Shown here: positions 1 through 64,000 of the stretch, piece after piece | Layout of the letters: the number at the start of each line of letters is the position of its first letter | How positions within the stretch are numbered: position 1 is the stretch's first letter | Source of the DNA: Candidatus Aenigmatarchaeota archaeon | Lineage (GTDB): Archaea; Aenigmatarchaeota; Aenigmatarchaeia; PWEA01 | Direction of reading: 5' to 3' | Assembly: GCA_046539325.1 (NCBI GenBank) | Contig: JBKHHD010000005.1 | Coordinates: forward strand, 2,165-66,164 | Length of the DNA: 64,000 bases | The notes under the pieces: model-generated | What the model was told of the DNA's origin: nothing | The model's input: only the letters and a program-made list of their open reading frames with translations | Database searches by the model: none | Program-made: the position numbers and the translations under genes

Positions 1-1
1 A

Positions 2-1291
2 GCACCTGAAAATACGACAATTGATTACAACACTACAGAGTTCGGCAGCAAGAACATCACGAGTAAAAGGAACGTCACTTTTTATGCCAACGCAAGCGAC
101 GACATCTCGGGTATCGAAAATATATCTATAGAGGTCAGTTCAGATGATGCCGATTACTACAGAAACAAAGTATGTGAAGTCAGTGGCAAGGAGGACACGA
201 CATGTTATTTAACCGAAGACGGTCAGCCATTCGGCGACCAGGACTATGTAGAGTACAACGCTACGGCCTTTGATGTAGCCGGTCAGTCTTCGACTTCGGA
301 AGGTTCCTTGCAGATATGTGGTATTTCACAAGTTCGGATAGGCAGTGATATAGTTTCTGAGGATACCTGTGGAGAAAGGGATGAAGATAAGGGTTATATG
401 AGAATACGAACCGAAGAGTGTCAGGAAGGACAGAAGGCAGGAATAAAGGCTGAGACTGTTGGTGAGTGTCCATCCCTCTTCCTTGAGACTGAGGCGGAAA
501 ACGATTTCGATAGCAGCGTCAACGACGAGATAAACGAGGGAATCGTACATCCTGAGGCAGAAGATCCTGTAGTTGGAAGTTGTGAAGTTAAGTATGGCGG
601 GGGTGCGGATGAGGATATCATGGACGGAATTTACAGTGAAGTCAGAGGCGACTTTTCAGATGGGGATGTTATTGCGGAGACATGGAAAGTCGACAATATA
701 CCTTACTACTGTCGCGGTGAAAAGGTCAATGCCCAGGGATATACCCTGTATGAGAACGAAAACAATGATGATTCACCTGTAGCAAGTCCCGAGGAAGGAG
801 ATGTGATAGCCCGAGGGAGTGTTAATGGAAGTGTTACCTTCGACCCGACTATAAAGAAGATGGAGTTCGGTGTCGTTCCTGAGAAGAACATACAGACCGG
901 TCTCAGGGAGTACGTCTACCCGATGAACGTGACCAACTGGAACGATGGGCCCGTCGCCACGAGGTTCTCCTGGGACCCTATAGATCCTGTGCTTTCACAG
1001 GGCTGGTTATACGAATTTGCCAGAAGCTTCGACACCGAGGAAAAGAGCGTGGGAAATACCTCCTACGACAATATGTTGGGTTTCGACTACGACAGAAGTC
1101 CTACAGGTCTATATGATGCTGAAAGCAGGGATCTGCAGCTGGTACTCGGTGGAAGGAGTGAAAGGGACGAGGACAAGAACATGGAGGAGTTCGCACTCGT
1201 TGTGGAGACACCGTTCGGTGCAGAGCCAGGTCCTTACTTTAGCAATGTTAGAATGACAAGGAACGAAAGTGTCTTAAGTCCTCAGCCATAG
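2..1291 (+). CDS. C-terminal part of a large acidic, Cys-containing surface/secreted protein (5' end lies outside window)
   Basis: Frame 2 is open from nt 2 to the stop at 1289-1291 with no upstream start in the window. Translation is D/E-rich with many N-x-S/T sequons and scattered Cys. The listed ORF 308..1291 is only the part after the first Met. Confidence 0.5.
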   Translation, partial: APENTTIDYNTTEFGSKNITSKRNVTFYANASDDISGIENISIEVSSDDADYYRNKVCEVSGKEDTTCYLTEDGQPFGDQDYVEYNATAFDVAGQSSTSEGSLQICGISQVRIGSDIVSEDTCGERDEDKGYMRIRTEECQEGQKAGIKAETVGECPSLFLETEAENDFDSSVNDEINEGIVHPEAEDPVVGSCEVKYGGGADEDIMDGIYSEVRGDFSDGDVIAETWKVDNIPYYCRGEKVNAQGYTLYENENNDDSPVASPEEGDVIARGSVNGSVTFDPTIKKMEFGVVPEKNIQTGLREYVYPMNVTNWNDGPVATRFSWDPIDPVLSQGWLYEFARSFDTEEKSVGNTSYDNMLGFDYDRSPTGLYDAESRDLQLVLGGRSERDEDKNMEEFALVVETPFGAEPGPYFSNVRMTRNESVLSPQP

Positions 1292-1297
1292 ATGAAC

Positions 1298-1948
1298 CTA
1301 CTTCTTCACGAGGGCGAGGATATTCTTTGAGAACTCTTTTATCAGGGGTATGCTGTAAGACTTCTCCGGCTTTAGTTCGAGAACTTCGAAGCCCGCTTCT
1401 TTGAGATCCTTTTTTAGTTCCTTGTACGTGTAAAGGTAGTAGTTCCTCTTCAGTTCTTTTCCTTTGTAGTCCCAGCTCTTTTCTATTACTTTGTCCTCTG
1501 CAATGAACTCCTTCTGTCTCTTGTTCCAGACGGTTATGAAGGCCTCGCCGTTTTGTTTGAGAACCCTCTTCATCTCTTTCAGTGCCTGGGTTCTTTGTTC
1601 TTTTTCGAGGAGGTGATGCAGGGAAGCTATGCAGATCACGTGGTCAAATGCTTCGTCTTCGAAGGGGAGAGTTTTCATGTCTCCTGTTATTAATTTCGGC
1701 GAGAAGTTGAACTTGGAGGAGTAATCCTCTGCTTTGTTGAGGAGCTCCGTTGAAACGTCGAGGCCGTAGAGGTCGAACTTGTCCCTGTCGAAGGGGAGGA
1801 AGTCGGCACCGTGTGCACAGCCTATGTTGAGGAGCTTTCCACCGTTCCACCCTTCGTTAAGTTCTTCCAGTTCATCCTGGAACAGGCTCCAGTGCCTTAT
1901 GTTGTACCAGGAGTCCGCTACCTCGTCGTAGAACATCCTCGGTTCCAT
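1298..1948 (-). CDS. Class I SAM-dependent methyltransferase (type 11 fold)
   Basis: Motifs LDVS..., DHVICIASLHH and ITVWN fit a Rossmann-fold methyltransferase. Likely start is the ATG at 1948 (MEPRMFYDEV...); the longer ORF to 2224 has a low-complexity Ser-rich N-terminus that overlaps elp3. Confidence 0.65.
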   Translation of the reverse strand: MEPRMFYDEVADSWYNIRHWSLFQDELEELNEGWNGGKLLNIGCAHGADFLPFDRDKFDLYGLDVSTELLNKAEDYSSKFNFSPKLITGDMKTLPFEDEAFDHVICIASLHHLLEKEQRTQALKEMKRVLKQNGEAFITVWNKRQKEFIAEDKVIEKSWDYKGKELKRNYYLYTYKELKKDLKEAGFEVLELKPEKSYSIPLIKEFSKNILALVKK

Positions 1949-2000
1949 GATCCTAAATGAGACCCGTGAGTTTTTAACTTTCACTTTTCCTTTTACAACT

Positions 2001-3572
2001 ATGTCGATGATAAGGTCTGAGGAGAGAAAGGAGGTTGCTGAGGAGGTGCTGGAGGTATTGCTGAAGGAGGATATTCCTAGGGAGGAGGTGCACAGTTTGA
2101 AGACGAGGATAGCTTCTGAGCATGGTTGCAAGATACCTTCAAACGAGGAGGTACTGGAGCTCGCTTCCGGTGAGGAAAGGGAGAAAGTTCTGGACAGGCT
2201 TCGTAGGAGACCTTCAAGAAGCAAGTCAGGCGTTTCTATAGTCGCTGTGATGACCTCGCCTGAAGAATGTCCTCACGGGACGTGTGTTTACTGTCCCAGA
2301 GACGAAGGGGCCCCGCAGTCTTATGTGGACAACGAACCAGCTGTTATGCGGGCCCAGCAGAACGGATTCGATCCTTACAAGCAGACGGAGAGACGATTGG
2401 AGCAGCTGGAGCTCACGGGTCATCACGGCAACAAGATAGAGCTTATAGTCATGGGCGGCACGTTTCCTGCCCGCGATTACTCTTATCAGAAGGAGTTCGT
2501 CAAAGGTTGTTTCGATGCGTTCAACCAAGAGGAAAGCGAAAGTTTGGAGGAGGCGAAGAGGAAGAACGAGGAAGCTGAGCACAGGTGCGTTGGTCTCACC
2601 GTGGAGACACGGCCGGACTACTGCAAGGAAAAGGAGATAAAAAGGATGTTGAACTTAGGCACTACACGCGTGGAACTGGGGGTGCAGGTACCTGACGACG
2701 ATGTTTACAGAAAGGTGGATAGGGGTCATTCCGTGGAAGACGTGGCTGAAGCGACGAAGCTGTTGAAGGACTCGGGGCTGAAGGTCACCTATCACTATAT
2801 GCCCGGACTACCTGGCTCCGATTTTCAGCAGGATCTCGAGTACTTTGAAAAGCTGTTCTCCGATTGGAGGTTCATGCCGGACGCGCTGAAGATATATCCC
2901 ACCCTTGTTGTGAAGAACTCTGAGCTCGAGGAGCTTTACGAGAAAGGTGAGTACGAGCCTTACAGCGACGAAGAGCTGATTGATCTCATGGTCGAAGTAA
3001 GGAAGAGGATTCCTCCGTGGGTTAGGGTGATGCGCCTTAACAGGGACGTGCCTGCGGAGGCTATTGTAGGGGGTTGTAAAAAATCTAACCTTAGGCAGAT
3101 AGTCTCGCGGGAGTTGGAGGAACGCGGTAAGGGTTGTAGGTGCATAAGATGTAGAGAAGTTGGTAGAAGTGACATAAACAAGGAGTTGGAATTTGAGCTA
3201 GTGGTGAGAAGTTACAGAGCTTCGGATGGCAAGGAATATTTCCTATCCTTTGAGAACAAGGAGGAAGATGTTATAGCTGCGTTGCTTCGTCTGAGGATTC
3301 CTAATGAGCCCTTTGTCGAGGATCTGAACAAGGACACTGGCCTTGTCAGGGAGCTTCATGTGTATGGTCCTGAAGTTCCTTTGGAAGGTAAGAACGGGGG
3401 AGTACAGCACCATGGTTATGGGAGGAGACTTTTGAAGAGGGCTGAGGAGATCGCAGATGAAAAAGGTATGGACGAATTAGCTGTAATTTCAGGTGTAGGG
3501 GCAAGAAATTATTATAGAAAGCTTGGATACAAGCTAGCGGGAAATTATATGGTCAAAGGCCTGAAAAGTTGA
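2001..3572 (+). CDS. elp3: Elongator protein 3 homolog (radical SAM plus GNAT acetyltransferase; tRNA U34 cm5 modification)
   Basis: Radical SAM cysteine motif CPHGTCVYCP, a central TIM-barrel region and a C-terminal GNAT motif (HHGYGRRLLKRAEEIA). Length is ~520 aa. Start chosen at ATG 2001 (MSMIRSEE); an alternative ATG at 1947 overlaps the divergent gene. Confidence 0.85.
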   Translation: MSMIRSEERKEVAEEVLEVLLKEDIPREEVHSLKTRIASEHGCKIPSNEEVLELASGEEREKVLDRLRRRPSRSKSGVSIVAVMTSPEECPHGTCVYCPRDEGAPQSYVDNEPAVMRAQQNGFDPYKQTERRLEQLELTGHHGNKIELIVMGGTFPARDYSYQKEFVKGCFDAFNQEESESLEEAKRKNEEAEHRCVGLTVETRPDYCKEKEIKRMLNLGTTRVELGVQVPDDDVYRKVDRGHSVEDVAEATKLLKDSGLKVTYHYMPGLPGSDFQQDLEYFEKLFSDWRFMPDALKIYPTLVVKNSELEELYEKGEYEPYSDEELIDLMVEVRKRIPPWVRVMRLNRDVPAEAIVGGCKKSNLRQIVSRELEERGKGCRCIRCREVGRSDINKELEFELVVRSYRASDGKEYFLSFENKEEDVIAALLRLRIPNEPFVEDLNKDTGLVRELHVYGPEVPLEGKNGGVQHHGYGRRLLKRAEEIADEKGMDELAVISGVGARNYYRKLGYKLAGNYMVKGLKS

Positions 3573-3604
3573 GATGTTTAAGCTTTAAGTAAAATCTTTT
3601 TTCT

Positions 3605-3931
3605 ATGAGTTCAGAAATCTCAATTGATGACTATAAGAAAGTTTTGGAGTTGGGACAAGAAGAATTGAAGGAATATATTGAAGATCCAAGTGGAATTTAT
3701 CTTCCAGCTGAGATTATAGCTGCGGGTGTTAAAGGGGAAAGTATAGAGGAAGTAAAAGAAGGACTCGATGAGCTTGTTGAGAAAGGAGAAGTTGAAAAGG
3801 CTGAGGTCCTTAAGAATCCTGTCAAAGTCTCAGATAAGGAATATGGAATAACAGGTCCTCTTATGCATCTTCAGACTCATCCCGAAAGTTTCATGAAAAC
3901 TACTGAGGCTTATAGGCTTACTGACGAATAG
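3605..3931 (+). CDS. Hypothetical small acidic protein
   Basis: 108 aa ORF in a gene-sized gap downstream of elp3, E/K-rich. No recognisable motif. Confidence 0.4.
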   Translation: MSSEISIDDYKKVLELGQEELKEYIEDPSGIYLPAEIIAAGVKGESIEEVKEGLDELVEKGEVEKAEVLKNPVKVSDKEYGITGPLMHLQTHPESFMKTTEAYRLTDE

Positions 3932-4013
3932 ATGATCAATAATTACAGTCCCATGATTTTAGTAGAGTTAATTGTGGTTAATATTATTAGGAATTTTAAT
4001 CAATTGTTTATTA

Positions 4014-4832
4014 ATGAAAATAGTTTACTCGAAAGAATGTCTTCAATTTGGATCAAAGGGACATCCAGAATCACCTAGTAGAGTTGAGAAAGCAAAAAAG
4101 TTTCTTGAGAAGAAGGGATATGAGTTCTTGAAGCCTGGGAAATGCAGCGAAGAAGATCTAAGATCGGTACACTCAAGGCGCCTAATCGAGAAGGTAAAGA
4201 ATGAAGAGTTCTCGAATCCAGACTGCCCGAACTACCATGGTATTTATGATTATGCGCGTCTTTCTGTAGGTGGGGCCTTGGAGGCTGCTGAAATAAATGG
4301 TTTCTCACTTATGAGGCCTCCGGGGCATCATGCCACAAGGGATAGCGTAGGCGGGTTCTGCTACTTCAATAGCATAGCCGTAGCTTTGGAGAAGTTTGGG
4401 CATAGAGCTTTGATCGTGGATATAGATCGGCATCACGGAAACGGGACGCAGGACATATTTCTCGGAAGTGAGAGAGTGGAGTACGTTTCTCTCCACGGTC
4501 CTGGTTATCCTGGAACAGGTACAGCCTTGAAGGAAAACTACCATAACCATTTATTCAGAAAGCGAGTGGGTGAAGGGGAGTACATGAAAGTTCTGGACAA
4601 GCTTCTGAACCTGGACAGAGAATTCGATATTTTGGCGGTCTCTGCGGGCTTCGATACGTACAAACAAGATCCATTAGCCTCGAAAATACACCTGTCTACA
4701 GAATCTTATAGAAGTATAGGGCAAAGACTTGCTGAACTGGAACTTCCTGTATTCTGTGTTCTGGAAGGCGGTTACAGTGCCGGTAAGCTTGGCGAAAACA
4801 TACACAGTTTCCTTCAAGGCCTTCAGGACTAG
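4014..4832 (+). CDS. Histone deacetylase/acetoin-utilisation (AcuC/HDAC) family amidohydrolase
   Basis: Motifs GHHATRDSVGGFCYFN and DIDRHHGNGTQDIF match the arginase/deacetylase fold. ATG at 4014; the ORF call at 3972 is a TTG. Confidence 0.75.
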   Translation: MKIVYSKECLQFGSKGHPESPSRVEKAKKFLEKKGYEFLKPGKCSEEDLRSVHSRRLIEKVKNEEFSNPDCPNYHGIYDYARLSVGGALEAAEINGFSLMRPPGHHATRDSVGGFCYFNSIAVALEKFGHRALIVDIDRHHGNGTQDIFLGSERVEYVSLHGPGYPGTGTALKENYHNHLFRKRVGEGEYMKVLDKLLNLDREFDILAVSAGFDTYKQDPLASKIHLSTESYRSIGQRLAELELPVFCVLEGGYSAGKLGENIHSFLQGLQD

Positions 4833-5242
4833 TGTTGCTTTAACATTTCTCTGAATCTTGTCGACGAGTACTTTCCGGACCTGTAAGGCTTTACCCTTTC
4901 TATCTTTACTTCATCTTTGTAATTTTCCAGAGATTTCTCAAGTCCTTCTGGCCTCTGATCGTGTCCGAGAGCTATTACGTCCGGCTCGACTTTTTTTATC
5001 GTTGCCAAGAAATCGACATGTTTATCACCCACTAGGACCCCATCCACTGCTTCCAGACTTTCTAACATTCTCTTTCTTTCTTCATTGGTGAACAGGTTGT
5101 CCTTTATGTTGTTTTCGTGGGTTATGACTACCCATAGCTCCACTTTCCTGTACAGCTTCTCGCACTCTTCAAGGTAAAAAATATGGCCGGGATGTAGAAG
5201 GTCGAACTTCCCGCTGGCCAGAACCCTTGGAATTTCAGGCAC
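4829..5242 (-). CDS. ribL: Cytidylyltransferase-like nucleotidyltransferase, probably archaeal FAD synthase RibL
   Basis: N-terminal SGKFDLLHPGHIFYL (HxGH nucleotidyltransferase motif) and a ~137 aa length typical of archaeal RibL. 4-nt overlap with the HDAC-like gene's stop. Confidence 0.6.
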   Translation of the reverse strand: MPEIPRVLASGKFDLLHPGHIFYLEECEKLYRKVELWVVITHENNIKDNLFTNEERKRMLESLEAVDGVLVGDKHVDFLATIKKVEPDVIALGHDQRPEGLEKSLENYKDEVKIERVKPYRSGKYSSTRFREMLKQH

Positions 5243-5894
5243 CCGTGAAGCCCTGGAGGCTGTTGTTCGCTTCCTTGCAAGCTTCCTCGTAGAGACAGTA
5301 CTTGCACTTGTCGAACTTCCAGTTGCTTTTGTCGGGCTTTTTAGGCACTACATCCTTCTTTATCATCTCCAGAAGTTTCTCAAACTCTTCCTCAAGCTCC
5401 TCCACGACCTCATCATCCTTCTCAATGAAGAACTCCTTCAGCTTCTGTGTTCCTTTACACTCCACAAGAACTATCCCTTCGTCTATGTCGAAATGGTGCA
5501 GGTAAAGCTGGAGCTGCTTCTTCCACGACTCCTTCGGGCCATCAAGCGTCTTGAAGCTGTAAGGGCTGGCTGACTTTATCTCTACAACGTAGTTCTCGTC
5601 GTTTATAGAGACTATAGCGTCGGCCCTTCCGTGAAAAAGTGACTGGTCGGGCATCTCCACCTCTGAAGCTGTGACTACGCCTGCGGAGTAGAGGGCCGAG
5701 ACAAGCCTCTGGTGTATCAGATTGCCCCTTTCGAACTTCCTGTTGGTCTGCGGATCCAGGTCCTCCTTCTCAGCTCCCTTCACCTTGAAGTATATCTTCC
5801 TTTTACAGTCCGTTACCTCTGAAGCGTAGAAGTAGTCCCTCTCCTTGTCCTTCTCTTCCTTCCTGTAAAAATCATCTATCATTTCCTTGAGCAT
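5235..5894 (-). CDS. Cas4-like PD-(D/E)xK nuclease with C-terminal Cys cluster
   Basis: HGRADAIV...VVEIKSA forms a D...EIK RecB-like nuclease motif. An N-terminal Cys (DCKRK) plus C-terminal CKYCLYEEAC match the four-Cys Fe-S arrangement of Cas4/DUF83. No CRISPR array or other cas genes nearby. Confidence 0.6.
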   Translation of the reverse strand: MLKEMIDDFYRKEEKDKERDYFYASEVTDCKRKIYFKVKGAEKEDLDPQTNRKFERGNLIHQRLVSALYSAGVVTASEVEMPDQSLFHGRADAIVSINDENYVVEIKSASPYSFKTLDGPKESWKKQLQLYLHHFDIDEGIVLVECKGTQKLKEFFIEKDDEVVEELEEEFEKLLEMIKKDVVPKKPDKSNWKFDKCKYCLYEEACKEANNSLQGFTGA

Positions 5895-5967
5895 ACTACC
5901 ATTTCTTGTAGGAATCTACTTAAAATTTGAGGGTAAAGCTTAAACTCTTTGAAATTAATGAAAGGGT

Positions 5968-6348
5968 ATGAGAATCTGTCCTAGCTGTGGCTCGGAAAAG
6001 ATAAGAACCGACAGGGGGAACTTCCTTGCACTCATAGGCATGGACCGCGGTTACGCCTGTACAGAGTGCGGCTACAAAGGAAGTTTTTTCCTGGATATAG
6101 AGGAGGAGAAGCTTGAGGAGGCGAAGGAGTTTCTTCAAGAGAGAGATACAGAAGAGTTCAAAGAAAAGATGATGAACGCGGAACTAGGCTTCAACAAAGG
6201 TAAAATAGTCTTCGGCCTTGCTTTTTTCCTTATGGGAATTCCTCTCATACTTTTTATGCCTCTGGGATTGAACTTCTTCATAGGAGTACTTTCGATCTTT
6301 ATAGGACTAGCTCTGATTCACGGCGAAGCTAAGAAGTTAAACTCTTAA
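5968..6348 (+). CDS. Zinc-ribbon (CPxCG...CTECG) protein with two C-terminal TM helices
   Basis: N-terminal CPSCG...CTECG zinc ribbon, an acidic linker, and two hydrophobic helices at the C-terminus. Confidence 0.5.
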   Translation: MRICPSCGSEKIRTDRGNFLALIGMDRGYACTECGYKGSFFLDIEEEKLEEAKEFLQERDTEEFKEKMMNAELGFNKGKIVFGLAFFLMGIPLILFMPLGLNFFIGVLSIFIGLALIHGEAKKLNS

Positions 6349-6911
6349 GCAAAACTCATATCTTCCTGACACTGAGGACAGAGAAGGTTTCCGTTTACCT
6401 CCTCAAGGTCCTCTGAGTAGTTCTCGCATGACTCACACTGGCCAACTTCCTTTTCTTCTATGCTCATCTCCGCGCTTTCAGGACCGAGCTTTATTCCCTG
6501 GCTTATATCGAGGTACAGGTTTGGTCTTACCTGCATTATATCATGCTGGGAAATGATACCCAGTAGCTCGTCGCCTTCCATGACCACAAGCCTTTCTATA
6601 CCTTCCTTGACCATAACTCTTGCCGCGTCTTCTATATCCATATTAGGAGAAATCGTAACCATGTCTTCCGTCATTATCTCCTTTGCCTTGTTTCCTCTAT
6701 CGCCGACTACAAACTTGTTGACGACGTCCGAGTTGGTTATTATACCCTCTACTTCTCCGTCGTCCTTTATTATAACAGAACCTCTTTTTCCCTTCTTCAG
6801 CGTTTTTGCTATATCACAGACTGAATCCTCGCGGCTAGCGTAGTTCAGGTCCTCTGACATGACTTCTCTTACAAGCGGCGTATCCAGATCTTCTTCGATC
6901 ATGCCTTTCAC
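6345..6911 (-). CDS. CBS-pair domain protein with C-terminal zinc ribbon
   Basis: Two CBS-like repeats (VREVMSEDL..., IMTEDMVTISP...) and C-terminal CESCEN...CPQCQ. Confidence 0.7.
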   Translation of the reverse strand: MKGMIEEDLDTPLVREVMSEDLNYASREDSVCDIAKTLKKGKRGSVIIKDDGEVEGIITNSDVVNKFVVGDRGNKAKEIMTEDMVTISPNMDIEDAARVMVKEGIERLVVMEGDELLGIISQHDIMQVRPNLYLDISQGIKLGPESAEMSIEEKEVGQCESCENYSEDLEEVNGNLLCPQCQEDMSFA

Positions 6912-6944
6912 TCTGTGGATGTGATACTTAAAAGTTTTTCGGAG

Positions 6945-7110
6945 GGAAAAAGTGTGGAGGGTCGTGTTCAGGTCCTGGCTACCTTCCTCGCCGTTGCCTT
7001 GCCCAGACGGCGCGACTCGCAGAGTTCTCCCGTGTGTTTTACTGTCCGTCTCACATACACCCCTCCGGCCTCAAGGACCTTGTGGGATGCACGCTCCACG
7101 CCTTAAAAAG
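6945..7110. ncRNA. Candidate structured non-coding RNA (strand unresolved; SRP-RNA-like segment possible)
   Basis: A 320 nt intergenic gap contains a locally GC-rich block. Terminal complementarity GUGGAG(6955-6960) / CUCCAC(7095-7100), internal complementary stretches (GGUCC/GGACC), and a CAGGUCC motif reminiscent of SRP RNA helix 8. A TTAAAAG box sits at 6927 and an oligo-T run follows on the minus strand at 6945-6949. Not verified by a covariance model. Confidence 0.25.
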
Positions 7111-7185
7111 ACAGGCTAGACCTTTGGCCCCCGTCCACATCCTAGAATTCTTTTCAAAGTATTTAACTTTTCCGGACACACAAGA

Positions 7186-7200
7186 AGAAACTTTTAAATA
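7186..7200 (+). promoter_or_regulatory. TATA-like box (AACTTTTAAATAAGG) ~35 nt upstream of ATG 7232
   Basis: AT-rich TTTTAAATAA element at archaeal TATA spacing relative to the downstream pilin-like gene. Confidence 0.4.
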
Positions 7201-7231
7201 AGGCAAAGAAGATACTTGTAACAGTGGTCTT

Positions 7232-7540
7232 ATGGCTGCGAAGAAAGGTATTGCCCTTCCTATCAACATGCTTGTAATCCTCGCTGTCGCAGTTATCGTC
7301 CTACTTTCTGTAGTTGCTTTCTTCATGGGACAGTGGGATCCTGGTGCTGTTGAGGCTCAGAATGTTGTCAACAACTGCTGTCACCCTGTTGCTACTAATC
7401 CTACCGAGTACTGTAATGAAAGCTCCTGGGGTGGCGAGGATAACAGTTTACATGACAATGTAACGGTGAGTGGAAATGAGATTGAATGCAGCGAATATGT
7501 GTCCAGCCCAAGTGACTGTCCTGCCTGTACACAGGTTTAA
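7232..7540 (+). CDS. Class III signal peptide (type IV pilin-like) protein with Cys-rich C-terminal domain
   Basis: N-terminus MAAKKG|IALPINMLVILAVAVIVLLSVVAFF has a basic residues-Gly cleavage motif followed by a ~22-residue hydrophobic helix. C-terminal region has 7 Cys and N-x-S/T sequons. Confidence 0.6.
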   Translation: MAAKKGIALPINMLVILAVAVIVLLSVVAFFMGQWDPGAVEAQNVVNNCCHPVATNPTEYCNESSWGGEDNSLHDNVTVSGNEIECSEYVSSPSDCPACTQV

Positions 7541-7704
7541 TTGTCCTGAAGTCGAACAGCTTATTTCCAATTTTATTCTCCATTTACACAACTTTTAAAT
7601 ACTTTTATTGCCCAATGAAAAGGACGGGAAAGTGGGTTTTAGTGGTCTAAAGTACTGGAAACTCAAAGATTCAAACAACTGAACAAAAAACGGAGGTGAA
7701 TCTA

Positions 7705-7986
7705 ATGACAGAAGAAGCAGAAGACAACGTAATTTTCGTTGGAAACAAACCACCTATGAGCTACGTTCTTGCCTGTGTAACACAGTTCAACGATGGTATG
7801 GAAGAGGTACACATCAAGGCAAGAGGTAAAGCGATCTCAAGAGCTGTCGACGTCGCAGAGATTACAAAAAACAGATTTGAAGAGGATGCTGTGATCGAAA
7901 GCATCGACACGGGAACCGAAGAGATCGAAACCGACGAAGGTGAGGAAATCAACGTTAGCTCAATTGACATCTTGATGACGAAGTAA
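7705..7986 (+). CDS. albA: DNA/RNA-binding protein Alba
   Basis: [23 protein letters not shown]...[17 protein letters not shown] matches the Alba (Sso10b) consensus. GGAGGTGA Shine-Dalgarno 6 nt upstream of ATG 7705; the ORF call at 7696 is a GTG. Confidence 0.9.
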
Positions 7987-8017
7987 GGCAGAGAAGTGAA
8001 ACAGTCAACGTCCCAAC

Positions 8018-8040
8018 TCTTTCTTTTTCTTTTTATTCTG
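8018..8040 (+). terminator. Oligo-T tract (CTTTCTTTTTCTTTTTATTCTG) downstream of albA
   Basis: A T-rich run directly after the albA stop, matching the archaeal intrinsic terminator style. Confidence 0.35.
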
Positions 8041-9508
8041 AAAGCAAAGACTTGAAGCTATAGACCTTTCTTTCCTCAGCAAGTTCCACGGCCTTTTCCA
8101 GCCTCTTCGGATCTTCGGAGTAGATAGTTATTAGATCGTCACCCTCCTCCACGGGATCTCCTTCCTTCTTGTGGAGGTAAAATCCTGACTTCTTTTGTTT
8201 GGAACAGCCCGCTGCCTTAGCTATCTTGTTGACAGGTTCATTCTTTACACCTTTGACTCTGCCCCTCTTTTGTGCCTTCACAGTATGCTTGTTTTCTGCC
8301 AGCTCTATGTTTTCTGGTTTAGTTATCCCACCACCCTGTTTATCAACTATCTCCTTGAATTTGTCGTAGGCTTCACCAGTTCTAAGTATTTCATCAGCAT
8401 TTCTACTCGATCCTACTTCATCCAAGAGAAGATCTGCCATCTTGACCGACTTGTTCTTTAGGTCTTCAGGACCTTTCTCCCCGCCTGACTCCAGGACCTT
8501 TAAGACGTCTCTTGCCTCGAGACTGGGTCCTATTCCCTTCCCAATAGGGCTTGAACCGTCGGATATGAGGGTCATGACGTTCATATCAAGCTCCCTTCCA
8601 AGCTCCTTGAAGTTCTTAGAGAGTTTGTTTGCTTCTTCATGGCCTTCTACCTTGGTACCGTCCCCCATAGGTATGTCAATGAGAACTGTATCAGCACCTA
8701 CAGCCTTCTTTTTCGCAAGCACAGATGAAAGCAACTGCTCCAGTGGATCCAGGTTCAACGAATCCCTTACTCTGATAAACTCATCGTCTGCAGGAGCGAG
8801 ATTCAAGGCTCCACCCCAGCAGAAACATCCATTCGTCTCTTCGACTATATTTTCAATCTCTTGTAGCGAGTGCTCAACGTCAGTTATAACTTCCATGGTA
8901 TCTGCTGTTCCTGCGGGAGAAGTTATAGCTCTGGAAGAGGTCTTCGGTATCCTGTAACCTGCGGCAGCTATTATCGATACGATTATAGGCGTTGTTCTGT
9001 TCCCAGGAACGCCACCAATGCAGTGTTTGTCAAGGGCGTTCTCAACATCTATTTTTTCACCTGTATTCACCATGGCCTTCGTGAGGTCCTTCGCTTCTTT
9101 GAGAGAAAAGTCGGACATGTCTACTGCTACGGTGTAGGCCATAAGCTCAGAGTCGGTCAGTTTAAACCCGACAGCGTCCTTGACTATAGAATGTGTTTCC
9201 TCTTCATTCAACTCCTTTCCTCCAACCTTCTTCTTTATGTAGTCTACCGAATCCGGTTTTATCGAACTCTCTACCTCTACAACCTTCTGGTCCTCAACAC
9301 CTATTTCTTCCTTCGTTTCATTGAAAAGGTATATATTGCCCCGTGGAACTTCCTTTGAAGTGTCCACGATAGCCATTCCTTCTCTGTCCTTGTACTTCAA
9401 ACAGATCCTGTCACCTAGAAATATCGAGTGTTCCGCAGCGTCCCTCTCGTTGATAATGGCCACGGGCTTACCTGCCTTCACGTCCAATGTCTTTACCTTC
9501 GCTTCCAT
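8033..9508 (-). CDS. deoA: AMP phosphorylase (thymidine phosphorylase family)
   Basis: Thymidine/pyrimidine-nucleoside phosphorylase fold motifs (KHCIGGVPGNRTTPIIVSIIAAAG, SSRAITSPAGTADTMEV). Operon context with form III RuBisCO and e2b2. ATG at 9508; the GTG at 9517 is the ORF call. Confidence 0.85.
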   Translation of the reverse strand: MEAKVKTLDVKAGKPVAIINERDAAEHSIFLGDRICLKYKDREGMAIVDTSKEVPRGNIYLFNETKEEIGVEDQKVVEVESSIKPDSVDYIKKKVGGKELNEEETHSIVKDAVGFKLTDSELMAYTVAVDMSDFSLKEAKDLTKAMVNTGEKIDVENALDKHCIGGVPGNRTTPIIVSIIAAAGYRIPKTSSRAITSPAGTADTMEVITDVEHSLQEIENIVEETNGCFCWGGALNLAPADDEFIRVRDSLNLDPLEQLLSSVLAKKKAVGADTVLIDIPMGDGTKVEGHEEANKLSKNFKELGRELDMNVMTLISDGSSPIGKGIGPSLEARDVLKVLESGGEKGPEDLKNKSVKMADLLLDEVGSSRNADEILRTGEAYDKFKEIVDKQGGGITKPENIELAENKHTVKAQKRGRVKGVKNEPVNKIAKAAGCSKQKKSGFYLHKKEGDPVEEGDDLITIYSEDPKRLEKAVELAEERKVYSFKSLLSE

Positions 9509-9519
9509 GGTTAACACAA

Positions 9520-9777
9520 CTATTCCATAGCTCTTGATTTATAAAGATAGACCACGAGCTCCGTAGCCACTATCACGGCTATAGTTGTGTTGAGAAACAA
9601 AAAGGCAAGGTCTCCTATGAAGTAAGAGTGCGAAGCCAGGAGAACTGAACCTAGAAGACTGAATACAATGAACTTTGGATTTATAGCCTCAAGGCTTTCA
9701 CTTTTCAGTGTAGTTACTGTCTCAGGTATCCAGGCTGCCAGAAGCAATATAGCCCCCAACCATCCTATGTTTATCAT
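9520..9777 (-). CDS. Small 3-TM membrane protein (unknown function) inside the AMP-pathway operon
   Basis: 85 aa with three hydrophobic helices. Its ATG overlaps the rbcL stop as TAATG at 9775-9779. Ends 11 nt before the deoA ATG. Confidence 0.45.
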   Translation of the reverse strand: MINIGWLGAILLLAAWIPETVTTLKSESLEAINPKFIVFSLLGSVLLASHSYFIGDLAFLFLNTTIAVIVATELVVYLYKSRAME

Positions 9778-11036
9778 TACTCCCACTTCTCCATAGCCTT
9801 TCTGAGCTCTTCCTTTTCTTCCGAAGCCTCTTCCAGGTCCACGCCGTCCATCGTGGCTTCACATGCTTGTCTTATTGCCTTTGCACCTGCTTCCGTGCCG
9901 TCTGGATGCCCGTGGCAGCCTCCGCCGAACTGCGCCACAATATCCTTGCCCATCCTTTTCGTCAGTTCAGGTATATCTCCAGGATGGAGGCCACCTGATG
10001 CCACCGCCACAGTTTTCTTCTTGTCCCTCCAGTCTTGGGCAAGATTTCTCTTTCCGTCTCCGTAGCTCTGTGACTCGACGGCCTGTTCTATTCTCAGGAC
10101 CTTGTCTTCACCACCCTCCATCTTACCTACGTCTGCTGTACCGATGTGCAGCTGATCGCCGCCGATAAGCCTGGTGAACTTCGCCACGGCCAGCATGCTC
10201 ATTCCATGCTCCTTGTTCCTAGTGAAGGCGGCGTGTCCAGCCCTGTGGCAGTGTATCACCACATCCTTTCCTTCAAGGTAGTCGCGCATCTCCTGAAGTG
10301 CGCTCCATCCGGTCGTTATTATATCTATCATAACGTAGTTGCTTCCCTTGTCTATGAGGTAGTCCGCCCTCTTCTTCATCTCGGAAACTGGCGCTGTTAC
10401 ATTTCCCATGTACTCCTTCTTTTCTCCTGTCTCCTTCTCCGCTTTTTGTTTGAGACGCATGGTTTCGTCCACCCTTCTACGGAAGGTGTTGAAGGTCATG
10501 GAGCTCAGATTTTCGTCGTCCTTTACGATATCCAGACCTCCCTTCCAGGCCTTGTACGCCACCTCTGCGTGTCCTTGAGAGTCCAGACCTAGCTTCGGCT
10601 TGACTATCGTTCCGAGAAGAGGCCTCTCATCGACCCCGAACAGCTTCCTTATGTCCTCGAGGCCAACCTGCGGCCCACGATGTTTTTCAAGAAGCTCCTC
10701 CGGAAACTTTACGTCCTCGAATCTGAGTTTGTCTAGAAGCTTCATTCCGAATATATTACCCGCGATGGAGGACAGTATCTGTGGAACATTGCTCAGCTCG
10801 AACAGCTCCTTTGGATAGGCTATCTTAGCGTACGGCTTGTCTATCTCGAAGACTCGCGCCTTTATACGTCTCGCCCTTTCGTTCACTGTTTCTATGTGCG
10901 TCCACGTACCTACGCTTGATTCCTTTGCTATGTTTGCTGCGGCCTTTTCAAAGGAAAGTTTTTCAGAAGGTTCTATACGGAACAGACAGATTATGTCGCT
11001 GTCATCGGGCTCGTAGTTCTCATCAATAAAATCCAT
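9777..11036 (-). CDS. rbcL: Ribulose-1,5-bisphosphate carboxylase/oxygenase large subunit, form III
   Basis: GLDIVKDDENL, HRAGHAAFTR and GGGCHGHPDG RuBisCO active-site motifs. Its 419 aa length and lack of a small subunit indicate the archaeal form III. Confidence 0.9.
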   Translation of the reverse strand: MDFIDENYEPDDSDIICLFRIEPSEKLSFEKAAANIAKESSVGTWTHIETVNERARRIKARVFEIDKPYAKIAYPKELFELSNVPQILSSIAGNIFGMKLLDKLRFEDVKFPEELLEKHRGPQVGLEDIRKLFGVDERPLLGTIVKPKLGLDSQGHAEVAYKAWKGGLDIVKDDENLSSMTFNTFRRRVDETMRLKQKAEKETGEKKEYMGNVTAPVSEMKKRADYLIDKGSNYVMIDIITTGWSALQEMRDYLEGKDVVIHCHRAGHAAFTRNKEHGMSMLAVAKFTRLIGGDQLHIGTADVGKMEGGEDKVLRIEQAVESQSYGDGKRNLAQDWRDKKKTVAVASGGLHPGDIPELTKRMGKDIVAQFGGGCHGHPDGTEAGAKAIRQACEATMDGVDLEEASEEKEELRKAMEKWE

Positions 11037-11053
11037 ATAATCACGGTGTATTT

Positions 11054-11911
11054 TTACTGAAGGCTGAAACTTCCCTTCAACTCCTCTATGATCTCGTGCT
11101 TCTTCATTTCTCCGTCCTCGGTTATAAACTTGTCGATCTTTGACCAGGGCGTCATGTCAAAGGCAGGATTTTCCAGCACCAGCTCGTGCTCCTTCTCCAG
11201 GTGCTCGTGCTCCTCTATCTCGTCAGGCGATCTCTCCTCTAGATCTGAAAAGTTGTCGTAGTCGAACTTGTCCTTCGTCGCTATAAACCAGAACTCCGTG
11301 TCGGGATCCTCTTCCGCAGCTACGGAAAGGAGATAAGTACCTATTTTGTTTAAGACTCCCGACGGCTTTACCGAGTCCACGCCCACGAAGACGTAGTCTG
11401 CAGCCCACATATAGAGCCCTGCAGCCGCATCAACTATATAGTTAACCGGAATACCCATTTCATGGAGCTCCTTTGCTGTCTTTACACCCTGAAGCTTCGG
11501 CTCAGTTTCCGTTACGATCACACGGAAGTCCTTGTCCCTGTCAATCAATGCTTCAAACGTTGCCATGACTGCAGATGAGTGGCAGTGTGTTAGTATCACG
11601 GATTCGTCCTCTACCTTGTCTGCAGCCAGTCTTCCAGCTTCATGCTTAGCAGTGTTTAGGTAGTCAAGCGTGGCGTCTATCGCTTCTATTTCACCCTTCC
11701 TTTTCACAAAGTCTATAGTGTTGTGTGCCGAGACGCCCGTTGGCCTTGCGTTCTTCAACCTTTCAGCGGCCCCGTCAAACTTCTCGCCGAAACCTTCTTC
11801 TTCAACTATCTTTGAGAGAACTTTCAAGCTTTCCTTCGCTATACTTTGTGCGCCTTGAATCTCCAGATTCTTGATCTTTTTCACGGTCTCGTCGACATCT
11901 GGCATGGCCAT
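11054..11911 (-). CDS. e2b2: Ribose-1,5-bisphosphate isomerase (eIF-2B alpha/beta/delta-like)
   Basis: eIF-2B family fold. Position immediately upstream of rbcL and deoA as in known AMP-pathway operons. Confidence 0.8.
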   Translation of the reverse strand: MAMPDVDETVKKIKNLEIQGAQSIAKESLKVLSKIVEEEGFGEKFDGAAERLKNARPTGVSAHNTIDFVKRKGEIEAIDATLDYLNTAKHEAGRLAADKVEDESVILTHCHSSAVMATFEALIDRDKDFRVIVTETEPKLQGVKTAKELHEMGIPVNYIVDAAAGLYMWAADYVFVGVDSVKPSGVLNKIGTYLLSVAAEEDPDTEFWFIATKDKFDYDNFSDLEERSPDEIEEHEHLEKEHELVLENPAFDMTPWSKIDKFITEDGEMKKHEIIEELKGSFSLQ

Positions 11912-11949
11912 AGAAAGCTTTATGTGGAGCGATAGTTAAAAGGTTTTCT

Positions 11950-12600
11950 ATGGGCGAGGAAAGGAATTTTGAAGAATTAATTGAAACTATGCGGAGCAAG
12001 GGGAACCTTACCTCCGACCGAGTCGAACAAGCTATAAGGAAGGCTCTGAGGCATCTCTTCGTTCCAGAGGAGGTAAAGGACAGGGCCTACGTCGATGCAC
12101 CGCTTTCTATAGGCCATGGACAGACTATTTCGCAGCCTTCCGTCGTTGTTAAGATGACCGAGTACTTGGAGGTCGAGGAAGGAGATAAAATTCTGGAGAT
12201 AGGTGCCGGCTCGGGCTGGCAGTCAGCTGTACTATCACATCTTGTTGGAGAGGGAGGTAAGGTTTACACCGTCGAAGTTGTGGAAAGCCTTGCTGAGAAA
12301 GCTCGGGAGAGTTTGAATAAGACAGGAGTGGGAAATGTGGAGGTAGTTGTAGGTGATGGATCCACAGGCCTGGAGGACCATGCGCCTTACGACGGCATAA
12401 TATGTACGGCCGTTTCATCCAGGATTCAGGAGGAGTGGGTCGAGCAGCTCAAAGTCGGAGGAAGAATAGTTTCGCCTGTTTCCGGTGTAGTTCTGCATAA
12501 CCTCGTTGTAGTCGAGAAGGTCTCTGAGGACGAGCAGGAAGTGGTGGAAAAGGAAAGAGGCTACAGATTTGTTAAGCTAAAAGGAGAGAAAGGTTTTTGA
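11950..12600 (+). CDS. pcm: Protein-L-isoaspartate O-methyltransferase
   Basis: GQTISQPSVVVKMTEYLEV, ILEIGAGSGWQSAVL, and a 216 aa length. Confidence 0.85.
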   Translation: MGEERNFEELIETMRSKGNLTSDRVEQAIRKALRHLFVPEEVKDRAYVDAPLSIGHGQTISQPSVVVKMTEYLEVEEGDKILEIGAGSGWQSAVLSHLVGEGGKVYTVEVVESLAEKARESLNKTGVGNVEVVVGDGSTGLEDHAPYDGIICTAVSSRIQEEWVEQLKVGGRIVSPVSGVVLHNLVVVEKVSEDEQEVVEKERGYRFVKLKGEKGF

Positions 12601-12623
12601 GGTTTGAGAATAAAGCTGTGCTT

Positions 12624-13877
12624 ATGTCTCCGTTCGGACTTTTTTCCAGCGAAGAAAAGAGGGAAGAGTCAGTTGAGTTTGAGAAGTTTGAAGACTGGCT
12701 GTCGAAGGAGATAGAGGAGTCAGACTTTGAGTGGAGAAATCCTCAGAATAGTTATTCTCGAATAGAGAGGAGCGTGGAGGAGTTGGAACAGGCGCTGAAT
12801 GAATTTATGGCCCAGGAGCTCCCCGAGGAAATAGCTCCACGTCTCAAGAATATGGCAGAGTCGAATAGAAAGGTTCTGATAAGCAGATTACAGAGCTTTA
12901 TTGATAGCTTTGAAGTTCCCGATGAAGAGGACTATATTACTCTCAAAAACTTTCTCGAGGAGAAGTCCTCGGAGCTGGACGACGTTTCTGAGAAGATAAA
13001 AAAGAGTCTCATGGTTCTCGACAAAGCACAGCCGGACGTTACGAAGAAGGTAGTCGATTCTATGAAAGGTCTTGAGAAAGCTCTCTTAGTTGACGGAGAG
13101 TTGGTCAAAGCGACAGAAATTATCGAAAAAATCGAGGCCCTTAAAGATAAAGTAGAAAGGCTTTCTAATCTTCAAAAAAAGAAGAAGGAAATAGAGGAGG
13201 AACTCAACGAGCTCCTGGAGGAAAGAGAAGAGTTAAGACAGGAGCTGGATGAACTTAAAGAAAAGGAGAAAACGGAGGCTATAGAGGAAAAAAGGAAGAA
13301 AATTGAACAAGTAGAGAGTAGGGTTGATAATAAGAAGGATGAAATAAGAGGCGAAGTTTCGCCACTGAAAAGAGGCCTGAAGAAGATGAACTATTTCGGC
13401 CTTACGGGTGATAATGAAAGGCTGCTGGAAGGGTATATTTCTTCTCCTGTAGAAGCTGCGGAGGAAGACGAAGATATTACCTTCCTGGAAAGTATAGTGG
13501 AGAATTTGATGGACAAGCTGAATGAAAAGGAGCTTGACTTTTCGGAGGAGGAAGCTTCGAGGCTCAGGGATGAGGTGAAAAAAATGGATTTTGGTCGTTT
13601 GAATAGGAATCTAAGTTCTCTGCAAGAGTTAAGACAGAGAAAAGAGGACTTGCAGAACTCTGTGGAAGAGTTACGTATGGATAATAAGAAGGAGGATCTA
13701 TCCGGTAGCCTGAATAGGAAGGAAGAGGAGATAGAAAGCACAAGGGAGAGGCTTGACAAGCAAAAAAATGAAATTAGCAGCATGGAAGAGACTGTCAATG
13801 AATTGAAGCAGGAAATAGAAAACTCTGTGGAGGATCTGTTAAAAATAGATCTGAATTTAAAAGGTATCGAGCCTTGA
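12624..13877 (+). CDS. Long coiled-coil (E/K-rich) protein, unknown function
   Basis: ~417 aa with heptad-like E/K/L periodicity throughout. ATG at 12624 lies just after the pcm stop; the upstream ORF call starts at a TTG. Confidence 0.5.
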   Translation: MSPFGLFSSEEKREESVEFEKFEDWLSKEIEESDFEWRNPQNSYSRIERSVEELEQALNEFMAQELPEEIAPRLKNMAESNRKVLISRLQSFIDSFEVPDEEDYITLKNFLEEKSSELDDVSEKIKKSLMVLDKAQPDVTKKVVDSMKGLEKALLVDGELVKATEIIEKIEALKDKVERLSNLQKKKKEIEEELNELLEEREELRQELDELKEKEKTEAIEEKRKKIEQVESRVDNKKDEIRGEVSPLKRGLKKMNYFGLTGDNERLLEGYISSPVEAAEEDEDITFLESIVENLMDKLNEKELDFSEEEASRLRDEVKKMDFGRLNRNLSSLQELRQRKEDLQNSVEELRMDNKKEDLSGSLNRKEEEIESTRERLDKQKNEISSMEETVNELKQEIENSVEDLLKIDLNLKGIEP

Positions 13878-14879
13878 CTGAGTACCTTTATTCCTATTCT
13901 TCTTAAGTTTTTCTATAGGCTTTTCTACCCTATCTTCTGAGAAATCATGTTTGTCGCAGAGAAACTCCTTGATCTTATCTTCTTCGGGTCCTCTCCATTC
14001 AAGCTCGTAGTCTTCTACAACAGGTGGGTTCATAAAGAAATCAAGGATTTCTTCAGGATTTTCTTCAAATGACCAGTCCACCTCATTCCCTACAGAGCGT
14101 AGATCTCCGTGCTCTTTTACAAGCTCTAAAGCTGTCTTAGGACCGATACCTTTCACACCTCCAGGTGTGTAGTCAGTCCCTACCAGTATTCCCATTATTA
14201 CGAGCTGCTCCCTATTTATCCCTAGCTCCTCTAAAAGCCTTTGCAGCTCTATCTTCTCGGGATTGATTTCCTTGTACTCCTCTCTGTCTGGCAGCTTCCT
14301 CTTGCCCGTTATCGTTAGATTTCTGACGAGAATCGGAGTTCCGAAGAGAAGAGAGTCGAAGTCCTGGCTTCCCACAGCCCATGCGTCACCTTCTTTGGCC
14401 ATGTAGGCTGCCTGTGCCTCGCCTTCGCTTGATGCCTGTACCCAGGGTATCCCCATAGCATCCAATAGCTCCTTCGACTGCTCTATCATCTCGTCCTGAA
14501 TACTTACTGACTGCTGAGCATATTTCTTAGCTTCCTTTACCTTCCCTTCCTCGAGGGCCTTTTTGTACTTCTCCTTAGCCTCCTTCCTCTTTTCCCTCCT
14601 CTCCTTGTTTACAGTTTCCTTGAACTCAGGAGGCTCTCCGTCGAATACATAGAAAGGCTTTATCTCATTTTCAACCAGCTTTGTGGTCCTGTAGAAAAGT
14701 CCGGATAGGTGTGAAGTTATTCTTCCCTTTGAATCCTTCAGAGGTTCTCCGTCTGGCTGTCTTATTATCGAAAGGAACTGGTATAGCATGTTTAGCGCAT
14801 CCAGACTAAAAGTTCTACCTTTAAATGAATCCAGAGAAGATTCTTCGGGTTCAACAAGGTCCGCGATGTCCACACCCAT
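13857..14879 (-). CDS. fen: Flap endonuclease 1
   Basis: N-terminal MGVDIADLV...RTFSLDALNMLYQFL and the XPG-I region with GIGPKTALELVKEHG helix-hairpin-helix. 340 aa. Confidence 0.9.
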   Translation of the reverse strand: MGVDIADLVEPEESSLDSFKGRTFSLDALNMLYQFLSIIRQPDGEPLKDSKGRITSHLSGLFYRTTKLVENEIKPFYVFDGEPPEFKETVNKERREKRKEAKEKYKKALEEGKVKEAKKYAQQSVSIQDEMIEQSKELLDAMGIPWVQASSEGEAQAAYMAKEGDAWAVGSQDFDSLLFGTPILVRNLTITGKRKLPDREEYKEINPEKIELQRLLEELGINREQLVIMGILVGTDYTPGGVKGIGPKTALELVKEHGDLRSVGNEVDWSFEENPEEILDFFMNPPVVEDYELEWRGPEEDKIKEFLCDKHDFSEDRVEKPIEKLKKNRNKGTQSRLDTF

Positions 14880-14902
14880 AGGCCATCAAGAAGGTCTCTG
14901 CT

Positions 14903-15448
14903 CTACTCGTACTCGCCCTTGAGATTCACGTAGCTCTGCGCCATCTTCTCCATAACCTGTCTGTCCTGTTCCTGGAGTTCTCTTACTTTTTCTGCAGGAC
15001 TTCCACTGTATACGGAGTTAGGCTCGGTTTCAGTTCCAGGCGGTAGAAGGCTTCCCGCGCCGATTATGTTGTTCCTTTTTATCTTACTGTGGTGTAGTGC
15101 GGTGACGTTTATGCCTATCATAACGTTGTCAGCAACATCACAGCCGTCGAGTACGGTTCCATGGGCAACGGTAACGTTGTCGCCTATGGTTACACCTTCC
15201 TTGGAGTTCGGGTGAATTACTACGTTGTCCTGTATATTCGTGTTGTCACCTATCTCCACCTTACCGATATCTGCCCGTATGACTGTACCGGGCCAGATAG
15301 AACTGTCCTCGCCTATCTCAACGTCGCCTATCAAAACGGCGTCAGGAGCTACCCATGCACTTTTAGCTACTCTTGGATAAGGACTTTCGGTAGAGCTTCC
15401 GCTTTTCTGTGAAGCTGAGAAAAAACTCTCCTTTAGTTTTCTTAACAC
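14903..15448 (-). CDS. Gamma-class carbonic anhydrase / hexapeptide-repeat (LbH) family protein
   Basis: Repeated [LIV]GxxxxI hexapeptide pattern (IGDNTNIQDNVVIH, IGDNVTVAHGTVL, etc.). Confidence 0.7.
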   Translation of the reverse strand: MLRKLKESFFSASQKSGSSTESPYPRVAKSAWVAPDAVLIGDVEIGEDSSIWPGTVIRADIGKVEIGDNTNIQDNVVIHPNSKEGVTIGDNVTVAHGTVLDGCDVADNVMIGINVTALHHSKIKRNNIIGAGSLLPPGTETEPNSVYSGSPAEKVRELQEQDRQVMEKMAQSYVNLKGEYE

Positions 15449-15507
15449 ACTATCCCCTTTGTTACCTTAAACAACTACCTTTTTAAATATTTCTGAAGTT
15501 CCTTGAT

Positions 15508-15870
15508 TTACTCATTTTCGTAGGTGTTTTCCCTGTTTCCTTTGAGGGTAAAACCATCTTCTATTGCGTCTTGGTAGGCTATCTGGAGGGCAGCCATATA
15601 TTTTCCGGCTAACTCCTTCTCAGGGAATTCTTTCCACATGTCTCTAATATCAATCTCTTCTTCTGAAAACTTTCTGCAGTCTTCATCGTATGGTTTGAAA
15701 TCCTCTATGTGGACACTTTCATTCTCTACCTTTAAACCAAGGATATCTGTTTTGAGATTTATTCCTTCCTCGGATAACATCTTTCTGAAATATTCTGCTC
15801 CTTCAGGGCATTCTACATAAGCGATTCCCAGAACACGATTACCATTGGCCAGTTTTCCTTCTTCACTCAT
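15508..15870 (-). CDS. Hypothetical protein
   Basis: 120 aa ORF filling the gap, acidic. No recognised motif. Confidence 0.4.
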   Translation of the reverse strand: MSEEGKLANGNRVLGIAYVECPEGAEYFRKMLSEEGINLKTDILGLKVENESVHIEDFKPYDEDCRKFSEEEIDIRDMWKEFPEKELAGKYMAALQIAYQDAIEDGFTLKGNRENTYENE

Positions 15871-15943
15871 ATTTTCACCTCCTTAGGCGTCAATTCCAGA
15901 AAAACCTTCTTCGTTAAAGTATTTAAATCTTGAAAATTCCGCC

Positions 15944-16312
15944 TCAGTAAAAATGAAAGTGTGCCTCGCAGGAACAGTCCGAGGATCCGAAGCCTTCCAC
16001 GGGCGTTTCCTCACATATCTCTGAAACAATTCCGTTCAGCTTACATTCTATGTCTTGCTTCGTTCTGAACTTGACCGTCCCAACGACCTCTCCTTCCTCA
16101 AGAAAGTAGTCGATGTGCCAGTGCTTTTTCTTGTTATTGGATAGATGTCTCTCAACTCTTTTGTCTAGGTTGTTCATACCTGAGCCGACGTAAAGGTAAA
16201 GACCTGACTTGAAATGAAAGCTTCCTAGTCTGCCTATATCTATCTTCCCCTTCTCGTCAAGTCTAAGGAAGAGGATGTATGAGCCTTTGGAAAGCTTGTC
16301 TTTTTCTGGCAT
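15944..16312 (-). CDS. GIY-YIG-like (DUF123-type) putative endonuclease domain protein
   Basis: GSYILFLRL...GRLG...YLYVGSG...RHL...KKHWHIDYF resembles the archaeal DUF123 GIY-YIG-like family. C-terminal Cys pair. Confidence 0.45.
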   Translation of the reverse strand: MPEKDKLSKGSYILFLRLDEKGKIDIGRLGSFHFKSGLYLYVGSGMNNLDKRVERHLSNNKKKHWHIDYFLEEGEVVGTVKFRTKQDIECKLNGIVSEICEETPVEGFGSSDCSCEAHFHFY

Positions 16313-16318
16313 CTAGCT

Positions 16319-16810
16319 TCATGAATTTTCTTTTTCGAGCCTCTTTTCTATAGCTTCTTCAACACTCACGAGGTTTACTACGTCCTCTTTGTTATACATA
16401 AGGAGCTTTCGGAGAGCTTCCTTACATTCTTCTCTCTGATACTTCTTCCAGAGGCGAACTGCCTCGGAACCGCCGCAGACCCCAGAGTTCCTTCCAACAC
16501 CTATCTCCTTCTCTATCTTCTTCAGACCGCCCTTCAACCCAACTTTCCAGCCCAAATACATTAGATCCTTGTGGTTTCCGTTTAACTCTATATTGTACTT
16601 TTTCTGGAGAAACGGAACGTCGAACCGTTTTCCGTTGTACGTAACCACACATCCAGCTTTTTCCAGAAGTTCGTAGAGGTTGTCCTCACATAGATTTCTT
16701 CCCTTCACCAGCTGGTAAACCTCGTCACCGTCGTAGGCACCGACAACCGTAACTTTGTGCCTTTCCTTGCTGAGGCCTGTCGTCTCTATATCCAGATATA
16801 ACTTCTTCAT
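16319..16810 (-). CDS. DEDD-type 3'-5' exonuclease (RNase H-like fold)
   Basis: N-terminal LYLDIETTGLS Exo-I motif. Later YNGKRFDVPFL motif. Confidence 0.6.
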   Translation of the reverse strand: MKKLYLDIETTGLSKERHKVTVVGAYDGDEVYQLVKGRNLCEDNLYELLEKAGCVVTYNGKRFDVPFLQKKYNIELNGNHKDLMYLGWKVGLKGGLKKIEKEIGVGRNSGVCGGSEAVRLWKKYQREECKEALRKLLMYNKEDVVNLVSVEEAIEKRLEKENS

Positions 16811-16881
16811 GGTACTCAGAAAAATTATTACGCCTCATTTAAATAAAATATCTATAGCTTTTTAGGCTTAAACTCTAAACT

Positions 16882-17073
16882 ATGCTCATGCCGGAAAAAG
16901 TTTTTTATCATCGCTGTCCGGACTGTGGCTTCAAGCAGAAGTCGAAGGCAGAGAAGCGGATCAAATGCCACAACTGCGGCGCCACCTACAAGGAGAAAAC
17001 GAATCGCTGTGATCCCCCAAAGCCGAAGGACAAGGACGGGAAGTTCAGAAGGGCCAGTGATATAGATGGCTGA
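16882..17073 (+). CDS. Small zinc-ribbon protein
   Basis: CPDCG...CHNCG four-Cys ribbon. Its end overlaps the ogg start by 8 nt. Confidence 0.45.
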   Translation: MLMPEKVFYHRCPDCGFKQKSKAEKRIKCHNCGATYKEKTNRCDPPKPKDKDGKFRRASDIDG

Positions 17074-17917
17074 ATCCATAGACCTAAAGGACAAACCGCT
17101 AGATCTGAAGAAGACATTGGAATGTGGCCAGACCTTTTCCTGGAGGAAGATCAAAGAGAACGGAAAAAACAAGTACGTGACTGTAAGGAACGGCGGAGTT
17201 CTGGAGGTCTGGCAGGACGGAGACGAGCTTCTATATGAGAACTACGGGAACGAGATCGACCTCAGGAAGGCCCTGCGCCTGGAGGATCCCCTGGAAGAAA
17301 TATACAAAAAAATAGACAGGGACGGTTTCATCCATAGATCTATAAAGGCTAACCGTGGCTTCCGCCTTGTCAGGGACGAATTTTTCCCGTGTCTTATAGC
17401 CTACATAACCTCGGCACAGATGCAGATACCACGTATAAGGAGGGTCCAGAGAGACATCGAGAACAGATACGGACGGCCGCTGAGGTTCGACGGCGAGGAG
17501 TACTACGAGTTTCCTGAGTCAGGGGAACTGACCGAAGTTTCGGAGGAAGAGCTGAGAGAACTTAGCATAGGTTACAGAGCGGAGTACGTAAAGAGGAGCG
17601 CGGAGATGGTCAGAGACGGAGTGGTCAAGGAGAAACAACTGAGGAAAATGGACTACAAACAAGCAAGAGAAGAGCTGAAGATGCTTTCGGGCGTCGGGAA
17701 CAAGGTCGCGGACTGTGTGTTGCTGTTTGCTCTGGATTTTACAGAGGCGTTTCCAATAGACACCTGGATAAAGAAGGTCATCAAGAAGAAGTATCCGGAC
17801 CTGTACAGCAAGAACTACGGAGAGCTCTCAGAAAACATGCGGAGCTACTTCGGGGAGTACGCAGGCTATGCACAGGAGTACCTCTTCTACTACGGGAGAA
17901 CTTGTATGGACCTATGA
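17066..17917 (+). CDS. ogg: HhH-GPD DNA glycosylase (8-oxoguanine glycosylase/lyase type)
   Basis: LSGVGNKVADCVLLFALDFTEAFPIDTW gives the helix-hairpin-helix plus catalytic Lys/Asp signature of Ogg-type glycosylases. Confidence 0.7.
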   Translation: MAESIDLKDKPLDLKKTLECGQTFSWRKIKENGKNKYVTVRNGGVLEVWQDGDELLYENYGNEIDLRKALRLEDPLEEIYKKIDRDGFIHRSIKANRGFRLVRDEFFPCLIAYITSAQMQIPRIRRVQRDIENRYGRPLRFDGEEYYEFPESGELTEVSEEELRELSIGYRAEYVKRSAEMVRDGVVKEKQLRKMDYKQAREELKMLSGVGNKVADCVLLFALDFTEAFPIDTWIKKVIKKKYPDLYSKNYGELSENMRSYFGEYAGYAQEYLFYYGRTCMDL

Positions 17918-17959
17918 CAACCAAAACAAATAAGTTCTTTGGTTGTGCTATTTTTACTT

Positions 17960-18298
17960 ATGGGGGACTTTGTCAACGATTACGAAGAGGCAGCGGAAGT
18001 TTTGAGAGAGTTACTAAGCGATAGACCGATGCAGGTGACAAGGCTTTACGAAACCTTTGTGGATGAAGCGAATTCTGAAATAGGTAAACAAACTTTCAAC
18101 AGGGCAATTGAGGAACTGAAAGGTAAGGGAGAGATAAAACAGTATAAGTGGCGTGAATTGATCGAGGAATATGAAAGAGTATCAGACCCACCGCGCGGAA
18201 GGAAGCCGGCTGAGAGAGTTATAGTTACTTCTCAAGAAGACGAAAAAGAATTAAATAAAATAATGAGAGAATACACAAGAAGGAAATGCCGGGCTTAA
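17960..18298 (+). CDS. Hypothetical protein
   Basis: ATG at 17960 (MGDFVNDYEE...). 112 aa, basic C-terminus. Confidence 0.4.
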   Translation: MGDFVNDYEEAAEVLRELLSDRPMQVTRLYETFVDEANSEIGKQTFNRAIEELKGKGEIKQYKWRELIEEYERVSDPPRGRKPAERVIVTSQEDEKELNKIMREYTRRKCRA

Positions 18299-18301
18299 GT
18301 G

Positions 18302-18491
18302 TGCGCCTGTGGTCTAGTCTGGCCTAGAGAATTGCGTGATGGAAACTGACGTAGATGTAATCTACGTCTTCGTTCGCGCTCTTTGGGTAAGACTCGAGCC
18401 TCCCATGCTCGAAACCCGGGTTCAAAGGGCCCTTTTAGAAAAAGCGTCCACGAAAAAGACGCAGGGTCGGGAAATCCCGGCAGGCGCACCA
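18302..18491 (+). tRNA. Candidate intron-containing tRNA, modelled as tRNA-Gly(CCC) with two non-canonical introns and encoded CCA
   Basis: 5' GCGCCUG pairs with 3' CAGGCGC, followed by ACCA. D-arm-like UGGUCUAGUCUGGCCUAGA after the acceptor. Hairpin CGAGC-CUCCCAU-GCUCG (18395-18411) fits an anticodon arm with CCC. CCGGG-UUCAAA (18416-18426) plus U-CCCGG (18475-18480) reconstitute a canonical T-arm if a ~48 nt insert is removed. A ~65 nt insert sits between the D region and the anticodon arm. Hand-folded only. Confidence 0.4.
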
Positions 18492-18506
18492 TTCCACCTT
18501 ACTTTT

Positions 18507-19358
18507 TTATTCAATTACCTCGTCGGGTACTTGACATGTTTCCTCGTTTCCTGTAGAAGTCCACTGACATTCCAAACCAGAACAACAGTCTTCATCATTG
18601 TCGCATACTTCATCTGCATCTGCACATACTTTTGTAAAGTTCGCTGTGATAGACATATCCTGGAAAACGGTGAGTGTACAGGGATTCGCAAATTGCCCGT
18701 CTTCACAGTGTGTACCATCTCCTTTCCATTGGTTAAAACCGTAATCATCATCCTCGGCTTCAGCTTCAATGGTCACCTCTTCGCCTGTTTGAGGATACTT
18801 ATGCTCACCGGGTTCAGGAATTGTTGTCCCAACTCCTCCTGTTTCCACAGTTATGTCTAGGATATATGGTTCCTGAAAAGACACCTTAACACTTCTATTC
18901 GTAGACATCGTGACATTGCATTCGTTCCCTTCTGATTCATCACAACCAAGAAGTGCACCCATTATATAATCTTCATTTGGGTAAGCTGTTAGTTCTACCT
19001 TCGTGTCTTCCTCATATTCGTACTTCCCGTTTACTCGTTCTCCCTCGGGGTCTAGGCTTGTATCCCCACCCTCTTCTGGGTAGGGCGTTATGTTTAGATA
19101 CTTGTAATTCTCACTTTCACCATTTTCTTCATTGTCTCCTTCGTTACCCTCGTCTCCACCGTCATTGTCTCCTGTTCCATCCTCACTGCCGCCTCCTAAA
19201 TCGAGACTTGAATCCTCGTCGAACAATTTCTCCTGCGTTTCATTAATCGGCGAAGTGTCAAAACTTGTCCTGAAGAAAGCAATGAGTCCAAGCATGACAA
19301 TACTTAACAGCACTATAGTCACAACAGGTTTTATACCGAAGGATCCTTTGTCTTTCAT
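18507..19358 (-). CDS. Class III signal peptide (pilin-like) secreted protein, acidic with Cys-rich C-terminus
   Basis: MKDKG|SFGIKPVVTIVLLSIVMLGLIAFF N-terminus (ATG 19358, GGAG 8 nt upstream). Gly/Asp/Glu-rich linker and a C-terminal domain with about 10 Cys. Confidence 0.6.
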   Translation of the reverse strand: MKDKGSFGIKPVVTIVLLSIVMLGLIAFFRTSFDTSPINETQEKLFDEDSSLDLGGGSEDGTGDNDGGDEGNEGDNEENGESENYKYLNITPYPEEGGDTSLDPEGERVNGKYEYEEDTKVELTAYPNEDYIMGALLGCDESEGNECNVTMSTNRSVKVSFQEPYILDITVETGGVGTTIPEPGEHKYPQTGEEVTIEAEAEDDDYGFNQWKGDGTHCEDGQFANPCTLTVFQDMSITANFTKVCADADEVCDNDEDCCSGLECQWTSTGNEETCQVPDEVIE

Positions 19359-19438
19359 ACACAACTCCTTATATTATACCTACTTGTTAGTTTTTTAATA
19401 GTTTGTTATAAGAACGCTTTGATAATTCTATAGGCTCT

Positions 19439-19792
19439 TTAGTAATTTTCGCAAGGTCTACAAGCCACTTCAATACATACATCGGAATACTGGCCACAAT
19501 CTCTTTCGTGTGTACAACCATCCTGGGTTTTGGGACACGTACTTTCTGTTATATTCCAACTACTGCATACATCCTCACAGTTTATATTATCGCCTCCATT
19601 TCCATCATTTTCTTCACCACCTCCTTCCCCGTCTTCATCTCCGTTTGTCAGGTTGCTTTCAATTTCTTTGAAGGGTGAATTATCCCAGCCATCTAGTAAA
19701 AGGGTTGCTGCTGCTGCTAGGACTATTATCATAATAATTAAACCAAGGAGGCTGCTTATAGTAAATTCAAAACCTTTACTTGAAGAGATCAT
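19439..19792 (-). CDS. Class III signal peptide (pilin-like) small Cys-rich protein
   Basis: MISSSKG|FEFTISSLLGLIIMIIVLAAAATLLL. C-terminal 8 Cys. Confidence 0.55.
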   Translation of the reverse strand: MISSSKGFEFTISSLLGLIIMIIVLAAAATLLLDGWDNSPFKEIESNLTNGDEDGEGGGEENDGNGGDNINCEDVCSSWNITESTCPKTQDGCTHERDCGQYSDVCIEVACRPCENY

Positions 19793-20054
19793 TGTGCCTG
19801 TCTGTTTGGATTTCCTGTCTTCTGATCAATTTTCCATGCGGGGTTATCTGATGAATATCATAATGGGTAGGTGAAATGGATAGCTCAGGTAAAAGATCTT
19901 CAGCATCGCTTGCAGTTTCGTTTACTGCTTCTTCTTTCCAGGCAGAGGTGAAAAGTGCGACGATGGCCAGGAGCACTATTATAGCCAGTGTCAGGACAAC
20001 CACAGCCTTAATAGGCATCGATACTCCTTTTGAAAGTTCAGTATTTTTCTTCAT
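19776..20054 (-). CDS. Class III signal peptide (pilin-like) small protein
   Basis: ATG 20054 gives MKKNTELSKG|VSMPIKAVVVLTLAIIVLLAIVALF. The ATG overlaps the upstream gene's stop as ATGA. Confidence 0.55.
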   Translation of the reverse strand: MKKNTELSKGVSMPIKAVVVLTLAIIVLLAIVALFTSAWKEEAVNETASDAEDLLPELSISPTHYDIHQITPHGKLIRRQEIQTDRHNDLFK

Positions 20055-20338
20055 GTTGGTCCTGTCCCTCCACGGCAACAGATTGCATCTATTTCGCCCC
20101 AATCATCATTCCATTCTTGTTCCTCAATTTCGGTGCATCTATCCGGACCGTTTGTACAACATCCAATTTCCTCGTATTCCTGACAAATAGTTCCTCTGTC
20201 TCCAGTTTCATTCAAATCACCGAGCATACCTTCCGCCGGTTCCATAGCTCCTCCCAAGACTACCGCAAGGACTATGATTGCTAGTATTAAGCCTGGGAGT
20301 GCAGTTTTCCAGCTCAAACCCTTTTTTCTCATCATCAT
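20051..20338 (-). CDS. Class III signal peptide (pilin-like) small Cys-rich protein
   Basis: MMMRKKG|LSWKTALPGLILAIIVLAVVLGG. C-terminal 7 Cys. Confidence 0.55.
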   Translation of the reverse strand: MMMRKKGLSWKTALPGLILAIIVLAVVLGGAMEPAEGMLGDLNETGDRGTICQEYEEIGCCTNGPDRCTEIEEQEWNDDWGEIDAICCRGGTGPT

Positions 20339-20366
20339 AAAGTTACCTCTTCTAATTTAAAATCCT

Positions 20367-20630
20367 TTATGTCATAGTCTCGTCGCAGCAAAATTCAAAG
20401 GGATCCTCTTCTCTTTCCCAGCCCAGTTGATCTTGTTGACATCTCTCTAAGTCTGGTTCCTGGCAGCAGCCCCTCCTTACATACTCTATGCAGTCATTAG
20501 CTCCCTCATGGACGTCGTTCGTCTCATCTCCTCCAAGGGAAAGTGCTAAAAGCAGCACAACAATTACAGCTGAAATCAGAACTAACCCACGTTTCGAGAT
20601 CTTTACCTTTGTACCAGGTATCTTGGGCAT
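20367..20630 (-). CDS. Class III signal peptide (pilin-like) small Cys-rich protein
   Basis: Start at ATG 20630 gives MPKIPGTKVKISKRG|LVLISAVIVVLLLALSLGG; the longer ORF to 20720 is likely an over-call. C-terminal CC..C..CC pattern. Confidence 0.5.
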   Translation of the reverse strand: MPKIPGTKVKISKRGLVLISAVIVVLLLALSLGGDETNDVHEGANDCIEYVRRGCCQEPDLERCQQDQLGWEREEDPFEFCCDETMT

Positions 20631-20667
20631 GGTTAGACAATGGCCCTTATAGTTTAAAACTTTTTGC

Positions 20668-20832
20668 TTAGAAAGGGACGAGGGCATCGAGAAAGTCGAG
20701 CAAACCGTCGATGTTTGCACTTATCGCACCTGTTATTCCTTCAGCAATGATAAACATCACTAGTAAGGCGAGGACCACGTAAACAACTAATTCCATGGCC
20801 TTAATTCCTTTTTTACCTGAAAACCAGTCCAT
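20668..20832 (-). CDS. Mini-pilin: 54 aa class III signal peptide protein (absent from the ORF track, below 60 aa)
   Basis: Hand translation gives MDWFSGKKG|IKAMELVVYVVLALLVMFIIAEGITGAISANIDGLLDFLDALVPF with a TAA stop. It sits directly downstream of a conserved promoter motif (20855-20884). Confidence 0.55.
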   Translation of the reverse strand: MDWFSGKKGIKAMELVVYVVLALLVMFIIAEGITGAISANIDGLLDFLDALVPF

Positions 20833-20854
20833 GCCTAATTATAGTTAACTTTGT

Positions 20855-20884
20855 TTTTTAAGTTTAAAGTGAAATCATTGCATG
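20855..20884 (-). promoter_or_regulatory. Conserved promoter/regulatory motif (minus-strand sense CATGCAATGATTTCACTTTAAACTTAAAAAA), copy 1
   Basis: A near-identical 29-30 nt element recurs at 23248-23276. It contains a TTTAAAC/TTAAAA TATA-like core 23-37 nt upstream of ATG 20832. Confidence 0.5.
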
Positions 20885-20956
20885 TAACCATGATTTTTCT
20901 AGAAATGTTCCGATCTCCTTCTTATCAAATCCTAAACGATGAAAAGCTACGTAAAT

Positions 20957-23161
20957 CTACGTAATAATTCTACATTCAGCACCTCCACATCTTCCCCCGC
21001 CACCGTCATCGTTATCATCTCCATCATCAGAGCCTTCAAGATATTCTGTAACACAAACCTCTCCGCCGTCTTCATCCCCACTCCCTTTGTCGCCTCTATG
21101 CCCGTCGATATCGTCGAGTATGTCACCATTTGCTTCCCAGCCACCACCTTGACCGTCTTGGTCCCAACTCCCGGAGGATACACCATCACCACCATCACCA
21201 CCACATTCATAATGATTAGAATTATCATACGGACAGTCTCCGTTCCCATCATCACCCTCATATTCTGGAGAGCCTGACCATCCACCATCACCGCCTCTTG
21301 CTCCTCCTCCACCACCATATTCAAAAATTGTGGCCTTATGGCCCGCACCACCACCACCGCCGGCTGCAGCTAAAAACTCTTCACTCCCATCATCGTACTT
21401 TAACCATAGTTCGGTTGATCCTCCACCTCCACCTGCTTCACTTCCTCCGTAACCACGATTTCCCCCATCTCCACCGTCGGGTTTTCCATAACCACCACTT
21501 TCCTTGTATCGCTGGCTGCCTGCATTTCCAATAGATATATTAAGGTTTACTTCTTCGTCTATAGTGAATGCACCTTGCACGTAGCCCCCTTCACCACAAT
21601 CTCCATCTTTGCCTGGGTCTCCACCGTCGGCACCATAAACCTCTATCTCGTAGTTCCCGGGGTCGAGTTCCAATGCATCATCACCTACATAGTCGTAACA
21701 TTCTGTGTTCACGCTTAGTTCGGTGAATTCAGCTGTTATCTCTTTGTCTCCGTCCATTTCAACAGTCAGTTCTTCACTTCCATTTCTTTCGTCGCCTGTC
21801 CATTTATCCAGACTCCAATCAGGAATATCCGGGTGTGCTTTGAGGGTTATTTCCTCGCCTTCTGGTACGTAGGTTATTCCAGGAGAAGGGACTGTGTAAC
21901 CTCCTTTTGGATTTTTTACATCTATTTTGAGGACCTTCAATTCTACATCCGTATAGTTCCTCCCACTGTTGAAGGTCCAGGTGTGCTCGAAGTCCCATCC
22001 ATATTCTAGGCCCTCCGTCCTTGTATCTGTGTAAGTGGTCTTACTTTCCATGACTTCTGTTTTCTTCGGTGTTCCAGCTCCTCCATGTGGATCCTTAGTG
22101 ATGCCTGCTGTATCGTAGTTCCAGAAAGAGTTTCCTACAACGGAATCACTGTTACTGTATCCTATAAGTCCATTGATATCATTCCCGCCAGTTACTTGAC
22201 CCGTTGAATATGCATTGTATACTATTCCTGATGCTGACGTGTATCCTACCAGTCCACCTACACACCACCCATTGCCATTGACATGTCCTGTAGAATATGA
22301 ATCTAATACTATCCCACTATTACTTCCCACGAGGCCTCCTGTGTTGTTTTTTTCTCCAGAAATATTACCAGAGGAGTACGATTTAAAAATATCTCCACTG
22401 TTGTATCCTACTAGTCCACCTACGTTACTATGTCCATCAATGGTTGCCGAAGATGAAGAACTTGAAATTTTTCCATCGTTGTATGCTACTAGTCCCCCGG
22501 CCCTTAGGAATGAGTCTTCATCTGAAGCCGTATTTTTGGTAATTATTTTGCCTCTGACCCTTGAATTTAATATATCTCCCCAGTTGACACCTATCAATGC
22601 AGCGACTCTGTCCTCTCCACGGATACTTACATTTACTAGTTCTAAGTTTTTGATTTCTGATGAATCATTGGTATGAGCGAAAAGTGCCGCGTCTTGACTA
22701 GACCTATCTATGTGTAAATCCGTTATTTTATGCCCTTGTCCGTGTAATTCCCCCTTAAATTGGTGGTCAGGCCAGTCGCCTATTGGTTCAAACCCATCGC
22801 CATTGTTCCACTCCTTTGTTCCACTGCAGTCTATGTCGTTTTCGAGATAGTAATTTCCTCCTAGGTCCTCGTTTATATTCTGAAGTTCTTGACAGCTTTC
22901 TATTGCTGTGGCATCATCTGGCGGATCTCCGGTCCTGTCCTTTGGGTGTATGTTCTGCCATTGAAGTATAGGATACTTTGTTCTGTGCTCTACTAGGTCC
23001 TCACTCCGTCTTTCACCAGTATCCGTTAGGTCACTGGAACCTTCTTGTAGCATGTCGCCTAGCTCTGTGAAAATAACACCAACTACCAGAAGTGCTATTA
23101 CGGCTCCTACTACTAGTCCAAGGGTGAATTCAACTCCAGAACGGCCGAGGAACATTGACAT
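20957..23161 (-). CDS. Large class III signal peptide surface protein with GLUG-type repeats and Gly/Asp-rich C-terminal tail
   Basis: N-terminus MSMFLGRSG|VEFTLGLVVGAVIALLVVGVIF. Central repeats (GGLVGYNSGDI, TGGLVGSNSGIV, VGGLVGYTSASGIV, INGLIGYSNSD) followed by SFWNYDTAGI, as in the GLUG motif family. Last ~200 aa are low-complexity G/D/E (GGGGGAGHK..., GGDGGDG...). Confidence 0.6.
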   Translation of the reverse strand: MSMFLGRSGVEFTLGLVVGAVIALLVVGVIFTELGDMLQEGSSDLTDTGERRSEDLVEHRTKYPILQWQNIHPKDRTGDPPDDATAIESCQELQNINEDLGGNYYLENDIDCSGTKEWNNGDGFEPIGDWPDHQFKGELHGQGHKITDLHIDRSSQDAALFAHTNDSSEIKNLELVNVSIRGEDRVAALIGVNWGDILNSRVRGKIITKNTASDEDSFLRAGGLVAYNDGKISSSSSSATIDGHSNVGGLVGYNSGDIFKSYSSGNISGEKNNTGGLVGSNSGIVLDSYSTGHVNGNGWCVGGLVGYTSASGIVYNAYSTGQVTGGNDINGLIGYSNSDSVVGNSFWNYDTAGITKDPHGGAGTPKKTEVMESKTTYTDTRTEGLEYGWDFEHTWTFNSGRNYTDVELKVLKIDVKNPKGGYTVPSPGITYVPEGEEITLKAHPDIPDWSLDKWTGDERNGSEELTVEMDGDKEITAEFTELSVNTECYDYVGDDALELDPGNYEIEVYGADGGDPGKDGDCGEGGYVQGAFTIDEEVNLNISIGNAGSQRYKESGGYGKPDGGDGGNRGYGGSEAGGGGGSTELWLKYDDGSEEFLAAAGGGGGAGHKATIFEYGGGGGARGGDGGWSGSPEYEGDDGNGDCPYDNSNHYECGGDGGDGVSSGSWDQDGQGGGWEANGDILDDIDGHRGDKGSGDEDGGEVCVTEYLEGSDDGDDNDDGGGGRCGGAECRIIT

Positions 23162-23247
23162 GGAAACTCCTATGTACTAATTGATTGTCTTGATTTTAAA
23201 GTTTTAGTAAGCTTTCTCCTAGATCTTGGTGCGGTTTTCTCCTTTAA

Positions 23248-23276
23248 TTTTAAGTCTAAAGTTAAATCATTGCATG
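23248..23276 (-). promoter_or_regulatory. Conserved promoter/regulatory motif, copy 2 (minus-strand sense CATGCAATGATTTAACTTTAGACTTAAAA)
   Basis: Matches the 20855-20884 element at about 26 of 29 positions. Lies ~90 nt upstream of ATG 23161, with GGAG 7 nt before the ATG. Confidence 0.5.
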
Positions 23277-23320
23277 GTCAACTATTCGGAGAAACTATGC
23301 TCCCAAAAAACTCTCCTTTG

Positions 23321-24415
23321 CTAAGGATCATCCTGACAAACACATCTATCATGCATCCCTGACACACTTTTACAGTCCTTCCACTCGTACTCGCCTTTTG
23401 TTGCTCCTGTTTTTATACACTTATAATCTTGGTCACATTCGTCACCAGAATCGGAGCCATCGCCACATCCATCACCGCTCTCATCCACCGATTCACAGGC
23501 CATTACTTCGCCCTCACAACACATCTTCTGGTTACCATCCCACGTTGCACCTGAGTCCTTGCACTCATCACCAACTTCGCATTCGTCTTCGTCACACCCA
23601 TCCTCATCATCCTCGTCACCATTATCTCTTGAATAAGATGAGGGTTGAATAGTTTGTGAAGAGCTGTATTCGTCCTTGATCAATACCTTTGGTTTTTGCA
23701 TATTACCTTTTAGATCAACGGAGTAGGAAATATCATATACCTCGACATTGCATTTTACTTTTGTCATAGCATAGCCACTTTTTGTATCGCCCCATGAATT
23801 GATACAATTGTCTGCATTATCGTCTGGTTCCCATTTACGCCTGTCGGAAGAAACATCTTCTTGATAACAGGGATTTTCTGATTGTTGAACCACTTCCTTG
23901 TATCCCCTGCACTGACAGTACTGGTCTACATCATCCCAGGAACCTGTCATGCTCGAGCCACATTCGCCCCAGCCTGTAAAATCCCGGGCATTAACGTCTA
24001 CAGGGAAGTCAACCACCACAGGTTCTAAAGACTTCTCCACATGCAAATAGTTAACACTGAGGCTCATATACTGCTGAGGGTCCTCTCCGTCACCGGTCAT
24101 TTCTGTACCGTTTAGGCTGTCTAAATAGCTCTTAATTTTTTCCTCTATGTCGTCAATTCCAGGTTCACCATCTTCCTCCGAATAGGCTTCTCTTGTTCCA
24201 AGCCACACTGCATCATCGACGAGATCTCTTGAACTATCATACCTCAACTTCGCGTTTATGGTTTCTGATTGCTCCAGGCCTATTCGACCTGCACCAGTAG
24301 ATCCAGTAACCAGCACTGTAAATGCCACCGCCAGTCCTCCCCCTACGATTACTGCACTGACTACTCCAACCACTAATAAGCTTATAGCTCCACTTTCGGA
24401 TGACATTTTTGACAT
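23321..24415 (-). CDS. Class III signal peptide (pilin-like) protein with acidic, Cys-rich extracellular region
   Basis: ATG 24415 gives MSKMSSESG|AISLLVVGVVSAVIVGGGLAVAFTVLV. More than 25 Cys in CxC/CC clusters in the C-terminal half; many D/E. Confidence 0.55.
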   Translation of the reverse strand: MSKMSSESGAISLLVVGVVSAVIVGGGLAVAFTVLVTGSTGAGRIGLEQSETINAKLRYDSSRDLVDDAVWLGTREAYSEEDGEPGIDDIEEKIKSYLDSLNGTEMTGDGEDPQQYMSLSVNYLHVEKSLEPVVVDFPVDVNARDFTGWGECGSSMTGSWDDVDQYCQCRGYKEVVQQSENPCYQEDVSSDRRKWEPDDNADNCINSWGDTKSGYAMTKVKCNVEVYDISYSVDLKGNMQKPKVLIKDEYSSSQTIQPSSYSRDNGDEDDEDGCDEDECEVGDECKDSGATWDGNQKMCCEGEVMACESVDESGDGCGDGSDSGDECDQDYKCIKTGATKGEYEWKDCKSVSGMHDRCVCQDDP

Positions 24416-24468
24416 TTTATCAATCCTTGTTTTATTTACTGTAAATTCTATCTGACTTGTTAATTTAT

Positions 24469-24936
24469 TCAACCGCCTGCATTTTTATCGACAAGTATTG
24501 CCCTACCAAGCTTCTCATTTCCTAATAGGATGGTTCTTGAGGCCACTTCTTTTCTTGGATCATCCGGTCTTCCATGGATATATGTATTGCCTTGGTATTC
24601 AAAACGAATATAATAGTTGTCACCATTCTCCCCCTGAAATTTATTCTCCAAATCTTCTATTTCATCGTCTATGTCATCATTACGGCCGTTGTAGGTGTAG
24701 ATATAATCTATAAACTTCCTGCGGACTGATTCGCCGTTATCGTCCTCCGTTCTCAGGAAGGCACTAAGTACTATTTCATCTGTATGTCTATCGATCTCTT
24801 CAACTTCGATCTCGACATCCCTCTTTAGTTCAACAAAGTAGTTTATCGTGAAAAGTACGAGAAAAAACATAGCAGTGAATATAAGTGTGGCTATGAGTAT
24901 CGTGAACTGCCCTTTTTTGTTTTCTCTATTTATCAT
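24469..24936 (-). CDS. Class III signal peptide (pilin-like) protein
   Basis: MINRENKKG|QFTILIATLIFTAMFFLVLFTI. Confidence 0.55.
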   Translation of the reverse strand: MINRENKKGQFTILIATLIFTAMFFLVLFTINYFVELKRDVEIEVEEIDRHTDEIVLSAFLRTEDDNGESVRRKFIDYIYTYNGRNDDIDDEIEDLENKFQGENGDNYYIRFEYQGNTYIHGRPDDPRKEVASRTILLGNEKLGRAILVDKNAGG

Positions 24937-24946
24937 GTTTCATCTC

Positions 24947-25924
24947 CTAAACCTTTTTCCAGTAAGCTTCTGTGCTTGATCCAGAGTGGACATCACTTAC
25001 ACATTCATACATATCTGCACACTCATTTCCAACGTATTCGAGGTCGCACTTCTCTACTGTCCCGTTGTCGCAACATATCTCTAACTCTTCTCCCCGGGTA
25101 TCATATACCTCAGTGTGATAGAGATCAATATCCTCAAGAATGGTCCGAGAGTAGGTACAGGGTTCTTCACCTGCTTCTACAAAATAACTGGTTTCATCAC
25201 CCTTTTTTACTGCTGAAGTTTCAACATTTTCGTCGAATTCCATCTCTGGTACCTTCAGATTGTAGTCTTTGAATATATAGGTTGCCTTTCCCTTGTCGTC
25301 TATCCTGGCATCTATTTTTAACCTATCACCTGTTTTTCCTTTATCAGACTGGATAGTATGATTTTTATCGAACATAGTTTCCAATTTGAGAGGCTCGCCA
25401 TCTTCATACCAGGCTATCTTCCCTGTCCTGGTAGTAGAGGGTCCGAAATGTGGTGGATGTACCATGTAAAAAGTTGCGGTCCCGAGATTGTTTCCAGATC
25501 CCGTGTCTATAGTCACAGGCACATCCCACTCTGTGATATCTCCTACGACAATATCGCTGAGATCATTACCAAAGCTGTAGTCTTTGTTTTTTTCATGGTC
25601 TTCGACCTCTACGTAAGTCCAGACTGTTGGGTGGTGTGCACAGTCGAGAGCCTCGGTCCCGTCCTTTCTGTTGAGTTTAGCTTCGGAAAGAACTGCCATT
25701 TCGCCTGTCGAGAGGCAATCGGGCGAGGAAAGGATTTCGGCCATTACACTGTTGGCCTGAACCTTGCCCATACTGAAGGAGTACCCTTCAACAGCTATGT
25801 CTGTGGGTGCTATAATGAAATAGTAAAATACAAATACAAAACCTACCAATACTATAGTGTATAGAAGATACCAGATGAAGTCTCCTCCTGAAAGCCCTTT
25901 CACTCTTTCTTTAAAATTCAGCAT
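24947..25924 (-). CDS. Class III signal peptide (pilin-like) protein
   Basis: MLNFKERVKG|LSGGDFIWYLLYTIVLVGFVFVFYYFII. C-terminal Cys cluster. 14-nt overlap with the upstream gene. Confidence 0.5.
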   Translation of the reverse strand: MLNFKERVKGLSGGDFIWYLLYTIVLVGFVFVFYYFIIAPTDIAVEGYSFSMGKVQANSVMAEILSSPDCLSTGEMAVLSEAKLNRKDGTEALDCAHHPTVWTYVEVEDHEKNKDYSFGNDLSDIVVGDITEWDVPVTIDTGSGNNLGTATFYMVHPPHFGPSTTRTGKIAWYEDGEPLKLETMFDKNHTIQSDKGKTGDRLKIDARIDDKGKATYIFKDYNLKVPEMEFDENVETSAVKKGDETSYFVEAGEEPCTYSRTILEDIDLYHTEVYDTRGEELEICCDNGTVEKCDLEYVGNECADMYECVSDVHSGSSTEAYWKKV

Positions 25925-27353
25925 AATCCTCTACCACCTTATTGAGCTCACCGTCTTTTATCTCGATAACACTTCCACATTTTATGGTTCGTTCTGGCAT
26001 GTACCACGTATCTTCAAAGTCCCAGCCTCTGCTTTCAGAAAAGGTTTCTTTACTTGTCATTTCTGCCATGAAAAGGGGCTCTCCTGCGCCACTGTCCTGG
26101 TCCAGGGATATTCCTGCTGTGGCCATGTTCCAGAAAGAGCTTTCAACAGTAGCCTCACTTGAACCTATCAGTCCACCAAATTCTGCTGATCCTTCTGAAG
26201 GATTGACAGTTCCAGCTGAATAAGAGTTATTAATGGGATTTGATGATGAAGCCTGATGGCCTACTAATCCCCCTATTTTAAGCGTACGTAGATCCGCTTC
26301 GATATGAATGTTTGATGTGCTGTAAGAGTTAGAAATACCTCCATCGAGATGTGTTACACCTACAAGTCCCCCGACTCTATCTCCTTCGGCTTTAACCATA
26401 CCCGCCGAGAATGATTCTGAGATATCTCCATGTGAAAATGAACCTGCTAGGCCACCGACCTTTTCTTCCCCTTTGACATAGGCCTTGCTATAGGATTTGC
26501 TTATATCTGAGGTTTTCTGCGAACTAGATCCAACTAGTCCGCCTACAGAACTACTTCCTTGTACTGAACCGGTGGTGTGTGATTTTTTTATATCTGAGAA
26601 ATAAGCATTTCCGACTAATCCACCAACTGTATTTCCACCCTTGATTTTTACATCTTCAACACCGATGTTTCTTATTTCGCCCTCGGAAACGTACCCAAAC
26701 AAGCCAACATTATCTTCATTTGCTCTGTCAATATATAAGCCGCTTATTGTATGTCCTTGGCCGTCGAACTCCCCCATGAAGTAATTATGGTTTTTCTGTT
26801 CTCCTATCGGCTCCCAACCCTGTCCTCCGTTAGCGTCTCTTCCTGCGACCTCTTCATAACCGGGGGTATCCGAATCCAGATTATTCTTCAGGACGTAATT
26901 TTTATTTAAGTCATTTCTTATATCATCCAGATCATTCCAGTTTCTTATAGGGACGGAGTCTTCATGTTCACCTTCTATTTCTTCGTTGTTCTTTTCCCAA
27001 CGATGTTTTGGAAAGGACGGCCCCTTATGGAAGTTCCAGTAGGTTTTAGTGGTTAAATTATCTTCGTCTTCAACATCCAGTCTCGAACGTACAGCATCCT
27101 TTGTAAAGGTGATCTCACAGTCTGAAGTAAGCAAGGTTCTCTTTTCGATAGTAGTTTCTTCAGGAAAAGCCGAAGTGATCGTCATGTCGCTCGCGAGCTC
27201 TACGTTCTGATGCTGTATTTGGTTCTCTGCGCCCAATGAAATGAGCTCTGTTACCATATCCCCGCCGACAACCATCACCAGTAGCATTAGAATTACTATA
27301 ACAACGAGGCCGAGGGACTTTCCAATAGCGACTCCTTTCGTCCATGGGGACAT
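25911..27353 (-). CDS. Class III signal peptide surface protein with GLUG-type repeats
   Basis: MSPWTKG|VAIGKSLGLVVIVILMLLVMVVGG. Repeats VGGLVGNAYFSDI, VGGLVGSSSQ, VGGLAGSFSHGDI, VGGLVGVTHLDGGI, IGGLVGHQASS, FGGLIGSSEA, then SFWNMATAGIS. Paralog of the 20957-23161 product. Confidence 0.6.
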   Translation of the reverse strand: MSPWTKGVAIGKSLGLVVIVILMLLVMVVGGDMVTELISLGAENQIQHQNVELASDMTITSAFPEETTIEKRTLLTSDCEITFTKDAVRSRLDVEDEDNLTTKTYWNFHKGPSFPKHRWEKNNEEIEGEHEDSVPIRNWNDLDDIRNDLNKNYVLKNNLDSDTPGYEEVAGRDANGGQGWEPIGEQKNHNYFMGEFDGQGHTISGLYIDRANEDNVGLFGYVSEGEIRNIGVEDVKIKGGNTVGGLVGNAYFSDIKKSHTTGSVQGSSSVGGLVGSSSQKTSDISKSYSKAYVKGEEKVGGLAGSFSHGDISESFSAGMVKAEGDRVGGLVGVTHLDGGISNSYSTSNIHIEADLRTLKIGGLVGHQASSSNPINNSYSAGTVNPSEGSAEFGGLIGSSEATVESSFWNMATAGISLDQDSGAGEPLFMAEMTSKETFSESRGWDFEDTWYMPERTIKCGSVIEIKDGELNKVVEDYAEF

Positions 27354-27399
27354 AATAGTTTAATTATATCTTTTGTTTAAAATTGTTTATATTCCCCTT

Positions 27400-27798
27400 T
27401 CAGTTCTCCGGAACGCTTGGGTTAAGTGTATACTGGCATGCAATATATTCGTTACCTTTTTTGCACATCCCATAATAGTTACTTTCTTCATCTAGAACTC
27501 CTTTCCAGCCCTCGGGACAGAAACAGTCTGAGTCTTCTACAGCGTTATATTCGTTGTTAGGCGTTCTCACTGCATCCACGCACGTTACGTTCCATTCATC
27601 GTCCTCTTTTGTGCTATTAGGTCTACAGTTTCCATCTCTGATACAGGCAGCAGGGTTATCATTATGCTGTTCACAGCCTATGTCCATATCGGAGAAATTC
27701 ATCGCAAGAAGGACTATTACCACGAGTGCCAGACTTAGCTTTATCATTAGGAAAAGTATTTCTTCCATTGACTTTGAAGTTCCTTTATTAGAGATCAT
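27400..27798 (-). CDS. Class III signal peptide (pilin-like) Cys-rich protein
   Basis: MISNKG|TSKSMEEILFLMIKLSLALVVIVLLAMNF. 10 Cys in the C-terminal domain. Confidence 0.5.
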   Translation of the reverse strand: MISNKGTSKSMEEILFLMIKLSLALVVIVLLAMNFSDMDIGCEQHNDNPAACIRDGNCRPNSTKEDDEWNVTCVDAVRTPNNEYNAVEDSDCFCPEGWKGVLDEESNYYGMCKKGNEYIACQYTLNPSVPEN

Positions 27799-27799
27799 A

Positions 27800-27946
27800 T
27801 CAATACTCCAGCACTGACAATGCTGTTTCTATAGTAGGCTCGAGTGTATAGTAAATTATACCTACTATAAGGGCCAGTAAGATAAGAATTGCAATTATTT
27901 TCAGAGGATCCTTTGTTGTATTTGATATATCATAAAAAGTTGACAT
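27800..27946 (-). CDS. Possible 48 aa single-TM protein (not in ORF track)
   Basis: Hand translation gives MSTFYDISNTTKDPLKIIAILILLALIVGIIYYTLEPTIETALSVLEY. Tightly packed, with 1-2 nt gaps to both neighbours in the same orientation. Confidence 0.3.
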   Translation of the reverse strand: MSTFYDISNTTKDPLKIIAILILLALIVGIIYYTLEPTIETALSVLEY

Positions 27947-27947
27947 T

Positions 27948-28094
27948 TTATATTCCCCTAATTCTATGTATCAGTAGATCTGATATATTTCCCAAAGAGC
28001 CTTCTGCAGTTAGAATTAAAGCCGTGGCAATCGCGAGAATTATAAGTGCCCCTATCAGAAACAATATCGTACTGCTGAATCCCTTTCTTTTCAT
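27948..28094 (-). CDS. Mini-pilin: 48 aa class III signal peptide protein
   Basis: ATG 28094 gives MKRKG|FSSTILFLIGALIILAIATALILTAEGSLGNISDLLIHRIRGI. The longer ORF call to 28145 would overlap the next mini-pilin. Confidence 0.5.
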   Translation of the reverse strand: MKRKGFSSTILFLIGALIILAIATALILTAEGSLGNISDLLIHRIRGI

Positions 28095-28102
28095 CCTTTC
28101 AC

Positions 28103-28276
28103 CTAGATCAGATTGCCTAAAAACTGCATCATGTTTCCTATCCATCCTTCACCGGAGCCGATTATATCAGTCCCAATTAAAAAGAGCATTCCAACGAGTA
28201 TTACAACTGCTATTATTGCAACGAGCACTTCTAAAGACATCTTCCCCTTTTTAAGAAATCTAGCTTTGTTCAGCAT
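28103..28276 (-). CDS. Mini-pilin: 57 aa class III signal peptide protein (not in ORF track)
   Basis: Hand translation gives MLNKARFLKKG|KMSLEVLVAIIAVVILVGMLFLIGTDIIGSGEGWIGNMMQFLGNLI with a TAG stop at 28103-28105. Confidence 0.5.
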   Translation of the reverse strand: MLNKARFLKKGKMSLEVLVAIIAVVILVGMLFLIGTDIIGSGEGWIGNMMQFLGNLI

Positions 28277-28319
28277 CTTCGCTCTACCTTTATTTTATCC
28301 TCTCCTGCATTTAAATATG

Positions 28320-29435
28320 TCAACTGCCTTCTGATTGGTATTCCTCGTCTACCTCCCAGTAATATTCTTTCTCTGCTAAACAAAGGCACCATGCTTCACC
28401 AGCTTCTTCTTCGCAGAACTCTTCTTCGGAGTCAATCTTCTCATAGCCCCTTGGAGCGTCCTTTTGTTCGAAACAACCCGAGGACCAGATTATTTCATCT
28501 TTGGCGCTGCACTGGTCTGCACAGGCGGCGTCAAGTTCTGTGCCTCCCTCTCTTGAATCCCTTTCCTTTGAACTGCAGACTACAGGAGCATAGAGTTCAA
28601 AGGGATGGGTACCTTCCCAGTATCTCCGTAGTAACATGAGTTGGAATCTCCTCTTTGAGTTGGGGATTTTTATATCAACGCCTTTACCTATAGCGAAGTC
28701 AGAAACCGGATCGCCATCTATCTGAATATCATCTCCTGAGTCCGAGGCCATCCACCTCACATCGCCCATTTCACTAAGAGTGCTACCCTCCTTGTTCCAG
28801 AGAACTGTCCCTTCTTCAAAGTTCCATAGAGCACACCTACCGCTTTCGAAAGTAGAAAAAATTACGCAGCCTTCGTGACTGTCTAGATTACTTAGACTGT
28901 TTACCTCATTTTGACCTACTTCATCCAGTGCGTCTTTACATGCTCCTTTTGTTTCGCCACCAGAGCTGTGTGTATATATCATATCTCCTTCGCTGTCAAT
29001 AAGTTCATACTCCAGGTGTTTTCCAGGATGTTGATCTGTTAAGTGGAACTCACCGAGATTGTCGTCGTTTCCATCCCTTACATAGGAGTGTATGTATTTT
29101 CCTTGTCTATCGGATACACCACAGTAGCAGCCTGCAGATTCTACGTCTATGGCGAAATCTGCTATCCTTTCCTGGGCGATGGTATCCGTCCCTACAGGAT
29201 TGCCCCACTTTCCTCGGGATACCCCACTTACAAGACCTTCCCAGACCCTGTCCTTCAAGAAGCTGTGTCCTTCGATGCTTGCCTGTATATCACAGTATGT
29301 CGGGCATACAACGTCCTTACCAATAATCTGATTTCCTACACGGCCTATTATTTTTCCTCCCAGAGAACCTGTTATAATTATTATGATGATAACGAAAACT
29401 ATGATCAGCATTGCACCAGACATGCCTTTTTTCAT
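28320..29435 (-). CDS. Class III signal peptide protein, member 1 of a tandem Cys-rich paralog triplet
   Basis: ATG 29435 gives MKKG|MSGAMLIIVFVIIIIIITGSLGG. Shares GCYCGVSDRQGKYIH, EFHLTDQHPGKHLEY, YAPVVCSS and C-terminal CLCLAEKEYYWEVDEEY with the next two genes. Confidence 0.6.
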   Translation of the reverse strand: MKKGMSGAMLIIVFVIIIIIITGSLGGKIIGRVGNQIIGKDVVCPTYCDIQASIEGHSFLKDRVWEGLVSGVSRGKWGNPVGTDTIAQERIADFAIDVESAGCYCGVSDRQGKYIHSYVRDGNDDNLGEFHLTDQHPGKHLEYELIDSEGDMIYTHSSGGETKGACKDALDEVGQNEVNSLSNLDSHEGCVIFSTFESGRCALWNFEEGTVLWNKEGSTLSEMGDVRWMASDSGDDIQIDGDPVSDFAIGKGVDIKIPNSKRRFQLMLLRRYWEGTHPFELYAPVVCSSKERDSREGGTELDAACADQCSAKDEIIWSSGCFEQKDAPRGYEKIDSEEEFCEEEAGEAWCLCLAEKEYYWEVDEEYQSEGS

Positions 29436-29540
29436 TCTATTTTCCGAACTTTCGTAATTTCTCAAAGTTATCACCTAAATTAAGTAGCTGGGAACCGTCT
29501 TGAATCCCATTGACCTTAATGCATACCTTTAAGTTTTCTA

Positions 29541-30896
29541 TTATACAGGTGTACATGAACATTTCACACTACTACAATCCTCACCTAAATTCGCAGTTAC
29601 CTCTTCATTACAGTCCTTGTCATATGTATAACAACTATTTTCTGCGCTATTCCAACCGCTACCAACAGCGTTCGCGGGGTCCGTTCCTCCGTATGCACCT
29701 CCTGAAACTTCGCAGTGCTCACCACCGCAGGTAACACCTTCTAGCTCCTCCTCACACCATTCTTCGCAGGAGTCTATTTGTTCTTTACCTGTGGAATAAC
29801 AATCTCCTTCACTTTCCCCGCCATTCTCCACTTCTGGTTCGTATTCTTCATCCACCTCCCAATAATATCTTTTTTCGGCTTTGCAGCTACAGTATGGATC
29901 TTCCTCGCTTGCCTTCTCTTGTCTATTTGTTCGAGCCTGTGTTTCAGGACATAAATCCTCTGATTTCCTGTACTCTTCTGGAAGTAGATCGTAATTTTCT
30001 ACCGGGGTTTCGCTGCAGGTCGAACCCCAGAAGATTTCCTCCTCGTCGTTGCAGTAGTCCCTACATGCTTTATCGACCATGGAGTCCGCTTCCTCTTCGT
30101 TTCTTCCATCTGACTTGCAGACCACTGGTGCCGCAAACCGAAATTCAGTACTTTCCTCGGACACGTTTTGAAGCAGCATTCTCTGTGAGCTGTGGCCTCC
30201 TGAAAATGAAACGCTGTCGCCTATTTCAATATCTTCGACGGGACCATCAAAGTCATCACCATATCTCTCGTAGCCTTGTAATGTATCTTCTATACTTCCT
30301 TCACTGTTGTTGAGAACCGATCCTTCTCCGGCCTTCCATACTGCACAATTGTAATTGCCGTCGTTGTCTTTTTGAACAGAAACTATTAAGCACGCTTCCG
30401 CGTCCTGTATCCCACTGAAACCACCTAGATCTTCTTTGTCCTCTTCCTCTATAATTTCCTCGCATGCGTCAAACCCTCCAGTGTGGTCAAAGCCCGTTGC
30501 CTTGTATTTAAGATGCATCGCAGGATTTTGTTTTGTAAGGTGGAATTCATATATATTCTCAGGACCCCCGGCTGTATGAACATGCATGTACTTCCCATTC
30601 CTCTGATCAACGCCACAGTAACACCCGGCTGCCGCAGGCTTTGCCATACCCGCTCTAGCCTTGTCTATTATTATATCGGACCAGCTTACGCTTCCTCCTA
30701 GCCATGAAGGCCACCATGCCCACCTGCTGTAATCCTCCGCTTCGTGGTGTATGTTGCAATAAATGTCACATCCGTATGTATTCATAAAAATTGGTTCGAC
30801 CATCATCCAGAAAATATCAAGTATTACAGTTACGCCTAAAAGTGCCAGGATTATAACTACTAAAACCATCGCACCGATACCTTTTTTATTTGACAT
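29541..30896 (-). CDS. Class III signal peptide protein, member 2 of the paralog triplet (extra Cys-rich C-terminal extension)
   Basis: MSNKKG|IGAMVLVVIILALLGVTVILD. Motifs GCYCGVDQRNGKYMHVH, EFHLTKQNPAMHLKY, FAAPVVCKS, CSCKAEKRYYWEVDEEYEPE. Confidence 0.6.
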   Translation of the reverse strand: MSNKKGIGAMVLVVIILALLGVTVILDIFWMMVEPIFMNTYGCDIYCNIHHEAEDYSRWAWWPSWLGGSVSWSDIIIDKARAGMAKPAAAGCYCGVDQRNGKYMHVHTAGGPENIYEFHLTKQNPAMHLKYKATGFDHTGGFDACEEIIEEEDKEDLGGFSGIQDAEACLIVSVQKDNDGNYNCAVWKAGEGSVLNNSEGSIEDTLQGYERYGDDFDGPVEDIEIGDSVSFSGGHSSQRMLLQNVSEESTEFRFAAPVVCKSDGRNEEEADSMVDKACRDYCNDEEEIFWGSTCSETPVENYDLLPEEYRKSEDLCPETQARTNRQEKASEEDPYCSCKAEKRYYWEVDEEYEPEVENGGESEGDCYSTGKEQIDSCEEWCEEELEGVTCGGEHCEVSGGAYGGTDPANAVGSGWNSAENSCYTYDKDCNEEVTANLGEDCSSVKCSCTPV

Positions 30897-30901
30897 CTCA
30901 A

Positions 30902-31108
30902 TCAGAATGCTATACCGAATTTATCCGTGACGAAATAAACTATTACAAATACTATCAATACCAGTATTAATATCGCTATGGCGGATAAGATCGAACTTTC
31001 GCTTGCTTCCTGCAAAAATACACACCAAATAACGTTTTCGAACGGAGTTAAATATATTTTGTCCTTGCCTTTGCCTCGTCTACTCGTCTTTAGGTTCGTA
31101 CTCTTCAT
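30902..31108 (-). CDS. Possible small C-terminally anchored membrane protein (uncertain start)
   Basis: The ORF in this gap ends ...SSILSAIAILILVLIVFVIVYFVTDKFGIAF. The upstream part of the 140 aa call overlaps the next gene out of frame, so only the 3' portion is proposed. Confidence 0.2.
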   Translation of the reverse strand: MKSTNLKTSRRGKGKDKIYLTPFENVIWCVFLQEASESSILSAIAILILVLIVFVIVYFVTDKFGIAF

Positions 31109-32171
31109 CCACCTGCCAGTAGTATTCTTTTTCGACAACGCACTGGCAGTAGGGGCTTTCGAATTCATCGGGACAGAAATCCTCTTCCTTTGTATATTTT
31201 TCCGGGAGTTCGTCGTAGTCTCTGAGGGCTGTATCGCTACATTTGGACTGCCAGAAACCCATATCTTCCTCGCTGCAGTATTCAGCACAGGCCTTGTCGA
31301 ACTCTGTCTCAGGATCCTGTTCAACGGATTCGGATTTGCAGACTACAGGAGCATATAAATCAAAGGGGCGTTCTCCTTCCCAGTATTGACGGAGCAGTAT
31401 CTTCTGGAAGGCAGGTTTATCACCTTTTACCTCTACTTGTTGGCCTATTTCCAGTTGAAGTGGGTTATTGTCAGTGCCGGACGTCAAACGTCTACTGTTG
31501 GGCTTTAAATGGATCATTGAACTAAGAGATTCCCCTTCTTTGTTCCACAGAGCTGAGCCTTCTTGTGCGCCATATATAGTGCAGCTCTCACTGCCATCCT
31601 TCATGGAAACTATTACACAGCCTTCGTATTCTCCTAGGTCTTCAAGTCCTGTGAACTCGTCACTGTCTTCCATTTCATCTTTACAGTTCTCCAGGCCATC
31701 CGTTTGCCTGTTTCCGTCTGCGTGGTCGAACTCGGCTGCGGCTTTTTTATTTGCATAGTACTGGAGATGCAGCTTGGGATTTTGATCAGTTATATGGAAC
31801 TCCTTCACCGTTCCGTCGTCTGCGTTTCCGTGAATATGTATATATTTACCACTCCTCTCGGAAACACCGCAGTAACATCCCATGGCTTTGGGATCTATAT
31901 TTTGCTTTAGTTTGTCCAAGGCGACTTCAAAAGTCGTTTTTCGGCCCCACCACTGGTCGTCACCTATACCTATTATATTCCAGCCACTGAGTCCTTCTAC
32001 ATCCGTCTGTATACTGCAGAATTTATTACATGCCCTGTCCATGGTGTCAAATCCGGCGAAGGCCGCAAAGATAGGCTCCATAACCCCTGCATAAAGAACT
32101 CCGCTGAGTAAAAACATCACTATGGCTATTACGAAAAGCAACATAGGCAATCCCCCCTTTTTGTTAATCAT
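31080..32171 (-). CDS. Class III signal peptide protein, member 3 of the paralog triplet
   Basis: MINKKGG|LPMLLFVIAIVMFLLSGVLYAG. Motifs GCYCGVSERSGKYIHIH, EFHITDQNPKLHLQY, YAPVVCKS, CQCVVEKEYYWQVDEEYEPKDE. Confidence 0.6.
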   Translation of the reverse strand: MINKKGGLPMLLFVIAIVMFLLSGVLYAGVMEPIFAAFAGFDTMDRACNKFCSIQTDVEGLSGWNIIGIGDDQWWGRKTTFEVALDKLKQNIDPKAMGCYCGVSERSGKYIHIHGNADDGTVKEFHITDQNPKLHLQYYANKKAAAEFDHADGNRQTDGLENCKDEMEDSDEFTGLEDLGEYEGCVIVSMKDGSESCTIYGAQEGSALWNKEGESLSSMIHLKPNSRRLTSGTDNNPLQLEIGQQVEVKGDKPAFQKILLRQYWEGERPFDLYAPVVCKSESVEQDPETEFDKACAEYCSEEDMGFWQSKCSDTALRDYDELPEKYTKEEDFCPDEFESPYCQCVVEKEYYWQVDEEYEPKDE

Positions 32172-32213
32172 CTCAATCTCTCTATATTATCCTAGTTTTT
32201 TGTGTTTTAATTT

Positions 32214-34313
32214 TCACAGTCCTTCACCCAGAAGTCCAGCTATCTGTGTACCGAAGACCTCCCAGACAACTACAAGTGAAAAGGAGTAAACGATTACCCC
32301 GATGAGTATCATAAATCCTGCAGCCTTCCTCTTAGCTACCTTGTCGCCCGGTCCGTTCTCCACACCTGCAGTAAGCATCGCCAGTAGGTAGGAGGTCTGT
32401 ATAACGTAAATTCCTACAACGATCTGAAGTATGTATAAGGGCATCATTTCACCCGCGGCTCCCCATCCGCCGACAAGCATACCGTCCATGCCTATTCCCG
32501 CCATGCCTCCTATCCCTACATCACCTTCGGTTGCCTGGCCCAATCCCTCCATCGCTTCTCCTATGCCCCGGAATATAGACATCATTATCGCGGCCATCGC
32601 GACCGAGACACCTGCTACGAACGGGCCAAGGAAGGAACCTAGAAACTGCATGGAAGTTGTCTCCGAAGAAAGCATATTTTTGAGGTCTCCCTCTATTTCG
32701 TCCAACTGTTCGAGATACTTGGATATGGAGATGGCCGATCTTGAAGCTATTCTCGATCCTTTTTCCGTGGCATCGACGACTATCTTCATGACTGAGGTCA
32801 CAAGGTCCGATGGATATTGCCATACAGCACCGAAGTTCTTATCAAAGAATGCGTTTCTAAGGTCCATTCCCCCTTTCCTCATATTTTTAACAACCTTTCT
32901 GAACATGTTAGATATCTCCAGGTCTTCGTTTCTCTGGACTGTGTCTTCTGCGGCTCTCTCTATGGGCTTCCCGAGGTCCATTCTGTTGCCGAGAGAAAAC
33001 AACGCCTTCGAAAACTCGTCCTCTATGTTCTTTATACTCTCCCGTAGCTCGATCTTTGCCCTCGTATCCAGAAGAAAGTAGCTGGATGGTCCGATCGCGA
33101 TACCTCCGGTGATAACTAGCGAGGTCACTATCTGTCTGAAGAGGTCCTCACCTGCATGGAATTTCACCAAGTAGATCCCTAGAAGTATTACAGGAAGGGA
33201 TAGAATAAGGGATATGGGCCATATTTTGATGGTTTTATCTCCCAGTTTCATCATTCCCGAAGGGATATGGTCTGGATGTTTTGATATATCAGGCGTCGAA
33301 AATCCCATTGGCCTGTACTCCAAAGTCCTTTTACCTGTCAGGTATATTATCAGCGGGAGAATTATGTTGTACCCGATAAAGAGGAAAGCTGGCCTTACAG
33401 TATCCTCTAGCATGAGTATTATTATGGGAAACATAACCAGTACCATGATAGGAAGCATTATACCGAGCATATGTATGATCATAATAGGCAGTTCCAGCTT
33501 GTTGGAGTATTCCTTCATCATCTCCCTCGAACCGGACATCATCGTGTTTATACCTTCGTCAAGCATAGCCTTCCTCTTCTCCTTCGACTGTTCCATGGAG
33601 TTCTGGATAACCTGCATGGCCTCAACGAAGGGTTTGTTGTCCTGCCATTTCTCCAGGTAGTCGGACAACGCTTCTTTCATGGATATATATTTTCCTGTCT
33701 CGACATCCCAGAGCATCTTCTTGAAGTCGAGGGAAAGGGGTTCTCCGAGGTGCTCTGCAGTGAACTTTATAGCTCCTTCAAGGTTTGGCGATGTTCGCAT
33801 ATATATGACCATATATATTATGGCCAGCATTATCTGATCAGCAGCTTTAACTCGGAAAAGACGTGCTTGGGAGTTCGGATATTCAGCCAGCAGGTAGATT
33901 GCAACGGCCCCGAGCATGAATATCAGGAGACCGAAAACTATAGAAGCTATTCCGAAGGCCATCAGGATTATGCCTGCCAAGAAGATCATAAGCCCAGAAA
34001 GAACAGCCAAGGAATAGGCTCCCGGGGGCGTTATCTGCATGTATGCCATATCTATTGATCGCTGCAGCTCCTCCTTTTTGTCTTCAGATGGTTCAATCAC
34101 AACTATGTCTTCGGCTATGTTGCAGAGCTTTTCGTACAGCGACTTCTCTCTGTGTTTTTCCTCTTCTTTGATGAAGGTGTTGTACTCCCTGGATGTAAAG
34201 GTCCTATTTTCCTCACCGGGTAGCTTCAAATCCTTTTTTCCTTCCTCAACTATGTTGTCTATCTCTTTCTCCCATTCATCCTCGAAATTGTCCTCAGGCA
34301 TTCTTGAATTCAC
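32214..34313 (-). CDS. Polytopic membrane platform protein of a type IV pilus/archaellum-like system (FlaJ/TadC/GspF family)
   Basis: 699 aa with two blocks of multiple TM helices separated by cytoplasmic domains, the size and architecture of FlaJ/TadBC fusions. Immediately downstream of, and overlapping, the FlaI-like ATPase gene. Confidence 0.6.
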   Translation of the reverse strand: MNSRMPEDNFEDEWEKEIDNIVEEGKKDLKLPGEENRTFTSREYNTFIKEEEKHREKSLYEKLCNIAEDIVVIEPSEDKKEELQRSIDMAYMQITPPGAYSLAVLSGLMIFLAGIILMAFGIASIVFGLLIFMLGAVAIYLLAEYPNSQARLFRVKAADQIMLAIIYMVIYMRTSPNLEGAIKFTAEHLGEPLSLDFKKMLWDVETGKYISMKEALSDYLEKWQDNKPFVEAMQVIQNSMEQSKEKRKAMLDEGINTMMSGSREMMKEYSNKLELPIMIIHMLGIMLPIMVLVMFPIIILMLEDTVRPAFLFIGYNIILPLIIYLTGKRTLEYRPMGFSTPDISKHPDHIPSGMMKLGDKTIKIWPISLILSLPVILLGIYLVKFHAGEDLFRQIVTSLVITGGIAIGPSSYFLLDTRAKIELRESIKNIEDEFSKALFSLGNRMDLGKPIERAAEDTVQRNEDLEISNMFRKVVKNMRKGGMDLRNAFFDKNFGAVWQYPSDLVTSVMKIVVDATEKGSRIASRSAISISKYLEQLDEIEGDLKNMLSSETTSMQFLGSFLGPFVAGVSVAMAAIMMSIFRGIGEAMEGLGQATEGDVGIGGMAGIGMDGMLVGGWGAAGEMMPLYILQIVVGIYVIQTSYLLAMLTAGVENGPGDKVAKRKAAGFMILIGVIVYSFSLVVVWEVFGTQIAGLLGEGL

Positions 34314-36561
34314 CGGACTTTATCTGCTCCTTGAGCCATTCCTCCCATCTTTCAAAGGTCTCATCGGGATCAACGTATCCCACTTCGTCACTCACCTCGT
34401 CCATTATTAGTCGGAACTTACTGTTGCTCTTTACGACGAAGGGAGCTTCCATCAGCTCTTCGTTACCGGTTTCAAGCGCGTAGTCGCTTATGGCCTTCTT
34501 TACCTTTCCTCTAAGTTCTATGTTTTCCCAGACACGGTCCCATCTACCGGCCCATTCCTTCACCTGTGATGATATCTTGTTCAGGACCTGTGATTCGCCG
34601 TTTAGAAGCGTATCAGTGGGCTTGAGTCTATCTTCCTCGGCCGAGTACTCCATGAGAGGTACGAATCCGTCTTCGTCCCTTGGATCCTCGGACCAGTGCT
34701 TCCTTACTTCGGTGACACCCGTCACTCTTCTTATTTCTTGAAGGCCAGAGGCGCTTTTGATTCTATTGCATATAACAATTAGATCAGTCGCCTTGAAGGA
34801 AGTCTTTGGAACGCCTAGATCGTGTACTACACGGTCGAAGAGACCGTAGGCGGACTCGCCATGTATTGTTCCTGCCACGGTCTTAGCCATGGCCCCTATA
34901 CGCATCGCCTCGTAAAGCGCCTGAGCCTCTGTACTCCTTACTTCACCTATTATAAGTGCTGAGTCACCAAGACGTAGCGCAGTTCTTATTGATTCTGATG
35001 CAGGGAGTTCCGTCTCGACCTGCGTAATTACTGAGCGTGACTTCAGGCGCTGTGCGTCGTAGCCCAGCTTCTTCAGAGTTTTTACAGGAAGCTCTAGTGT
35101 ATCCTCGGATGTTATGACCCTCCAGTCTCTCTTCATCTCGAGCATGGACGCACCGAGCAGGGAAGTCTTTCCAGAGCCTCTTCCACCACCGATAAGGAAC
35201 GTCCTTCCGCCATCTATCACAAAGCTCATGAGTCCTGCGAATAGCGGGCTTATGTAACCTATATCTGGCTGTAAGTAGAGGGGGTAGGTCCACGGATCTT
35301 CCCTGTGTCTTCTCAGAGCTAAGCCAAGGCCTTCAGGAGCCAGTGTCGGAGCTATGACGGTTACCCTCGCATTTCCACCGGGTACTTCTACTGATGTATC
35401 TAGAACTGGGTTTGCCTCATCAAGAGGCCTACCACTTGAAAGTCTTAGCTTCGTCGCCCAGCTTTCAGCATCGTCCTGTGTAGGAATTATGTTGGTTCTG
35501 CATTCGCCATAGTCTTCGTGATTTATGAAGATAGGTTTACTCCCCAGAGGTGAGTTTATGTATATATCCTGGACCTTTTCGTCTTCAAGTATTGCCTCAA
35601 GAATACCTAGTCCTCCTGTATATCTACTTAGTATTGAATTCAGCCTTTCAATCTGCTCAGGTTCCAGGTCTGTGCCTTCCCTTTCGGCTATATCCTTTAT
35701 GAGATCCTTCCCTATGGAGGAGAAAACCTCCCTCGATCTCTCTGACTCGGCAAACTCTGTAGTCTCTGGTCTGTGCTCGCTCAGATACCTCTGCGCAGCG
35801 TCAAGTATACTGTATTCACCTTCTTCTAGCTTGAACTCCGGTGGCGAGAAGTGATACAGCGGTCTTGTTTCGTCAGGAAGATTATATACTTCAATATCAG
35901 AGCTGCCAACTTCGTAGTGATCTATCATCCCGCCTTCTTCTGGTGTCTGTTTCATATACTTCGTTCGCATGAAGTTGGGCCTGACTGAAGGGTAGAAGAG
36001 TTCACGGTATGCATCTCTCTGTCCTGGGTGGTATCCAGAAAGCTCACCCTTGACTTCCTTTATCATCCTGGTCTGTTCCAACCTTTCTTTTATCGGTAGA
36101 AGAACTTCGTTCAGGTAAGTTTCCTTGCACTCTTTCTGGGGACCTCCTTCCTTGGTCTGGATCCTAACATGCCTTATTTTCCTTTTAAGGTGGATATAAG
36201 CTCCTACCGGGTCCTTCCTAAGCTCGTCCATTGCAAGTCCTTGAAGCTCCGAGTACTTTTCCTGGAAGTACTGATTACAGTCCGGAACTTCCAATCTTTC
36301 AAGCTTCCTGAGACCGAGTTCTTTCATCACGTCTTTCAGAACTTCGGCTATCTCTACCAGAAGCTTCGTCTGTTCGTAGGGATACTCGTACTCGCGGCTG
36401 TTTTTGAAAAGTACTGTCTTTACTCCCTTGACCTCCATTATCTTGTCTATGGTATTTGCCATACATTCTTCGTAGTCAGCGACACTACTTCCGTAGATAC
36501 ATCCGGAGCAGTTTACCTCTATTCTCTTCTCATCTTCATCGTATTCGTAGTCACAGGGCAT
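34294..36561 (-). CDS. Type II/IV secretion system ATPase (FlaI/PilB/VirB11 superfamily) with long N-terminal extension
   Basis: Walker A GGGRGSGKTS, Asp box/Walker B DSALIIGEVR, His box TIHGES, in the C-terminal ~350 aa. Total 755 aa. First gene of the minus-strand locus. Confidence 0.8.
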   Translation of the reverse strand: MPCDYEYDEDEKRIEVNCSGCIYGSSVADYEECMANTIDKIMEVKGVKTVLFKNSREYEYPYEQTKLLVEIAEVLKDVMKELGLRKLERLEVPDCNQYFQEKYSELQGLAMDELRKDPVGAYIHLKRKIRHVRIQTKEGGPQKECKETYLNEVLLPIKERLEQTRMIKEVKGELSGYHPGQRDAYRELFYPSVRPNFMRTKYMKQTPEEGGMIDHYEVGSSDIEVYNLPDETRPLYHFSPPEFKLEEGEYSILDAAQRYLSEHRPETTEFAESERSREVFSSIGKDLIKDIAEREGTDLEPEQIERLNSILSRYTGGLGILEAILEDEKVQDIYINSPLGSKPIFINHEDYGECRTNIIPTQDDAESWATKLRLSSGRPLDEANPVLDTSVEVPGGNARVTVIAPTLAPEGLGLALRRHREDPWTYPLYLQPDIGYISPLFAGLMSFVIDGGRTFLIGGGRGSGKTSLLGASMLEMKRDWRVITSEDTLELPVKTLKKLGYDAQRLKSRSVITQVETELPASESIRTALRLGDSALIIGEVRSTEAQALYEAMRIGAMAKTVAGTIHGESAYGLFDRVVHDLGVPKTSFKATDLIVICNRIKSASGLQEIRRVTGVTEVRKHWSEDPRDEDGFVPLMEYSAEEDRLKPTDTLLNGESQVLNKISSQVKEWAGRWDRVWENIELRGKVKKAISDYALETGNEELMEAPFVVKSNSKFRLIMDEVSDEVGYVDPDETFERWEEWLKEQIKSGEFKNA

Positions 36562-36667
36562 CTTGAACCACAGGCGTGTCTATACATCATTTTGAGCGGT
36601 AGTTTCTAAAAGTTTCGTTCCTGACTCTAACTTTATTAAGCAAAGCTCTAATAAGTAAAATGGTACG

Positions 36668-37072
36668 ATGGCTTTCGGTAACTCCGGCAAATCAAGTTTG
36701 GAGGATATAGTAAGGAAACTTCTAGACAGAGTCAAGGAGAACTCAAGACGTCTAAGGGACGTCGAAGAGGAAAACAGGTCCATGGCTTCCAGTATTAGGT
36801 CTCTGGAAGAGAGGATTATAGACCTTGAAGACAGGCAAGGTGAAGATGTAAAGGAGTTAAGGGAGAAGATCGATGACCTTGGAACAAGGGTAATGAAGAT
36901 AGAGAACGTTATATCAAAGATCAAGGACAGGCTTGAGGAGGCGCCCAAAAAGGATGAGTTCGAAGAAGTAAAGAACTTTGTGAATCTTCTTTCACCAATG
37001 GAAAGTCAGTTTGTAACAGAAAGCGAGGTAAAAAGGCTTATTAAACAGGAGTTACAAAAAGAAGGTAGATAA
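36668..37072 (+). CDS. Coiled-coil protein, unknown function
   Basis: 134 aa, E/R/K-rich heptad pattern. Divergent from the pilus-locus ATPase gene. Confidence 0.5.
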   Translation: MAFGNSGKSSLEDIVRKLLDRVKENSRRLRDVEEENRSMASSIRSLEERIIDLEDRQGEDVKELREKIDDLGTRVMKIENVISKIKDRLEEAPKKDEFEEVKNFVNLLSPMESQFVTESEVKRLIKQELQKEGR

Positions 37073-37073
37073 G

Positions 37074-37970
37074 ATGGTCTTCGGCTTTGGTAAAAGTGAT
37101 GAAGAAGATACTCAAGACAGATCTTCCTCGCGGTCTCCCTCTAGATCACCTACAAACCAGGTCAGGGAGCTTGCTTCACAGGGTTATTCCGAGAGAGAGA
37201 TAATTGAGAAGTTGAAGGATTTAGGATATTCGAGCCAAGAAATAAACAAGAGTATAAATAAGGTTTTGAAAAGTAAGGTTTCTAACTCGGATGGTCAGGC
37301 TGCGGCATCACGTCGCCCTCCTCAAACAACCCAATCAAGATCTTCCCAGGAGCAGGGTCCTGTTTCTTCAAGTAACAACTTTATTGCTCCTGAACCTTCG
37401 CAGCCAAATGATTCATTTGAGGGTGGCTCAGCTGACGAAAGCGATCCATTTGCTAAGTTCCAAGGTAATAACAAAAAAAGAGATGACGTTTGGGAGATGA
37501 CAGAGGAAGAGGAGATAGAGCTTGAAATTCTCATAGAGGAAATTATAGATGAAAAATGGGTCACTGTGGAGTCGGATCTCGAGAAGTTCCGAGAGGAAAG
37601 AGAGGGTATTATAAGGAGGATTGAATCCCTCGAGGAGAAGGTTGAAAAGCTCGAGGAAAAACATGAGGAAGAGAGGGAAAGGCTTGAGGACAAGACTGAT
37701 AAGACCTTTGACCATGTCAAGAGTGTTGAATCCAGGGTAGGTTCTGTCGAAAAGGCCTTCAAGGACTTCTTACCGCAGCTTACCGAGAACGTTCGCTCGC
37801 TTTCGAGCGTTGTTAAAGATCTAGAAGAAGATACTGCAAGAAGCAACAGGAGCAGTTCGTTGCGCAATAATAGGATGCCTGATTCGCCTGAAAGTTATAT
37901 AGAAGGCTCGAAACAGGAAGAAAATTCTAAAGAAGAAGAGGACGAAAGCCCTTCAGCCATTCCCCAGTAA
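37074..37970 (+). CDS. Disordered/coiled-coil acidic protein, unknown function
   Basis: 298 aa. Ser/Pro/Gln-rich N-terminal half and E/K-rich coiled-coil C-terminal half. Starts 2 nt after the previous stop. Confidence 0.5.
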   Translation: MVFGFGKSDEEDTQDRSSSRSPSRSPTNQVRELASQGYSEREIIEKLKDLGYSSQEINKSINKVLKSKVSNSDGQAAASRRPPQTTQSRSSQEQGPVSSSNNFIAPEPSQPNDSFEGGSADESDPFAKFQGNNKKRDDVWEMTEEEEIELEILIEEIIDEKWVTVESDLEKFREEREGIIRRIESLEEKVEKLEEKHEEERERLEDKTDKTFDHVKSVESRVGSVEKAFKDFLPQLTENVRSLSSVVKDLEEDTARSNRSSSLRNNRMPDSPESYIEGSKQEENSKEEEDESPSAIPQ

Positions 37971-38011
37971 AGTAGCTCAGAACTTTACTTCTAGCTTAGA
38001 ATAACTCAATT

Positions 38012-38563
38012 CTATCCTTCATCGACCATCCACCAGACCACCATTACCATGAATCCTAGGAAGAACAATAGTGGATAGTTCTTTGCTATATAAGGCGGTA
38101 GTTCTATTCCCAGTGCCTGGTGTGCCCCGGAACCTATGAAGACTAATATCGCCAGTACGGCGATCACCAGTCCTGTCAAGCTCTCGTTCCAGCCAAAAAA
38201 GCCTGAACCGTGCTCATCTTTTTCCCTATCAAAGCCTGCTATCTCGACAAATACTATCAGGAGAAGTACGCCTCCTAACAGTGCCACAAATCCGGCGGAG
38301 AGTGCGGCGAGCTGTCCGATGTAAGGGGAAAGCACCGGGGCTATAATGAAGGCCAGTACTATTCCTATTATTGCCCTTGCACCATCGTTTTCGGGCATAC
38401 CATCCTCACCGAGCTGGCTGAGGACTCCGTAGACTATGGCAAAGGTCAGCAGCCAAGGTAATACAAGGGAGAAAAAGTCTATCCCTACGAACTCCGATAT
38501 CTCCTCGACTGGGCCGGTGGTCTGTGCCTTCATTGCCGTTTCGGTTATCTTTTCAGCTAACAT
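38012..38563 (-). CDS. 4-TM membrane protein, paralog family member A (PWLL motif)
   Basis: LVLPWLLTFAIVYGVLSQLG motif in TM1. Four hydrophobic helices. C-terminal WWMVDEG. Confidence 0.5.
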   Translation of the reverse strand: MLAEKITETAMKAQTTGPVEEISEFVGIDFFSLVLPWLLTFAIVYGVLSQLGEDGMPENDGARAIIGIVLAFIIAPVLSPYIGQLAALSAGFVALLGGVLLLIVFVEIAGFDREKDEHGSGFFGWNESLTGLVIAVLAILVFIGSGAHQALGIELPPYIAKNYPLLFFLGFMVMVVWWMVDEG

Positions 38564-38568
38564 CTATA

Positions 38569-39111
38569 TCATCTTTTCGGGGGCGATTGTTTTTTATTTC
38601 CTTCACTATTTTTACCGTTTCCTTCATCCCTGACCATCCACCATATCGACAGTGCGACGATCACCAAGAAAAACACCGTCGTAGGATTGACTTCATTGGC
38701 TATATTTCCGAGGCCTATCATCTCAATCCCTCCGGAGCCCATGAAGAGGGTAACTATTATGATCAGGATGACCAGGCCGAACTTGCCGGGATGATCGTTT
38801 ATAAAGTTCATAGCTCCGACTCCTGTCAGCTCCAGAAGTATAAGGAAAAACAGGAATCCTGTCAGTATTACTATAGTGCTTCCGCCCATGGCCTGTAAAA
38901 AGACCATCAGTGGCTTGGCAAACAGGAGCGAAAAGAACGCAAGGACTGTGGCTATCACAACTCTTGCGGAGTCGCTGCTGGGTATCCCTTCCTTGCCTAT
39001 CTGTGAAAGCATACCGTATACAAGAGCGAAGACAAGTAGCCACGGCAGAGCGTATACGAAGAACTCATCCCCAAGACCGGTACCAAAAAAGTCCACCATA
39101 ACTTCGTTCAT
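38569..39111 (-). CDS. 4-TM membrane protein, paralog family member B
   Basis: YALPWLLVFALVYGMLSQIG. Same topology as member A. C-terminal WWMVRDEG. Confidence 0.5.
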   Translation of the reverse strand: MNEVMVDFFGTGLGDEFFVYALPWLLVFALVYGMLSQIGKEGIPSSDSARVVIATVLAFFSLLFAKPLMVFLQAMGGSTIVILTGFLFFLILLELTGVGAMNFINDHPGKFGLVILIIIVTLFMGSGGIEMIGLGNIANEVNPTTVFFLVIVALSIWWMVRDEGNGKNSEGNKKQSPPKR

Positions 39112-39127
39112 GATTTCACCTTTTTAG

Positions 39128-39625
39128 TTAGTCTTCGTTTGAGGCTATAAACCATACTCCCAGGGATATCACGGCGAGGAATGCCAGCAGGGTTGCAAGC
39201 TCTCTGGTTACCACTACATCAATTCCTAACAGTTCCATGCCTCCTGCACCCACGAATACAATGACTGCAAGAGCTATCATGATCGCTCCGAAGACCTTTG
39301 GATGTGCCATGAATATATTTTCAGCATCGCTTGCCTTGTAACCAAGAAGCTCCACAAATATTATCGCAACTATTATTCCCATACCTATGGCTATGAGACC
39401 TGTCAGTAAGTCCTCGAGGAAAGGAGCTATTAGGTTACCTACAGGTAAGACTATAAATGCAGCAACTATAGCAATGACACCTCTAGCAGAGGATGACTGT
39501 GGCATGTCGTAATGCTCAAGAACACCGAAAACTATAGCAAGAGTAAGTAACCACGGCAATAAGTAGGCAAAGAAACCTATTCCCTGTAGGTTCGTTATCA
39601 TCTGTCCTATGATACTTCCTGACAT
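39128..39625 (-). CDS. 4-TM membrane protein, paralog family member C
   Basis: AYLLPWLLTLAIVFGVLEH. Same topology. Confidence 0.5.
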   Translation of the reverse strand: MSGSIIGQMITNLQGIGFFAYLLPWLLTLAIVFGVLEHYDMPQSSSARGVIAIVAAFIVLPVGNLIAPFLEDLLTGLIAIGMGIIVAIIFVELLGYKASDAENIFMAHPKVFGAIMIALAVIVFVGAGGMELLGIDVVVTRELATLLAFLAVISLGVWFIASNED

Positions 39626-39674
39626 CCTACCACTTTACATTTTACAGGTTACTTATTTAAAGTTTGAGCTATTT

Positions 39675-40163
39675 TCAATCCCCTTTCTCCATTTTGTAGG
39701 CGTTGTAGAATAGGAAAATTGCCAGGAAAAGGCCCACGAGGACTACAAAGTTTTCACTACCCAGTATAGGTATCTCTACTCCTGTCATGTAGCCCATTCC
39801 AAATCCACCGAGGCTCAGGGCCATAAGGAACAATATACCGACTATGATTATCTTATCCTTGTGATCCGTCTCTTCACCAGCAGTAATGGCCTTTCGGAAG
39901 AATGCCAGGAAGAACAGGCCTATGAAAGCCCAGAGGATGAACCCGAAGTAGTTGAAGAAGAAGTTTACGAAGGGTTCGTAGCCCGCGGCGAAAAAGGCGA
40001 AGACAAGTGAGATTATAAGGTTTACAGAACTCTTTCCGAAAAGTCCTTCGTCCTTCTCCCCAGTTATAGACAGCAGACCGTAGACCACAGCCAACGTGAA
40101 GAAAAACGGCAGATAAGGTTGTATAGCCGGATTCTGAAACAGCTGCATAAATGGCGAGCTCAT
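39675..40163 (-). CDS. 4-TM membrane protein, paralog family member D
   Basis: PYLPFFFTLAVVYGLLSITG. Same topology. Confidence 0.5.
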   Translation of the reverse strand: MSSPFMQLFQNPAIQPYLPFFFTLAVVYGLLSITGEKDEGLFGKSSVNLIISLVFAFFAAGYEPFVNFFFNYFGFILWAFIGLFFLAFFRKAITAGEETDHKDKIIIVGILFLMALSLGGFGMGYMTGVEIPILGSENFVVLVGLFLAIFLFYNAYKMEKGD

Positions 40164-40176
40164 TTCTTATCCCTCG

Positions 40177-40731
40177 TTATAATCCCTCTCTTTCAATCTT
40201 TTTCCTTTTTTCCTTTAACTCCGTCACCTTTTTGGCATAAACTTCCTTCATCTTTTCACTATCAGCGTGTTCTAGCTTTTTCTCGTACCTTCTTATATCG
40301 TTTTGCAGTTGCCGCAACGCCTTATCCTTCTTCATGCCCTCCTTTATCTTACCACCAACGGATTTCCCAATCTTTCCTCTTACTTTAGGTGATCCTATGA
40401 ACTTGGTTACAAAGAAGTATACTAGTCCGACTACAATACTTAGTACTAGCCACCACATCAGAAGTGGAGCTAATATCGTGCCGTACCAGCCTTCATATAT
40501 TACAAATATGTATGCACTCAGACCGAAAAGTATTCCAAGGCCTTTATGAATCTGTTTGACAGGCTTTGAAAGTATGACTAAAAATATGAAAAGTACGACG
40601 TGAGGCAGTAGAAATGCGTAGATGAAGTCCTGAGTCACGTCTCCAGTGATGCAGCCCCATTTTCCCCCTGCAGAACATTCGGCAACCTTGAGAATCTCTC
40701 TGAATATCAACGTATAGAGGTCAAGACTCAT
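40177..40731 (-). CDS. Membrane protein with PWLL-like TM region plus C-terminal basic coiled-coil tail (family member E)
   Basis: YAFLLPHVVLFIFLVIL. Three to four TM helices, then a K/R/E-rich helix. Confidence 0.45.
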   Translation of the reverse strand: MSLDLYTLIFREILKVAECSAGGKWGCITGDVTQDFIYAFLLPHVVLFIFLVILSKPVKQIHKGLGILFGLSAYIFVIYEGWYGTILAPLLMWWLVLSIVVGLVYFFVTKFIGSPKVRGKIGKSVGGKIKEGMKKDKALRQLQNDIRRYEKKLEHADSEKMKEVYAKKVTELKEKRKKIEREGL

Positions 40732-40784
40732 GCTACCTGCTTTACTTTGTAGAATTGCTTATATAAAAAGATGGAAGTTTAGAA

Positions 40785-42062
40785 TTACTCGGTGCAGTAC
40801 TTATTAAACACTTCTTCAAGACCTTCGGAGTAGTTTCCTCTTTCATCGAATTTCTCTTCTAATACCTTACTAAAGGGTCTACTGAGATATTCACCGATTG
40901 AATCTCTTGCTTCTCTACCCTCCCTCAGCTCGTTCTCATAGGCTCCTATAACTTCTTCCATGACCTCATCTTCCGAGTCACCTTCAACTCCATCCTTTAA
41001 TTTCTTGGTATGTTCATCGAGATTGTATACGAGATCACTCCTCAATGGAAGAGCTGTTATCATTTTTTCCAGCCCTACGTCTTCAGTCACTGATTGCAAT
41101 ATTGAATCATGAAGATTCTTGACATCGTCCCTATCTTCTTCTGGAAGCTCATCTCTGAACTTCTTAACTACATACTCTGGTGAAGTGCTCCCGGCGTTGA
41201 TCCCATTAACAATCTTGTTCTTGATATCCTCTTCGTTTTCCTCCACATAATCTTTATCGCCAAGTTCATCATCTTCCAAGATTTCTTCATGGCCGAAATC
41301 GTACTGTTCGCCTTCCATGCCATACTTTCTCCTAAGTCCTATTCCCTTTAGCATCAGCTCTGCGAATTCATTGGTCTTGCATATCCTTTTGATATCATTC
41401 TCTACATCATTGGCCCATTCTTCTATCTGTTCGCTATATTGCTTGATCTTATCAAAATCACCGGTTTCATCTCTTTTGGAATTGATTCCATCGACATTGT
41501 TTTTCATATTTTCTACGGTGTTCTTTTCCATTGCAAGGAACTGAGAAATCTTGTCGTAGGCGTAACAGGGATCATCAGTCTCAAGTTCTTGCTGAAGCTC
41601 ATTTATGTATTGAATCTCCTCGTCGGCAGCACCAATTATATTCTCGAGATTTTCTTCAAGAACTTCCTTGTAATCGTCAATACCCTCTGCCTCTTCCTCC
41701 GATTCTTCAGACTTGCAGTTTATATCATCGGTTTTATCCATAGGATCTTTGAACTTTTCTAGGTGACCCACTGCAGCCTCTTTTACTTTATTTGAATCGG
41801 AATCTGCTTCCCCTTCTTCGTATTTTCTTTTATTTTCTTCTATGGTCCGACCTGTCTCGGTGAATTCTTCATTACCCCTATGGTAAACTTTTATGTTTTC
41901 GTTTGCCTCTTGTTTATTTTCCTCAGATTTTTCGATAGAATCCTCAATTTCCTCTATGTTTTCGCGCCCCCTTTCCTCCGAATCCTCGAATATCTTATTT
42001 TCAATTTCAGCTCTTTTCTCGAACTCTTCTAGTGCTCTCCCGAAGTGACTTTTTTCAGGCAT
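40785..42062 (-). CDS. Large acidic hypothetical protein
   Basis: 425 aa, about 35% D/E. Co-oriented with, and 50 nt from, the membrane paralog array. Confidence 0.45.
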   Translation of the reverse strand: MPEKSHFGRALEEFEKRAEIENKIFEDSEERGRENIEEIEDSIEKSEENKQEANENIKVYHRGNEEFTETGRTIEENKRKYEEGEADSDSNKVKEAAVGHLEKFKDPMDKTDDINCKSEESEEEAEGIDDYKEVLEENLENIIGAADEEIQYINELQQELETDDPCYAYDKISQFLAMEKNTVENMKNNVDGINSKRDETGDFDKIKQYSEQIEEWANDVENDIKRICKTNEFAELMLKGIGLRRKYGMEGEQYDFGHEEILEDDELGDKDYVEENEEDIKNKIVNGINAGSTSPEYVVKKFRDELPEEDRDDVKNLHDSILQSVTEDVGLEKMITALPLRSDLVYNLDEHTKKLKDGVEGDSEDEVMEEVIGAYENELREGREARDSIGEYLSRPFSKVLEEKFDERGNYSEGLEEVFNKYCTE

Positions 42063-42065
42063 GGT

Positions 42066-42794
42066 CTATCCCTCTAAAGATTTTTCCTCCGCTTCTTCTT
42101 TCAATTTTTCGGCAATTTGACCCTTTTCACCGATCTTTTTCAAGGCTTCGTCTTTGTATCCCTTTTCCCAAAGCTCTTCGAATACTCTGTACTTTTCAGG
42201 TATCTCGCTGTCGTAGCTAGGCTTTGCAGTCATACCTTCGTAAACGTTCCCAGCTACTTCGCTTACGAAAGGACCTGTAAACAGATCAAGAGGACCGGCA
42301 TTTAGAACAGATCCACCGGTTTCGTTTTTTATTGTTCCCTTGGACTTATCCGAATTCCAATTGAAGTCAAAACTTCTTTCATAACTGTCGACATTGTTAC
42401 TGGAAGAACCGTTCTTATCGTAAAGGTCGCCAAGTCCATCACCGTCCGAAGTCCCACCGTACTCTTTGATGAAATTCTCGATATTTTCCAAAGCATCCGT
42501 GTGGTCACCTAGTTCTTCATGGAAGGTATCGTATTTCTTAAGTGTATCGTCATTTGATTGGCTTGAGTTCTTGTCATAAAGAATCATGTCAGTGTCTTCA
42601 GGGTTATCTATTTTCTCCCAGCCCTCTTCTTCCAGGTAGCTTTTCTCGTCACCGTTTCCTGTCCTGTAGGCAATCCCGGAATCAGGATCTTCCATAATAG
42701 CATATTCGTCCATACTGATACCATCTTTACCCTGTTCTTTAGCTTCCTTGATATCTTCAAAGGCCTTTTCGTATCCATTTTGGTTTTCAGGCAT
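42066..42794 (-). CDS. Acidic hypothetical protein
   Basis: 242 aa, D/E/G/S-rich. 3-nt gap to the downstream gene. Confidence 0.45.
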   Translation of the reverse strand: MPENQNGYEKAFEDIKEAKEQGKDGISMDEYAIMEDPDSGIAYRTGNGDEKSYLEEEGWEKIDNPEDTDMILYDKNSSQSNDDTLKKYDTFHEELGDHTDALENIENFIKEYGGTSDGDGLGDLYDKNGSSSNNVDSYERSFDFNWNSDKSKGTIKNETGGSVLNAGPLDLFTGPFVSEVAGNVYEGMTAKPSYDSEIPEKYRVFEELWEKGYKDEALKKIGEKGQIAEKLKEEAEEKSLEG

Positions 42795-42914
42795 TTTATC
42801 ACCAAGTAGTAATTAACACTCTTACTATTTAAAGGTTGGGGTTATTTTTAACTCTTTAGTGGTTACAGGATATATTCTTTCCTAAAGAATTTATACTTTG
42901 AGAACGAGAACTGG

Positions 42915-43157
42915 CTACCTTCTTTTTAATCCGTTCAATTCCTCGCCGATCTCAAGCCAGCTCCATGCCCATACCACTGCCTCGAAGGCCCGGACCAGGT
43001 CACCTTCTTCAAGGAAGTGCTCCGCGTCCTTCGTGTAAGCTTCTATGTTTTCGACGAACATCTCCCCCTTCCCAGCAGCCGAATCTATGTCTTCGTCCTT
43101 GAGCTTCTCCAGCCACTTCTTCGTTTCGTCCTCCAGTTGTTTCTCTGTTTCAGTCAT
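42915..43157 (-). CDS. Small conserved-looking hypothetical protein
   Basis: 80 aa with AFEAVVWAWSWLEIGEELNGL helix. 9 nt downstream of dph5. Confidence 0.4.
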   Translation of the reverse strand: MTETEKQLEDETKKWLEKLKDEDIDSAAGKGEMFVENIEAYTKDAEHFLEEGDLVRAFEAVVWAWSWLEIGEELNGLKRR

Positions 43158-43166
43158 AGAGACACC

Positions 43167-43907
43167 CTAGTCGGCGAGGACCTCCAGAGCTTCTTCCTCT
43201 TTTTCGTGAAGTTTTCCAGGAAAGATTATGACCGCGGGCGTCGGAAAGTCCCTTTTCAGGAGCTTGGAGACCTCTTCGTAGGCCATGCTTTTGTCTTCGG
43301 GACCTACACTCAAAGCCACGACCTTCATGTCCTTGTTTATTATTCCGTTCTGTTTCTCTTCCTCCAGTTTCAGAAGATATTCCAGACCTTCACCCACCTC
43401 CATAGGCCTGTCCTTTATGTCCAGGAGAGCCAGGGTGTGGAGTCCGCGTTCCTTGTTTTCCTCTATCGCTTCGTAGGGCGACCGTGGGCGGTAGTTCTTC
43501 TGTGGAATCGGTATCGTAGTTGTCTTCCCGAATTTGTATATCTGGAGCCCTGTCTCCGCTACGGCTGAGTATATCGATGAGGAGTGAACTACTTCCGTTT
43601 CCACGTTTTTTCTCTCCGCCTGCAGGAGTAGCTCCACGTGCGTCGTCGCAACCAGTGGATCACCGGGTATCAGAACGGCTACGTCCTCTTCCTCCGCCGG
43701 CTTCAGCACCCTGTCTGCATTTTCCTCAAGATCGCTTCTCTCGACCGATTCTACGTTCTTTTCCACGAGATCTCTGAGACCTTCTAGGCCTTTCCATGGC
43801 GAGGTATAGCTCTCCAGGAAGACCTTGTCTGCCTTCTCTATGGCTTCGACTCCACGGAGGCTTATATCCTTCTCATCGCTTAGACCGAGACCAACTAGTG
43901 TGAGCAT
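43167..43907 (-). CDS. dph5: Diphthine synthase (diphthamide biosynthesis methyltransferase)
   Basis: MLTLVGLGLSDEKDISLRGVEAIEKADKVFLESYTS and the tetrapyrrole-methylase-like fold typical of Dph5. Confidence 0.85.
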   Translation of the reverse strand: MLTLVGLGLSDEKDISLRGVEAIEKADKVFLESYTSPWKGLEGLRDLVEKNVESVERSDLEENADRVLKPAEEEDVAVLIPGDPLVATTHVELLLQAERKNVETEVVHSSSIYSAVAETGLQIYKFGKTTTIPIPQKNYRPRSPYEAIEENKERGLHTLALLDIKDRPMEVGEGLEYLLKLEEEKQNGIINKDMKVVALSVGPEDKSMAYEEVSKLLKRDFPTPAVIIFPGKLHEKEEEALEVLAD

Positions 43908-43939
43908 GGGAAAAGTAAAGCACTGGAACTTTAAATATC

Positions 43940-44635
43940 CTAGTTGCCGCGGTACAGCCTCTCTGCCAGACTGTCCGGTAACTTCGTTTGTCTTATGGCC
44001 GCGGTGACTTTTTCGATGTCGTACTCCGTTCTTCGGTGATCTACTGTCATGTTTTCTGTGTCGAAAACTGCGTAGCTTGCCCTGCTGTCGCCGTCCCTTG
44101 GTTGTCCTACGGAGCCTGGGTTTGCTATAAGACCCTTTTTTGTTTCCCGTCGAAAGGGTATGTGCGTATGTCCCAGGAGAATGACGTCAGTTTGCGTTTC
44201 CTCGAGGAAACCGTCAAGAACTTCGTCTTCCGTCTTCTCGCCTATGTATTCATTCAGCGGGTCTCTTGGACTTCCATGTGCTAGGAAAAGACCCTTCCCT
44301 TTTATATCGACTGCTTTGTACTCCTCGAGCTTCTCAAGGAAGTTCAGGCTTTCGTCCCGAATATTTTCCTTCGTCCACTCCGCAGCCTTGAGGGCATCCG
44401 GACTGAACCTTGCGGTTTTGCCGCCCAGAACCCTTTCATCGTGGTTGCCCTTTACACATATTTTCTTTGTTTCCGTTTCCTGTAGGGCTTCTATCGTTTT
44501 GTTGGGAAAGGGTCCGTATCCCACGATGTCGCCCAGGCAGACGAGCAGCTCTATGTCTTCTTTTCCCATTCCTTCTAGAACTGATTCCAGGGCAGGTAGG
44601 TTCGAGTGAACGTCGGAAATAACGCCTATTTTCAT
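43940..44635 (-). CDS. Calcineurin-like metallophosphoesterase
   Basis: MKIGVISDVHSN, LVCLGDIVGYGP, GNHD, and LLGHTHIP motifs. Confidence 0.75.
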   Translation of the reverse strand: MKIGVISDVHSNLPALESVLEGMGKEDIELLVCLGDIVGYGPFPNKTIEALQETETKKICVKGNHDERVLGGKTARFSPDALKAAEWTKENIRDESLNFLEKLEEYKAVDIKGKGLFLAHGSPRDPLNEYIGEKTEDEVLDGFLEETQTDVILLGHTHIPFRRETKKGLIANPGSVGQPRDGDSRASYAVFDTENMTVDHRRTEYDIEKVTAAIRQTKLPDSLAERLYRGN

Positions 44636-44677
44636 GTCTCTATAAAGTTTTATCTGTAGATTTAACTAAGTAAGTGT

Positions 44678-46156
44678 ATGTCCTCCGGGTTCAAGAGATT
44701 CTCCGCAGCCTTCGTATTTGTGTTGATGTTTGTCCTAGCCACAGCTCCGTCCGCAGCCTCTGTCATTCATAGAGTCGATATTCAGGGAGACGAAATCACG
44801 GTAAATTCGTCCTTTGTTACGGAAACGGACGAACCAACAGGCGGAACGAAAGTTACTTTGAGACAGGATGGAGATATGGAGATTATTTCTGTTGAAAGTT
44901 CGTCGGGGGAAGCCTCCTATACTGATCGTAACGGGAGCCTGGTACTGGAGACAGATTCCACTTTTCCGAGAAAAGAGCATAGTGTAAAGGTAAGATGGAG
45001 GCCAAAACAAGGGATCAGACAATCGTTTGAAGGACTCCGAAGACTCGACTTCGGACTGTTTGGGTTTGAGGACGAAGAAACCAAGGCAGTGGTGCAAAGC
45101 CCGGATATACTTTCGTGGCATGAGCCCCTTTCCTTCAGGTCACAGTATTTTAACAAAAGCCTGAGGTTTGAAGGCGAAGGCTATCTGTTGATAAGTGGCT
45201 ATATGTCCGATGAGGGCAGGACAACGGACACCTATTATTATTCTGGAAACCATAATCTTTCAGTAGTTGAAGAGCTTGTCCCTCTTGTGGAGTACGTCAC
45301 GGGAACCTTGAATCCACATGAGAGGATTCCTGTAGTTTTTCTTGGGGACGAGGCTTACAACGAAGAGTTTACAGAGTGGAGTAAAGGTACGTATGAGACC
45401 GGAGGACTTGTGGTTGTGCGCGACAGCCTCCAAGGTACTGATAGGATAAGCACGGTTCTTCATGAGACGGTACATGGATTTAATTCAAGAGCCTTGAAAT
45501 GGGATGAGACAAAAACTGACTACTACGATGAGGGGATGGCCAAGTTCGTAGAACTCCTTGTATCTGAAGCCATGAATTCACCGAGGGCTGAGATCTTTGG
45601 TGAAGAGGTTATATTTGAGGAGAATGGTAGCAGGTATAGACTCCCGCCAAGGTCTTCAGAAGAGGAACTTTGGAGTTACTACAGGGAAGAGGAAGACTGG
45701 ATAAAACACTGGTCTCCGAGAAGGGGAGAGTTTTCCGAAGCCAGGGAGTTCGGATACGCTCTCTCGGAGCTTATCGTTCGGAACAAGGTTGAGGAGGAAG
45801 GAGTTGAGTCTCTCCAGGATCTTCGCCGTAAACTTTCGCAGGTCGAGAGGAGAATCGAGGATCATGAGGAAAAAGCTGAACTAATGGAGCAGTGGATAGA
45901 TTTAAGACCTTGCTACAGTGAAAACAGGAGTGAGTTTGAAGCATGTCTTGACAATGTAAACGATCAGAGTTTTGATCTCGAAGAAATGAATCTTAACCAC
46001 ACCTTTGAAGATGACAGGGAAGAGATAGAGATTGAGGAGAGGGTTGTCGAAGAGGTGGATGCTTCGGGACAGATAGAACTTTTCTTCGAAAACTTTTTAC
46101 GGAACGTTGAGAGAGCTTTAGCAGGTGTTTCCCAATGGATCTCAAAGAGGCTTTAG
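44678..46156 (+). CDS. Secreted protein with HExxH zinc-metallopeptidase motif
   Basis: Sec-type signal peptide (MSSGFKRFSAAFVFVLMFVLATAPSAAS), HETVHGFN at about residue 265, and a downstream Glu (EGMAKFVE). Confidence 0.5.
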   Translation: MSSGFKRFSAAFVFVLMFVLATAPSAASVIHRVDIQGDEITVNSSFVTETDEPTGGTKVTLRQDGDMEIISVESSSGEASYTDRNGSLVLETDSTFPRKEHSVKVRWRPKQGIRQSFEGLRRLDFGLFGFEDEETKAVVQSPDILSWHEPLSFRSQYFNKSLRFEGEGYLLISGYMSDEGRTTDTYYYSGNHNLSVVEELVPLVEYVTGTLNPHERIPVVFLGDEAYNEEFTEWSKGTYETGGLVVVRDSLQGTDRISTVLHETVHGFNSRALKWDETKTDYYDEGMAKFVELLVSEAMNSPRAEIFGEEVIFEENGSRYRLPPRSSEEELWSYYREEEDWIKHWSPRRGEFSEAREFGYALSELIVRNKVEEEGVESLQDLRRKLSQVERRIEDHEEKAELMEQWIDLRPCYSENRSEFEACLDNVNDQSFDLEEMNLNHTFEDDREEIEIEERVVEEVDASGQIELFFENFLRNVERALAGVSQWISKRL

Positions 46157-46971
46157 AGGGCGAGCTTACAGAGGAAGAATTGGATTACCTTGTCAAGTCC
46201 TTCGAGGTTATAGGAGATATAGCTGTGATAGAGATTCCTGAGGAGCTGGAACACAGAAAGGAGCTTATAGGCGAGAAGTTGATGGAGCTTAACAGCCATA
46301 TACGTACAGTTCTCCGTGAAGTTTCAGGAAGGAAAGGGAAGTTCCGCACGAGAGATTATGAGTTTGTAGCTGGAGAGGAGGATACGGAAACTGTGCACAA
46401 GGAGCATGGCTGTCGCTTCAGGTTGGATCCTACAGAGATGTATTTTTCTGAGAGGGAAGGTAAGGAACGGGAGAGAATAGTTGAGCAGGTTGAGGAGGGG
46501 GAAGTTGTTATGGTTATGTTTGCAGGCGTTGGGCCCTTTCCAATAAGGATAGCAAGAGCTAAAGACGTGAAAAAAGTATATGCAGTCGAACTGAACCCCG
46601 AAGCTTACAAATATTTAGAGGAGAACGTTGAGCTGAACAAGCTTGAAGATAAAGTGATTCCAATGAAAGGCGATGTAAGGGACATTTGTCCTGAATACTT
46701 CGGACAGTGTGATAGAGTTGTTATGCCTCTTCCAAAGGGATCAGATAAGTTCCTTGATATGGCCGTCAAGTGCTTGAAGGCCGAAGGCATAGTTCATTAC
46801 TACAGCTGGAGCGAGGATGAGAATTTGTTTGAAGATTCATATAAGCTTTTGAAAAAAACTGCTTCCCAACAGAGCAAAACTCTCGAGGTCTTAGATAGGA
46901 GAAAGGTCCTTCCTTACGCCCCTGGCAAATGGAAGATCTGCCTTGACTGTCTCTTTGAGAATAAAAAATAA
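46135..46971 (+). CDS. Trm5/Taw2-family tRNA methyltransferase
   Basis: Class I methyltransferase core VVMVMFAGVGPFPIRIA...AVELNPEAYKYL...KGDVRDI is typical of archaeal Trm5b/Taw2. Confidence 0.7.
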   Translation: MDLKEALEGELTEEELDYLVKSFEVIGDIAVIEIPEELEHRKELIGEKLMELNSHIRTVLREVSGRKGKFRTRDYEFVAGEEDTETVHKEHGCRFRLDPTEMYFSEREGKERERIVEQVEEGEVVMVMFAGVGPFPIRIARAKDVKKVYAVELNPEAYKYLEENVELNKLEDKVIPMKGDVRDICPEYFGQCDRVVMPLPKGSDKFLDMAVKCLKAEGIVHYYSWSEDENLFEDSYKLLKKTASQQSKTLEVLDRRKVLPYAPGKWKICLDCLFENKK

Positions 46972-47000
46972 GAAAAGGACTGGTGGGGGTTTTTTGTTTC

Positions 47001-47267
47001 CTACTCTTCCATTGCTAACTTGTAAGCTACCATCAGGGCTCCTACAAGTACGAAGATCCATCCTATGAGACCGAAAAGGTAGGATCCCCAGGTAGCGAGT
47101 TGTGCTGCCTCTTCAACTACAAGCTCCGTCTGTCCAAAGGAGTAAGCAAGGAGGTAAAGTGCACCTGCTCCAGCGATCAGTGAAAATCCTCTCTTTGCTT
47201 TCTCCATTAGGCCTGCGTACTTAGCAAGTACGGGAGCCAAGAGGCAAACTAAAATGAATATTTCCAT
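47001..47267 (-). CDS. Small membrane protein
   Basis: 88 aa with three hydrophobic segments. Confidence 0.4.
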   Translation of the reverse strand: MEIFILVCLLAPVLAKYAGLMEKAKRGFSLIAGAGALYLLAYSFGQTELVVEEAAQLATWGSYLFGLIGWIFVLVGALMVAYKLAMEE

Positions 47268-47377
47268 GGTTTATCACGTATGATATCAATTGATATAGTT
47301 TATATATAAAGATGACCTCGATATGTGTCGATAAAGTCCATATTTAGTGTGTGTCGTGGAAGCTTCTTTCCAAGGAG

Positions 47378-47929
47378 CTATTGTTTAAATATCTGACCCT
47401 GAAAAGACTTTATCTCTGTGTAGTCTTTCCTCCAAGCCTGAGATGGAAGCCGGGCTTTCCTGCAGAGACCTTCTAAGTACTCTTCACAGTTCCAGTCTTG
47501 ATCGACAGGGACCTGAGGAAGCAGAAGACCTTCGTTTCCTTGTCCCTCTATCAACAGGCCGTGTTTACCCACCTCTATTTTCTTCAGGTAGTCCTCGGGC
47601 TCCTCTACTTCAACTTTCTCCGGTTCTGCTAGAACTGTAACTTCTATTTCGATGCTTTCGAGCCCCTCTGGCTTCAAGGGTGGGAACCTCCTGTCGTCAG
47701 CTGCGGACTGGGCGGCTCTCTTGACGGCTTCTCCGAGTGGAAAATCAGGAAAAGGAAGTCCAACACAGCCTCTAAGCTCTCCGTTCTTGTTCAGGGTAAC
47801 GAAGACACCCTTTTCTTCCTCTAAAAAATCCTCGTTAGGGACCTCCGGAAGATCCTCGTTTCTAACGTAGCTCTCCAGGACCTTGCGAGCGTACCTTACA
47901 ATTTCCTCGCCTTGTTCTTCGGTAAGCAT
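47378..47929 (-). CDS. AMMECR1 domain protein
   Basis: LRGCVGLPFP and GKHGLLIEGQGNEGLLLPQV motifs. Confidence 0.8.
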   Translation of the reverse strand: MLTEEQGEEIVRYARKVLESYVRNEDLPEVPNEDFLEEEKGVFVTLNKNGELRGCVGLPFPDFPLGEAVKRAAQSAADDRRFPPLKPEGLESIEIEVTVLAEPEKVEVEEPEDYLKKIEVGKHGLLIEGQGNEGLLLPQVPVDQDWNCEEYLEGLCRKARLPSQAWRKDYTEIKSFQGQIFKQ

Positions 47930-47958
47930 ATGGAAACTTGTTGTTTTTGGAATAAAAA

Positions 47959-48036
47959 TGGTAGCGGGGGGACGATTTGAACGTCCGACCTCCGGGTTAT
48001 GAGCCCGACGAGCACTCCAGGCTGCTCTACCCCGCT
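47959..48036 (-). tRNA. Initiator tRNA-Met (CAU), CCA encoded
   Basis: Minus-strand sequence AGCGGGGUAGAGCAGCCUGGAGUGCUCGUCGGGCUCAUAACCCGGAGGUCGGACGUUCAAAUCGUCCCCCCGCUACCA. A1:U72 pair, three G:C pairs in the anticodon stem, CAU anticodon and a GUUCAAAUC T-loop. Confidence 0.85.
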
Positions 48037-48136
48037 ATATTTCTACCTTAATTGAATTGTTAGGTAAGCTTTTAAACTTTTTGAATTTCAACGAATCTTA
48101 TTAACCTCAAGAATAGTTCCTTAAAAGGTGATTTAA

Positions 48137-48811
48137 ATGACGAAACTGGTTCTTGGCGTGGACGAAGCAGGCAGAGGAGCGGTTGTAGGTCCTTTGTGTA
48201 TAGCGGCCGTTGTTGTGGAGGAAGGGAAGGAGAAGGAGCTGGACGATATGGGAGTTGATGATTCGAAGAAACTGAGCCGGAGCAGGAGGGAGGAGCTGGA
48301 GGAGAAAATAAAGAAGGTAGCCGAAGACTTTGCTGTTCTGAAGATAGATGCCAATACGATAGATGAGGAGATGAAACGGAAGAGTTTGAATCTCATAGAA
48401 TCGGTGAGGATGGCAGAGCTTATAGAGACCTTAAAGCCTGGTAAAGCAATAGTTGATGCCACAGAAGCGAAGACTGAAAAGGTCAAGAAAACCATTCAGG
48501 GCCTTCTCAGTGAAAAAGTCAAAGATAAGGTCGAGATAGTTTCTGAGAACCGTGCGGACGAAAACTATGCCGTGGTTTCCGCTGCCTCAATCCTTGCGAA
48601 GGTTACACGGGATAATTCTGTCTTGGAGATAGAAAAGGACATAGAGGAGGAAATAGGTAATGGATATCCAAGTGATCCAAGAACCAAGGAGTTTCTTGAG
48701 AGAATTATGAAGGATAAAGGAAGTTTTCCGGGAGTAGTTAGAGAGAGCTGGGTCACGGCAGAAAGAATAGCTGAAAGGAAGGAGCAGGAAGACTTATCTG
48801 GTTTCTGTTAG
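48137..48811 (+). CDS. rnhB: Ribonuclease HII
   Basis: LVLGVDEAGRGAVVGPLCIAAVVV and DDSKKLS motifs. 224 aa. Confidence 0.85.
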   Translation: MTKLVLGVDEAGRGAVVGPLCIAAVVVEEGKEKELDDMGVDDSKKLSRSRREELEEKIKKVAEDFAVLKIDANTIDEEMKRKSLNLIESVRMAELIETLKPGKAIVDATEAKTEKVKKTIQGLLSEKVKDKVEIVSENRADENYAVVSAASILAKVTRDNSVLEIEKDIEEEIGNGYPSDPRTKEFLERIMKDKGSFPGVVRESWVTAERIAERKEQEDLSGFC

Positions 48812-49435
48812 AGGGAAGATCAACAAGGAAAGAACTGCTAGAATTACTAAGGACAAGTTGCTATACGCTGGTGCTATGAAGGGTCCATAATCACCTGTCC
48901 TTTCGTCCTCGGTTTCAATTTCAATGCTTTCAACATTCTGCCATTCCTCTTCTTCAGTTTCATTGTCTAGACTTTTTAACTGTATATTTACTTTTGCATA
49001 GTCATTAGTCATTCCGAGCATGGCATTCATTATAAAGTGTGTTTCTTCACCGGGGTCTAGGCCAACTTCTCTGATTTCAGGAGGTTCGTGATATTGTGAG
49101 TTTGCATGCTCATCACTACAATCACCTAAATCCGGACAGTCAAAGTTCCAGTTGATCCACCCATCAGGTTCTTCCTCAAGGGGACCTCTTACATCCAGAT
49201 CGTACTCCGTGTTTCCAGTGTTTGTCATTTCTATTCGACAGTTGCCTGTTTCACCTGCCCGTTTGTTTATTGTATCGTCTTCTGGTCCCGTGCAGTCTGT
49301 GATATTGACGTCTATATGTAATGTTGGCTCTACAACTACAGTCATATTCTCATCAAAGCCATCAGCGAACGTCACATTGCTCATAAGAGGAAGTACTAGA
49401 AAGAGAACGGCTAAAAATACAAGCACTTTTTTCAT
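48794..49435 (-). CDS. Secreted acidic protein with Sec signal peptide and C-terminal TM anchor (PGF-CTERM-like)
   Basis: MKKVLVFLAVLFLVLPLMSNVTFA signal peptide. C-terminal GPFIAPAYSNLSLVILAVLSLLIFPLTETR. Confidence 0.5.
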   Translation of the reverse strand: MKKVLVFLAVLFLVLPLMSNVTFADGFDENMTVVVEPTLHIDVNITDCTGPEDDTINKRAGETGNCRIEMTNTGNTEYDLDVRGPLEEEPDGWINWNFDCPDLGDCSDEHANSQYHEPPEIREVGLDPGEETHFIMNAMLGMTNDYAKVNIQLKSLDNETEEEEWQNVESIEIETEDERTGDYGPFIAPAYSNLSLVILAVLSLLIFPLTETR

Positions 49436-49524
49436 AAAATCAAAATTAGTGTCTAGACTTAAATAAATTATTTAAGTGAAAACTATAAAAGACAGTTTAA
49501 CCTAAACTGTGAGGTAATGGTATT

Positions 49525-49773
49525 ATGGATAATGACAAGCTCTTAACCTCTGTTCATGCCATAATGGGTGCTGTTTCCGGCTATCTTTCCAACTTTACGG
49601 GGCAGCCTAGCCATGCTCTGGCAGTGGCTATTGCAATCTTGCTAGTAACTGGAAATGTTTCCAGATATCTAGCGGATGCCGAAGACAAAGGTGCAAAATG
49701 GTGGTTAGGGAACAGTGTAGCACCTTTCTTCCTTATCTGGGCAGTCTTCGCAGTACTTTTCTACAACCTATAA
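49525..49773 (+). CDS. Small membrane protein
   Basis: 82 aa with two to three hydrophobic helices. Confidence 0.4.
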   Translation: MDNDKLLTSVHAIMGAVSGYLSNFTGQPSHALAVAIAILLVTGNVSRYLADAEDKGAKWWLGNSVAPFFLIWAVFAVLFYNL

Positions 49774-49782
49774 GGTGAAACC

Positions 49783-51087
49783 ATGGATAGGAAACATAGT
49801 TCTGAAATAGATGGAAGTTCAGACGAAGCTAAGATCCAGGGCTGGCTTAGAGAGAAGAGGGATCTAGGAAGTATAATGTTTCTTATAATCGCTGATAGAA
49901 AGGGTGAAATACAGGTCACTGTAAAGGAGGATGAAGTTAGCGAAGAGCTTGTCGAGAAGGCGGAAAGCGTTACGCGTGAGTCCGTTGTATCTGTCGAAGG
50001 AACTGTGGAAGAAAACGAGCAGGCTCCTGGTGGAAGGGAACTGCATCCTCGGACCTTTGAAGTTCTTTCGGAAGCGAAGAAACCACTACCCATGGATCCA
50101 AGAGGCAAACAGGAGGCTAACCTGGCTACACGTTTAGACAGCAGATTTATGGACCTCAGAAGGAAGGATAAAAGGGCTATTTTTGAGGTAAGGGACGCGG
50201 CCTGCAGCGGAGCCAGAGCTTGTCTTGAGGAAAACGACTTCATGGAAGTTCACACACCTAAGATAACTGTTTCAGGAACGGAAGGCGGCGCTGAGGTTTT
50301 CCCTATAATATACTACGAGAAAGAAGCCTTTTTGGTTCAGTCCGCACAGCTTTACAAACAGCTTATGCAGGCTGCAGGCGCTGAAAAGGTATACGAAATA
50401 ACTCCTCAATGGAGAGCTGAAAAGAGCAGGACACCGAGGCATTTAACGGAGTCCTTTTCCGTGGACATGGAGATGTCATTTATAGAGGATCAGGAGGACG
50501 TCATGAAGGTTCAGGAAAAGGTCGTAAAAGCTATGGTCGAAAGTATAAAGAAAAAGGCCGGTGATCAGCTTGAAGAGCTTGATACCGATTTAAAGATACC
50601 TGAACTCCCGCTGAAAAGGCTAACCTACGATGAAGCTCTGGAAATGGCGGCAGAAGAAGGCGAGGAAATAGAGTGGGGCGAGGACATAAACATAAAGGCT
50701 ATGAGGAAGATAGCCGATAGACTAAAGGAACAGGGCCATGACTTCTACTTCATAAAAAGATGGCCCGCAAGCGAGAAGGCCTTTTACTACAGGCCTGATC
50801 CAGAGGACAGTAAGTATACGCAGACCTTTGACCTGAACTACCGATCCTGGGAACTTTCCTCCGGTGGTCAGAGGATACACGACCTGGAGCTTCTGAAGAG
50901 GAGGATAGAGGAGCAGGGGATGGATCCAAGTGAGATGGAGTTCTATCTGGACGCGTTCCGGTACGGCATGCCTCCGCACGGAGGTTTTGGAATGGGTTTG
51001 GATAGGTTCGTTGCCAGTGTTCTAGATATTGAAAACGTGAAGGAGACTGTGCTTTTCCCGAGAACTCCTGACAGGCTTGAGCCGTAA
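49783..51087 (+). CDS. aspS: Aspartyl-tRNA synthetase (archaeal type, class IIb)
   Basis: N-terminal OB-fold region. Class II motifs FEVRDAACSG..., QSAQLYKQ, GGQRIHD and GMPPHGGFGMGLDRFV. 434 aa. Confidence 0.85.
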   Translation: MDRKHSSEIDGSSDEAKIQGWLREKRDLGSIMFLIIADRKGEIQVTVKEDEVSEELVEKAESVTRESVVSVEGTVEENEQAPGGRELHPRTFEVLSEAKKPLPMDPRGKQEANLATRLDSRFMDLRRKDKRAIFEVRDAACSGARACLEENDFMEVHTPKITVSGTEGGAEVFPIIYYEKEAFLVQSAQLYKQLMQAAGAEKVYEITPQWRAEKSRTPRHLTESFSVDMEMSFIEDQEDVMKVQEKVVKAMVESIKKKAGDQLEELDTDLKIPELPLKRLTYDEALEMAAEEGEEIEWGEDINIKAMRKIADRLKEQGHDFYFIKRWPASEKAFYYRPDPEDSKYTQTFDLNYRSWELSSGGQRIHDLELLKRRIEEQGMDPSEMEFYLDAFRYGMPPHGGFGMGLDRFVASVLDIENVKETVLFPRTPDRLEP

Positions 51088-51100
51088 AAGATAAAAAATT

Positions 51101-51301
51101 ATGAGGTTTTTGTGTATGAGCTGGGATATAAATAAAGACAAGTGCCTGAGGTGTGGTGGCTGCGTTGCCGTGTGTCCTGTACAGGCACTTGAACTGACGG
51201 AGAACGGAGTACAGGTAGATGAGGATGAATGTATAGATTGCGGAAACTGCGAGAAAGTATGTCCCGTAGGAGCCATAGTTGTAAAGGGTGATAACGAATG
51301 A
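51101..51301 (+). CDS. 2x[4Fe-4S] ferredoxin
   Basis: CLRCGGCVAVCP and CIDCGNCEKVCP motifs. 4-nt overlap with the GGR start. Confidence 0.75.
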   Translation: MRFLCMSWDINKDKCLRCGGCVAVCPVQALELTENGVQVDEDECIDCGNCEKVCPVGAIVVKGDNE

Positions 51302-52464
51302 AGGACGTTGTAATTGTCGGTGCTGGTCCAGCTGGATGCTCTGCTGCGAAGGATCTTGCCGACGAAGGCTACGACGTAGTTGTATACGAGAAGAGGCAGG
51401 AGATAGGAGCTCCTAAGAGGTGTGGTGAAGGGCTTTCTTCCGCAGCTATAGAAAACTTCGGATTGGATATACCTGAATACTGCAGGATGCAGCCGGTGAA
51501 TGGTGCGCTTGTTTTCTCTCCTAACAAGGATAGGGTAAGTATAAACTCAGAGGAAACGGTTGGATGGATTTTGGAGAGGAAGGCCTTCGACAAGTGGATG
51601 GCCGAGAGGGCAGCAAAAGCAGGTGCTAAAGTACGTGCCAAGGCAAATGTTGTCGACCTATTACCTCAAAACAAAGGCGTAGTGGTGGAGGTCGAAGGAG
51701 AGACAAAGAGAGTGGAATCGAGGATGGTAATAGCTGCAGACGGCGTTGAGTCGCTTGTCGCCAAGAAGGCAGGTGTGAAAAGCCACTCGGACCTGGAAGT
51801 AGTTGACTCTGGCTACCAGTACGAAATGGTAAGCCTGGATCTGAAGGATGAGAATAAGCTGGAGCTTTACTTTGGTGATGATGTAGCACCTAGAGGTTAT
51901 GTCTGGGTGTTTCCGAAGGGTGAAAGCAAAGCTAACGTTGGAATAGGCATAGCCGGTGATTTAGAGGAAACGGCCAGGTATTATCTAGAAAGGTTTATCG
52001 AGACCAGAGATAGATTTAAAAATGCTTCAATAGTTGAGGTAAACTCCGGTATGATTCCTGTTGGAGGTTTTCTCGAGAATATGACTGCGGACAACTTCCT
52101 TGCTGTCGGTGACGCAGCAAATCAGGTTAATCCTATACACGGAGGAGGTATCCGCGAGGGAATAAAGGCAGGTAAAATAGCCTCAAAGGTCGTAAACAGA
52201 GCTTTGGAGAGAGATGGAACGTCCGAGGAGGAGTTGGATATTTATAACCATATGTGGTGGGAGGAAAGAGGTAAGGATTTGAGGAAGGTGGAAAAGCTAA
52301 GGGAGGTTCTAGAAGATCTCAGTGACGAGGACCTCAACTACCTTGCTAAGAAGCTTGAGGGACAGGACCTGATGGACTTTTCACAGGGGAAGAGGCTCTC
52401 AAAGCTCGGTAAACTTTTGCTTAAGAGACCGAAGATGATAAAGTCGGCAAGAAAGCTTCTCTAA
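51298..52464 (+). CDS. Geranylgeranyl reductase family flavoprotein (digeranylgeranylglycerophospholipid reductase)
   Basis: VVIVGAGPAGCSAAKDLA FAD-binding motif with PKRCGEGLS. 388 aa. Confidence 0.85.
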   Translation: MKDVVIVGAGPAGCSAAKDLADEGYDVVVYEKRQEIGAPKRCGEGLSSAAIENFGLDIPEYCRMQPVNGALVFSPNKDRVSINSEETVGWILERKAFDKWMAERAAKAGAKVRAKANVVDLLPQNKGVVVEVEGETKRVESRMVIAADGVESLVAKKAGVKSHSDLEVVDSGYQYEMVSLDLKDENKLELYFGDDVAPRGYVWVFPKGESKANVGIGIAGDLEETARYYLERFIETRDRFKNASIVEVNSGMIPVGGFLENMTADNFLAVGDAANQVNPIHGGGIREGIKAGKIASKVVNRALERDGTSEEELDIYNHMWWEERGKDLRKVEKLREVLEDLSDEDLNYLAKKLEGQDLMDFSQGKRLSKLGKLLLKRPKMIKSARKLL

Positions 52465-52517
52465 ATGATTTTGTAAAGCTAAGCTTTTTAAGGCATTCCT
52501 CCAAAACAATAGAAAGG

Positions 52518-52727
52518 GTGAAATATATGGCTGAATTACCACTTGCACCGCTCAAAAGGATTGCTAAGAACTCTGGAGCCAATAGGGTTTCTGAAGAGGC
52601 TGTCGAAGAGCTCAGGGACGTTGTCGAGGATATAGCCGAAGACCTCGCCAAGGACGCGGTAACTGCTACAAAGCACGCCGGTAGAGTTACAGTGAAGAAA
52701 GAAGACGTTGATCTGGTAACGAGGTAG
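52518..52727 (+). CDS. Archaeal histone (HMf-like histone fold)
   Basis: MAELPLAPLKRIAKNSGANRVSEEAVEELRDVVEDIA...KHAGRVTVKKEDVDL aligns with HMfB along its length. Confidence 0.8.
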   Translation: MKYMAELPLAPLKRIAKNSGANRVSEEAVEELRDVVEDIAEDLAKDAVTATKHAGRVTVKKEDVDLVTR

Positions 52728-52732
52728 AAAAT

Positions 52733-53122
52733 ATGCCAACGAAGCAGGATCAGATAAAGAACATCAAGGAAGGCGACTACATAGTGATAGATGGAGAGCC
52801 CTGTGTAGCTACAAAACGGAAGACTTCTTCAGCAGGAAAGCACGGTTCTACGAAGGTAAGGCTTCGTACAAGAGGTATCATAGACGATCGGAAGAGACAG
52901 ATAGTTAAGCCGTCGGATGCCAAGGTCAAGGTTCCTATCATCGATAAGAAAGCTGCTCAAGTAATTTCAGTTTCCGGTGACTCCGTTCAACTGATGGACC
53001 TTGAATCGTACGATACCTTTGAGATAGCAATCCCGGACGACTATGACTACGAGCTAGAGGAAGGAGACGAAGTAGAGTACTGGAAGGTCATGGGCGACAA
53101 GTTACTCAAAGGCAAGAAGTAA
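52733..53122 (+). CDS. Translation initiation factor 5A
   Basis: KTSSAGKHGSTKVRL hypusine-site motif. SH3-like N-domain and OB C-domain. 129 aa. Confidence 0.85.
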   Translation: MPTKQDQIKNIKEGDYIVIDGEPCVATKRKTSSAGKHGSTKVRLRTRGIIDDRKRQIVKPSDAKVKVPIIDKKAAQVISVSGDSVQLMDLESYDTFEIAIPDDYDYELEEGDEVEYWKVMGDKLLKGKK

Positions 53123-53194
53123 ACCCCTACTTCTTTTCTATCTTATTTTCGGATTTTTTAAGAGATTTAAGTCTTTTCCTTCAAGTAACGGTTC

Positions 53195-53506
53195 ATGGGC
53201 CCCAAGACAAGCATACGTTTTAATAAGGAACTACTTGAAGATATCGATAAAAGGGCAGATGACTTGGGTTTGAGTAGAAGTGAATACTTGAGAGAGGTTG
53301 CGAAAAGAGATGTATATGGTTCTGATTTTTCTGACCTTCCTTCTGAGGAGTCTTCTTCAGAGAAATCTTATGAGATCAGGATAGAGGTTGGGGGATATGA
53401 AATTTACATCGGAGGCCAAGGTTTTGATAGCCAGGAAGAATTAGAAGAGGATAGATCCAAGGCCGTGGAAGATGTTGTTAAATGTTACAAGGAAATAAAG
53501 GACTAA
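53195..53506 (+). CDS. Ribbon-helix-helix (CopG/Arc-type) DNA-binding protein with acidic tail
   Basis: N-terminal TSIRFNKELLEDIDKRADDLGLSRSEYLREV has the beta-strand plus two-helix RHH pattern. Confidence 0.55.
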   Translation: MGPKTSIRFNKELLEDIDKRADDLGLSRSEYLREVAKRDVYGSDFSDLPSEESSSEKSYEIRIEVGGYEIYIGGQGFDSQEELEEDRSKAVEDVVKCYKEIKD

Positions 53507-53560
53507 CTTTCTTTGGAAAAGCTATTAAATAGTCTCGCATAATTTCAATGTGGTTATACG

Positions 53561-54364
53561 ATGTTATATGCCAGGAACTCATTTACCACAAACTACGATC
53601 TTGATGAGGCAGACGTGTGCTTTCTAGGCGTTTCCTTTGACTCCACGGCTTTGGCCGAGGGGAACCAGCGCTTCGGGCCGACACTTGTACGCGAGGCTCT
53701 GAAGACGAAGATCAGCTATGTGCCTCAGAAGGGAAACAATCCCTTGAAGGAGCTTAAGATCTGCGACCTCGGAGACCTGGACTGGGTCCCTGGGTCCTTT
53801 GAGGAAACTTCAAAGAGGCTGAAGGATACCATTAAATCCATATTCGAGGAAAACGAGGAAGTTTTCCCAGTTTTTCTTGGCGGCGAGCATCTAGTTTCTC
53901 TTCCTATTGTTGAAGAGTTGAAACCGAAGACTGTGGTGCAGTTGGATGCACATCTTGACAGAGCAGAAGAGTATCAGGGCAACGAATATGCACATAATAC
54001 GTGGGTTAGCAAGGTAGAGGACGTGGATTTTGTACAGGTGGGCTGCAGGAGCTACACCGAGGACCAAGACGATGGTGAGGACTACATGGATCTTGAAAAG
54101 GCCAAGGAAAAGATACGGAAAGCTGGAGAACCGGTTTATCTGACCGTGGACATGGACGTTTTTGATCCGAGATATGCACCTGACGTTGGTTTTCCTGAGG
54201 AGAACGGACTTTCCCCCGACCAAGTTTTCGAGATCTTGGACGAAGTCTTTGAGAAGAAAGTGGTTGGCATGGACGTCTGTGAAGTAGCCTCGAAAGAGCT
54301 CAACAACAGGACTGCACACCTGGCCGCTAAGACGATACTTCGCGCGCTTTCAAATCTCTGTTAG
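53561..54364 (+). CDS. speB: Agmatinase/ureohydrolase family
   Basis: Arginase-fold Mn-binding motifs LGGEHLVSLP, DAHLD and VDMDVFDP. Confidence 0.8.
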   Translation: MLYARNSFTTNYDLDEADVCFLGVSFDSTALAEGNQRFGPTLVREALKTKISYVPQKGNNPLKELKICDLGDLDWVPGSFEETSKRLKDTIKSIFEENEEVFPVFLGGEHLVSLPIVEELKPKTVVQLDAHLDRAEEYQGNEYAHNTWVSKVEDVDFVQVGCRSYTEDQDDGEDYMDLEKAKEKIRKAGEPVYLTVDMDVFDPRYAPDVGFPEENGLSPDQVFEILDEVFEKKVVGMDVCEVASKELNNRTAHLAAKTILRALSNLC

Positions 54365-54375
54365 GGTGATCTCAG

Positions 54376-55101
54376 TCAAAATTCTTCGAGTGTCTTTTCC
54401 TTGTAACTTGATCCTTCCATCCATATCGTTGCTTGTAAAACAGCTGGCTCGACGTTATGTTCTTCGGATATTTCTATGAACTCATCTTCCAGTTCCCTGT
54501 ATCTTTTAGGGCTGGGACCTGATTTTTTTCTGTAGTCGGGTACTTTGACATCGTATCCATTCTCATCGAGATATCTCATCATTACAATATCTATAGGAAC
54601 TACGTTTCCGTAACCGCACTTGACTAAGAAGAAAGAAGATTTACAGTCCCCTAGGCCAGGCGCACCATTATTTTTACTTGGTGAAGAGGCGATTTTATCT
54701 CTGAGCTCAAATTCTCTTTCTCTATCCTCCTTTACATCTTTATATATCTCCTCAGGGAGTGGTGATTCCATCCACCATTCTGAAAAGTTGAAGATGTATT
54801 CTTTTTTTCTTCTAGGAAATCGTGCTTTATCAAGGATCCTTGAGAAATCATCGATGTTACTCATATCTATGATATCTTCTGGGCTGTTAAGTCCTTTGTA
54901 CTGGAGTTCATCGTAGATACTTTCTTGTTTTGAGTGTTTGTCGGCGATTGAAAGGATACAGTACACACCGGCGTTGAACATCTTATTAAATGATTCTTCC
55001 TTGTTGTCACTCAGATCTATCCTTTCTTCCTCGAGGACTTGTCTTCCTAGGTCAAAGTCGAGTTCCTCGCCGAAACTCCCCTTTTCGTCCATATTTATCA
55101 C
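54376..55101 (-). CDS. HhH-type N-glycosylase/DNA lyase (Ogg2/AGOG-like)
   Basis: GAPGLGDCKSSFFLVKCGYGNVVPIDIVMMRYL resembles the HhH...PIDxH motif of thermophile Ogg2 N-glycosylase/DNA lyases. Confidence 0.5.
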   Translation of the reverse strand: MINMDEKGSFGEELDFDLGRQVLEEERIDLSDNKEESFNKMFNAGVYCILSIADKHSKQESIYDELQYKGLNSPEDIIDMSNIDDFSRILDKARFPRRKKEYIFNFSEWWMESPLPEEIYKDVKEDREREFELRDKIASSPSKNNGAPGLGDCKSSFFLVKCGYGNVVPIDIVMMRYLDENGYDVKVPDYRKKSGPSPKRYRELEDEFIEISEEHNVEPAVLQATIWMEGSSYKEKTLEEF

Positions 55102-55150
55102 AATATTGAACCAAAAAAATTTAAGTTAAACGGAAACGGTAGTTGATCTA

Positions 55151-55606
55151 ATGGATCCTCTTATTGTTTGCAAGTCAGTTCACAACGGTAATACGATGAA
55201 AGTAGCCGAGGAAATGGCAGAAGTCCTTGACTGTGAGGTCCTTAAACCCGAGGAAGTGGAGGACTTGGAAGATTACGATATGGTTGGATTCGGCTCGGGT
55301 ATTTATTTCACGAACTTCCATGAAGAGATCATCGACCTGGTAGAAAGGCTCAACGGAGGGAAAAAGGCTTTTATATTTTCCACGAGCGGCTTCCCTAATA
55401 TACCAATACTCCACGACTTTGAGGGTAAATTGAAGGAGAAGCTGAATGCCAGAAACTTCAAGATGGTTGGTTCGTTCAACTGCCGTGGATACGATGAGTA
55501 TGGACCTCTTAGATACTTGGGTGGAATTCACAACGGGAGGCCGAACGAAAAGGATTTAAAGAAGGCGAGGAAGTTTGCAGAGGAGCTGAAGGAAAATGGT
55601 GGATGA
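55151..55606 (+). CDS. Flavodoxin-like fold protein
   Basis: IVCKSVHNGNTMKVAE...MVGFGSGIYF pattern of flavodoxin-like reductases. Confidence 0.55.
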   Translation: MDPLIVCKSVHNGNTMKVAEEMAEVLDCEVLKPEEVEDLEDYDMVGFGSGIYFTNFHEEIIDLVERLNGGKKAFIFSTSGFPNIPILHDFEGKLKEKLNARNFKMVGSFNCRGYDEYGPLRYLGGIHNGRPNEKDLKKARKFAEELKENGG

Positions 55607-56009
55607 GCTGAAGATCTATACGGACGGAGCTTCCCGTGGGAATCCTGGTCCTGCGTCGGCAGCGTATGTGATAGCCAAGAAGGATGAAACCGTTTTGAAC
55701 GAAGGGTCAGAGTTCTTGGGAGAGACGACGAACAACCGTGCCGAATACAAGGCCGTGATAAAGGCTCTGAAGATGGCTTCGAACTATACTGAAGAAAGGG
55801 TTCGTGTTTTCTCTGACAGCAAGCTTCTGGTTAAACAGCTTCAAGGCGAGTGGAAAGTTAAGAGCGACAACATAGGACCGCTTTTCGAAGAAGTCAAGGA
55901 GCTAACAAGGAGCTTTGATTCAGTAAGTTTTCATCATAGGAACAGAGACCACGAAATGATAAGTAGGGCGGACTTTCTATGTAACAGGGAACTGGACAGA
56001 AGCTCCTAA
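55596..56009 (+). CDS. rnhA: Ribonuclease HI (type 1)
   Basis: IYTDGASRGNPGPA, TNNRAEY and FSDSKLLVKQ motifs. Confidence 0.8.
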   Translation: MVDELKIYTDGASRGNPGPASAAYVIAKKDETVLNEGSEFLGETTNNRAEYKAVIKALKMASNYTEERVRVFSDSKLLVKQLQGEWKVKSDNIGPLFEEVKELTRSFDSVSFHHRNRDHEMISRADFLCNRELDRSS

Positions 56010-56012
56010 AAC

Positions 56013-57071
56013 TCAGATCTGCCGTGTTTTTTTATCCAGATAACCGACAACTTCTCTCCAGCTTGCTTCATCGAGGTAGCCCTTTCTTTGATATTTTTCA
56101 TGCATCACGCCTATTATCCAGGGCATATCCCTTTTCCAGTATAAAGGCAGGGTCTTGTTAATACAGGTGATATCGTATTCATCCAGATCCTCGAAGGCCA
56201 GATCGGCCATGTTTTTGACAAGTAATTCGTTTTCTTTACCGTTGTTTTGTTCAAGAAATCTGTCTCCGTAGGTATTTACCAGGCCGAACTTGTTTACATT
56301 TTTCGTAAAGTTTCCGAGATCTTTCATTCTGATGTCATCGCGTTGAAGTGCTTCGTAGTACATTCTCGGGACAATTTTTCCTATCCTGTTTAGATCGTCG
56401 AGGTAACCCGACTCAAGCAATTTCTCTAAATTTCTTAGGTTTTCACGGTTCTCGTACACGGGGTCAGGATCTTTTCTGGAAACCGTTCCAGTCAGAAACG
56501 CCCCGGTCCTGGGCTTTGTTGATTGTTCGATGAGCTCTTCGAAGTCTCTTTCCTCAAGGATCTCTGTCGTCTTCTTACTTTCCACACCATCTTTGGTTCC
56601 TAAGATTAACTGGGCGCTGTTCTCTGGTTCGTAGCTTTCCAGAACTTCCTCTCCTTCTTCTACCCTGTCGACGCCTTCGAACTCATCACCTGTGAGAATC
56701 GAGTCCTTTACAAGGAGGTCTGTGGCGTCGATATTTCTTTCCAATCTCTCCAGTGTTTCATCCTTCTCGGGCCATATATCATAAAGAATCCTTGTGAATC
56801 CGTCCTTTACTCTCTCGTAACACCGTTTTAATCCATATTCCAGTTTCCCACTTTCATTATGTTTTGATAACCTTCGACCGGTTTCCTTGCCCAGTTTTAC
56901 GTAGTCTTTCAAATATTCCTCCGGAAGCTCGACTTTTTGACACGCTTCCTTTATTCTTTCTCGGCTTCTGCTCTTATTTGAGACGAACCTCAGAGGTCCA
57001 GAGTGTTCGAGAGAGAAGTCACTGAAAATTATCTCGTAGTCCCGCTCCCTAGATACCCGATCGTCTGGCAT
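56013..57071 (-). CDS. Hypothetical protein
   Basis: 352 aa ORF, acidic. No recognised motif. Confidence 0.4.
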   Translation of the reverse strand: MPDDRVSRERDYEIIFSDFSLEHSGPLRFVSNKSRSRERIKEACQKVELPEEYLKDYVKLGKETGRRLSKHNESGKLEYGLKRCYERVKDGFTRILYDIWPEKDETLERLERNIDATDLLVKDSILTGDEFEGVDRVEEGEEVLESYEPENSAQLILGTKDGVESKKTTEILEERDFEELIEQSTKPRTGAFLTGTVSRKDPDPVYENRENLRNLEKLLESGYLDDLNRIGKIVPRMYYEALQRDDIRMKDLGNFTKNVNKFGLVNTYGDRFLEQNNGKENELLVKNMADLAFEDLDEYDITCINKTLPLYWKRDMPWIIGVMHEKYQRKGYLDEASWREVVGYLDKKTRQI

Positions 57072-57153
57072 CTATATAATTTTTCGAGGTTAACAATAAA
57101 AGCTTTTTCCCACCCAAATCTATAAATACTATTGTAACAATTGTTACTACTGT

Positions 57154-57672
57154 GTGGTTAATATGGATTACGAGAACTCTGAGGAATTGAGAGATTTCGT
57201 AGATGAGCGAGTTCTTGAAGGACTAGTGAATAAATATATCAGCCGGGATGAAGATGATTTAATAGTCGAAGCCTGTGTTCCTATCCCCGAAAAGGATGAA
57301 GGACTGATAATTGTAAAGGATGGATATAGGTGGTTGCTGGAGGACAGGCATTATACTCATAAGAATAGAACCTCAGAGAACTCATTTGTTGAAGGAAAGG
57401 TCTATGAGATTGAAATTGACAACGTCCATAGAATAGAAATCAACGAGGATGTTGACGATGAAAAGTATGCAGAAAGGTTTCACAGTGAACATTTAACAGA
57501 TGATAAGGAGTTAAAGGCTTCGGTGTCGGAAAAAGGGAATGAAAATGTTGTTGGTTCTAGTTACAGAGATCTGGGAAAGTTGACGCAGGATTTACATGCT
57601 TACATCAAGGAGAATCCAGAACCTGTAGAAGAATTTTCACGATTTCTGGATGAGAGCTTTATGAGAGATTAA
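57154..57672 (+). CDS. Hypothetical protein
   Basis: 172 aa ORF, acidic. Confidence 0.4.
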   Translation: MVNMDYENSEELRDFVDERVLEGLVNKYISRDEDDLIVEACVPIPEKDEGLIIVKDGYRWLLEDRHYTHKNRTSENSFVEGKVYEIEIDNVHRIEINEDVDDEKYAERFHSEHLTDDKELKASVSEKGNENVVGSSYRDLGKLTQDLHAYIKENPEPVEEFSRFLDESFMRD

Positions 57673-57681
57673 TTCTCGAAG

Positions 57682-58938
57682 TCAAAAATTTTTGTCGATA
57701 TGCCTGGCTATCTCCCTGATCTCCCACTGTGCCGCCTCCTGAGTTCTGTCAGGTAGAAAACCTTTCTTTCTGTTGAATCCATCAAGGCTGAAGGCTATCC
57801 CAAGGCCGAGGCCATGCGGCAGAACTTCCATGGCCCTTTCCTTACTTTCCCTTTCCTTTATCCTCTCGTACAGCTCTAATGCTTCCTTCAATAGGCTTAG
57901 ATACTCCTCCTTGAACTTTGAGTCCTCTATGGTGTGCGGTACTATTATTTCACCTCTTTCTGCAGCGTCGTAAACAGACTCCACGGACTGCTTAACCGTA
58001 TCGTTCCTCATGAACTGGTGCCATGCCGAGATGGACATGGTAGTTATAAAGCCCTCTACCTTGTTTGATTGGTTACTCAGGCTGAGGAAACTGAGGGCTT
58101 CGTCGTCGAAGTTTTCCCCTTTCCTCTCAAGTTCCTCTGTTATATCGTAGGAGAACTTTGAGACAGTTTGGTTCGTATCGTAGTCCTTAAGAATCTCTTT
58201 TATCCATCTATTTCTTTCACAGAACATGTTGGCGACAGGATACCCCTTCTCTGCTTCTATCAGTGCGTCCATAATCCCTTTGTTGAAGAGGTCGGGACTT
58301 GTATCTTCCAAGTTTGCTATTGCCTCGTGGAAGATGTCTTTGGTAATTTTAGGCACTACGGATCCTTCGGACTTCAAAACCCTATAGATATTCATAAGCC
58401 CAGATAGGTTTGTATTTTGATGTATATGTGTCGCTGCCGTTCCCAGTGGTAGGATATATCTCGCGTCCTCTTTCGGAACGGAGTCACTTTCCAGCATTCT
58501 GTTGTAGAGTTCGCTCTGTTTGGCGAACATTTCCTTGACTTCCTTTGAATCACTGAAGCTTATGAACTCCTCCGCTTTCGTGTATCTCTGTGACTGCTGT
58601 AGATATTTTGGATGGTCAAAGGAACAGAGGAACAGGGTTGTGTGCCGAGGTACCTGGTAGGTTATCCCTAAGTTGGCCTGGTAAAATGCTGATATATGGC
58701 CTCTATCGGCCAGAAACTCTAGAAAATCCTTTTCCTCTTCTTTCAGTTCTTCTTCGTCCATCTCTTCCTTTTTCTTCTTCCATATTTCGAGGGCAGGGCG
58801 TCCTTCTGGGTCCCCTGAAATTCTCGTATTGTAGATTACAGCTTCCTTTACCTCCCAGTCCTTGTGCTGTGGGTGAGAAGGATATTCGCTTATATCTACC
58901 TCTGGATTTCGTATGGTTACGTCCCCCAAAACATTCAC
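57682..58938 (-). CDS. ThyX-like (flavin-dependent thymidylate synthase) domain protein, unusually long
   Basis: PRHTTLFLCSFDHPKYLQQSQRY resembles the ThyX RHRx7-8S...SQRY signature with substitution/insertion. 418 aa versus ~220-250 aa for canonical ThyX. Confidence 0.4.
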   Translation of the reverse strand: MNVLGDVTIRNPEVDISEYPSHPQHKDWEVKEAVIYNTRISGDPEGRPALEIWKKKKEEMDEEELKEEEKDFLEFLADRGHISAFYQANLGITYQVPRHTTLFLCSFDHPKYLQQSQRYTKAEEFISFSDSKEVKEMFAKQSELYNRMLESDSVPKEDARYILPLGTAATHIHQNTNLSGLMNIYRVLKSEGSVVPKITKDIFHEAIANLEDTSPDLFNKGIMDALIEAEKGYPVANMFCERNRWIKEILKDYDTNQTVSKFSYDITEELERKGENFDDEALSFLSLSNQSNKVEGFITTMSISAWHQFMRNDTVKQSVESVYDAAERGEIIVPHTIEDSKFKEEYLSLLKEALELYERIKERESKERAMEVLPHGLGLGIAFSLDGFNRKKGFLPDRTQEAAQWEIREIARHIDKNF

Positions 58939-58944
58939 CCTTTC

Positions 58945-59130
58945 CTATTCTATCTTGATGCTGCGCTTCTTACGGTCTATCTTTCCGCACTCCTTGCACA
59001 TAACTTCCACTGTTTCCTTGCTATCCATGCCTCTCAGCTCGCTGCATTCAGAAGGAACTACCATCTGAGCTACTGTGTTAGCGGAACCGCATCTCCTGCA
59101 CTTCGCAAGCTCCTTGAGCGTGATTATCAA
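58945..59130 (-). CDS. Small zinc-ribbon protein
   Basis: CRRCGS...CKECG four-Cys pattern. 61 aa. Confidence 0.4.
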   Translation of the reverse strand: MIITLKELAKCRRCGSANTVAQMVVPSECSELRGMDSKETVEVMCKECGKIDRKKRSIKIE

Positions 59131-59238
59131 CTTGAAAACCTCCAGTTTCGCGCACCAAACTATTCAACTGGTATCTATTTAAATCTTATCCGGAGCTGAA
59201 TTTTTATACTATGGCCAAAGAATTATATATGAGGTAGA

Positions 59239-59847
59239 ATGACCTGCGTTCCGAGACTAGAGGACTACGAGGAGAAGTTGAGAGAGGAGTACGGTTCATC
59301 CGGCGACAATGTGGTCACGGTTTCCGGTCTCGTCGGTGTGGGGAGCAGTACAGTTGCTGAAATCTTAAAGGAGGAGCTGGATCTGGAGCTTGTATCATCA
59401 GGTCAGTTCTTCCGTAAAAAGGCAAAGGAGAAGGGAATGGAGCTAACGGAGTTCTTCGAAAAGTACAGGAATCCAGACAAAGGGCCTGATCCCGATCTCA
59501 TGTGGGACAGGAGAGCTTTGAACCTTGCTTTCACCAAGGACGATATTATACTTGAGGGTAGAATGACAGGACCCTTGCTGTGTGACATAGCCGATGTTAG
59601 AGTCCTAGTCAAATGTTCTAAGGAAGTTGTCGTCGAAAGGTTTGCGGAAAGAGAAGGCTTGGATCAAAGTGATGCGGAGAGGAGGCTGGAGAAGAGGAAC
59701 TCACAAGATATTAAAACCTACAGAGAGAAGTATGGTATAGACGTTACCGATGAAAAGTACTACAACGTAGTTGTCGATAACAGCGGAACCCCTGAAGAGA
59801 CTAAGGAAGCCGTCCTGCAAAGGACCCGTGAAATACTCGAGGAATAA
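59239..59847 (+). CDS. P-loop kinase resembling archaeal-type cytidylate kinase
   Basis: VVTVSGLVGVGSSTVAEILKEEL resembles the I-ISG-PG-G-ST-VA P-loop of archaeal CMP kinases. ~200 aa. Confidence 0.5.
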   Translation: MTCVPRLEDYEEKLREEYGSSGDNVVTVSGLVGVGSSTVAEILKEELDLELVSSGQFFRKKAKEKGMELTEFFEKYRNPDKGPDPDLMWDRRALNLAFTKDDIILEGRMTGPLLCDIADVRVLVKCSKEVVVERFAEREGLDQSDAERRLEKRNSQDIKTYREKYGIDVTDEKYYNVVVDNSGTPEETKEAVLQRTREILEE

Positions 59848-59850
59848 AAT

Positions 59851-60108
59851 ATGTCAACATCCGACTCCGAGGACGTAACGTTTTTTGATATGGCAGTGGC
59901 TGTATGTCCGGAGTGCGAGACGCCGATAGCTGAATCCGGCTGGTACGGGATCGACATGGAGTCGGACGTTGAATGCTACGATTGTGGAAACGTCTTTAAC
60001 ATGAAAAAACACGCGGTGGACAGGGCTACACTCAGCGTAGTTCTCTCAAAGAACGGCAAGATAAAGAGACTTGGTGTCGAAGAGAAAATTGATTTGGAGG
60101 ATGAGTAG
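59851..60108 (+). CDS. Zinc-ribbon hypothetical protein
   Basis: CPECET...CYDCGN. 85 aa, starts 4 nt after the kinase stop. Confidence 0.4.
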   Translation: MSTSDSEDVTFFDMAVAVCPECETPIAESGWYGIDMESDVECYDCGNVFNMKKHAVDRATLSVVLSKNGKIKRLGVEEKIDLEDE

Positions 60109-60109
60109 C

Positions 60110-60922
60110 ATGCTCGAAAAAATCTGGCTTGAACAGGAAAGGGAGGAACACTTCGCAGCCTGTCTTGTGCTTTCGGCTGTATTCACGTTTGCATCGATAG
60201 TTATAGCCCGTTACTTTGTACCCTTCAAGGTTGCTGGCCAGACATTGACCGGCCTCATAGCCGTTGTTTTGGCTTCTCTTGCCGCCTCGTATCCTTTGAT
60301 AAAGTATCTCGAAGAGGAGGAAACCGAGGAAACAGAACAAGAAAAGAAGGGGAAACTCAAGAACGAGTTTGATCTTCTGGAAAGGCATAGAGAAGAGCTG
60401 TACATATATCTTGCATTCTTCCTCGGAGCGACACTGGCCTTCGGTGTAGCCTATTCATTTATGCCTGATGCCTTCGAGACGCAAAGGGAGGTTATAGGCT
60501 CGATAAGACCTGACATGGCAACAGGTAGAGTTATATCTCCAAGCTTCTTCATGGAGATATTCACAAACAACGCCTCGGTCTTCTTCACCACACTTCTCCT
60601 GTCCTTCTTCCTGACAGCCGGGATGGTCTTTATACTTGTATGGAATGCGTCGATACTGGGTGTATTTCTTTCAGAAATAACTCAGGGCTTGATAGATCTA
60701 CCTGTAGTCGCTCTTTCATATCTTCCACACGGGATACTCGAGGTAGCTGCGTACATAACAGCAGGCCTCTCAGGATTCTTCCTGTCGCACGAGGTAAAGG
60801 AGGTAGTGGAGTGGGAGGAAAAGTCCTGTGCGATAAAGCTAATGATGGACTCCTTCATACTTCTTGGAATAGGTCTAGGACTACTTATCCTAGCCGCAGT
60901 CATCGAGTCTGCAGGTGTCTAG
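60110..60922 (+). CDS. Polytopic membrane protein (SpoIIM/DUF95-like)
   Basis: ATG 60110 lies immediately after the upstream stop. About 6 TM helices with NASVFFTTLLLSFFLTAGM and LPHGILEVAAYITAG motifs. Confidence 0.5.
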   Translation: MLEKIWLEQEREEHFAACLVLSAVFTFASIVIARYFVPFKVAGQTLTGLIAVVLASLAASYPLIKYLEEEETEETEQEKKGKLKNEFDLLERHREELYIYLAFFLGATLAFGVAYSFMPDAFETQREVIGSIRPDMATGRVISPSFFMEIFTNNASVFFTTLLLSFFLTAGMVFILVWNASILGVFLSEITQGLIDLPVVALSYLPHGILEVAAYITAGLSGFFLSHEVKEVVEWEEKSCAIKLMMDSFILLGIGLGLLILAAVIESAGV

Positions 60923-60927
60923 TTTCC

Positions 60928-61512
60928 ATGGAACTCTTCGGCTTTGAGATCAAGTTCTCTCCTGAGGTCTACGTTCCAAGAGAAGACACCTACCTTATGG
61001 TCGAGACTCTCAGAGAGGAGGTCGAGGAAGGAGATAGGGTTCTTGACCTGGGAACTGGTTCAGGAATCCTCTCATTTATAGCTGCCGAGGTATGTGAAGA
61101 GGTTGTCGGGGTTGATGTTAACGAGAATGCCGTGAGGCTGGCAAGGGAGAACGCATCGAGAAATGGATTTGAGAACGTAGAGTTCCTGGCGAGCGATCTC
61201 TTTGAGGAGGTCAAAGGTAAGTTCGACCTCGTAGTCTTCAATGCACCTTATCTACCGGGCGGGGCTGAGGGGGAAGACGTCGAAGGAAGCGAGCAGTGGC
61301 TTGGTGGAGAAACAGGCAGGGAGATAGTTGCTAGATTTGCCGAAGGACTTGAAAACTATCTGAATGAGGACGCCAAGGCCCTTCTATTAGTTTCTTCACT
61401 AACAGATCCAGAGGAGGTAATTCATCTTTTCAAGGAAGAAGGTTTTGAGGTGAAAGTAGCAAAGGAGAAAAAGATCCCATGGGAGACTTTGTACGTACTC
61501 GAAGTGTTCTGA
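60928..61512 (+). CDS. HemK/PrmC-like N5-glutamine (protein) methyltransferase
   Basis: VLDLGTGSGIL motif and a VVFNAPYLP (NPPY-type) motif. ATG at 60928; the ORF call 60640.. is a frame-through extension overlapping the upstream membrane gene. Confidence 0.7.
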   Translation: MELFGFEIKFSPEVYVPREDTYLMVETLREEVEEGDRVLDLGTGSGILSFIAAEVCEEVVGVDVNENAVRLARENASRNGFENVEFLASDLFEEVKGKFDLVVFNAPYLPGGAEGEDVEGSEQWLGGETGREIVARFAEGLENYLNEDAKALLLVSSLTDPEEVIHLFKEEGFEVKVAKEKKIPWETLYVLEVF

Positions 61513-61552
61513 AAGTTAAACATTTTTATTTGTATGAAAGTATTTTACTTGT

Positions 61553-61987
61553 ATGCCTTTATCCAGTTTGCTGGACTCCGTGGCTGAACTCCTGTCATCA
61601 CTTTTACCCGAACAGTTCCTGGGTTTAGGTGCCGATCTGTATAGCTTTTTACCTATAGTTGTTTTCATCGTTTTCGTCTATCTCATCTACAGGTCCCTTA
61701 AAATAGCTTTTCATGGAATGCTCATATTTGTTGCCGGAGCCCTTTTCCCGATCTTTGCAAACAACTTTTTCGGCACAGCTATACCTATAGCAATTGATTC
61801 TCTGGTGTCGTATGGACTTCTTGCACTTGTCATTTACTTGGGTTACGTTTTCATAGGTACTATTGCAACTTTTTTGAAGATAGTCACATGGCCTTTCAGA
61901 AAACTTTTCTCAAAGAGCAAGGATGTTGTTACAAGAGACGAGCTCGATAAGGAAGTTGAAGAGATACTTGAAGAGGAAAAAGATTAG
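61553..61987 (+). CDS. Membrane protein, unknown function
   Basis: 144 aa, 3-4 hydrophobic helices, acidic C-terminus. Confidence 0.4.
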   Translation: MPLSSLLDSVAELLSSLLPEQFLGLGADLYSFLPIVVFIVFVYLIYRSLKIAFHGMLIFVAGALFPIFANNFFGTAIPIAIDSLVSYGLLALVIYLGYVFIGTIATFLKIVTWPFRKLFSKSKDVVTRDELDKEVEEILEEEKD

Positions 61988-62667
61988 CTTGAAGTAATTG
62001 TCATGTTCCCGGGTTCTACCTTGCTTGCTTCGCCTGAGATGCTAATTTTCTGAGGCTCAAAGCTTAGATTACCGTAGAAGGCGTTTATGGACACTTTATC
62101 ATCGATGCTGCTGCTCACAGAGTTCCCAACATCTATAGTTCCGGATGGATCCTCGATCCTGAGTTCTTGGATCTGTACAGATGTTACATTAACTTCTTCG
62201 TATGTACCCGCTACCGAAGTTTCAAGTTTATCATCCTCTATGCCTACCTCTTTGGAAGAAAGTGATGTACTGTCGCCTATCAACTCAACCCGGTTGTTTT
62301 GAATTTTCAACGAACCTCTGAAGCCTTCAATACCAAGATCTGATGCCTCATCGTTCGCGACTATATTTTTTCCGTCGGTAGTTATGTTGATTTCATCCGG
62401 AATATAGCCTATAGTGATCTTCTGTGGAGCTATGTCATTAAATTCGAAACTACTATTATGGTTCAGTGATCCTTCAACATTTACATCTCTTCTTACGGTG
62501 ACGCTTTGTTCCATTGATTCAGAAATAAGATCCCTCAGTTTTCTCAAGACCGTCATGCCTTCTTCTGCTGGAATTTCTCTAGTTACGTCCCTCCAGACAC
62601 CGCCGAACAGTAGAAGACCAGCAAAAATTAGAGCAAGAAGCACGGCGGTGTTCATGCCTTTATTCAT
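61984..62667 (-). CDS. N-terminally anchored extracellular protein, unknown function
   Basis: MNKGMNTAVLLALIFAGLLLFGGVW signal/anchor. Ser/Thr-rich beta-like remainder. Confidence 0.45.
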   Translation of the reverse strand: MNKGMNTAVLLALIFAGLLLFGGVWRDVTREIPAEEGMTVLRKLRDLISESMEQSVTVRRDVNVEGSLNHNSSFEFNDIAPQKITIGYIPDEINITTDGKNIVANDEASDLGIEGFRGSLKIQNNRVELIGDSTSLSSKEVGIEDDKLETSVAGTYEEVNVTSVQIQELRIEDPSGTIDVGNSVSSSIDDKVSINAFYGNLSFEPQKISISGEASKVEPGNMTITSS

Positions 62668-62706
62668 ACAACATTTTTTATTCTTGGATATTTAAATACT
62701 CTAACT

Positions 62707-63390
62707 ATGCTCAAGGTAGTACTTGTAAGACCCGAGACGCCTGGTAATGTAGGGGCTGTGGCGAGGTCCATGAAGAACTTTGGATTTGAGAATCTAGTTC
62801 TCGTGGATCCCTGTGAGATGACGGAAGAGGCCGACAAGAGAGCTAAGCATGCGAAGGATGTCCTCAAGGATGCGGAGGTCTGGGACAGGATGAACTGGGA
62901 CAGCTTCGATATAACCGTTTCCACGTCCTCGGAGACAGGCGGCGACTACAACGTCAGAAGGAATGCTGTAAGCCCTGGAGTGTTGAGGAAAAAGTTAGAA
63001 GACACTGAAGGAACAATAGGTCTTGTTTTCGGCCCTGAATCCAAGGGCCTTAGAAACGAAGAGGTTGATGGAACTGACTTCCTCTGCCATATACCTGCTA
63101 GCGACGACTACCCTGTTTTCAACCTATCACATGCTGTAGCCATAATACTTTACGAGCTGAGTGAAAGGAACGAGGATACTTCCTACGAGCTTGCTTCAAG
63201 CAAGGAGAAGGATGTCCTCATGGAGCAGCTTAACGGTATAATAGAAAAGGTAGGGATAGAGGAATACAGGCACGAACCTCTCAAACAGTCATTGGAAAAC
63301 GTCTTCGGGAGGGCGATGCTTGCAAGAAGGGAAGCTAATACACTCATAGGTTTTTTCAGAAGGGTCAGGGAAAACATAGCTAGTGAGTAG
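62707..63390 (+). CDS. SPOUT-class tRNA 2'-O-methyltransferase (TrmJ-like)
   Basis: KVVLVRPETPGNVGAVARSMKNFGF, LVFGPESKGL and the later AVAIILYEL motifs. Confidence 0.75.
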   Translation: MLKVVLVRPETPGNVGAVARSMKNFGFENLVLVDPCEMTEEADKRAKHAKDVLKDAEVWDRMNWDSFDITVSTSSETGGDYNVRRNAVSPGVLRKKLEDTEGTIGLVFGPESKGLRNEEVDGTDFLCHIPASDDYPVFNLSHAVAIILYELSERNEDTSYELASSKEKDVLMEQLNGIIEKVGIEEYRHEPLKQSLENVFGRAMLARREANTLIGFFRRVRENIASE

Positions 63391-63436
63391 TATGAACTTT
63401 AAAAAGGATTGAATATAAAATAAGTCCGTGGGTTAT

Positions 63437-64000
63437 ATGTTGGAGTTACTGGCTCAGTTCTTCGGCAACGGAGACTGGTGGACAAGAATTCTCTGGTTTG
63501 GACTAATCATATCTTTCTTCATGTTTTACCCCAAGCTCATGATCTACCAGCTTGTTCAGAAACTCAAGCAGAAGGTAGAGGAGTTTGAAAGGCTCTCCGA
63601 GGAATCCAGAGAGGAGCTTGTTGAACTTCTTGGGAAGAGAAGTGAGCTTTCGTCGAATAAGCTGAAGGAGAACTTTGATCGGGTAGTGGATCTCTTTACG
63701 GTCCCGCCGGAACAGACAGATCCTTCGGGAGTCATGAAGAAGATAAAACAGATGTATGATATACACGACGAGAGGTATAGACAGTTTATAGGTGAGATCT
63801 CTGAGGTCGAGGGTGGAGAGAAGAAGAGCTTCGCCGCAGCTACCGTTCACGCGACAGCCGTTCAGCAGATAGCCAAGGTTGTGAGACATATGCTTGAGCT
63901 TGTTAAGGAGACGAAGAACCTTCAGATAGGAATGCTATTGAAGATGCAGATGCCCTTCATAGAGAAGCAGATAAAGATGCTTAGGGAAAGCATTTCATGC
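63437..64000 (+). CDS. N-terminally membrane-anchored hypothetical protein, 3' end outside window
   Basis: ATG 63437, frame open to the window end (188 codons, hand-checked). N-terminal TM (WWTRILWFGLIISFFMFYP) then a charged helical region. Not in the ORF track because no stop is reached; the antisense ORF 63503..63889 is rejected. Confidence 0.45.
   Translation, partial: MLELLAQFFGNGDWWTRILWFGLIISFFMFYPKLMIYQLVQKLKQKVEEFERLSEESREELVELLGKRSELSSNKLKENFDRVVDLFTVPPEQTDPSGVMKKIKQMYDIHDERYRQFIGEISEVEGGEKKSFAAATVHATAVQQIAKVVRHMLELVKETKNLQIGMLLKMQMPFIEKQIKMLRESISC

Follow-up and report, generated by a model that had tools for sequence, protein, structure and literature searches.

Two predicted GLUG β-helix proteins with pilin-like N-termini in a type IV filament gene cluster of an Aenigmatarchaeota archaeon

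Introduction

Modular pilins of bacteria were catalogued in 2021, and the architectures reported include IPR012902-IPR011493, which occurs in six bacterial proteins and whose second entry is termed 'M26' (Raynaud et al., 2021; PMC8179133). In bacterial modular type IV pilins, for instance PilB and PilC of Streptococcus sanguinis, a class III-type N-terminus and pilin carrier bear a bulky display module that is grafted onto the C-terminus. IPR011493 is an entry that we take to be that of GLUG. The GLUG-repeat fold itself, a right-handed β-helix, is represented by the N-terminal domain of the IgA1 metalloprotease ZmpA and by BACOVA_03286 (6xja, 6xjb, 7uvk, and 3n6z).

For archaea, a 2026 preprint that makes no mention of GLUG describes class III proteins with large, even β-helical, domains (bioRxiv 10.64898/2026.04.22.720090). 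The sugar-binding proteins of the Sulfolobales bindosome and the SPIII "binding proteins" have a large functional domain behind a short charged leader and a hydrophobic helix; these are substrate-binding proteins whose genes usually accompany those of ABC transporters, at a distance from the filament locus (bioRxiv 10.64898/2026.04.22.720090). Archaeal type IV pilus loci also encode large, secreted, PilY1-like or adhesin-like proteins with other domain families (DUF2341 and Ig folds), which were interpreted as tip adhesins or minor pilins in a survey that covers neither the GLUG family nor Aenigmatarchaeota (Makarova et al., 2016; PMC4858521). Physical attachment to hosts is believed to be something that DPANN-type archaea rely on, and pilins have repeatedly been proposed as the determinants of specificity (bioRxiv 10.1101/2025.08.05.668663). 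Here, we describe two large GLUG-repeat proteins, A and B, from a Candidatus Aenigmatarchaeota archaeon, encoded in the window, by which we mean the whole stretch of 64,000 nucleotides that was analyzed.

Results

Proteins A and B are encoded in a type IV filament gene cluster

The two open reading frames singled out in a preliminary description of this DNA lie on the minus strand with the lengths and N-termini quoted there (Table 1), and both start codons are backed by the conserved N-termini of orthologs. A is a 100% match to a Ca. Aenigmatarchaeota protein that NCBI names "GLUG motif-containing protein", and P0122 and P0123 are orthologs of B. Both genes belong to a run of 19 co-directional genes, separated by gaps of −20 to 183 nt, that is headed by the T2SSE and T2SSF genes, and this arrangement is kept in L006-L008. 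The ATPase matches FlaI/TadA-like NCBIfam models at scores under their equivalog cutoffs, while the platform protein shares 69% identity with its counterpart in L008. Downstream of this pair, the three Cys-rich proteins are mutual paralogs, orthologous to L008 genes and without a Pfam match, and the Flp-like candidates and the 132-aa protein that follow have L008 counterparts as well. Between B and A lie genes for proteins of 325 aa (KG/LSGGDF.., the slash marking the putative cleavage site here and below), 155 aa (KKG/QFTILIA..), and 383 aa (ESG/AISLLVV..). These three genes together with B and A make up a conserved five-gene block with the same order in L001, L004, and L006-L008. The six genes downstream of A encode proteins of 54, ∼87, 95, ∼92, 117, and 285 aa, the largest of which has an InlB B-repeat domain.

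Table 1. Features of the gene cluster, with their positions in the window
Feature	Position	Strand	Basis
Six small pilin-like genes downstream of A	18507..20832	(-)	
Protein A, 734 aa	20957..23161	(-)	ORF list; Pfam matches
A residues 497-684, glycine-rich domain (Pfam ALK_LTK_GRD)	21110..21673	(-)	Pfam
A residues 80-380, predicted GLUG β-helix	22022..22924	(-)	AF2, Foldseek, repeat HMM
A residues 1-33, putative class III signal peptide and hydrophobic α1	23063..23161	(-)	Own rule scan, AF2
Pilin-like genes separating B from A (three)	23321..25924	(-)	
Protein B, 480 aa, pilin module apparently split by a GLUG β-helix insert	25911..27353	(-)	ORF list, Pfam
B residues 452-480, putative C-terminal strand of pilin module, Cys459	25914..26000	(-)	Match to P0238
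B residues 130-445, predicted inserted GLUG β-helix	26019..26966	(-)	AF2, Foldseek, phmmer
B residues 1-122, putative N-part of pilin module	26988..27353	(-)	AF2, ortholog identity, P0238 homology
Span of the next three entries (132-aa protein and two tiny Flp-like candidates)	27400..28276	(-)	
Cys-rich pilin-like protein, 132 aa	27400..27798	(-)	
Flp-like pilin candidate, ∼48 aa	27948..28094	(-)	
Flp-like pilin candidate, 57 aa	28103..28276	(-)	
Cys-rich paralogs (three) of 363, 451, and ∼371 aa, KKG/hydrophobic N-termini	28320..32171	(-)	
TadC/FlaJ-like membrane platform protein, 699 aa	32214..34313	(-)	Pfam T2SSF, 29.6 bits vs 25.2 cutoff
Secretion/assembly ATPase, 755 aa	34294..36561	(-)	Pfam T2SSE, 1.9e-13

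The N-termini resemble class III signal peptides

Leaders were scanned with a rule of our own rather than with FlaFind or SignalP. A [KR]-G pair with 18 or more hydrophobic residues after it was found in 15-17 of the 19 cluster genes, and outside the cluster only two real genes in the 64 kb fit this rule. Both A and B have a short charged leader that ends in Gly and is followed by ∼22-25 hydrophobic residues. The N-terminus of A reads MSMFLGRSG/VEFTLGLVVGAVIALLVVGVIFTEL (in the rule scan, MFLGRSG/VEFTLGLVVGAVIALLVVGVIF), with LGRSG[AV][DE]F[AT]LG kept in the L001 and L004 orthologs and K-I-G/S in the L008 ortholog. That of B reads MSPWTKG/VAIGKSLGLVV... (in the rule scan, SPWTKG/VAIGKSLGLVVIVILMLLVMVV), and its K6 and G7 are invariant across four orthologs. 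The charged residue of A stands at −3 (R-S-G/V), which is noncanonical, or at −2 if cleavage were to occur after Ser. B has Lys at −2 (K-G/V), and Lys is also found at +5, one ortholog having it at +5/+6. Listed processing sites with a charged residue at −2 include RA/Q, KG/Q, DA/V, and RA/V (PMC4371748). A Peptidase_A24 prepilin peptidase of 351 aa is encoded in the same genome (contig L005, 19286..20341, ∼8 kb past the end of the window), with a PF01478 match of 44.7 bits (cutoff 26.5) and a GGGDAK motif. Contig L005 is joined to the window by 100% identity over window positions 52707-64000 (11,294 bp).

In both proteins, conservation is highest over the N-terminal 80-120 residues, at 72-88% identity among orthologs versus 18-55% in the β-helix. 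For A, residues 1-80 share 72-75% identity among orthologs versus 20-55% in the β-helix; for B, residues 1-122 share 75-88% with the L001 ortholog versus 18-52%. This region of B comprises the putative signal peptide, a predicted long helix and small β region, and Cys79. No pilin or archaellin N-terminal model of Pfam or NCBIfam matches A or B (E ≤ 0.01 to 0.1), and no solved pilin was found with a profile of the N-module of B; short, divergent pilin regions often escape such N-terminal models (PMC4858521).

The same N-termini could be read as uncleaved signal anchors, in which case A and B would be membrane-tethered surface or envelope proteins that happen to lie beside pilus genes and are not subunits. 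We consider this unlikely. It would accommodate the noncanonical Arg at −3 in A and Lys at +5 in B, the failure of pilin family models to match either protein, and the mostly Sec- or lipobox-targeted nature of GLUG homologs, ∼230 of 237 sampled lacking a pilin-like N-terminus. However, the leader-Gly-hydrophobic design recurs in ∼17 consecutive genes of an operon-like cluster, N-terminal conservation of this degree would be unusual in a passive anchor, the genome encodes an A24 peptidase, and the N-module of B is homologous to P0238, a protein of pilin size (129 aa) whose gene occupies the equivalent place in the locus of a relative. Taken together with the T2SSE and T2SSF genes, these observations support the class III signal peptides and pilus link put forward in the preliminary description.

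The repeats form predicted GLUG β-helices

GLUG membership, proposed earlier from the repeats alone, is borne out by Pfam, as PF07581 scores above its gathering threshold in both A (E 6.2e-13, 48.7 bits) and B (E 6.3e-10, 39.2 bits; cutoff 20.5). Six to eight repeats followed by SFWNxxTAGI had been claimed, and a motif scan and a repeat HMM located six units in A and seven in B together with both caps. In A, the units (four strong, two degenerate) span residues 189-353, with GG[LI][VAI][GA] cores at 222, 248, 275, and 302 and the cap SFWNYDTAGI at 345. In B, they (six strong, one degenerate) span residues 217-416, with cores at 244, 271, 300, 328, 361, and 393 and the cap SFWNMATAGI at 406. 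The period is ∼27 aa in each protein, and since the strong units were the seeds of the HMM, only the degenerate units count as independent detections. Nor do the repeats align merely to themselves: proteins with the same Pfam domain number in the thousands.

AlphaFold2 (AF2) modeled the tandem units of both proteins with confidence as a β-helix like that of solved GLUG domains (pLDDT >90 in A and 90-98 in B), in agreement with the fold expected beforehand. Foldseek matches of these models include 3n6z, 6xja, 6xjb, and 7uvk at E 1e-8 to 1e-4. The β-helix of A matched 3n6z at E 2.3e-8 (TMt 0.61) and IgA1 protease structures 6xja and 6xjb with an rmsd of 3-4 Å over ∼300 columns. That of B matched 3n6z at E 8.5e-8 (TMt 0.63) as well as the IgA1-protease N-terminal domain, and phmmer also retrieved an IgA1 protease in the PDB (6.5e-5). 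The predicted β-helices of A and B thus match the noncatalytic N-terminal domain of IgA1 proteases. Confidence was low in the segment joining the N-terminal helix to the β-helix.

An identity as an M26 IgA1-specific metalloprotease of the ZmpA type was rejected because neither protein contains HExxH or a Pfam match to Peptidase_M26_C, and Peptidase_M26_N remained below its cutoff (25.8 bits versus 27.7 in A). The ZmpA model of NCBIfam reached 19 bits versus a cutoff of 3000. Likewise, no ABC transporter or substrate-binding-protein domain was found in A, B, or the locus, and a bindosome-type SPIII substrate-binding identity was rejected on this basis.

These results also bear on whether the β-helices might be, for example, glycan- or envelope-degrading modules that breach a host surface rather than filament adhesins. 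The fold is shared with phage tailspikes and polysaccharide lyases, although Foldseek matches to these were weak (E 0.008-1, TM <0.3), and some archaeal class III proteins, such as the bindosome, are known not to be filament pilins. Every significant structure or sequence match, however, was to the noncatalytic GLUG or IgA1-protease N-terminal domain. With HExxH and other catalytic Pfam domains absent from A and B, and transporter and substrate-binding domains absent from the locus, a degrading role appears quite improbable.

Modules are gained and lost between relatives

In a more distant relative (L006-L008), the syntenic counterpart of B is P0238, which lacks GLUG and is homologous to B residues 1-96 (E 4.3e-6 against 1.8 billion proteins). 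P0238 retains the K-G site and the Cys pair of B, Cys79/Cys459 in B corresponding to 77/114 in P0238. The last 30 residues of P0238 have their best local match in the C-terminal CG strand region of B (PERTIKCGSVIEIKDGEL), P0122, and P0123, and the score of this match was reached by 1 of 500 shuffles for B, 25 of 500 for P0122, and 5 of 500 for P0123. Proteins at this position measure 129 aa in some relatives and 431-519 aa in others. AF2 modeled B with a helix at 9-55 and strands at 87-95 and 102-110, at low confidence past residue 39, and confidence was also low for the C-terminal strand. The presence of a GLUG-free, pilin-sized protein at the position of B implies that the β-helix of B is an insertion into a pilin of this locus and, as judged from the sequence matches, the insertion point precedes the final strand of that module, giving a split-pilin topology.

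A is built in the order pilin-like N-terminus, GLUG β-helix, InlB-B-repeat-like region, and Gly-rich ALK_LTK_GRD domain (E 6.1e-13, 49.8 bits, cutoff 24.5). Its helix was modeled at residues 9-46 and runs into the β-helix at about residue 80, with no separate globular pilin domain seen in the AF2 model. A carrier that exists without the added module was therefore found for B, and for A in part, as its helix is conserved. The C-terminal modules of A vary among relatives: its counterparts run to 328, 642, and 734 aa, the shortest consisting of helix and GLUG only, and the orthologs in L001 (642 aa) and L008 (328 aa) lack ALK_LTK_GRD. The glycine-rich domain was modeled at low confidence and had no match in a PDB sequence search. 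This ALK-type domain of A occurs only in the present genome.

Module gain could also reflect recent horizontal import of GLUG from bacteria, with chance fusion to local N-termini and no dedicated role in the pilus. Many top nonorthologous homologs do come from bacteria, namely Omnitrophota, Hydrogenedentes, Cloacimonadota, and Dehalococcoidia, and the clade uniting A and B has a bootstrap of only 34/100. However, the fusion is shared by related genomes, no fewer than three for B and four for A, and always keeps its place in the locus, and archaea commonly have GLUG proteins too. Tree distances are saturated (∼0.9) and speak neither for nor against transfer, and an imported origin would in any case be compatible with a role in the pilus. 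We regard chance fusion of this kind as highly improbable.

Discussion

Our analysis leads us to favor, with some reserve, the reading that A and B are large pilin-like subunits, or modular minor pilins, belonging to the type IV filament machine of this cluster, and their GLUG β-helices are probably adhesive heads shown on the pilus. The N-terminal hydrophobic helix would insert each precursor into the membrane, and the A24 peptidase would remove the leader after Gly, that is, after G9 (or possibly S8) in A and after G7 in B. The ATPase/platform pair would then load the helix into a filament or short pseudopilus, where A, B, and the three pilin-like proteins encoded between them would probably form part of a tip or priming set. 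From there, the β-helix would project outward as a noncatalytic binding module, whose most plausible target in a reduced, DPANN-type archaeon would be a host cell or another surface.

The preliminary description had held this architecture to be unfamiliar from described archaeal pili. As an archaeal example it is new, but it is less unprecedented than was claimed, since bacterial pilins combining a prepilin entry with IPR011493 were catalogued in 2021 and large, even β-helical, domains on archaeal class III proteins appear in the 2026 preprint. We place A and B within the "modular pilin" design of bacteria, as an archaeal instance that is new without being a new type of machine. They share with the bacterial proteins a class III-type N-terminus carrying a bulky module, and differ in having an archaeal-style leader without the G/FTLIE methylation motif (0 of 239 sampled homologs). 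In addition, the module of B appears to precede the last pilin strand instead of being grafted onto the C-terminus, and A has no recognizable globular pilin domain. Compared with ZmpA, the predicted β-helix fold is the same, but the M26 catalytic domain is absent and a pilin-like N-terminus replaces the Sec signal and cell-wall anchor. In contrast to the SPIII binding proteins, A and B are predicted GLUG β-helix proteins encoded inside a filament locus with no transporter nearby; like the PilY1-like proteins, they are large, presumably secreted, and encoded in a pilus locus, with different domain families.

The source organism is a tiny, salt-adapted, symbiotic-type archaeon whose host association we assume from its lineage. 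Concrete adhesin candidates are almost absent in DPANN-type archaea, and this locus supplies two that are structurally interpretable, extending to archaea the modular pilin principle documented in bacteria. Some relatives carry the GLUG module in this same pilus locus and others lack it, a natural comparison series that could inform work on host attachment in halophilic Aenigmatarchaeota. We raise as a tentative, rather doubtful possibility that the GLUG subunits are host-recognition tip adhesins and that the gain, loss, and swapping of modules among close relatives is the mechanism of host retargeting in these symbionts. If this were true, insertion of a module into a minor pilin would be the first route documented for the evolution of adhesins in archaeal type IV filaments.

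Repeat architecture and predicted fold of proteins A and B

Proteins A (734 aa) and B (480 aa) were described from the sequence as two ORFs with GGLVG-type repeats followed by SFWNxxTAGI, and the ORF check and a motif scan for GG[LI][VAI][GA] cores and SFWN..TAGI caps found lengths, N-termini and motif positions to be correct. A repeat HMM with a period of ∼27 residues counted 6 GLUG units across residues 189-353 of A and 7 across residues 217-416 of B, within the 6-8 repeats originally given. The assignment to the GLUG family, which we take to be InterPro entry IPR011493, also held, as Pfam Glug (PF07581) scored above the gathering threshold in both proteins. The SFW-D/N-x-x-T-S/A-G cap belongs to the family consensus, and homology searches with A and B showed the domain to be common to thousands of database proteins. 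NCBI lists entries 100% identical to both from a metagenome-assembled Candidatus Aenigmatarchaeota genome, naming A "GLUG motif-containing protein" and B "hypothetical protein".

AlphaFold2 models built on 46-sequence alignments yielded the beta-helix anticipated in the preliminary description, in both A and B. Model confidence was low in the linkers of A and B and in A past residue 380, and we therefore make no structural statement for that half of A; its glycine-rich C-terminus had no sequence match in the PDB by phmmer. Searched against the PDB with Foldseek, the models significantly matched only 3n6z, annotated as a "putative IgA1 protease" of Bacteroides ovatus (E about 1e-8; target TM 0.61-0.63), and the IgA1 proteases of streptococci and Gemella, in their N-terminal beta-helix. 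Residues 217-366 of B also matched the same IgA1 proteases by phmmer (E 6.5e-5), and a Peptidase_M26_N match on A was sub-threshold in Pfam. A tethered enzyme is a less likely alternative for A and B. The protease reading was ruled out by the absence of both HExxH and the catalytic M26 domain, and the Pfam scan found no catalytic domain in either protein. A and B have the non-catalytic module of IgA1 proteases in common, not the protease.

Composition of the pilus locus

The locus comprises 19 minus-strand genes between 36561 and 18507, separated by −20 to 183 nt, and starts with a T2SSE-type ATPase followed by a T2SSF-type platform protein. Our own signal rule ([KR][GAS] within the first residues, then an uncharged hydrophobic 18-mer) was passed by 15 of the 17 remaining locus genes, and the other two follow this layout but carry a variant residue. 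Outside the locus, only two real genes in the 64 kb passed, the remaining matches being antisense ORFs; from their N-termini, the products of these two genes could be stand-alone pilins. Pfam and NCBIfam pilin N-terminal models matched no locus protein, and a profile of the B N-module found only chance matches among PDB sequences (E ≥ 0.4). A and B lie in a block ordered B-325aa-155aa-383aa-A. The tiny proteins of the locus, which have counterparts of 57, 53, and 48 aa in the compared locus L008, are candidates for the actual filament-forming subunits. The Cys-rich paralogs are conserved as a trio in the related loci L006-L008 and belong to no Pfam family. Several pilin-like products of the locus bear divergent InlB B-repeats, which suggests that modules are shuffled among its pilins.

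Features of the GLUG proteins, the pilus locus and other genes (window coordinates unless a contig is named)
Feature	Position	Strand	Details
Protein A	20957..23161	-	AlphaFold2: N-terminal helix 9-46; beta-helix about 80-380, pLDDT >90
ALK_LTK_GRD glycine-rich domain of A	21110..21673	-	Pfam E 6.1e-13; residues 497-684, C-terminal; the family takes its name from the ectodomain of animal ALK/LTK receptors
Protein B	25911..27353	-	AlphaFold2: N-terminal helix 9-55; beta-helix about 130-410, pLDDT >90
Three tiny Flp-like proteins, 48-57 aa	28103..28276, 27948..28094, 20668..20832	-	KKG/RKG leader, hydrophobic helix, short tail; resemble Flp/Tad-type pilins without globular domain
Three Cys-rich paralogs, 360-450 aa	31080..32171, 29541..30896, 28320..29435	-	Pilin-like N-termini; common motifs CYCGV..R.GKY.H, EFH.TDQ.P, APVVC.S, YYW.VDEEYE
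Divergent InlB B-repeat (Flg_new_2)	18507..19364	-	On 285-aa last locus gene
Divergent InlB B-repeat (Flg_new_2)	L001 3270..4736		On orthologs of the 383-aa gene in metagenomic contigs L001 and L004
Cys-rich class III-like protein, 102 aa	7232..7540	+	MAAKKG followed by IALPINMLVILAVAVIVLL; outside locus
Class III-like protein, 227 aa	61984..62667	-	MNKG followed by MNTAVLLALIFAGLLLF; outside locus
Tandem array of five paralogous multi-TM membrane proteins, 162-184 aa	38012..40731	-	Upstream of ATPase gene; two coiled-coil genes in divergent orientation lie between
Two very acidic proteins, 425 and 242 aa	40785..42794		Beside multi-TM paralogs
Nucleoside/AMP phosphorylase-like, RuBisCO large subunit and IF-2B-family (ribose-1,5-bisphosphate isomerase-like) genes	8033..11911	-	Adjacent

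Ortholog conservation and a module-free relative of B

The locus recurs in related metagenomic genomes. In two of these, L001 and L004, the gene order of the block is retained as B-ortholog, about 310 aa, about 160-230 aa, about 430-490 aa, A-ortholog. The best-conserved segment of the orthologs is the N-terminus, with 72-88% identity over the N-terminal 80-120 residues compared with 18-55% in the beta-helix. Pilins are expected to show such a contrast between a conserved assembly helix and a variable exposed part. If the N-termini of A and B were instead an uncleaved anchor, such a pattern would not be expected, and the conservation fits a pilin rather than a passive anchor.

When residues 1-125 of B were searched against 1.8 billion representatives, the only sequence recovered besides the orthologs was the more distant P0238, a protein of 129 aa (E 4.3e-6). 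P0238 occupies exactly the position of B in the fully syntenic locus of a further relative, L006-L008 (NCBI GCA_003555465.1), which includes a 756-aa ATPase, a 695-aa platform protein, three Cys-rich paralogs and tiny pilins. An invariant K-G site is common to P0238 and the B orthologs, and the Cys pair 77/114 of P0238 corresponds to 79/459 of B. The last 20 residues of P0238 (PELEVNCGVVSYVKFEDGKI) match the extreme C-terminus PERTIKCG-SVIEIKDGEL of B and its orthologs P0122 and P0123, a score reached by 1/500, 25/500, and 5/500 shuffles, respectively. Taken together, the synteny, the K-G site, the Cys pair and the C-terminal match argue that B is a small pilin of this locus that has received an inserted beta-helix of about 330 residues immediately ahead of its last Cys-containing strand. 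At the position of A, L006-L008 encodes a 328-aa protein with the N-terminal helix and GLUG beta-helix only (36% identity, E 1e-48). The L001 ortholog (642 aa) adds an InlB-B-repeat domain and A itself a further glycine-rich domain, ALK_LTK_GRD, which is not present in the A orthologs of L001 and L008.

Prepilin peptidase

Pfam searches of ∼45 ORFs and a multi-TM check of all unannotated ORFs found no prepilin peptidase inside the window. A Logan contig (L005) 100% identical to window 52707-64000 runs on past the window end. About 8 kb beyond that right end, at L005 19286..20341, lies a gene for a Peptidase_A24 protein of 351 aa (44.7 bits, cutoff 26.5) with a GGGDAK motif. The genome thus possesses the enzyme required for class III signal peptide processing. 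Within the reach of sequence analysis, locus context, the A24 peptidase and N-terminal conservation support the class III and pilus interpretation of the preliminary description.

Pilin-type N-termini among GLUG homologs

The loose signal rule also fired on many bacterial-type homologs with Sec or lipobox signals (38/237), and pilin-likeness was therefore judged by eye, together with the requirement that neither a lipobox nor an AxA site be present. Among the 237 best GLUG homologs, about 6 have a pilin-type N-terminus, the others having Sec or lipobox signals; those judged convincing are only A, P0002, B, P0122, P0123, and P0076. On a 429-kb contig from an unrelated archaeon (L002; ENA ERZ15185023), the interval 10001..13701 contains a gene for a GLUG protein of 981 aa (Pfam Glug E 1.9e-40) and, after it, one for a pilin-like protein of 242 aa. 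The larger protein has a canonical archaeal pilin-type N-terminus, TKRA followed by LAPIITAIILIVIG; CHB_HEX_C_1/Fn3_assoc domains are common to both, and the pair adjoins no ATPase or platform gene. Given this unrelated protein, the combination of pilin-type N-terminus and GLUG has arisen more than once in archaea, though it is rare among the GLUG homologs. Alternatively, the GLUG modules could be an incidental bacterial import. Neighbor-joining on 73 beta-helix domains (100 bootstraps), with saturated distances, grouped the A orthologs at 89/100, the B orthologs at 97/100, and A with B at 34/100. The last value does not discriminate between descent of the B module from A and from outside, and the tree supports the relation to bacterial sequences neither way.

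Other genes in the window

The adjacent RuBisCO, phosphorylase-like and IF-2B-family genes presumably represent the archaeal AMP-salvage arrangement, which is frequent in DPANN genomes. No Pfam match was found for the three multi-TM paralogs scanned or for the 425-aa acidic protein; a connection of these paralogs and the acidic proteins to the pilus locus is possible. Across 33 housekeeping proteins of the window, the predicted pI has a median of 4.99, 85% of the proteins lie below pI 5.5, and Asp+Glu make up 20%. Such a strongly acidic proteome suggests a salt-in halophile, consistent with the recently described halophilic Aenigmatarchaeota (Haloaenigmatarchaeaceae; PMC13195033).

Discussion

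Most parsimoniously, A and B are pilin-like subunits, processed as class III, that would display a non-catalytic beta-helix. The co-encoded ATPase and platform would assemble them, and A and B, with the products of the three intervening genes, would probably be low-abundance or tip subunits; we infer cleavage, filament incorporation and location from the sequence. GLUG proteins of other archaea have been proposed to act in adhesion (PMC9723798); by analogy with these and with bacterial modular pilins, A and B likely bind a host or another surface.

The preliminary description did not recognise this architecture from archaeal pili. No paper connecting GLUG with pilins of archaea emerged from our literature search, but the modular design is already established in bacteria, with more than 1,200 modular pilins in 264 architectures, including six proteins that combine prepilin motif IPR012902 with IPR011493, labeled M26 by the authors (PMC8179133). 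In archaea, class III signal peptides occur on large non-pilin domains in the bindosome, pilus loci with large putative adhesins have been described (PMC4858521), and a wide 2026 survey of such signal peptides includes long beta-helical examples and does not mention GLUG (bioRxiv 10.64898/2026.04.22.720090). A and B are a new archaeal example of this known design, and the instructive detail is that module insertion is documented by a module-free ortholog. The locus thereby provides an example of pilin module evolution, and A and B are concrete, testable adhesin candidates for DPANN-host attachment.

Follow-up and report, generated by a model that had tools for sequence, protein, structure and literature searches.

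Three adjacent genes in the 64,000-nucleotide stretch of DNA analysed here (the window) encode homologous cysteine-rich proteins, P1, P2 and P3, which we lean towards interpreting as pilin-like subunits of a type-IV-filament machine that is specific to a lineage of halophilic Aenigmatarchaeota (DPANN). Since these Cys-rich proteins always adjoin pilus motor genes and nearly always number three, they are probably parts of a pilus, and perhaps the parts that grip the host cell. The genes and their neighbours are listed below in the order of transcription:

34294..36561 (-): type-IV-filament secretion ATPase, 755 aa, with a Cys cluster at its N-terminus (Pfam T2SSE, E=2e-13)
32214..34313 (-): platform membrane protein, 699 aa (Pfam T2SSF, E=8e-7, a match that clears the gathering score)
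31080..32171 (-): P3, 363 aa, non-B type, the first family gene past the platform gene
30902..31015 (-): micro-ORF read from the sequence, 37 aa, single TM, TTG start, MQEASESSILSAIAILILVLIVFVIVYFVTDKFGIAF
29541..30896 (-): P2, 451 aa, B type, with the Trp-rich loop WAWWPSWLGGSVSWSDI
29541..29840 (-): add-on module at the C-terminus of P2, outside the family core, 99 aa past YYWEVDEEY with 10 Cys
28320..29435 (-): P1, 371 aa counted from the MKKG start (ATG), non-B type, the protein chosen for structural modelling
27800..28276 (-): three tiny TM proteins of 57, 48 and 48 aa, conserved, just downstream of P1
18507..27798 (-): remainder of the co-directional cluster, with more proteins that carry an N-terminal K/R-G and a hydrophobic helix

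Homology, N-termini and gene neighbourhood

A first, sequence-only reading had reported three adjacent genes with common blocks, and its coordinates proved exact. When the whole window is translated in six frames, the blocks GCYCGV, EFH.T.Q.P, APVVC and YYW.VDEEY each occur exactly three times, once per gene, and a family profile run against the window retrieved the ORFs of P1, P2 and P3 only (E=5e-129 for P2 and E=1e-121 for P3, which has 14 Cys). BLASTP aligned all pairs (P1-P2, 34% identity, E=8e-46; P1-P3, 37%, E=1e-70; P2-P3, 36%, E=5e-71), and the three-way alignment contains 87 invariant columns, 14 Cys among them. Given the BLASTP E-values, the alignment and the motif census, the blocks reflect real homology, and low-complexity coincidence is rejected as their source. 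P1 is identical to NCBI ACLFQ8_01310, and its longest ORF begins at a GTG at 29474. Meanwhile, the NCBI gene call for P3 (P0001, 354 aa) is without the leader.

Each protein had also been credited with a KKG-type class III start, and this was confirmed. P1, P2 and P3 display a short leader ending in KKG (MKKG, MSNKKG and MINKKG) followed by about 20 hydrophobic residues that begin MSGAMLIIVF, IGAMVLVV and GLPMLLFV, respectively, the arrangement of archaeal type IV pilin-like leaders ([KR]-G/A plus about 20 hydrophobic residues). Across the family, 28 of the 35 members have a basic leader of 3-24 aa ending in [KR]G and then a hydrophobic 19-aa window, the best such window reaching a mean hydropathy of 2.4-3.4; most of the others appear to be gene calls cut short. 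All cluster proteins downstream of the family have an N-terminus of this kind. Curated pilin, archaellin and class-III-signal profiles of Pfam and NCBIfam gave no match to the three proteins at E<=1, and no hit to a prepilin peptidase (PibD/FlaK/EppA; Peptidase_A24-type) turned up among roughly 60 ORFs of the window, which covers 64 kb of a 222-kb contig.

The gene neighbourhood points to a filament machine. The ATPase matches the NCBIfam models for FlaI (E=2e-34) and TadA (E=3e-31), both under the curated cut-offs. The platform gene has a 20-nt overlap with the ATPase gene and stops 42 nt short of P3; wherever a locus extends far enough, a counterpart of about 690-700 aa lies directly upstream of the family genes. 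The family sits directly past a T2SSE ATPase and a T2SSF platform gene in the window and in L001, L003, L012, L013, L016, L018, L020 and L021. Hence the co-encoded ATPase and platform protein (TadC/FlaJ/T2SSF) that accompany pilin-like proteins are present both here and in related loci.

Smaller genes are conserved as well. The micro-ORF sits between P3 and P2, and in L001, L003 and L009 counterparts of 37 aa, ending F[AT][ED][TK]FGI.., directly precede the B-type gene. The tiny TM proteins past P1, the middle one of which starts with the class-III-like MKRKG followed by F, have counterparts in L001, L003 and L013 and gave no Pfam match. The cluster ends at an OGG gene, as it does in L001 and L003. 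By Pfam, adhesin-type domains (GLUG, M26_N-like and Flg_new_2) occur in other proteins of the cluster, and those of 18507..27798 also include Cys-rich ones. The Cys-rich proteins at 27400..27798, 24947..25924 and 23321..24472 show no detectable kinship with either the family or the P2 extension.

Fold, cysteines and the His/Glu cluster

The AlphaFold model of P1 (pLDDT 81.3, pTM 0.75) comprises a 50-residue N-terminal helix (6-56), a low-confidence linker (56-87) and a beta-rich head at pLDDT >90. The head is a previously undescribed fold, for which Pfam, NCBIfam and PDB yielded no relative. No known domain was found in P1, P2 or P3 at E<=1 in Pfam or NCBIfam, the sequence-profile search of the PDB returned noise only, and no solved pilin was retrieved as a structural match to the head. 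Term searches of the literature found no description of the family, and a second large protein search, with a profile of the 35 sequences, returned 5 hits, fewer than the first.

The same 14 Cys are present in 27 of 27 long members, most of which have exactly 14, and they appear to form seven disulfides in the long form, including two predicted pairings of a helical CxxxC with a CxC of the cysteine-stabilised alpha/beta type. In the P1 model, C305xxxC309 lies in helix 300-311 and C350xC352 in strand 347-354, so that this pair displays the CxxxC in a helix and the CxC in a strand that define the type. For the other pair, C44/C48 lie on the N-terminal helix (6-56), and C103/C105 in an extended coil where the head begins, just ahead of strand 108. 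Losses are consistent with such pairing: the short members lack the last six Cys together and retain exactly 8, and P0029 lacks both C166 and C201.

The YYWEVDEEY block had been proposed as a sorting or interaction tag, an idea that did not hold up. In the model it forms two strands (347-354 and 356-362) at pLDDT >90, and W360 is invariant in 35/35 members, including the short ones, which keep the Y.W.V strand and lack the whole preceding Cys-rich insert. P1 and P3 end 5 acidic or polar residues past it, and in P2 the 99-aa domain comes next. Because no hydrophobic segment or basic tail lies past it, the block is not of sortase or archaeosortase type, and both an archaeosortase signal (PGF-CTERM/PEF-CTERM) and a sortase signal (LPXTG) were rejected.

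Four His are conserved in the family (H116, H131, H140 and H156). H116 and H131 are invariant in the 35 members, and E129, H140 and H156 are jointly absent from P0031 and P0035. In the hairpin register predicted from the model strands, H116 would face H131, with E129 on the same face. This conserved His/Glu cluster is probably a metal or ligand site. The pattern could also be taken to indicate that the head acts as a metalloenzyme or a redox protein, either secreted or anchored, such as a hydrolase of the host envelope, with genes merely co-transcribed with the machine and copies that are iso-enzymes. The invariant pair, its predicted geometry, and the loss of the other three residues as a unit, as in enzyme/pseudo-enzyme pairs, speak for this explanation, to which we give very little credence.

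The putative binding site, together with the neighbourhood, bears on another possibility: the class-III-type N-terminus may serve only as an anchor beside the machine, with P1-P3 acting as a stator or scaffold like archaellum FlaF/FlaG, or as surface metal or ligand binders, much as sugar-binding proteins are displayed by the Sulfolobus Bas bindosome, rather than as filament subunits. The fixed place directly past the platform gene is like that of accessory motor components, the His/Glu cluster may suggest ligand binding, and the hydrophobic Trp-/Gly-rich loops past the N-terminal helix in the B and G types could meet the membrane interface. The ATPase matches the bindosome ATPase BasE, if weakly (E=2e-12, 46 bits, far under the cut-off of 1000). 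A 2026 census (bioRxiv 10.64898/2026.04.22.720090) also describes type-IV-filament machineries of archaea that are 'functionalised' and display substrate-binding proteins. However, P1-P3 resemble neither FlaF/FlaG nor solute-binding proteins nor any further family, the cluster contains no ABC transporter, and the variable outward modules of the B type fit exposure far from the cell better. We regard this explanation as improbable.

Three differentiated paralogs and a proposed mechanism

Three copies of the family are present in the window and in L006/L015, L001/L016, L003/L018, L009/L019, L008/L017, L011/L020 and L012 (the last counted from a profile scan), and two in L013. Thus, the set of three occurs in 8 of 9 distinct loci, very distant ones included. 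Phylogenetic clades B, G and M have bootstrap values of 88%, 100% and 98%, respectively, and clade B holds one member per genome, showing that the paralogs are differentiated. The split of B from the other types is older than the divergence of these genomes (bootstrap 88%). A comparison of dN/dS between the paralogs, which had been suggested, was uninformative since synonymous sites are saturated: dS was not computable in 5 of 6 pairs and reached 1.9 in the sixth. The domain is lineage-specific, as had been suggested, but the retention of three copies in most loci, the old B split and the saturated dS argue against the local, recent expansion that tandem duplication had implied.

The B type stands out by its C-terminus. 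The additional Cys-rich module of about 100 aa noted on the middle copy corresponds to the 99-aa extension of P2, which has no Pfam match at E<=1 and no relative in the window. In B-type orthologues the C-termini vary, with Flg_new_2 in P0011 (E=7e-9), beta-rich tails in P0020, P0022 and P0023, and no extension in P0005 and P0008; an InlB B-repeat surface domain is among these modules. The adhesin or tip role first suggested is still plausible, as orthologues of the middle copy bear such surface modules.

These observations also allow the three proteins to be considered major subunits of a heteropolymeric filament, like archaella built of FlaB1/B2/B3, with the tiny 48-57-aa proteins as accessories. 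Genes for archaellins and major pilins typically stand in tandem as two or three paralogs, a habit that P1-P3 match. Moreover, they are the first pilin-like genes past the motor genes and the best conserved among the cluster's pilin-like proteins across loci, and the sole other candidates for a major pilin would be unusually small, at about 43 aa when mature. On the other hand, major pilin heads usually vary fast, whereas this head is unusually large and strictly conserved, with a putative binding site. Interchangeable end modules on one paralog are more typical of tip or minor subunits, and single copies without the His/Glu unit or one disulfide suggest specialised rather than interchangeable roles. 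We consider major subunits unlikely.

Returning to the pilin-like subunits that we favour, we postulate that the N-terminal hydrophobic helix of each protein inserts it into the membrane and that a prepilin peptidase would cut off the short basic leader past K/R-G. The ATPase and the platform protein would then pull the helix out and build a filament or a short pseudopilus. The three paralogs most likely work jointly as one complex, since three differentiated copies are nearly always kept and the B type carries interchangeable, outward C-terminal modules. Different pilin-like subunits that are co-encoded and kept together are expected of a minor-pilin tip or initiation complex, and three differentiated copies occur in 8/9 loci. 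Our preferred guess is that the three subunits form a cap or tip complex, which may prime assembly and show an adhesive module to a surface or a host cell. More speculatively, and with low confidence, one could imagine a halophilic DPANN lineage whose pilus is capped by the three paralogs, with a new fold, seven disulfides and a metal site, in which one subunit swaps its C-terminal modules and thereby changes the adhesion target; three copies would then have been selected for, because separate duplications in different lineages would have reached that number.

The source lineage is a salt-loving, ultra-small archaeon. A role in host contact is suspected for DPANN pili, whose pilins usually go unannotated (PMC9563170). 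The family provides a testable candidate subunit set for one DPANN machine in Haloaenigmatarchaeaceae, adds a protein family to those without detectable relatives in Pfam, NCBIfam and PDB, and reveals an unusual regularity: three differentiated paralogs are kept beside motor genes, a pattern indicative of a defined multi-subunit complex. If the proteins do form a tip complex, archaeal type IV filaments too would use dedicated cap complexes, and there would be a handle on the partner choice of an uncultured symbiont. A three-subunit cap would give the bacterial minor-pilin tip complex its first counterpart in archaea, and it would be a candidate for the device by which a DPANN symbiont recognises its host. 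Should the tip assignment be false, the annotation gain remains: a new pilin-like family, a corrected P3 start, the micro-ORF and the three tiny TM proteins.

Comparison with known systems

CS-alpha-beta defensins and scorpion toxins share the cysteine motif, but matches to them fall far below significance and give no evidence of common descent. Those are peptides of about 40 aa, whereas here the motif, with its predicted connectivity, would staple parts of a large domain.

The archaeal class III pilins and minor pilins offer another comparison (M. maripaludis EpdB/C/D/E, Sulfolobus UpsA/B and AapA/B, Haloferax PilA1-6). Like P1-P3, they have a K/R-G leader and a hydrophobic helix of about 20 aa, and their genes cluster with those for a T2SSF platform and a FlaI/TadA-type ATPase, several different pilin-like genes to a cluster. 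P1-P3 differ from them in the head of about 300 aa, the 14 invariant Cys, the His/Glu cluster and the fixed three-paralog set, and they gave no match to a pilin profile or to the structure of a solved pilin; a peptidase gene was not seen nearby. The Sulfolobus Bas bindosome and other 'functionalised' machineries likewise combine large globular proteins bearing class-III-type N-termini with a dedicated ATPase and platform pair and surface display. Unlike the bindosome, P1-P3 lack a solute-binding-protein domain, their genes are not linked to an ABC transporter, and the similarity to BasE is weak.

The bacterial cap complexes, GspI-GspJ-GspK of T2SS and FimU-PilV-PilW-PilX with PilY1 of T4P, are no homologues: similarity to GspI/J/K or PilV/W/X is absent in sequence and fold, and P1-P3 are mutual paralogs whereas GspI/J/K are only distantly related. 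PilY1 binds calcium. As here, distinct pilin-like proteins are encoded side by side; in the bacterial systems they act as one complex at the filament tip, in which one protein is enlarged or is coupled to an adhesin. A top layer of three subunits, as in these cap complexes, fits the geometry of a type IV filament.

Three paralogous genes and their neighbourhood

Judged by sequence, the pilin-like proteins P1, P2 and P3 are clear paralogs, with pairwise identities of 34-37% over nearly the full length (BLASTP, E from 8e-46 to 5e-71) and 87 invariant columns in a three-way alignment, 14 of which are cysteines. The four blocks that a sequence-only reading had described as common to these genes occurred three times each when the 64-kb window was translated in all six frames, with one copy in every gene, and a family profile search of the window found no fourth member, which bears out that observation. 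The additional Cys-rich extension described for the middle copy was also confirmed: 99 residues, including 10 further cysteines, follow the YYWEVDEEY motif in P2, and 5 residues follow it in P1 and P3. P1 is 100% identical to NCBI protein ACLFQ8_01310; P1, P2 and P3 correspond to ACLFQ8_01310, _01315 and _01320 (matches P0002, P0003 and P0001 of our database search), encoded on a 222,693-bp contig of a MAG labelled 'Candidatus Aenigmatarchaeota archaeon'.

The three genes belong to a co-directional cluster that spans ~24 kb of the window, from roughly 18.5 to 42.8 kb.

Features of the cluster (window coordinates, strand)
18507..19364, minus: protein with Flg_new_2 domain and knottin-like tail
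20957..23161, minus: protein with GLUG, ALK/LTK glycine-rich and M26_N-like domains
23321..24472, minus: 18-Cys protein
24947..25924, minus: 8-Cys protein
25911..27353, minus: GLUG protein
27400..27798, minus: 8-Cys protein, weak EGF-like match
27800..28276, minus: three conserved tiny TM proteins (57, 48 and 48 aa), downstream of P1
28320..29435, minus: P1, ORF of 371 aa
29541..30896, minus: P2, ORF of 451 aa
30902..31015, minus: micro-ORF, TTG start, 37 aa, single TM
31080..32171, minus: P3, ORF of 363 aa
directly upstream of P3, co-directional with the triplet: T2SSF platform protein, 699 aa
34294..36561, minus: secretion ATPase, 755 aa; Pfam T2SSE, best NCBIfam matches FlaI and TadA, under their cut-offs

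The ATPase and platform genes overlap by 20 nt, and 42 nt separate the end of the platform gene from P3. Every related locus of sufficient length displayed the same gene order, running from the ATPase and platform through the family genes and the tiny proteins to further pilin-like proteins; this includes the loci of the most distant, short family members. The ATPase opens with a Cys cluster (C3, C18, C21, C33); among the pilus ATPases of archaea, some have variable N-terminal Cys-rich domains (Makarova et al. 2016, PMC4858521).

Further upstream, five paralogous genes in tandem (38012..40731, minus) encode multi-TM proteins of 162-184 aa, which share the motif LPWLLTFAIVYGVLSQ and had no significant Pfam match. 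Loci L001 and L003 carry a run of ~160-190-aa genes upstream of the ATPase that is similar in size and position, so the five proteins may be additional membrane components of this machine. The upstream cluster end encodes two very acidic, Lys/Glu-rich proteins of 425 and 242 aa (40785..42794, minus), also without a Pfam match. A divergent coiled-coil gene pair occupies 36668..37970 (plus); weak RecX_HTH1 matches suggest a counterpart of its 37074..37970 protein at the same position in L003. Elsewhere in the window, adjoining genes for AMP phosphorylase-like, form III RuBisCO and ribose-1,5-bisphosphate isomerase-like (IF-2B family) proteins (8033..11911, minus) represent the AMP salvage pathway of archaea, which is widespread among DPANN genomes.

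The micro-ORF between P3 and P2 has counterparts in L001, L003 and L009, likewise of 37 aa and sharing its C-terminal motif, F-x-[DE]-x-FGI. In all four loci it lies immediately upstream of the B-type gene (the subtype of P2), and it is absent from the NCBI-derived protein matches. The tiny TM proteins had no Pfam match. The middle one begins with MKRKG followed by FSST, which would give a mature form of only ~43 aa; it might be a pilin of extremely small size and a candidate for the major subunit. That P1-P3 are themselves the major subunits of a heteropolymeric filament we consider unlikely. Beyond the tiny proteins, at least six larger proteins all have N-termini with K/R-G (or a near variant) and then a hydrophobic helix, several with adhesin-type domains (GLUG, Peptidase_M26_N-like, Flg_new_2) or Cys-rich modules.

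Distribution of the family

Neither P1, P2 nor P3 had a Pfam or NCBIfam match at E<=1, and comparing a profile with all PDB sequences returned only noise. A word-seeded search of 5.8 billion proteins matched 16 clusters, and HMMER, run exhaustively against 1.84 billion representatives, gave 27 matches. With one exception, the matching GTDB species genomes were soda-lake sediment MAGs (T1Sed10/B1Sed10) labelled Aenigmatarchaeota; all JGI metagenome matches came from two soda-lake sediment datasets. The exception, L006, is a 4.9-kb contig (PWGO01000007.1) in a MAG labelled Syntrophomonadaceae bacterium. It holds the closest relatives of the window's triplet, and its label is most likely a binning error. 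PWEA01, among the genomes carrying the family, has given its name to a clade of halophilic Aenigmatarchaeota for which the name Haloaenigmatarchaeaceae has recently been used (PMC9765267; PMC13195033); the acidity of the proteins (pI 4.2-4.5) is consistent with such a clade.

The family is restricted to a narrow uncultured lineage. A literature search that covered two censuses of archaeal type IV filament systems, from 2016 and 2026, turned up no prior account of it, although term searches cannot prove absence. Its members are pilin-like proteins whose head has a new fold, and they are maintained as a set of three; their function is only deduced.

N-terminus, predicted fold and conserved residues

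A KKG-type class III N-terminus had been proposed for each copy, and the pattern holds across the family: 28 of the 35 aligned members display a basic leader of 3-24 aa ending in [KR]G, then a strongly hydrophobic stretch of ~20 aa. A CxxxC motif follows ~38-43 residues past the KG. Most of the exceptions look like truncated gene calls. The NCBI version of P3 (P0001, 354 aa) begins at MLLFV and drops the leader MINKKGGLP (32145..32171, minus), which the orthologue P0004 retains; the true start is more likely the upstream ATG at 32171.

AlphaFold reached a pLDDT of 67 for P1 with a 16-sequence alignment, and of 81.3 (pTM 0.75, five concordant models) with 35 sequences. In the model, residues 6-56 form an N-terminal helix, residues 56-87 a linker of poor definition and residues 100-365 an alpha/beta head, mostly above pLDDT 90. 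YYWEVDEEY makes up the final beta-hairpin (strands 347-354 and 356-362). W360 does not vary in the family, and short members retain a Y.W.V strand without the Cys-rich insert before it. The motif thus closes the core as one of its strands and is not a detachable tag, which speaks against the sorting or interaction role once suggested.

All 27 long members retain the same 14 cysteines, and most have exactly 14. Short members lost C305, C309, C321, C341, C350 and C352 jointly, leaving exactly 8, and P0029 lost C166 together with C201. This pattern of joint loss and retention points to disulfides. With C305xxxC309 predicted to be helical and C350xC352 to lie in a strand, these residues have the layout of the classical cysteine-stabilised alpha/beta signature. 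The layout recurs in C44xxxC48, carried by the N-terminal helix, and C103xC105, where the head begins. Pairing of the latter two would staple the helix to the head, as pilin architecture requires.

H116 and H131 are invariant in 35/35 members, and the predicted hairpin register would make them face each other, with E129 on the same side. E129, H140 and H156 were lost jointly in P0031 and P0035. The cluster looks like a putative metal- or ligand-binding site given up by some copies. An enzyme simply co-transcribed with pilus genes is, in our view, very improbable.

Subtypes and possible role of the set of three

Scanning every retrieved locus with the family profile gave three family genes in the window, L006/L015, L001/L016, L003/L018, L009/L019, L008/L017, L011/L020 and L012, and two in L013. 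In a bootstrapped neighbour-joining tree, the B type (88% support) has one member per genome and is marked by the Trp-rich loop W(A)WWPGWLGGSVSW. C-terminal extensions are frequent in this type: Cys-rich in P2, an InlB B-repeat in P0011 and P0012 (Flg_new_2, E=7e-9), and other beta-rich tails in P0020, P0022 and P0023. The non-B copies of the L001, L003 and L009 genomes belong to the G type (100%), with a ~45-aa Gly/Ala-rich hydrophobic insert, and the M type (98%); the window's P1 and P3 form their own clade with the L006 orthologues (83%).

The loop between the CxxxC helix and the CxC (noted at L001 8662-9975, in P0019, P0021, P0022, P0028 and P0030, and at P2 residues ~58-75) is variable and hydrophobic, being Trp-rich (WAWWPSWLGGSVSW) in B types and carrying the Gly/Ala-rich insert in G types. 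Such loops look like membrane-interface or membrane-inserting segments.

On the neighbour-joining tree, the single B clade and the differing non-B clades indicate that the B/non-B split is old. The same tree suggests that two lineages gained or homogenised their third gene independently, both ending with three. Diversification by tandem duplication, in the sense of a local and recent expansion, is not supported. A dN/dS comparison between paralogs was uninformative because synonymous sites are saturated.

Three features argue for placing P1-P3 among the pilins: their N-terminal signature, their gene neighbourhood and a long helix predicted at the N-terminus. Against full membership stand the lack of a profile or fold match and the lack of a peptidase gene, no prepilin peptidase being found among about 60 ORFs of the window. 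The small and the pilin-like proteins of the cluster likewise matched no known pilin family. A membrane-anchored scaffold, or bindosome-like displayed binding proteins, appears doubtful. We lean modestly towards P1-P3 being pilin-like subunits with class III signals, served by the adjacent ATPase and platform, the three acting together. In the most attractive version of this reading, the three subunits would form a cap or tip complex in which the B subunit presents its variable module. Bacterial GspIJK and PilVWX-PilY1, although without homology to P1-P3, provide the model for this proposal.
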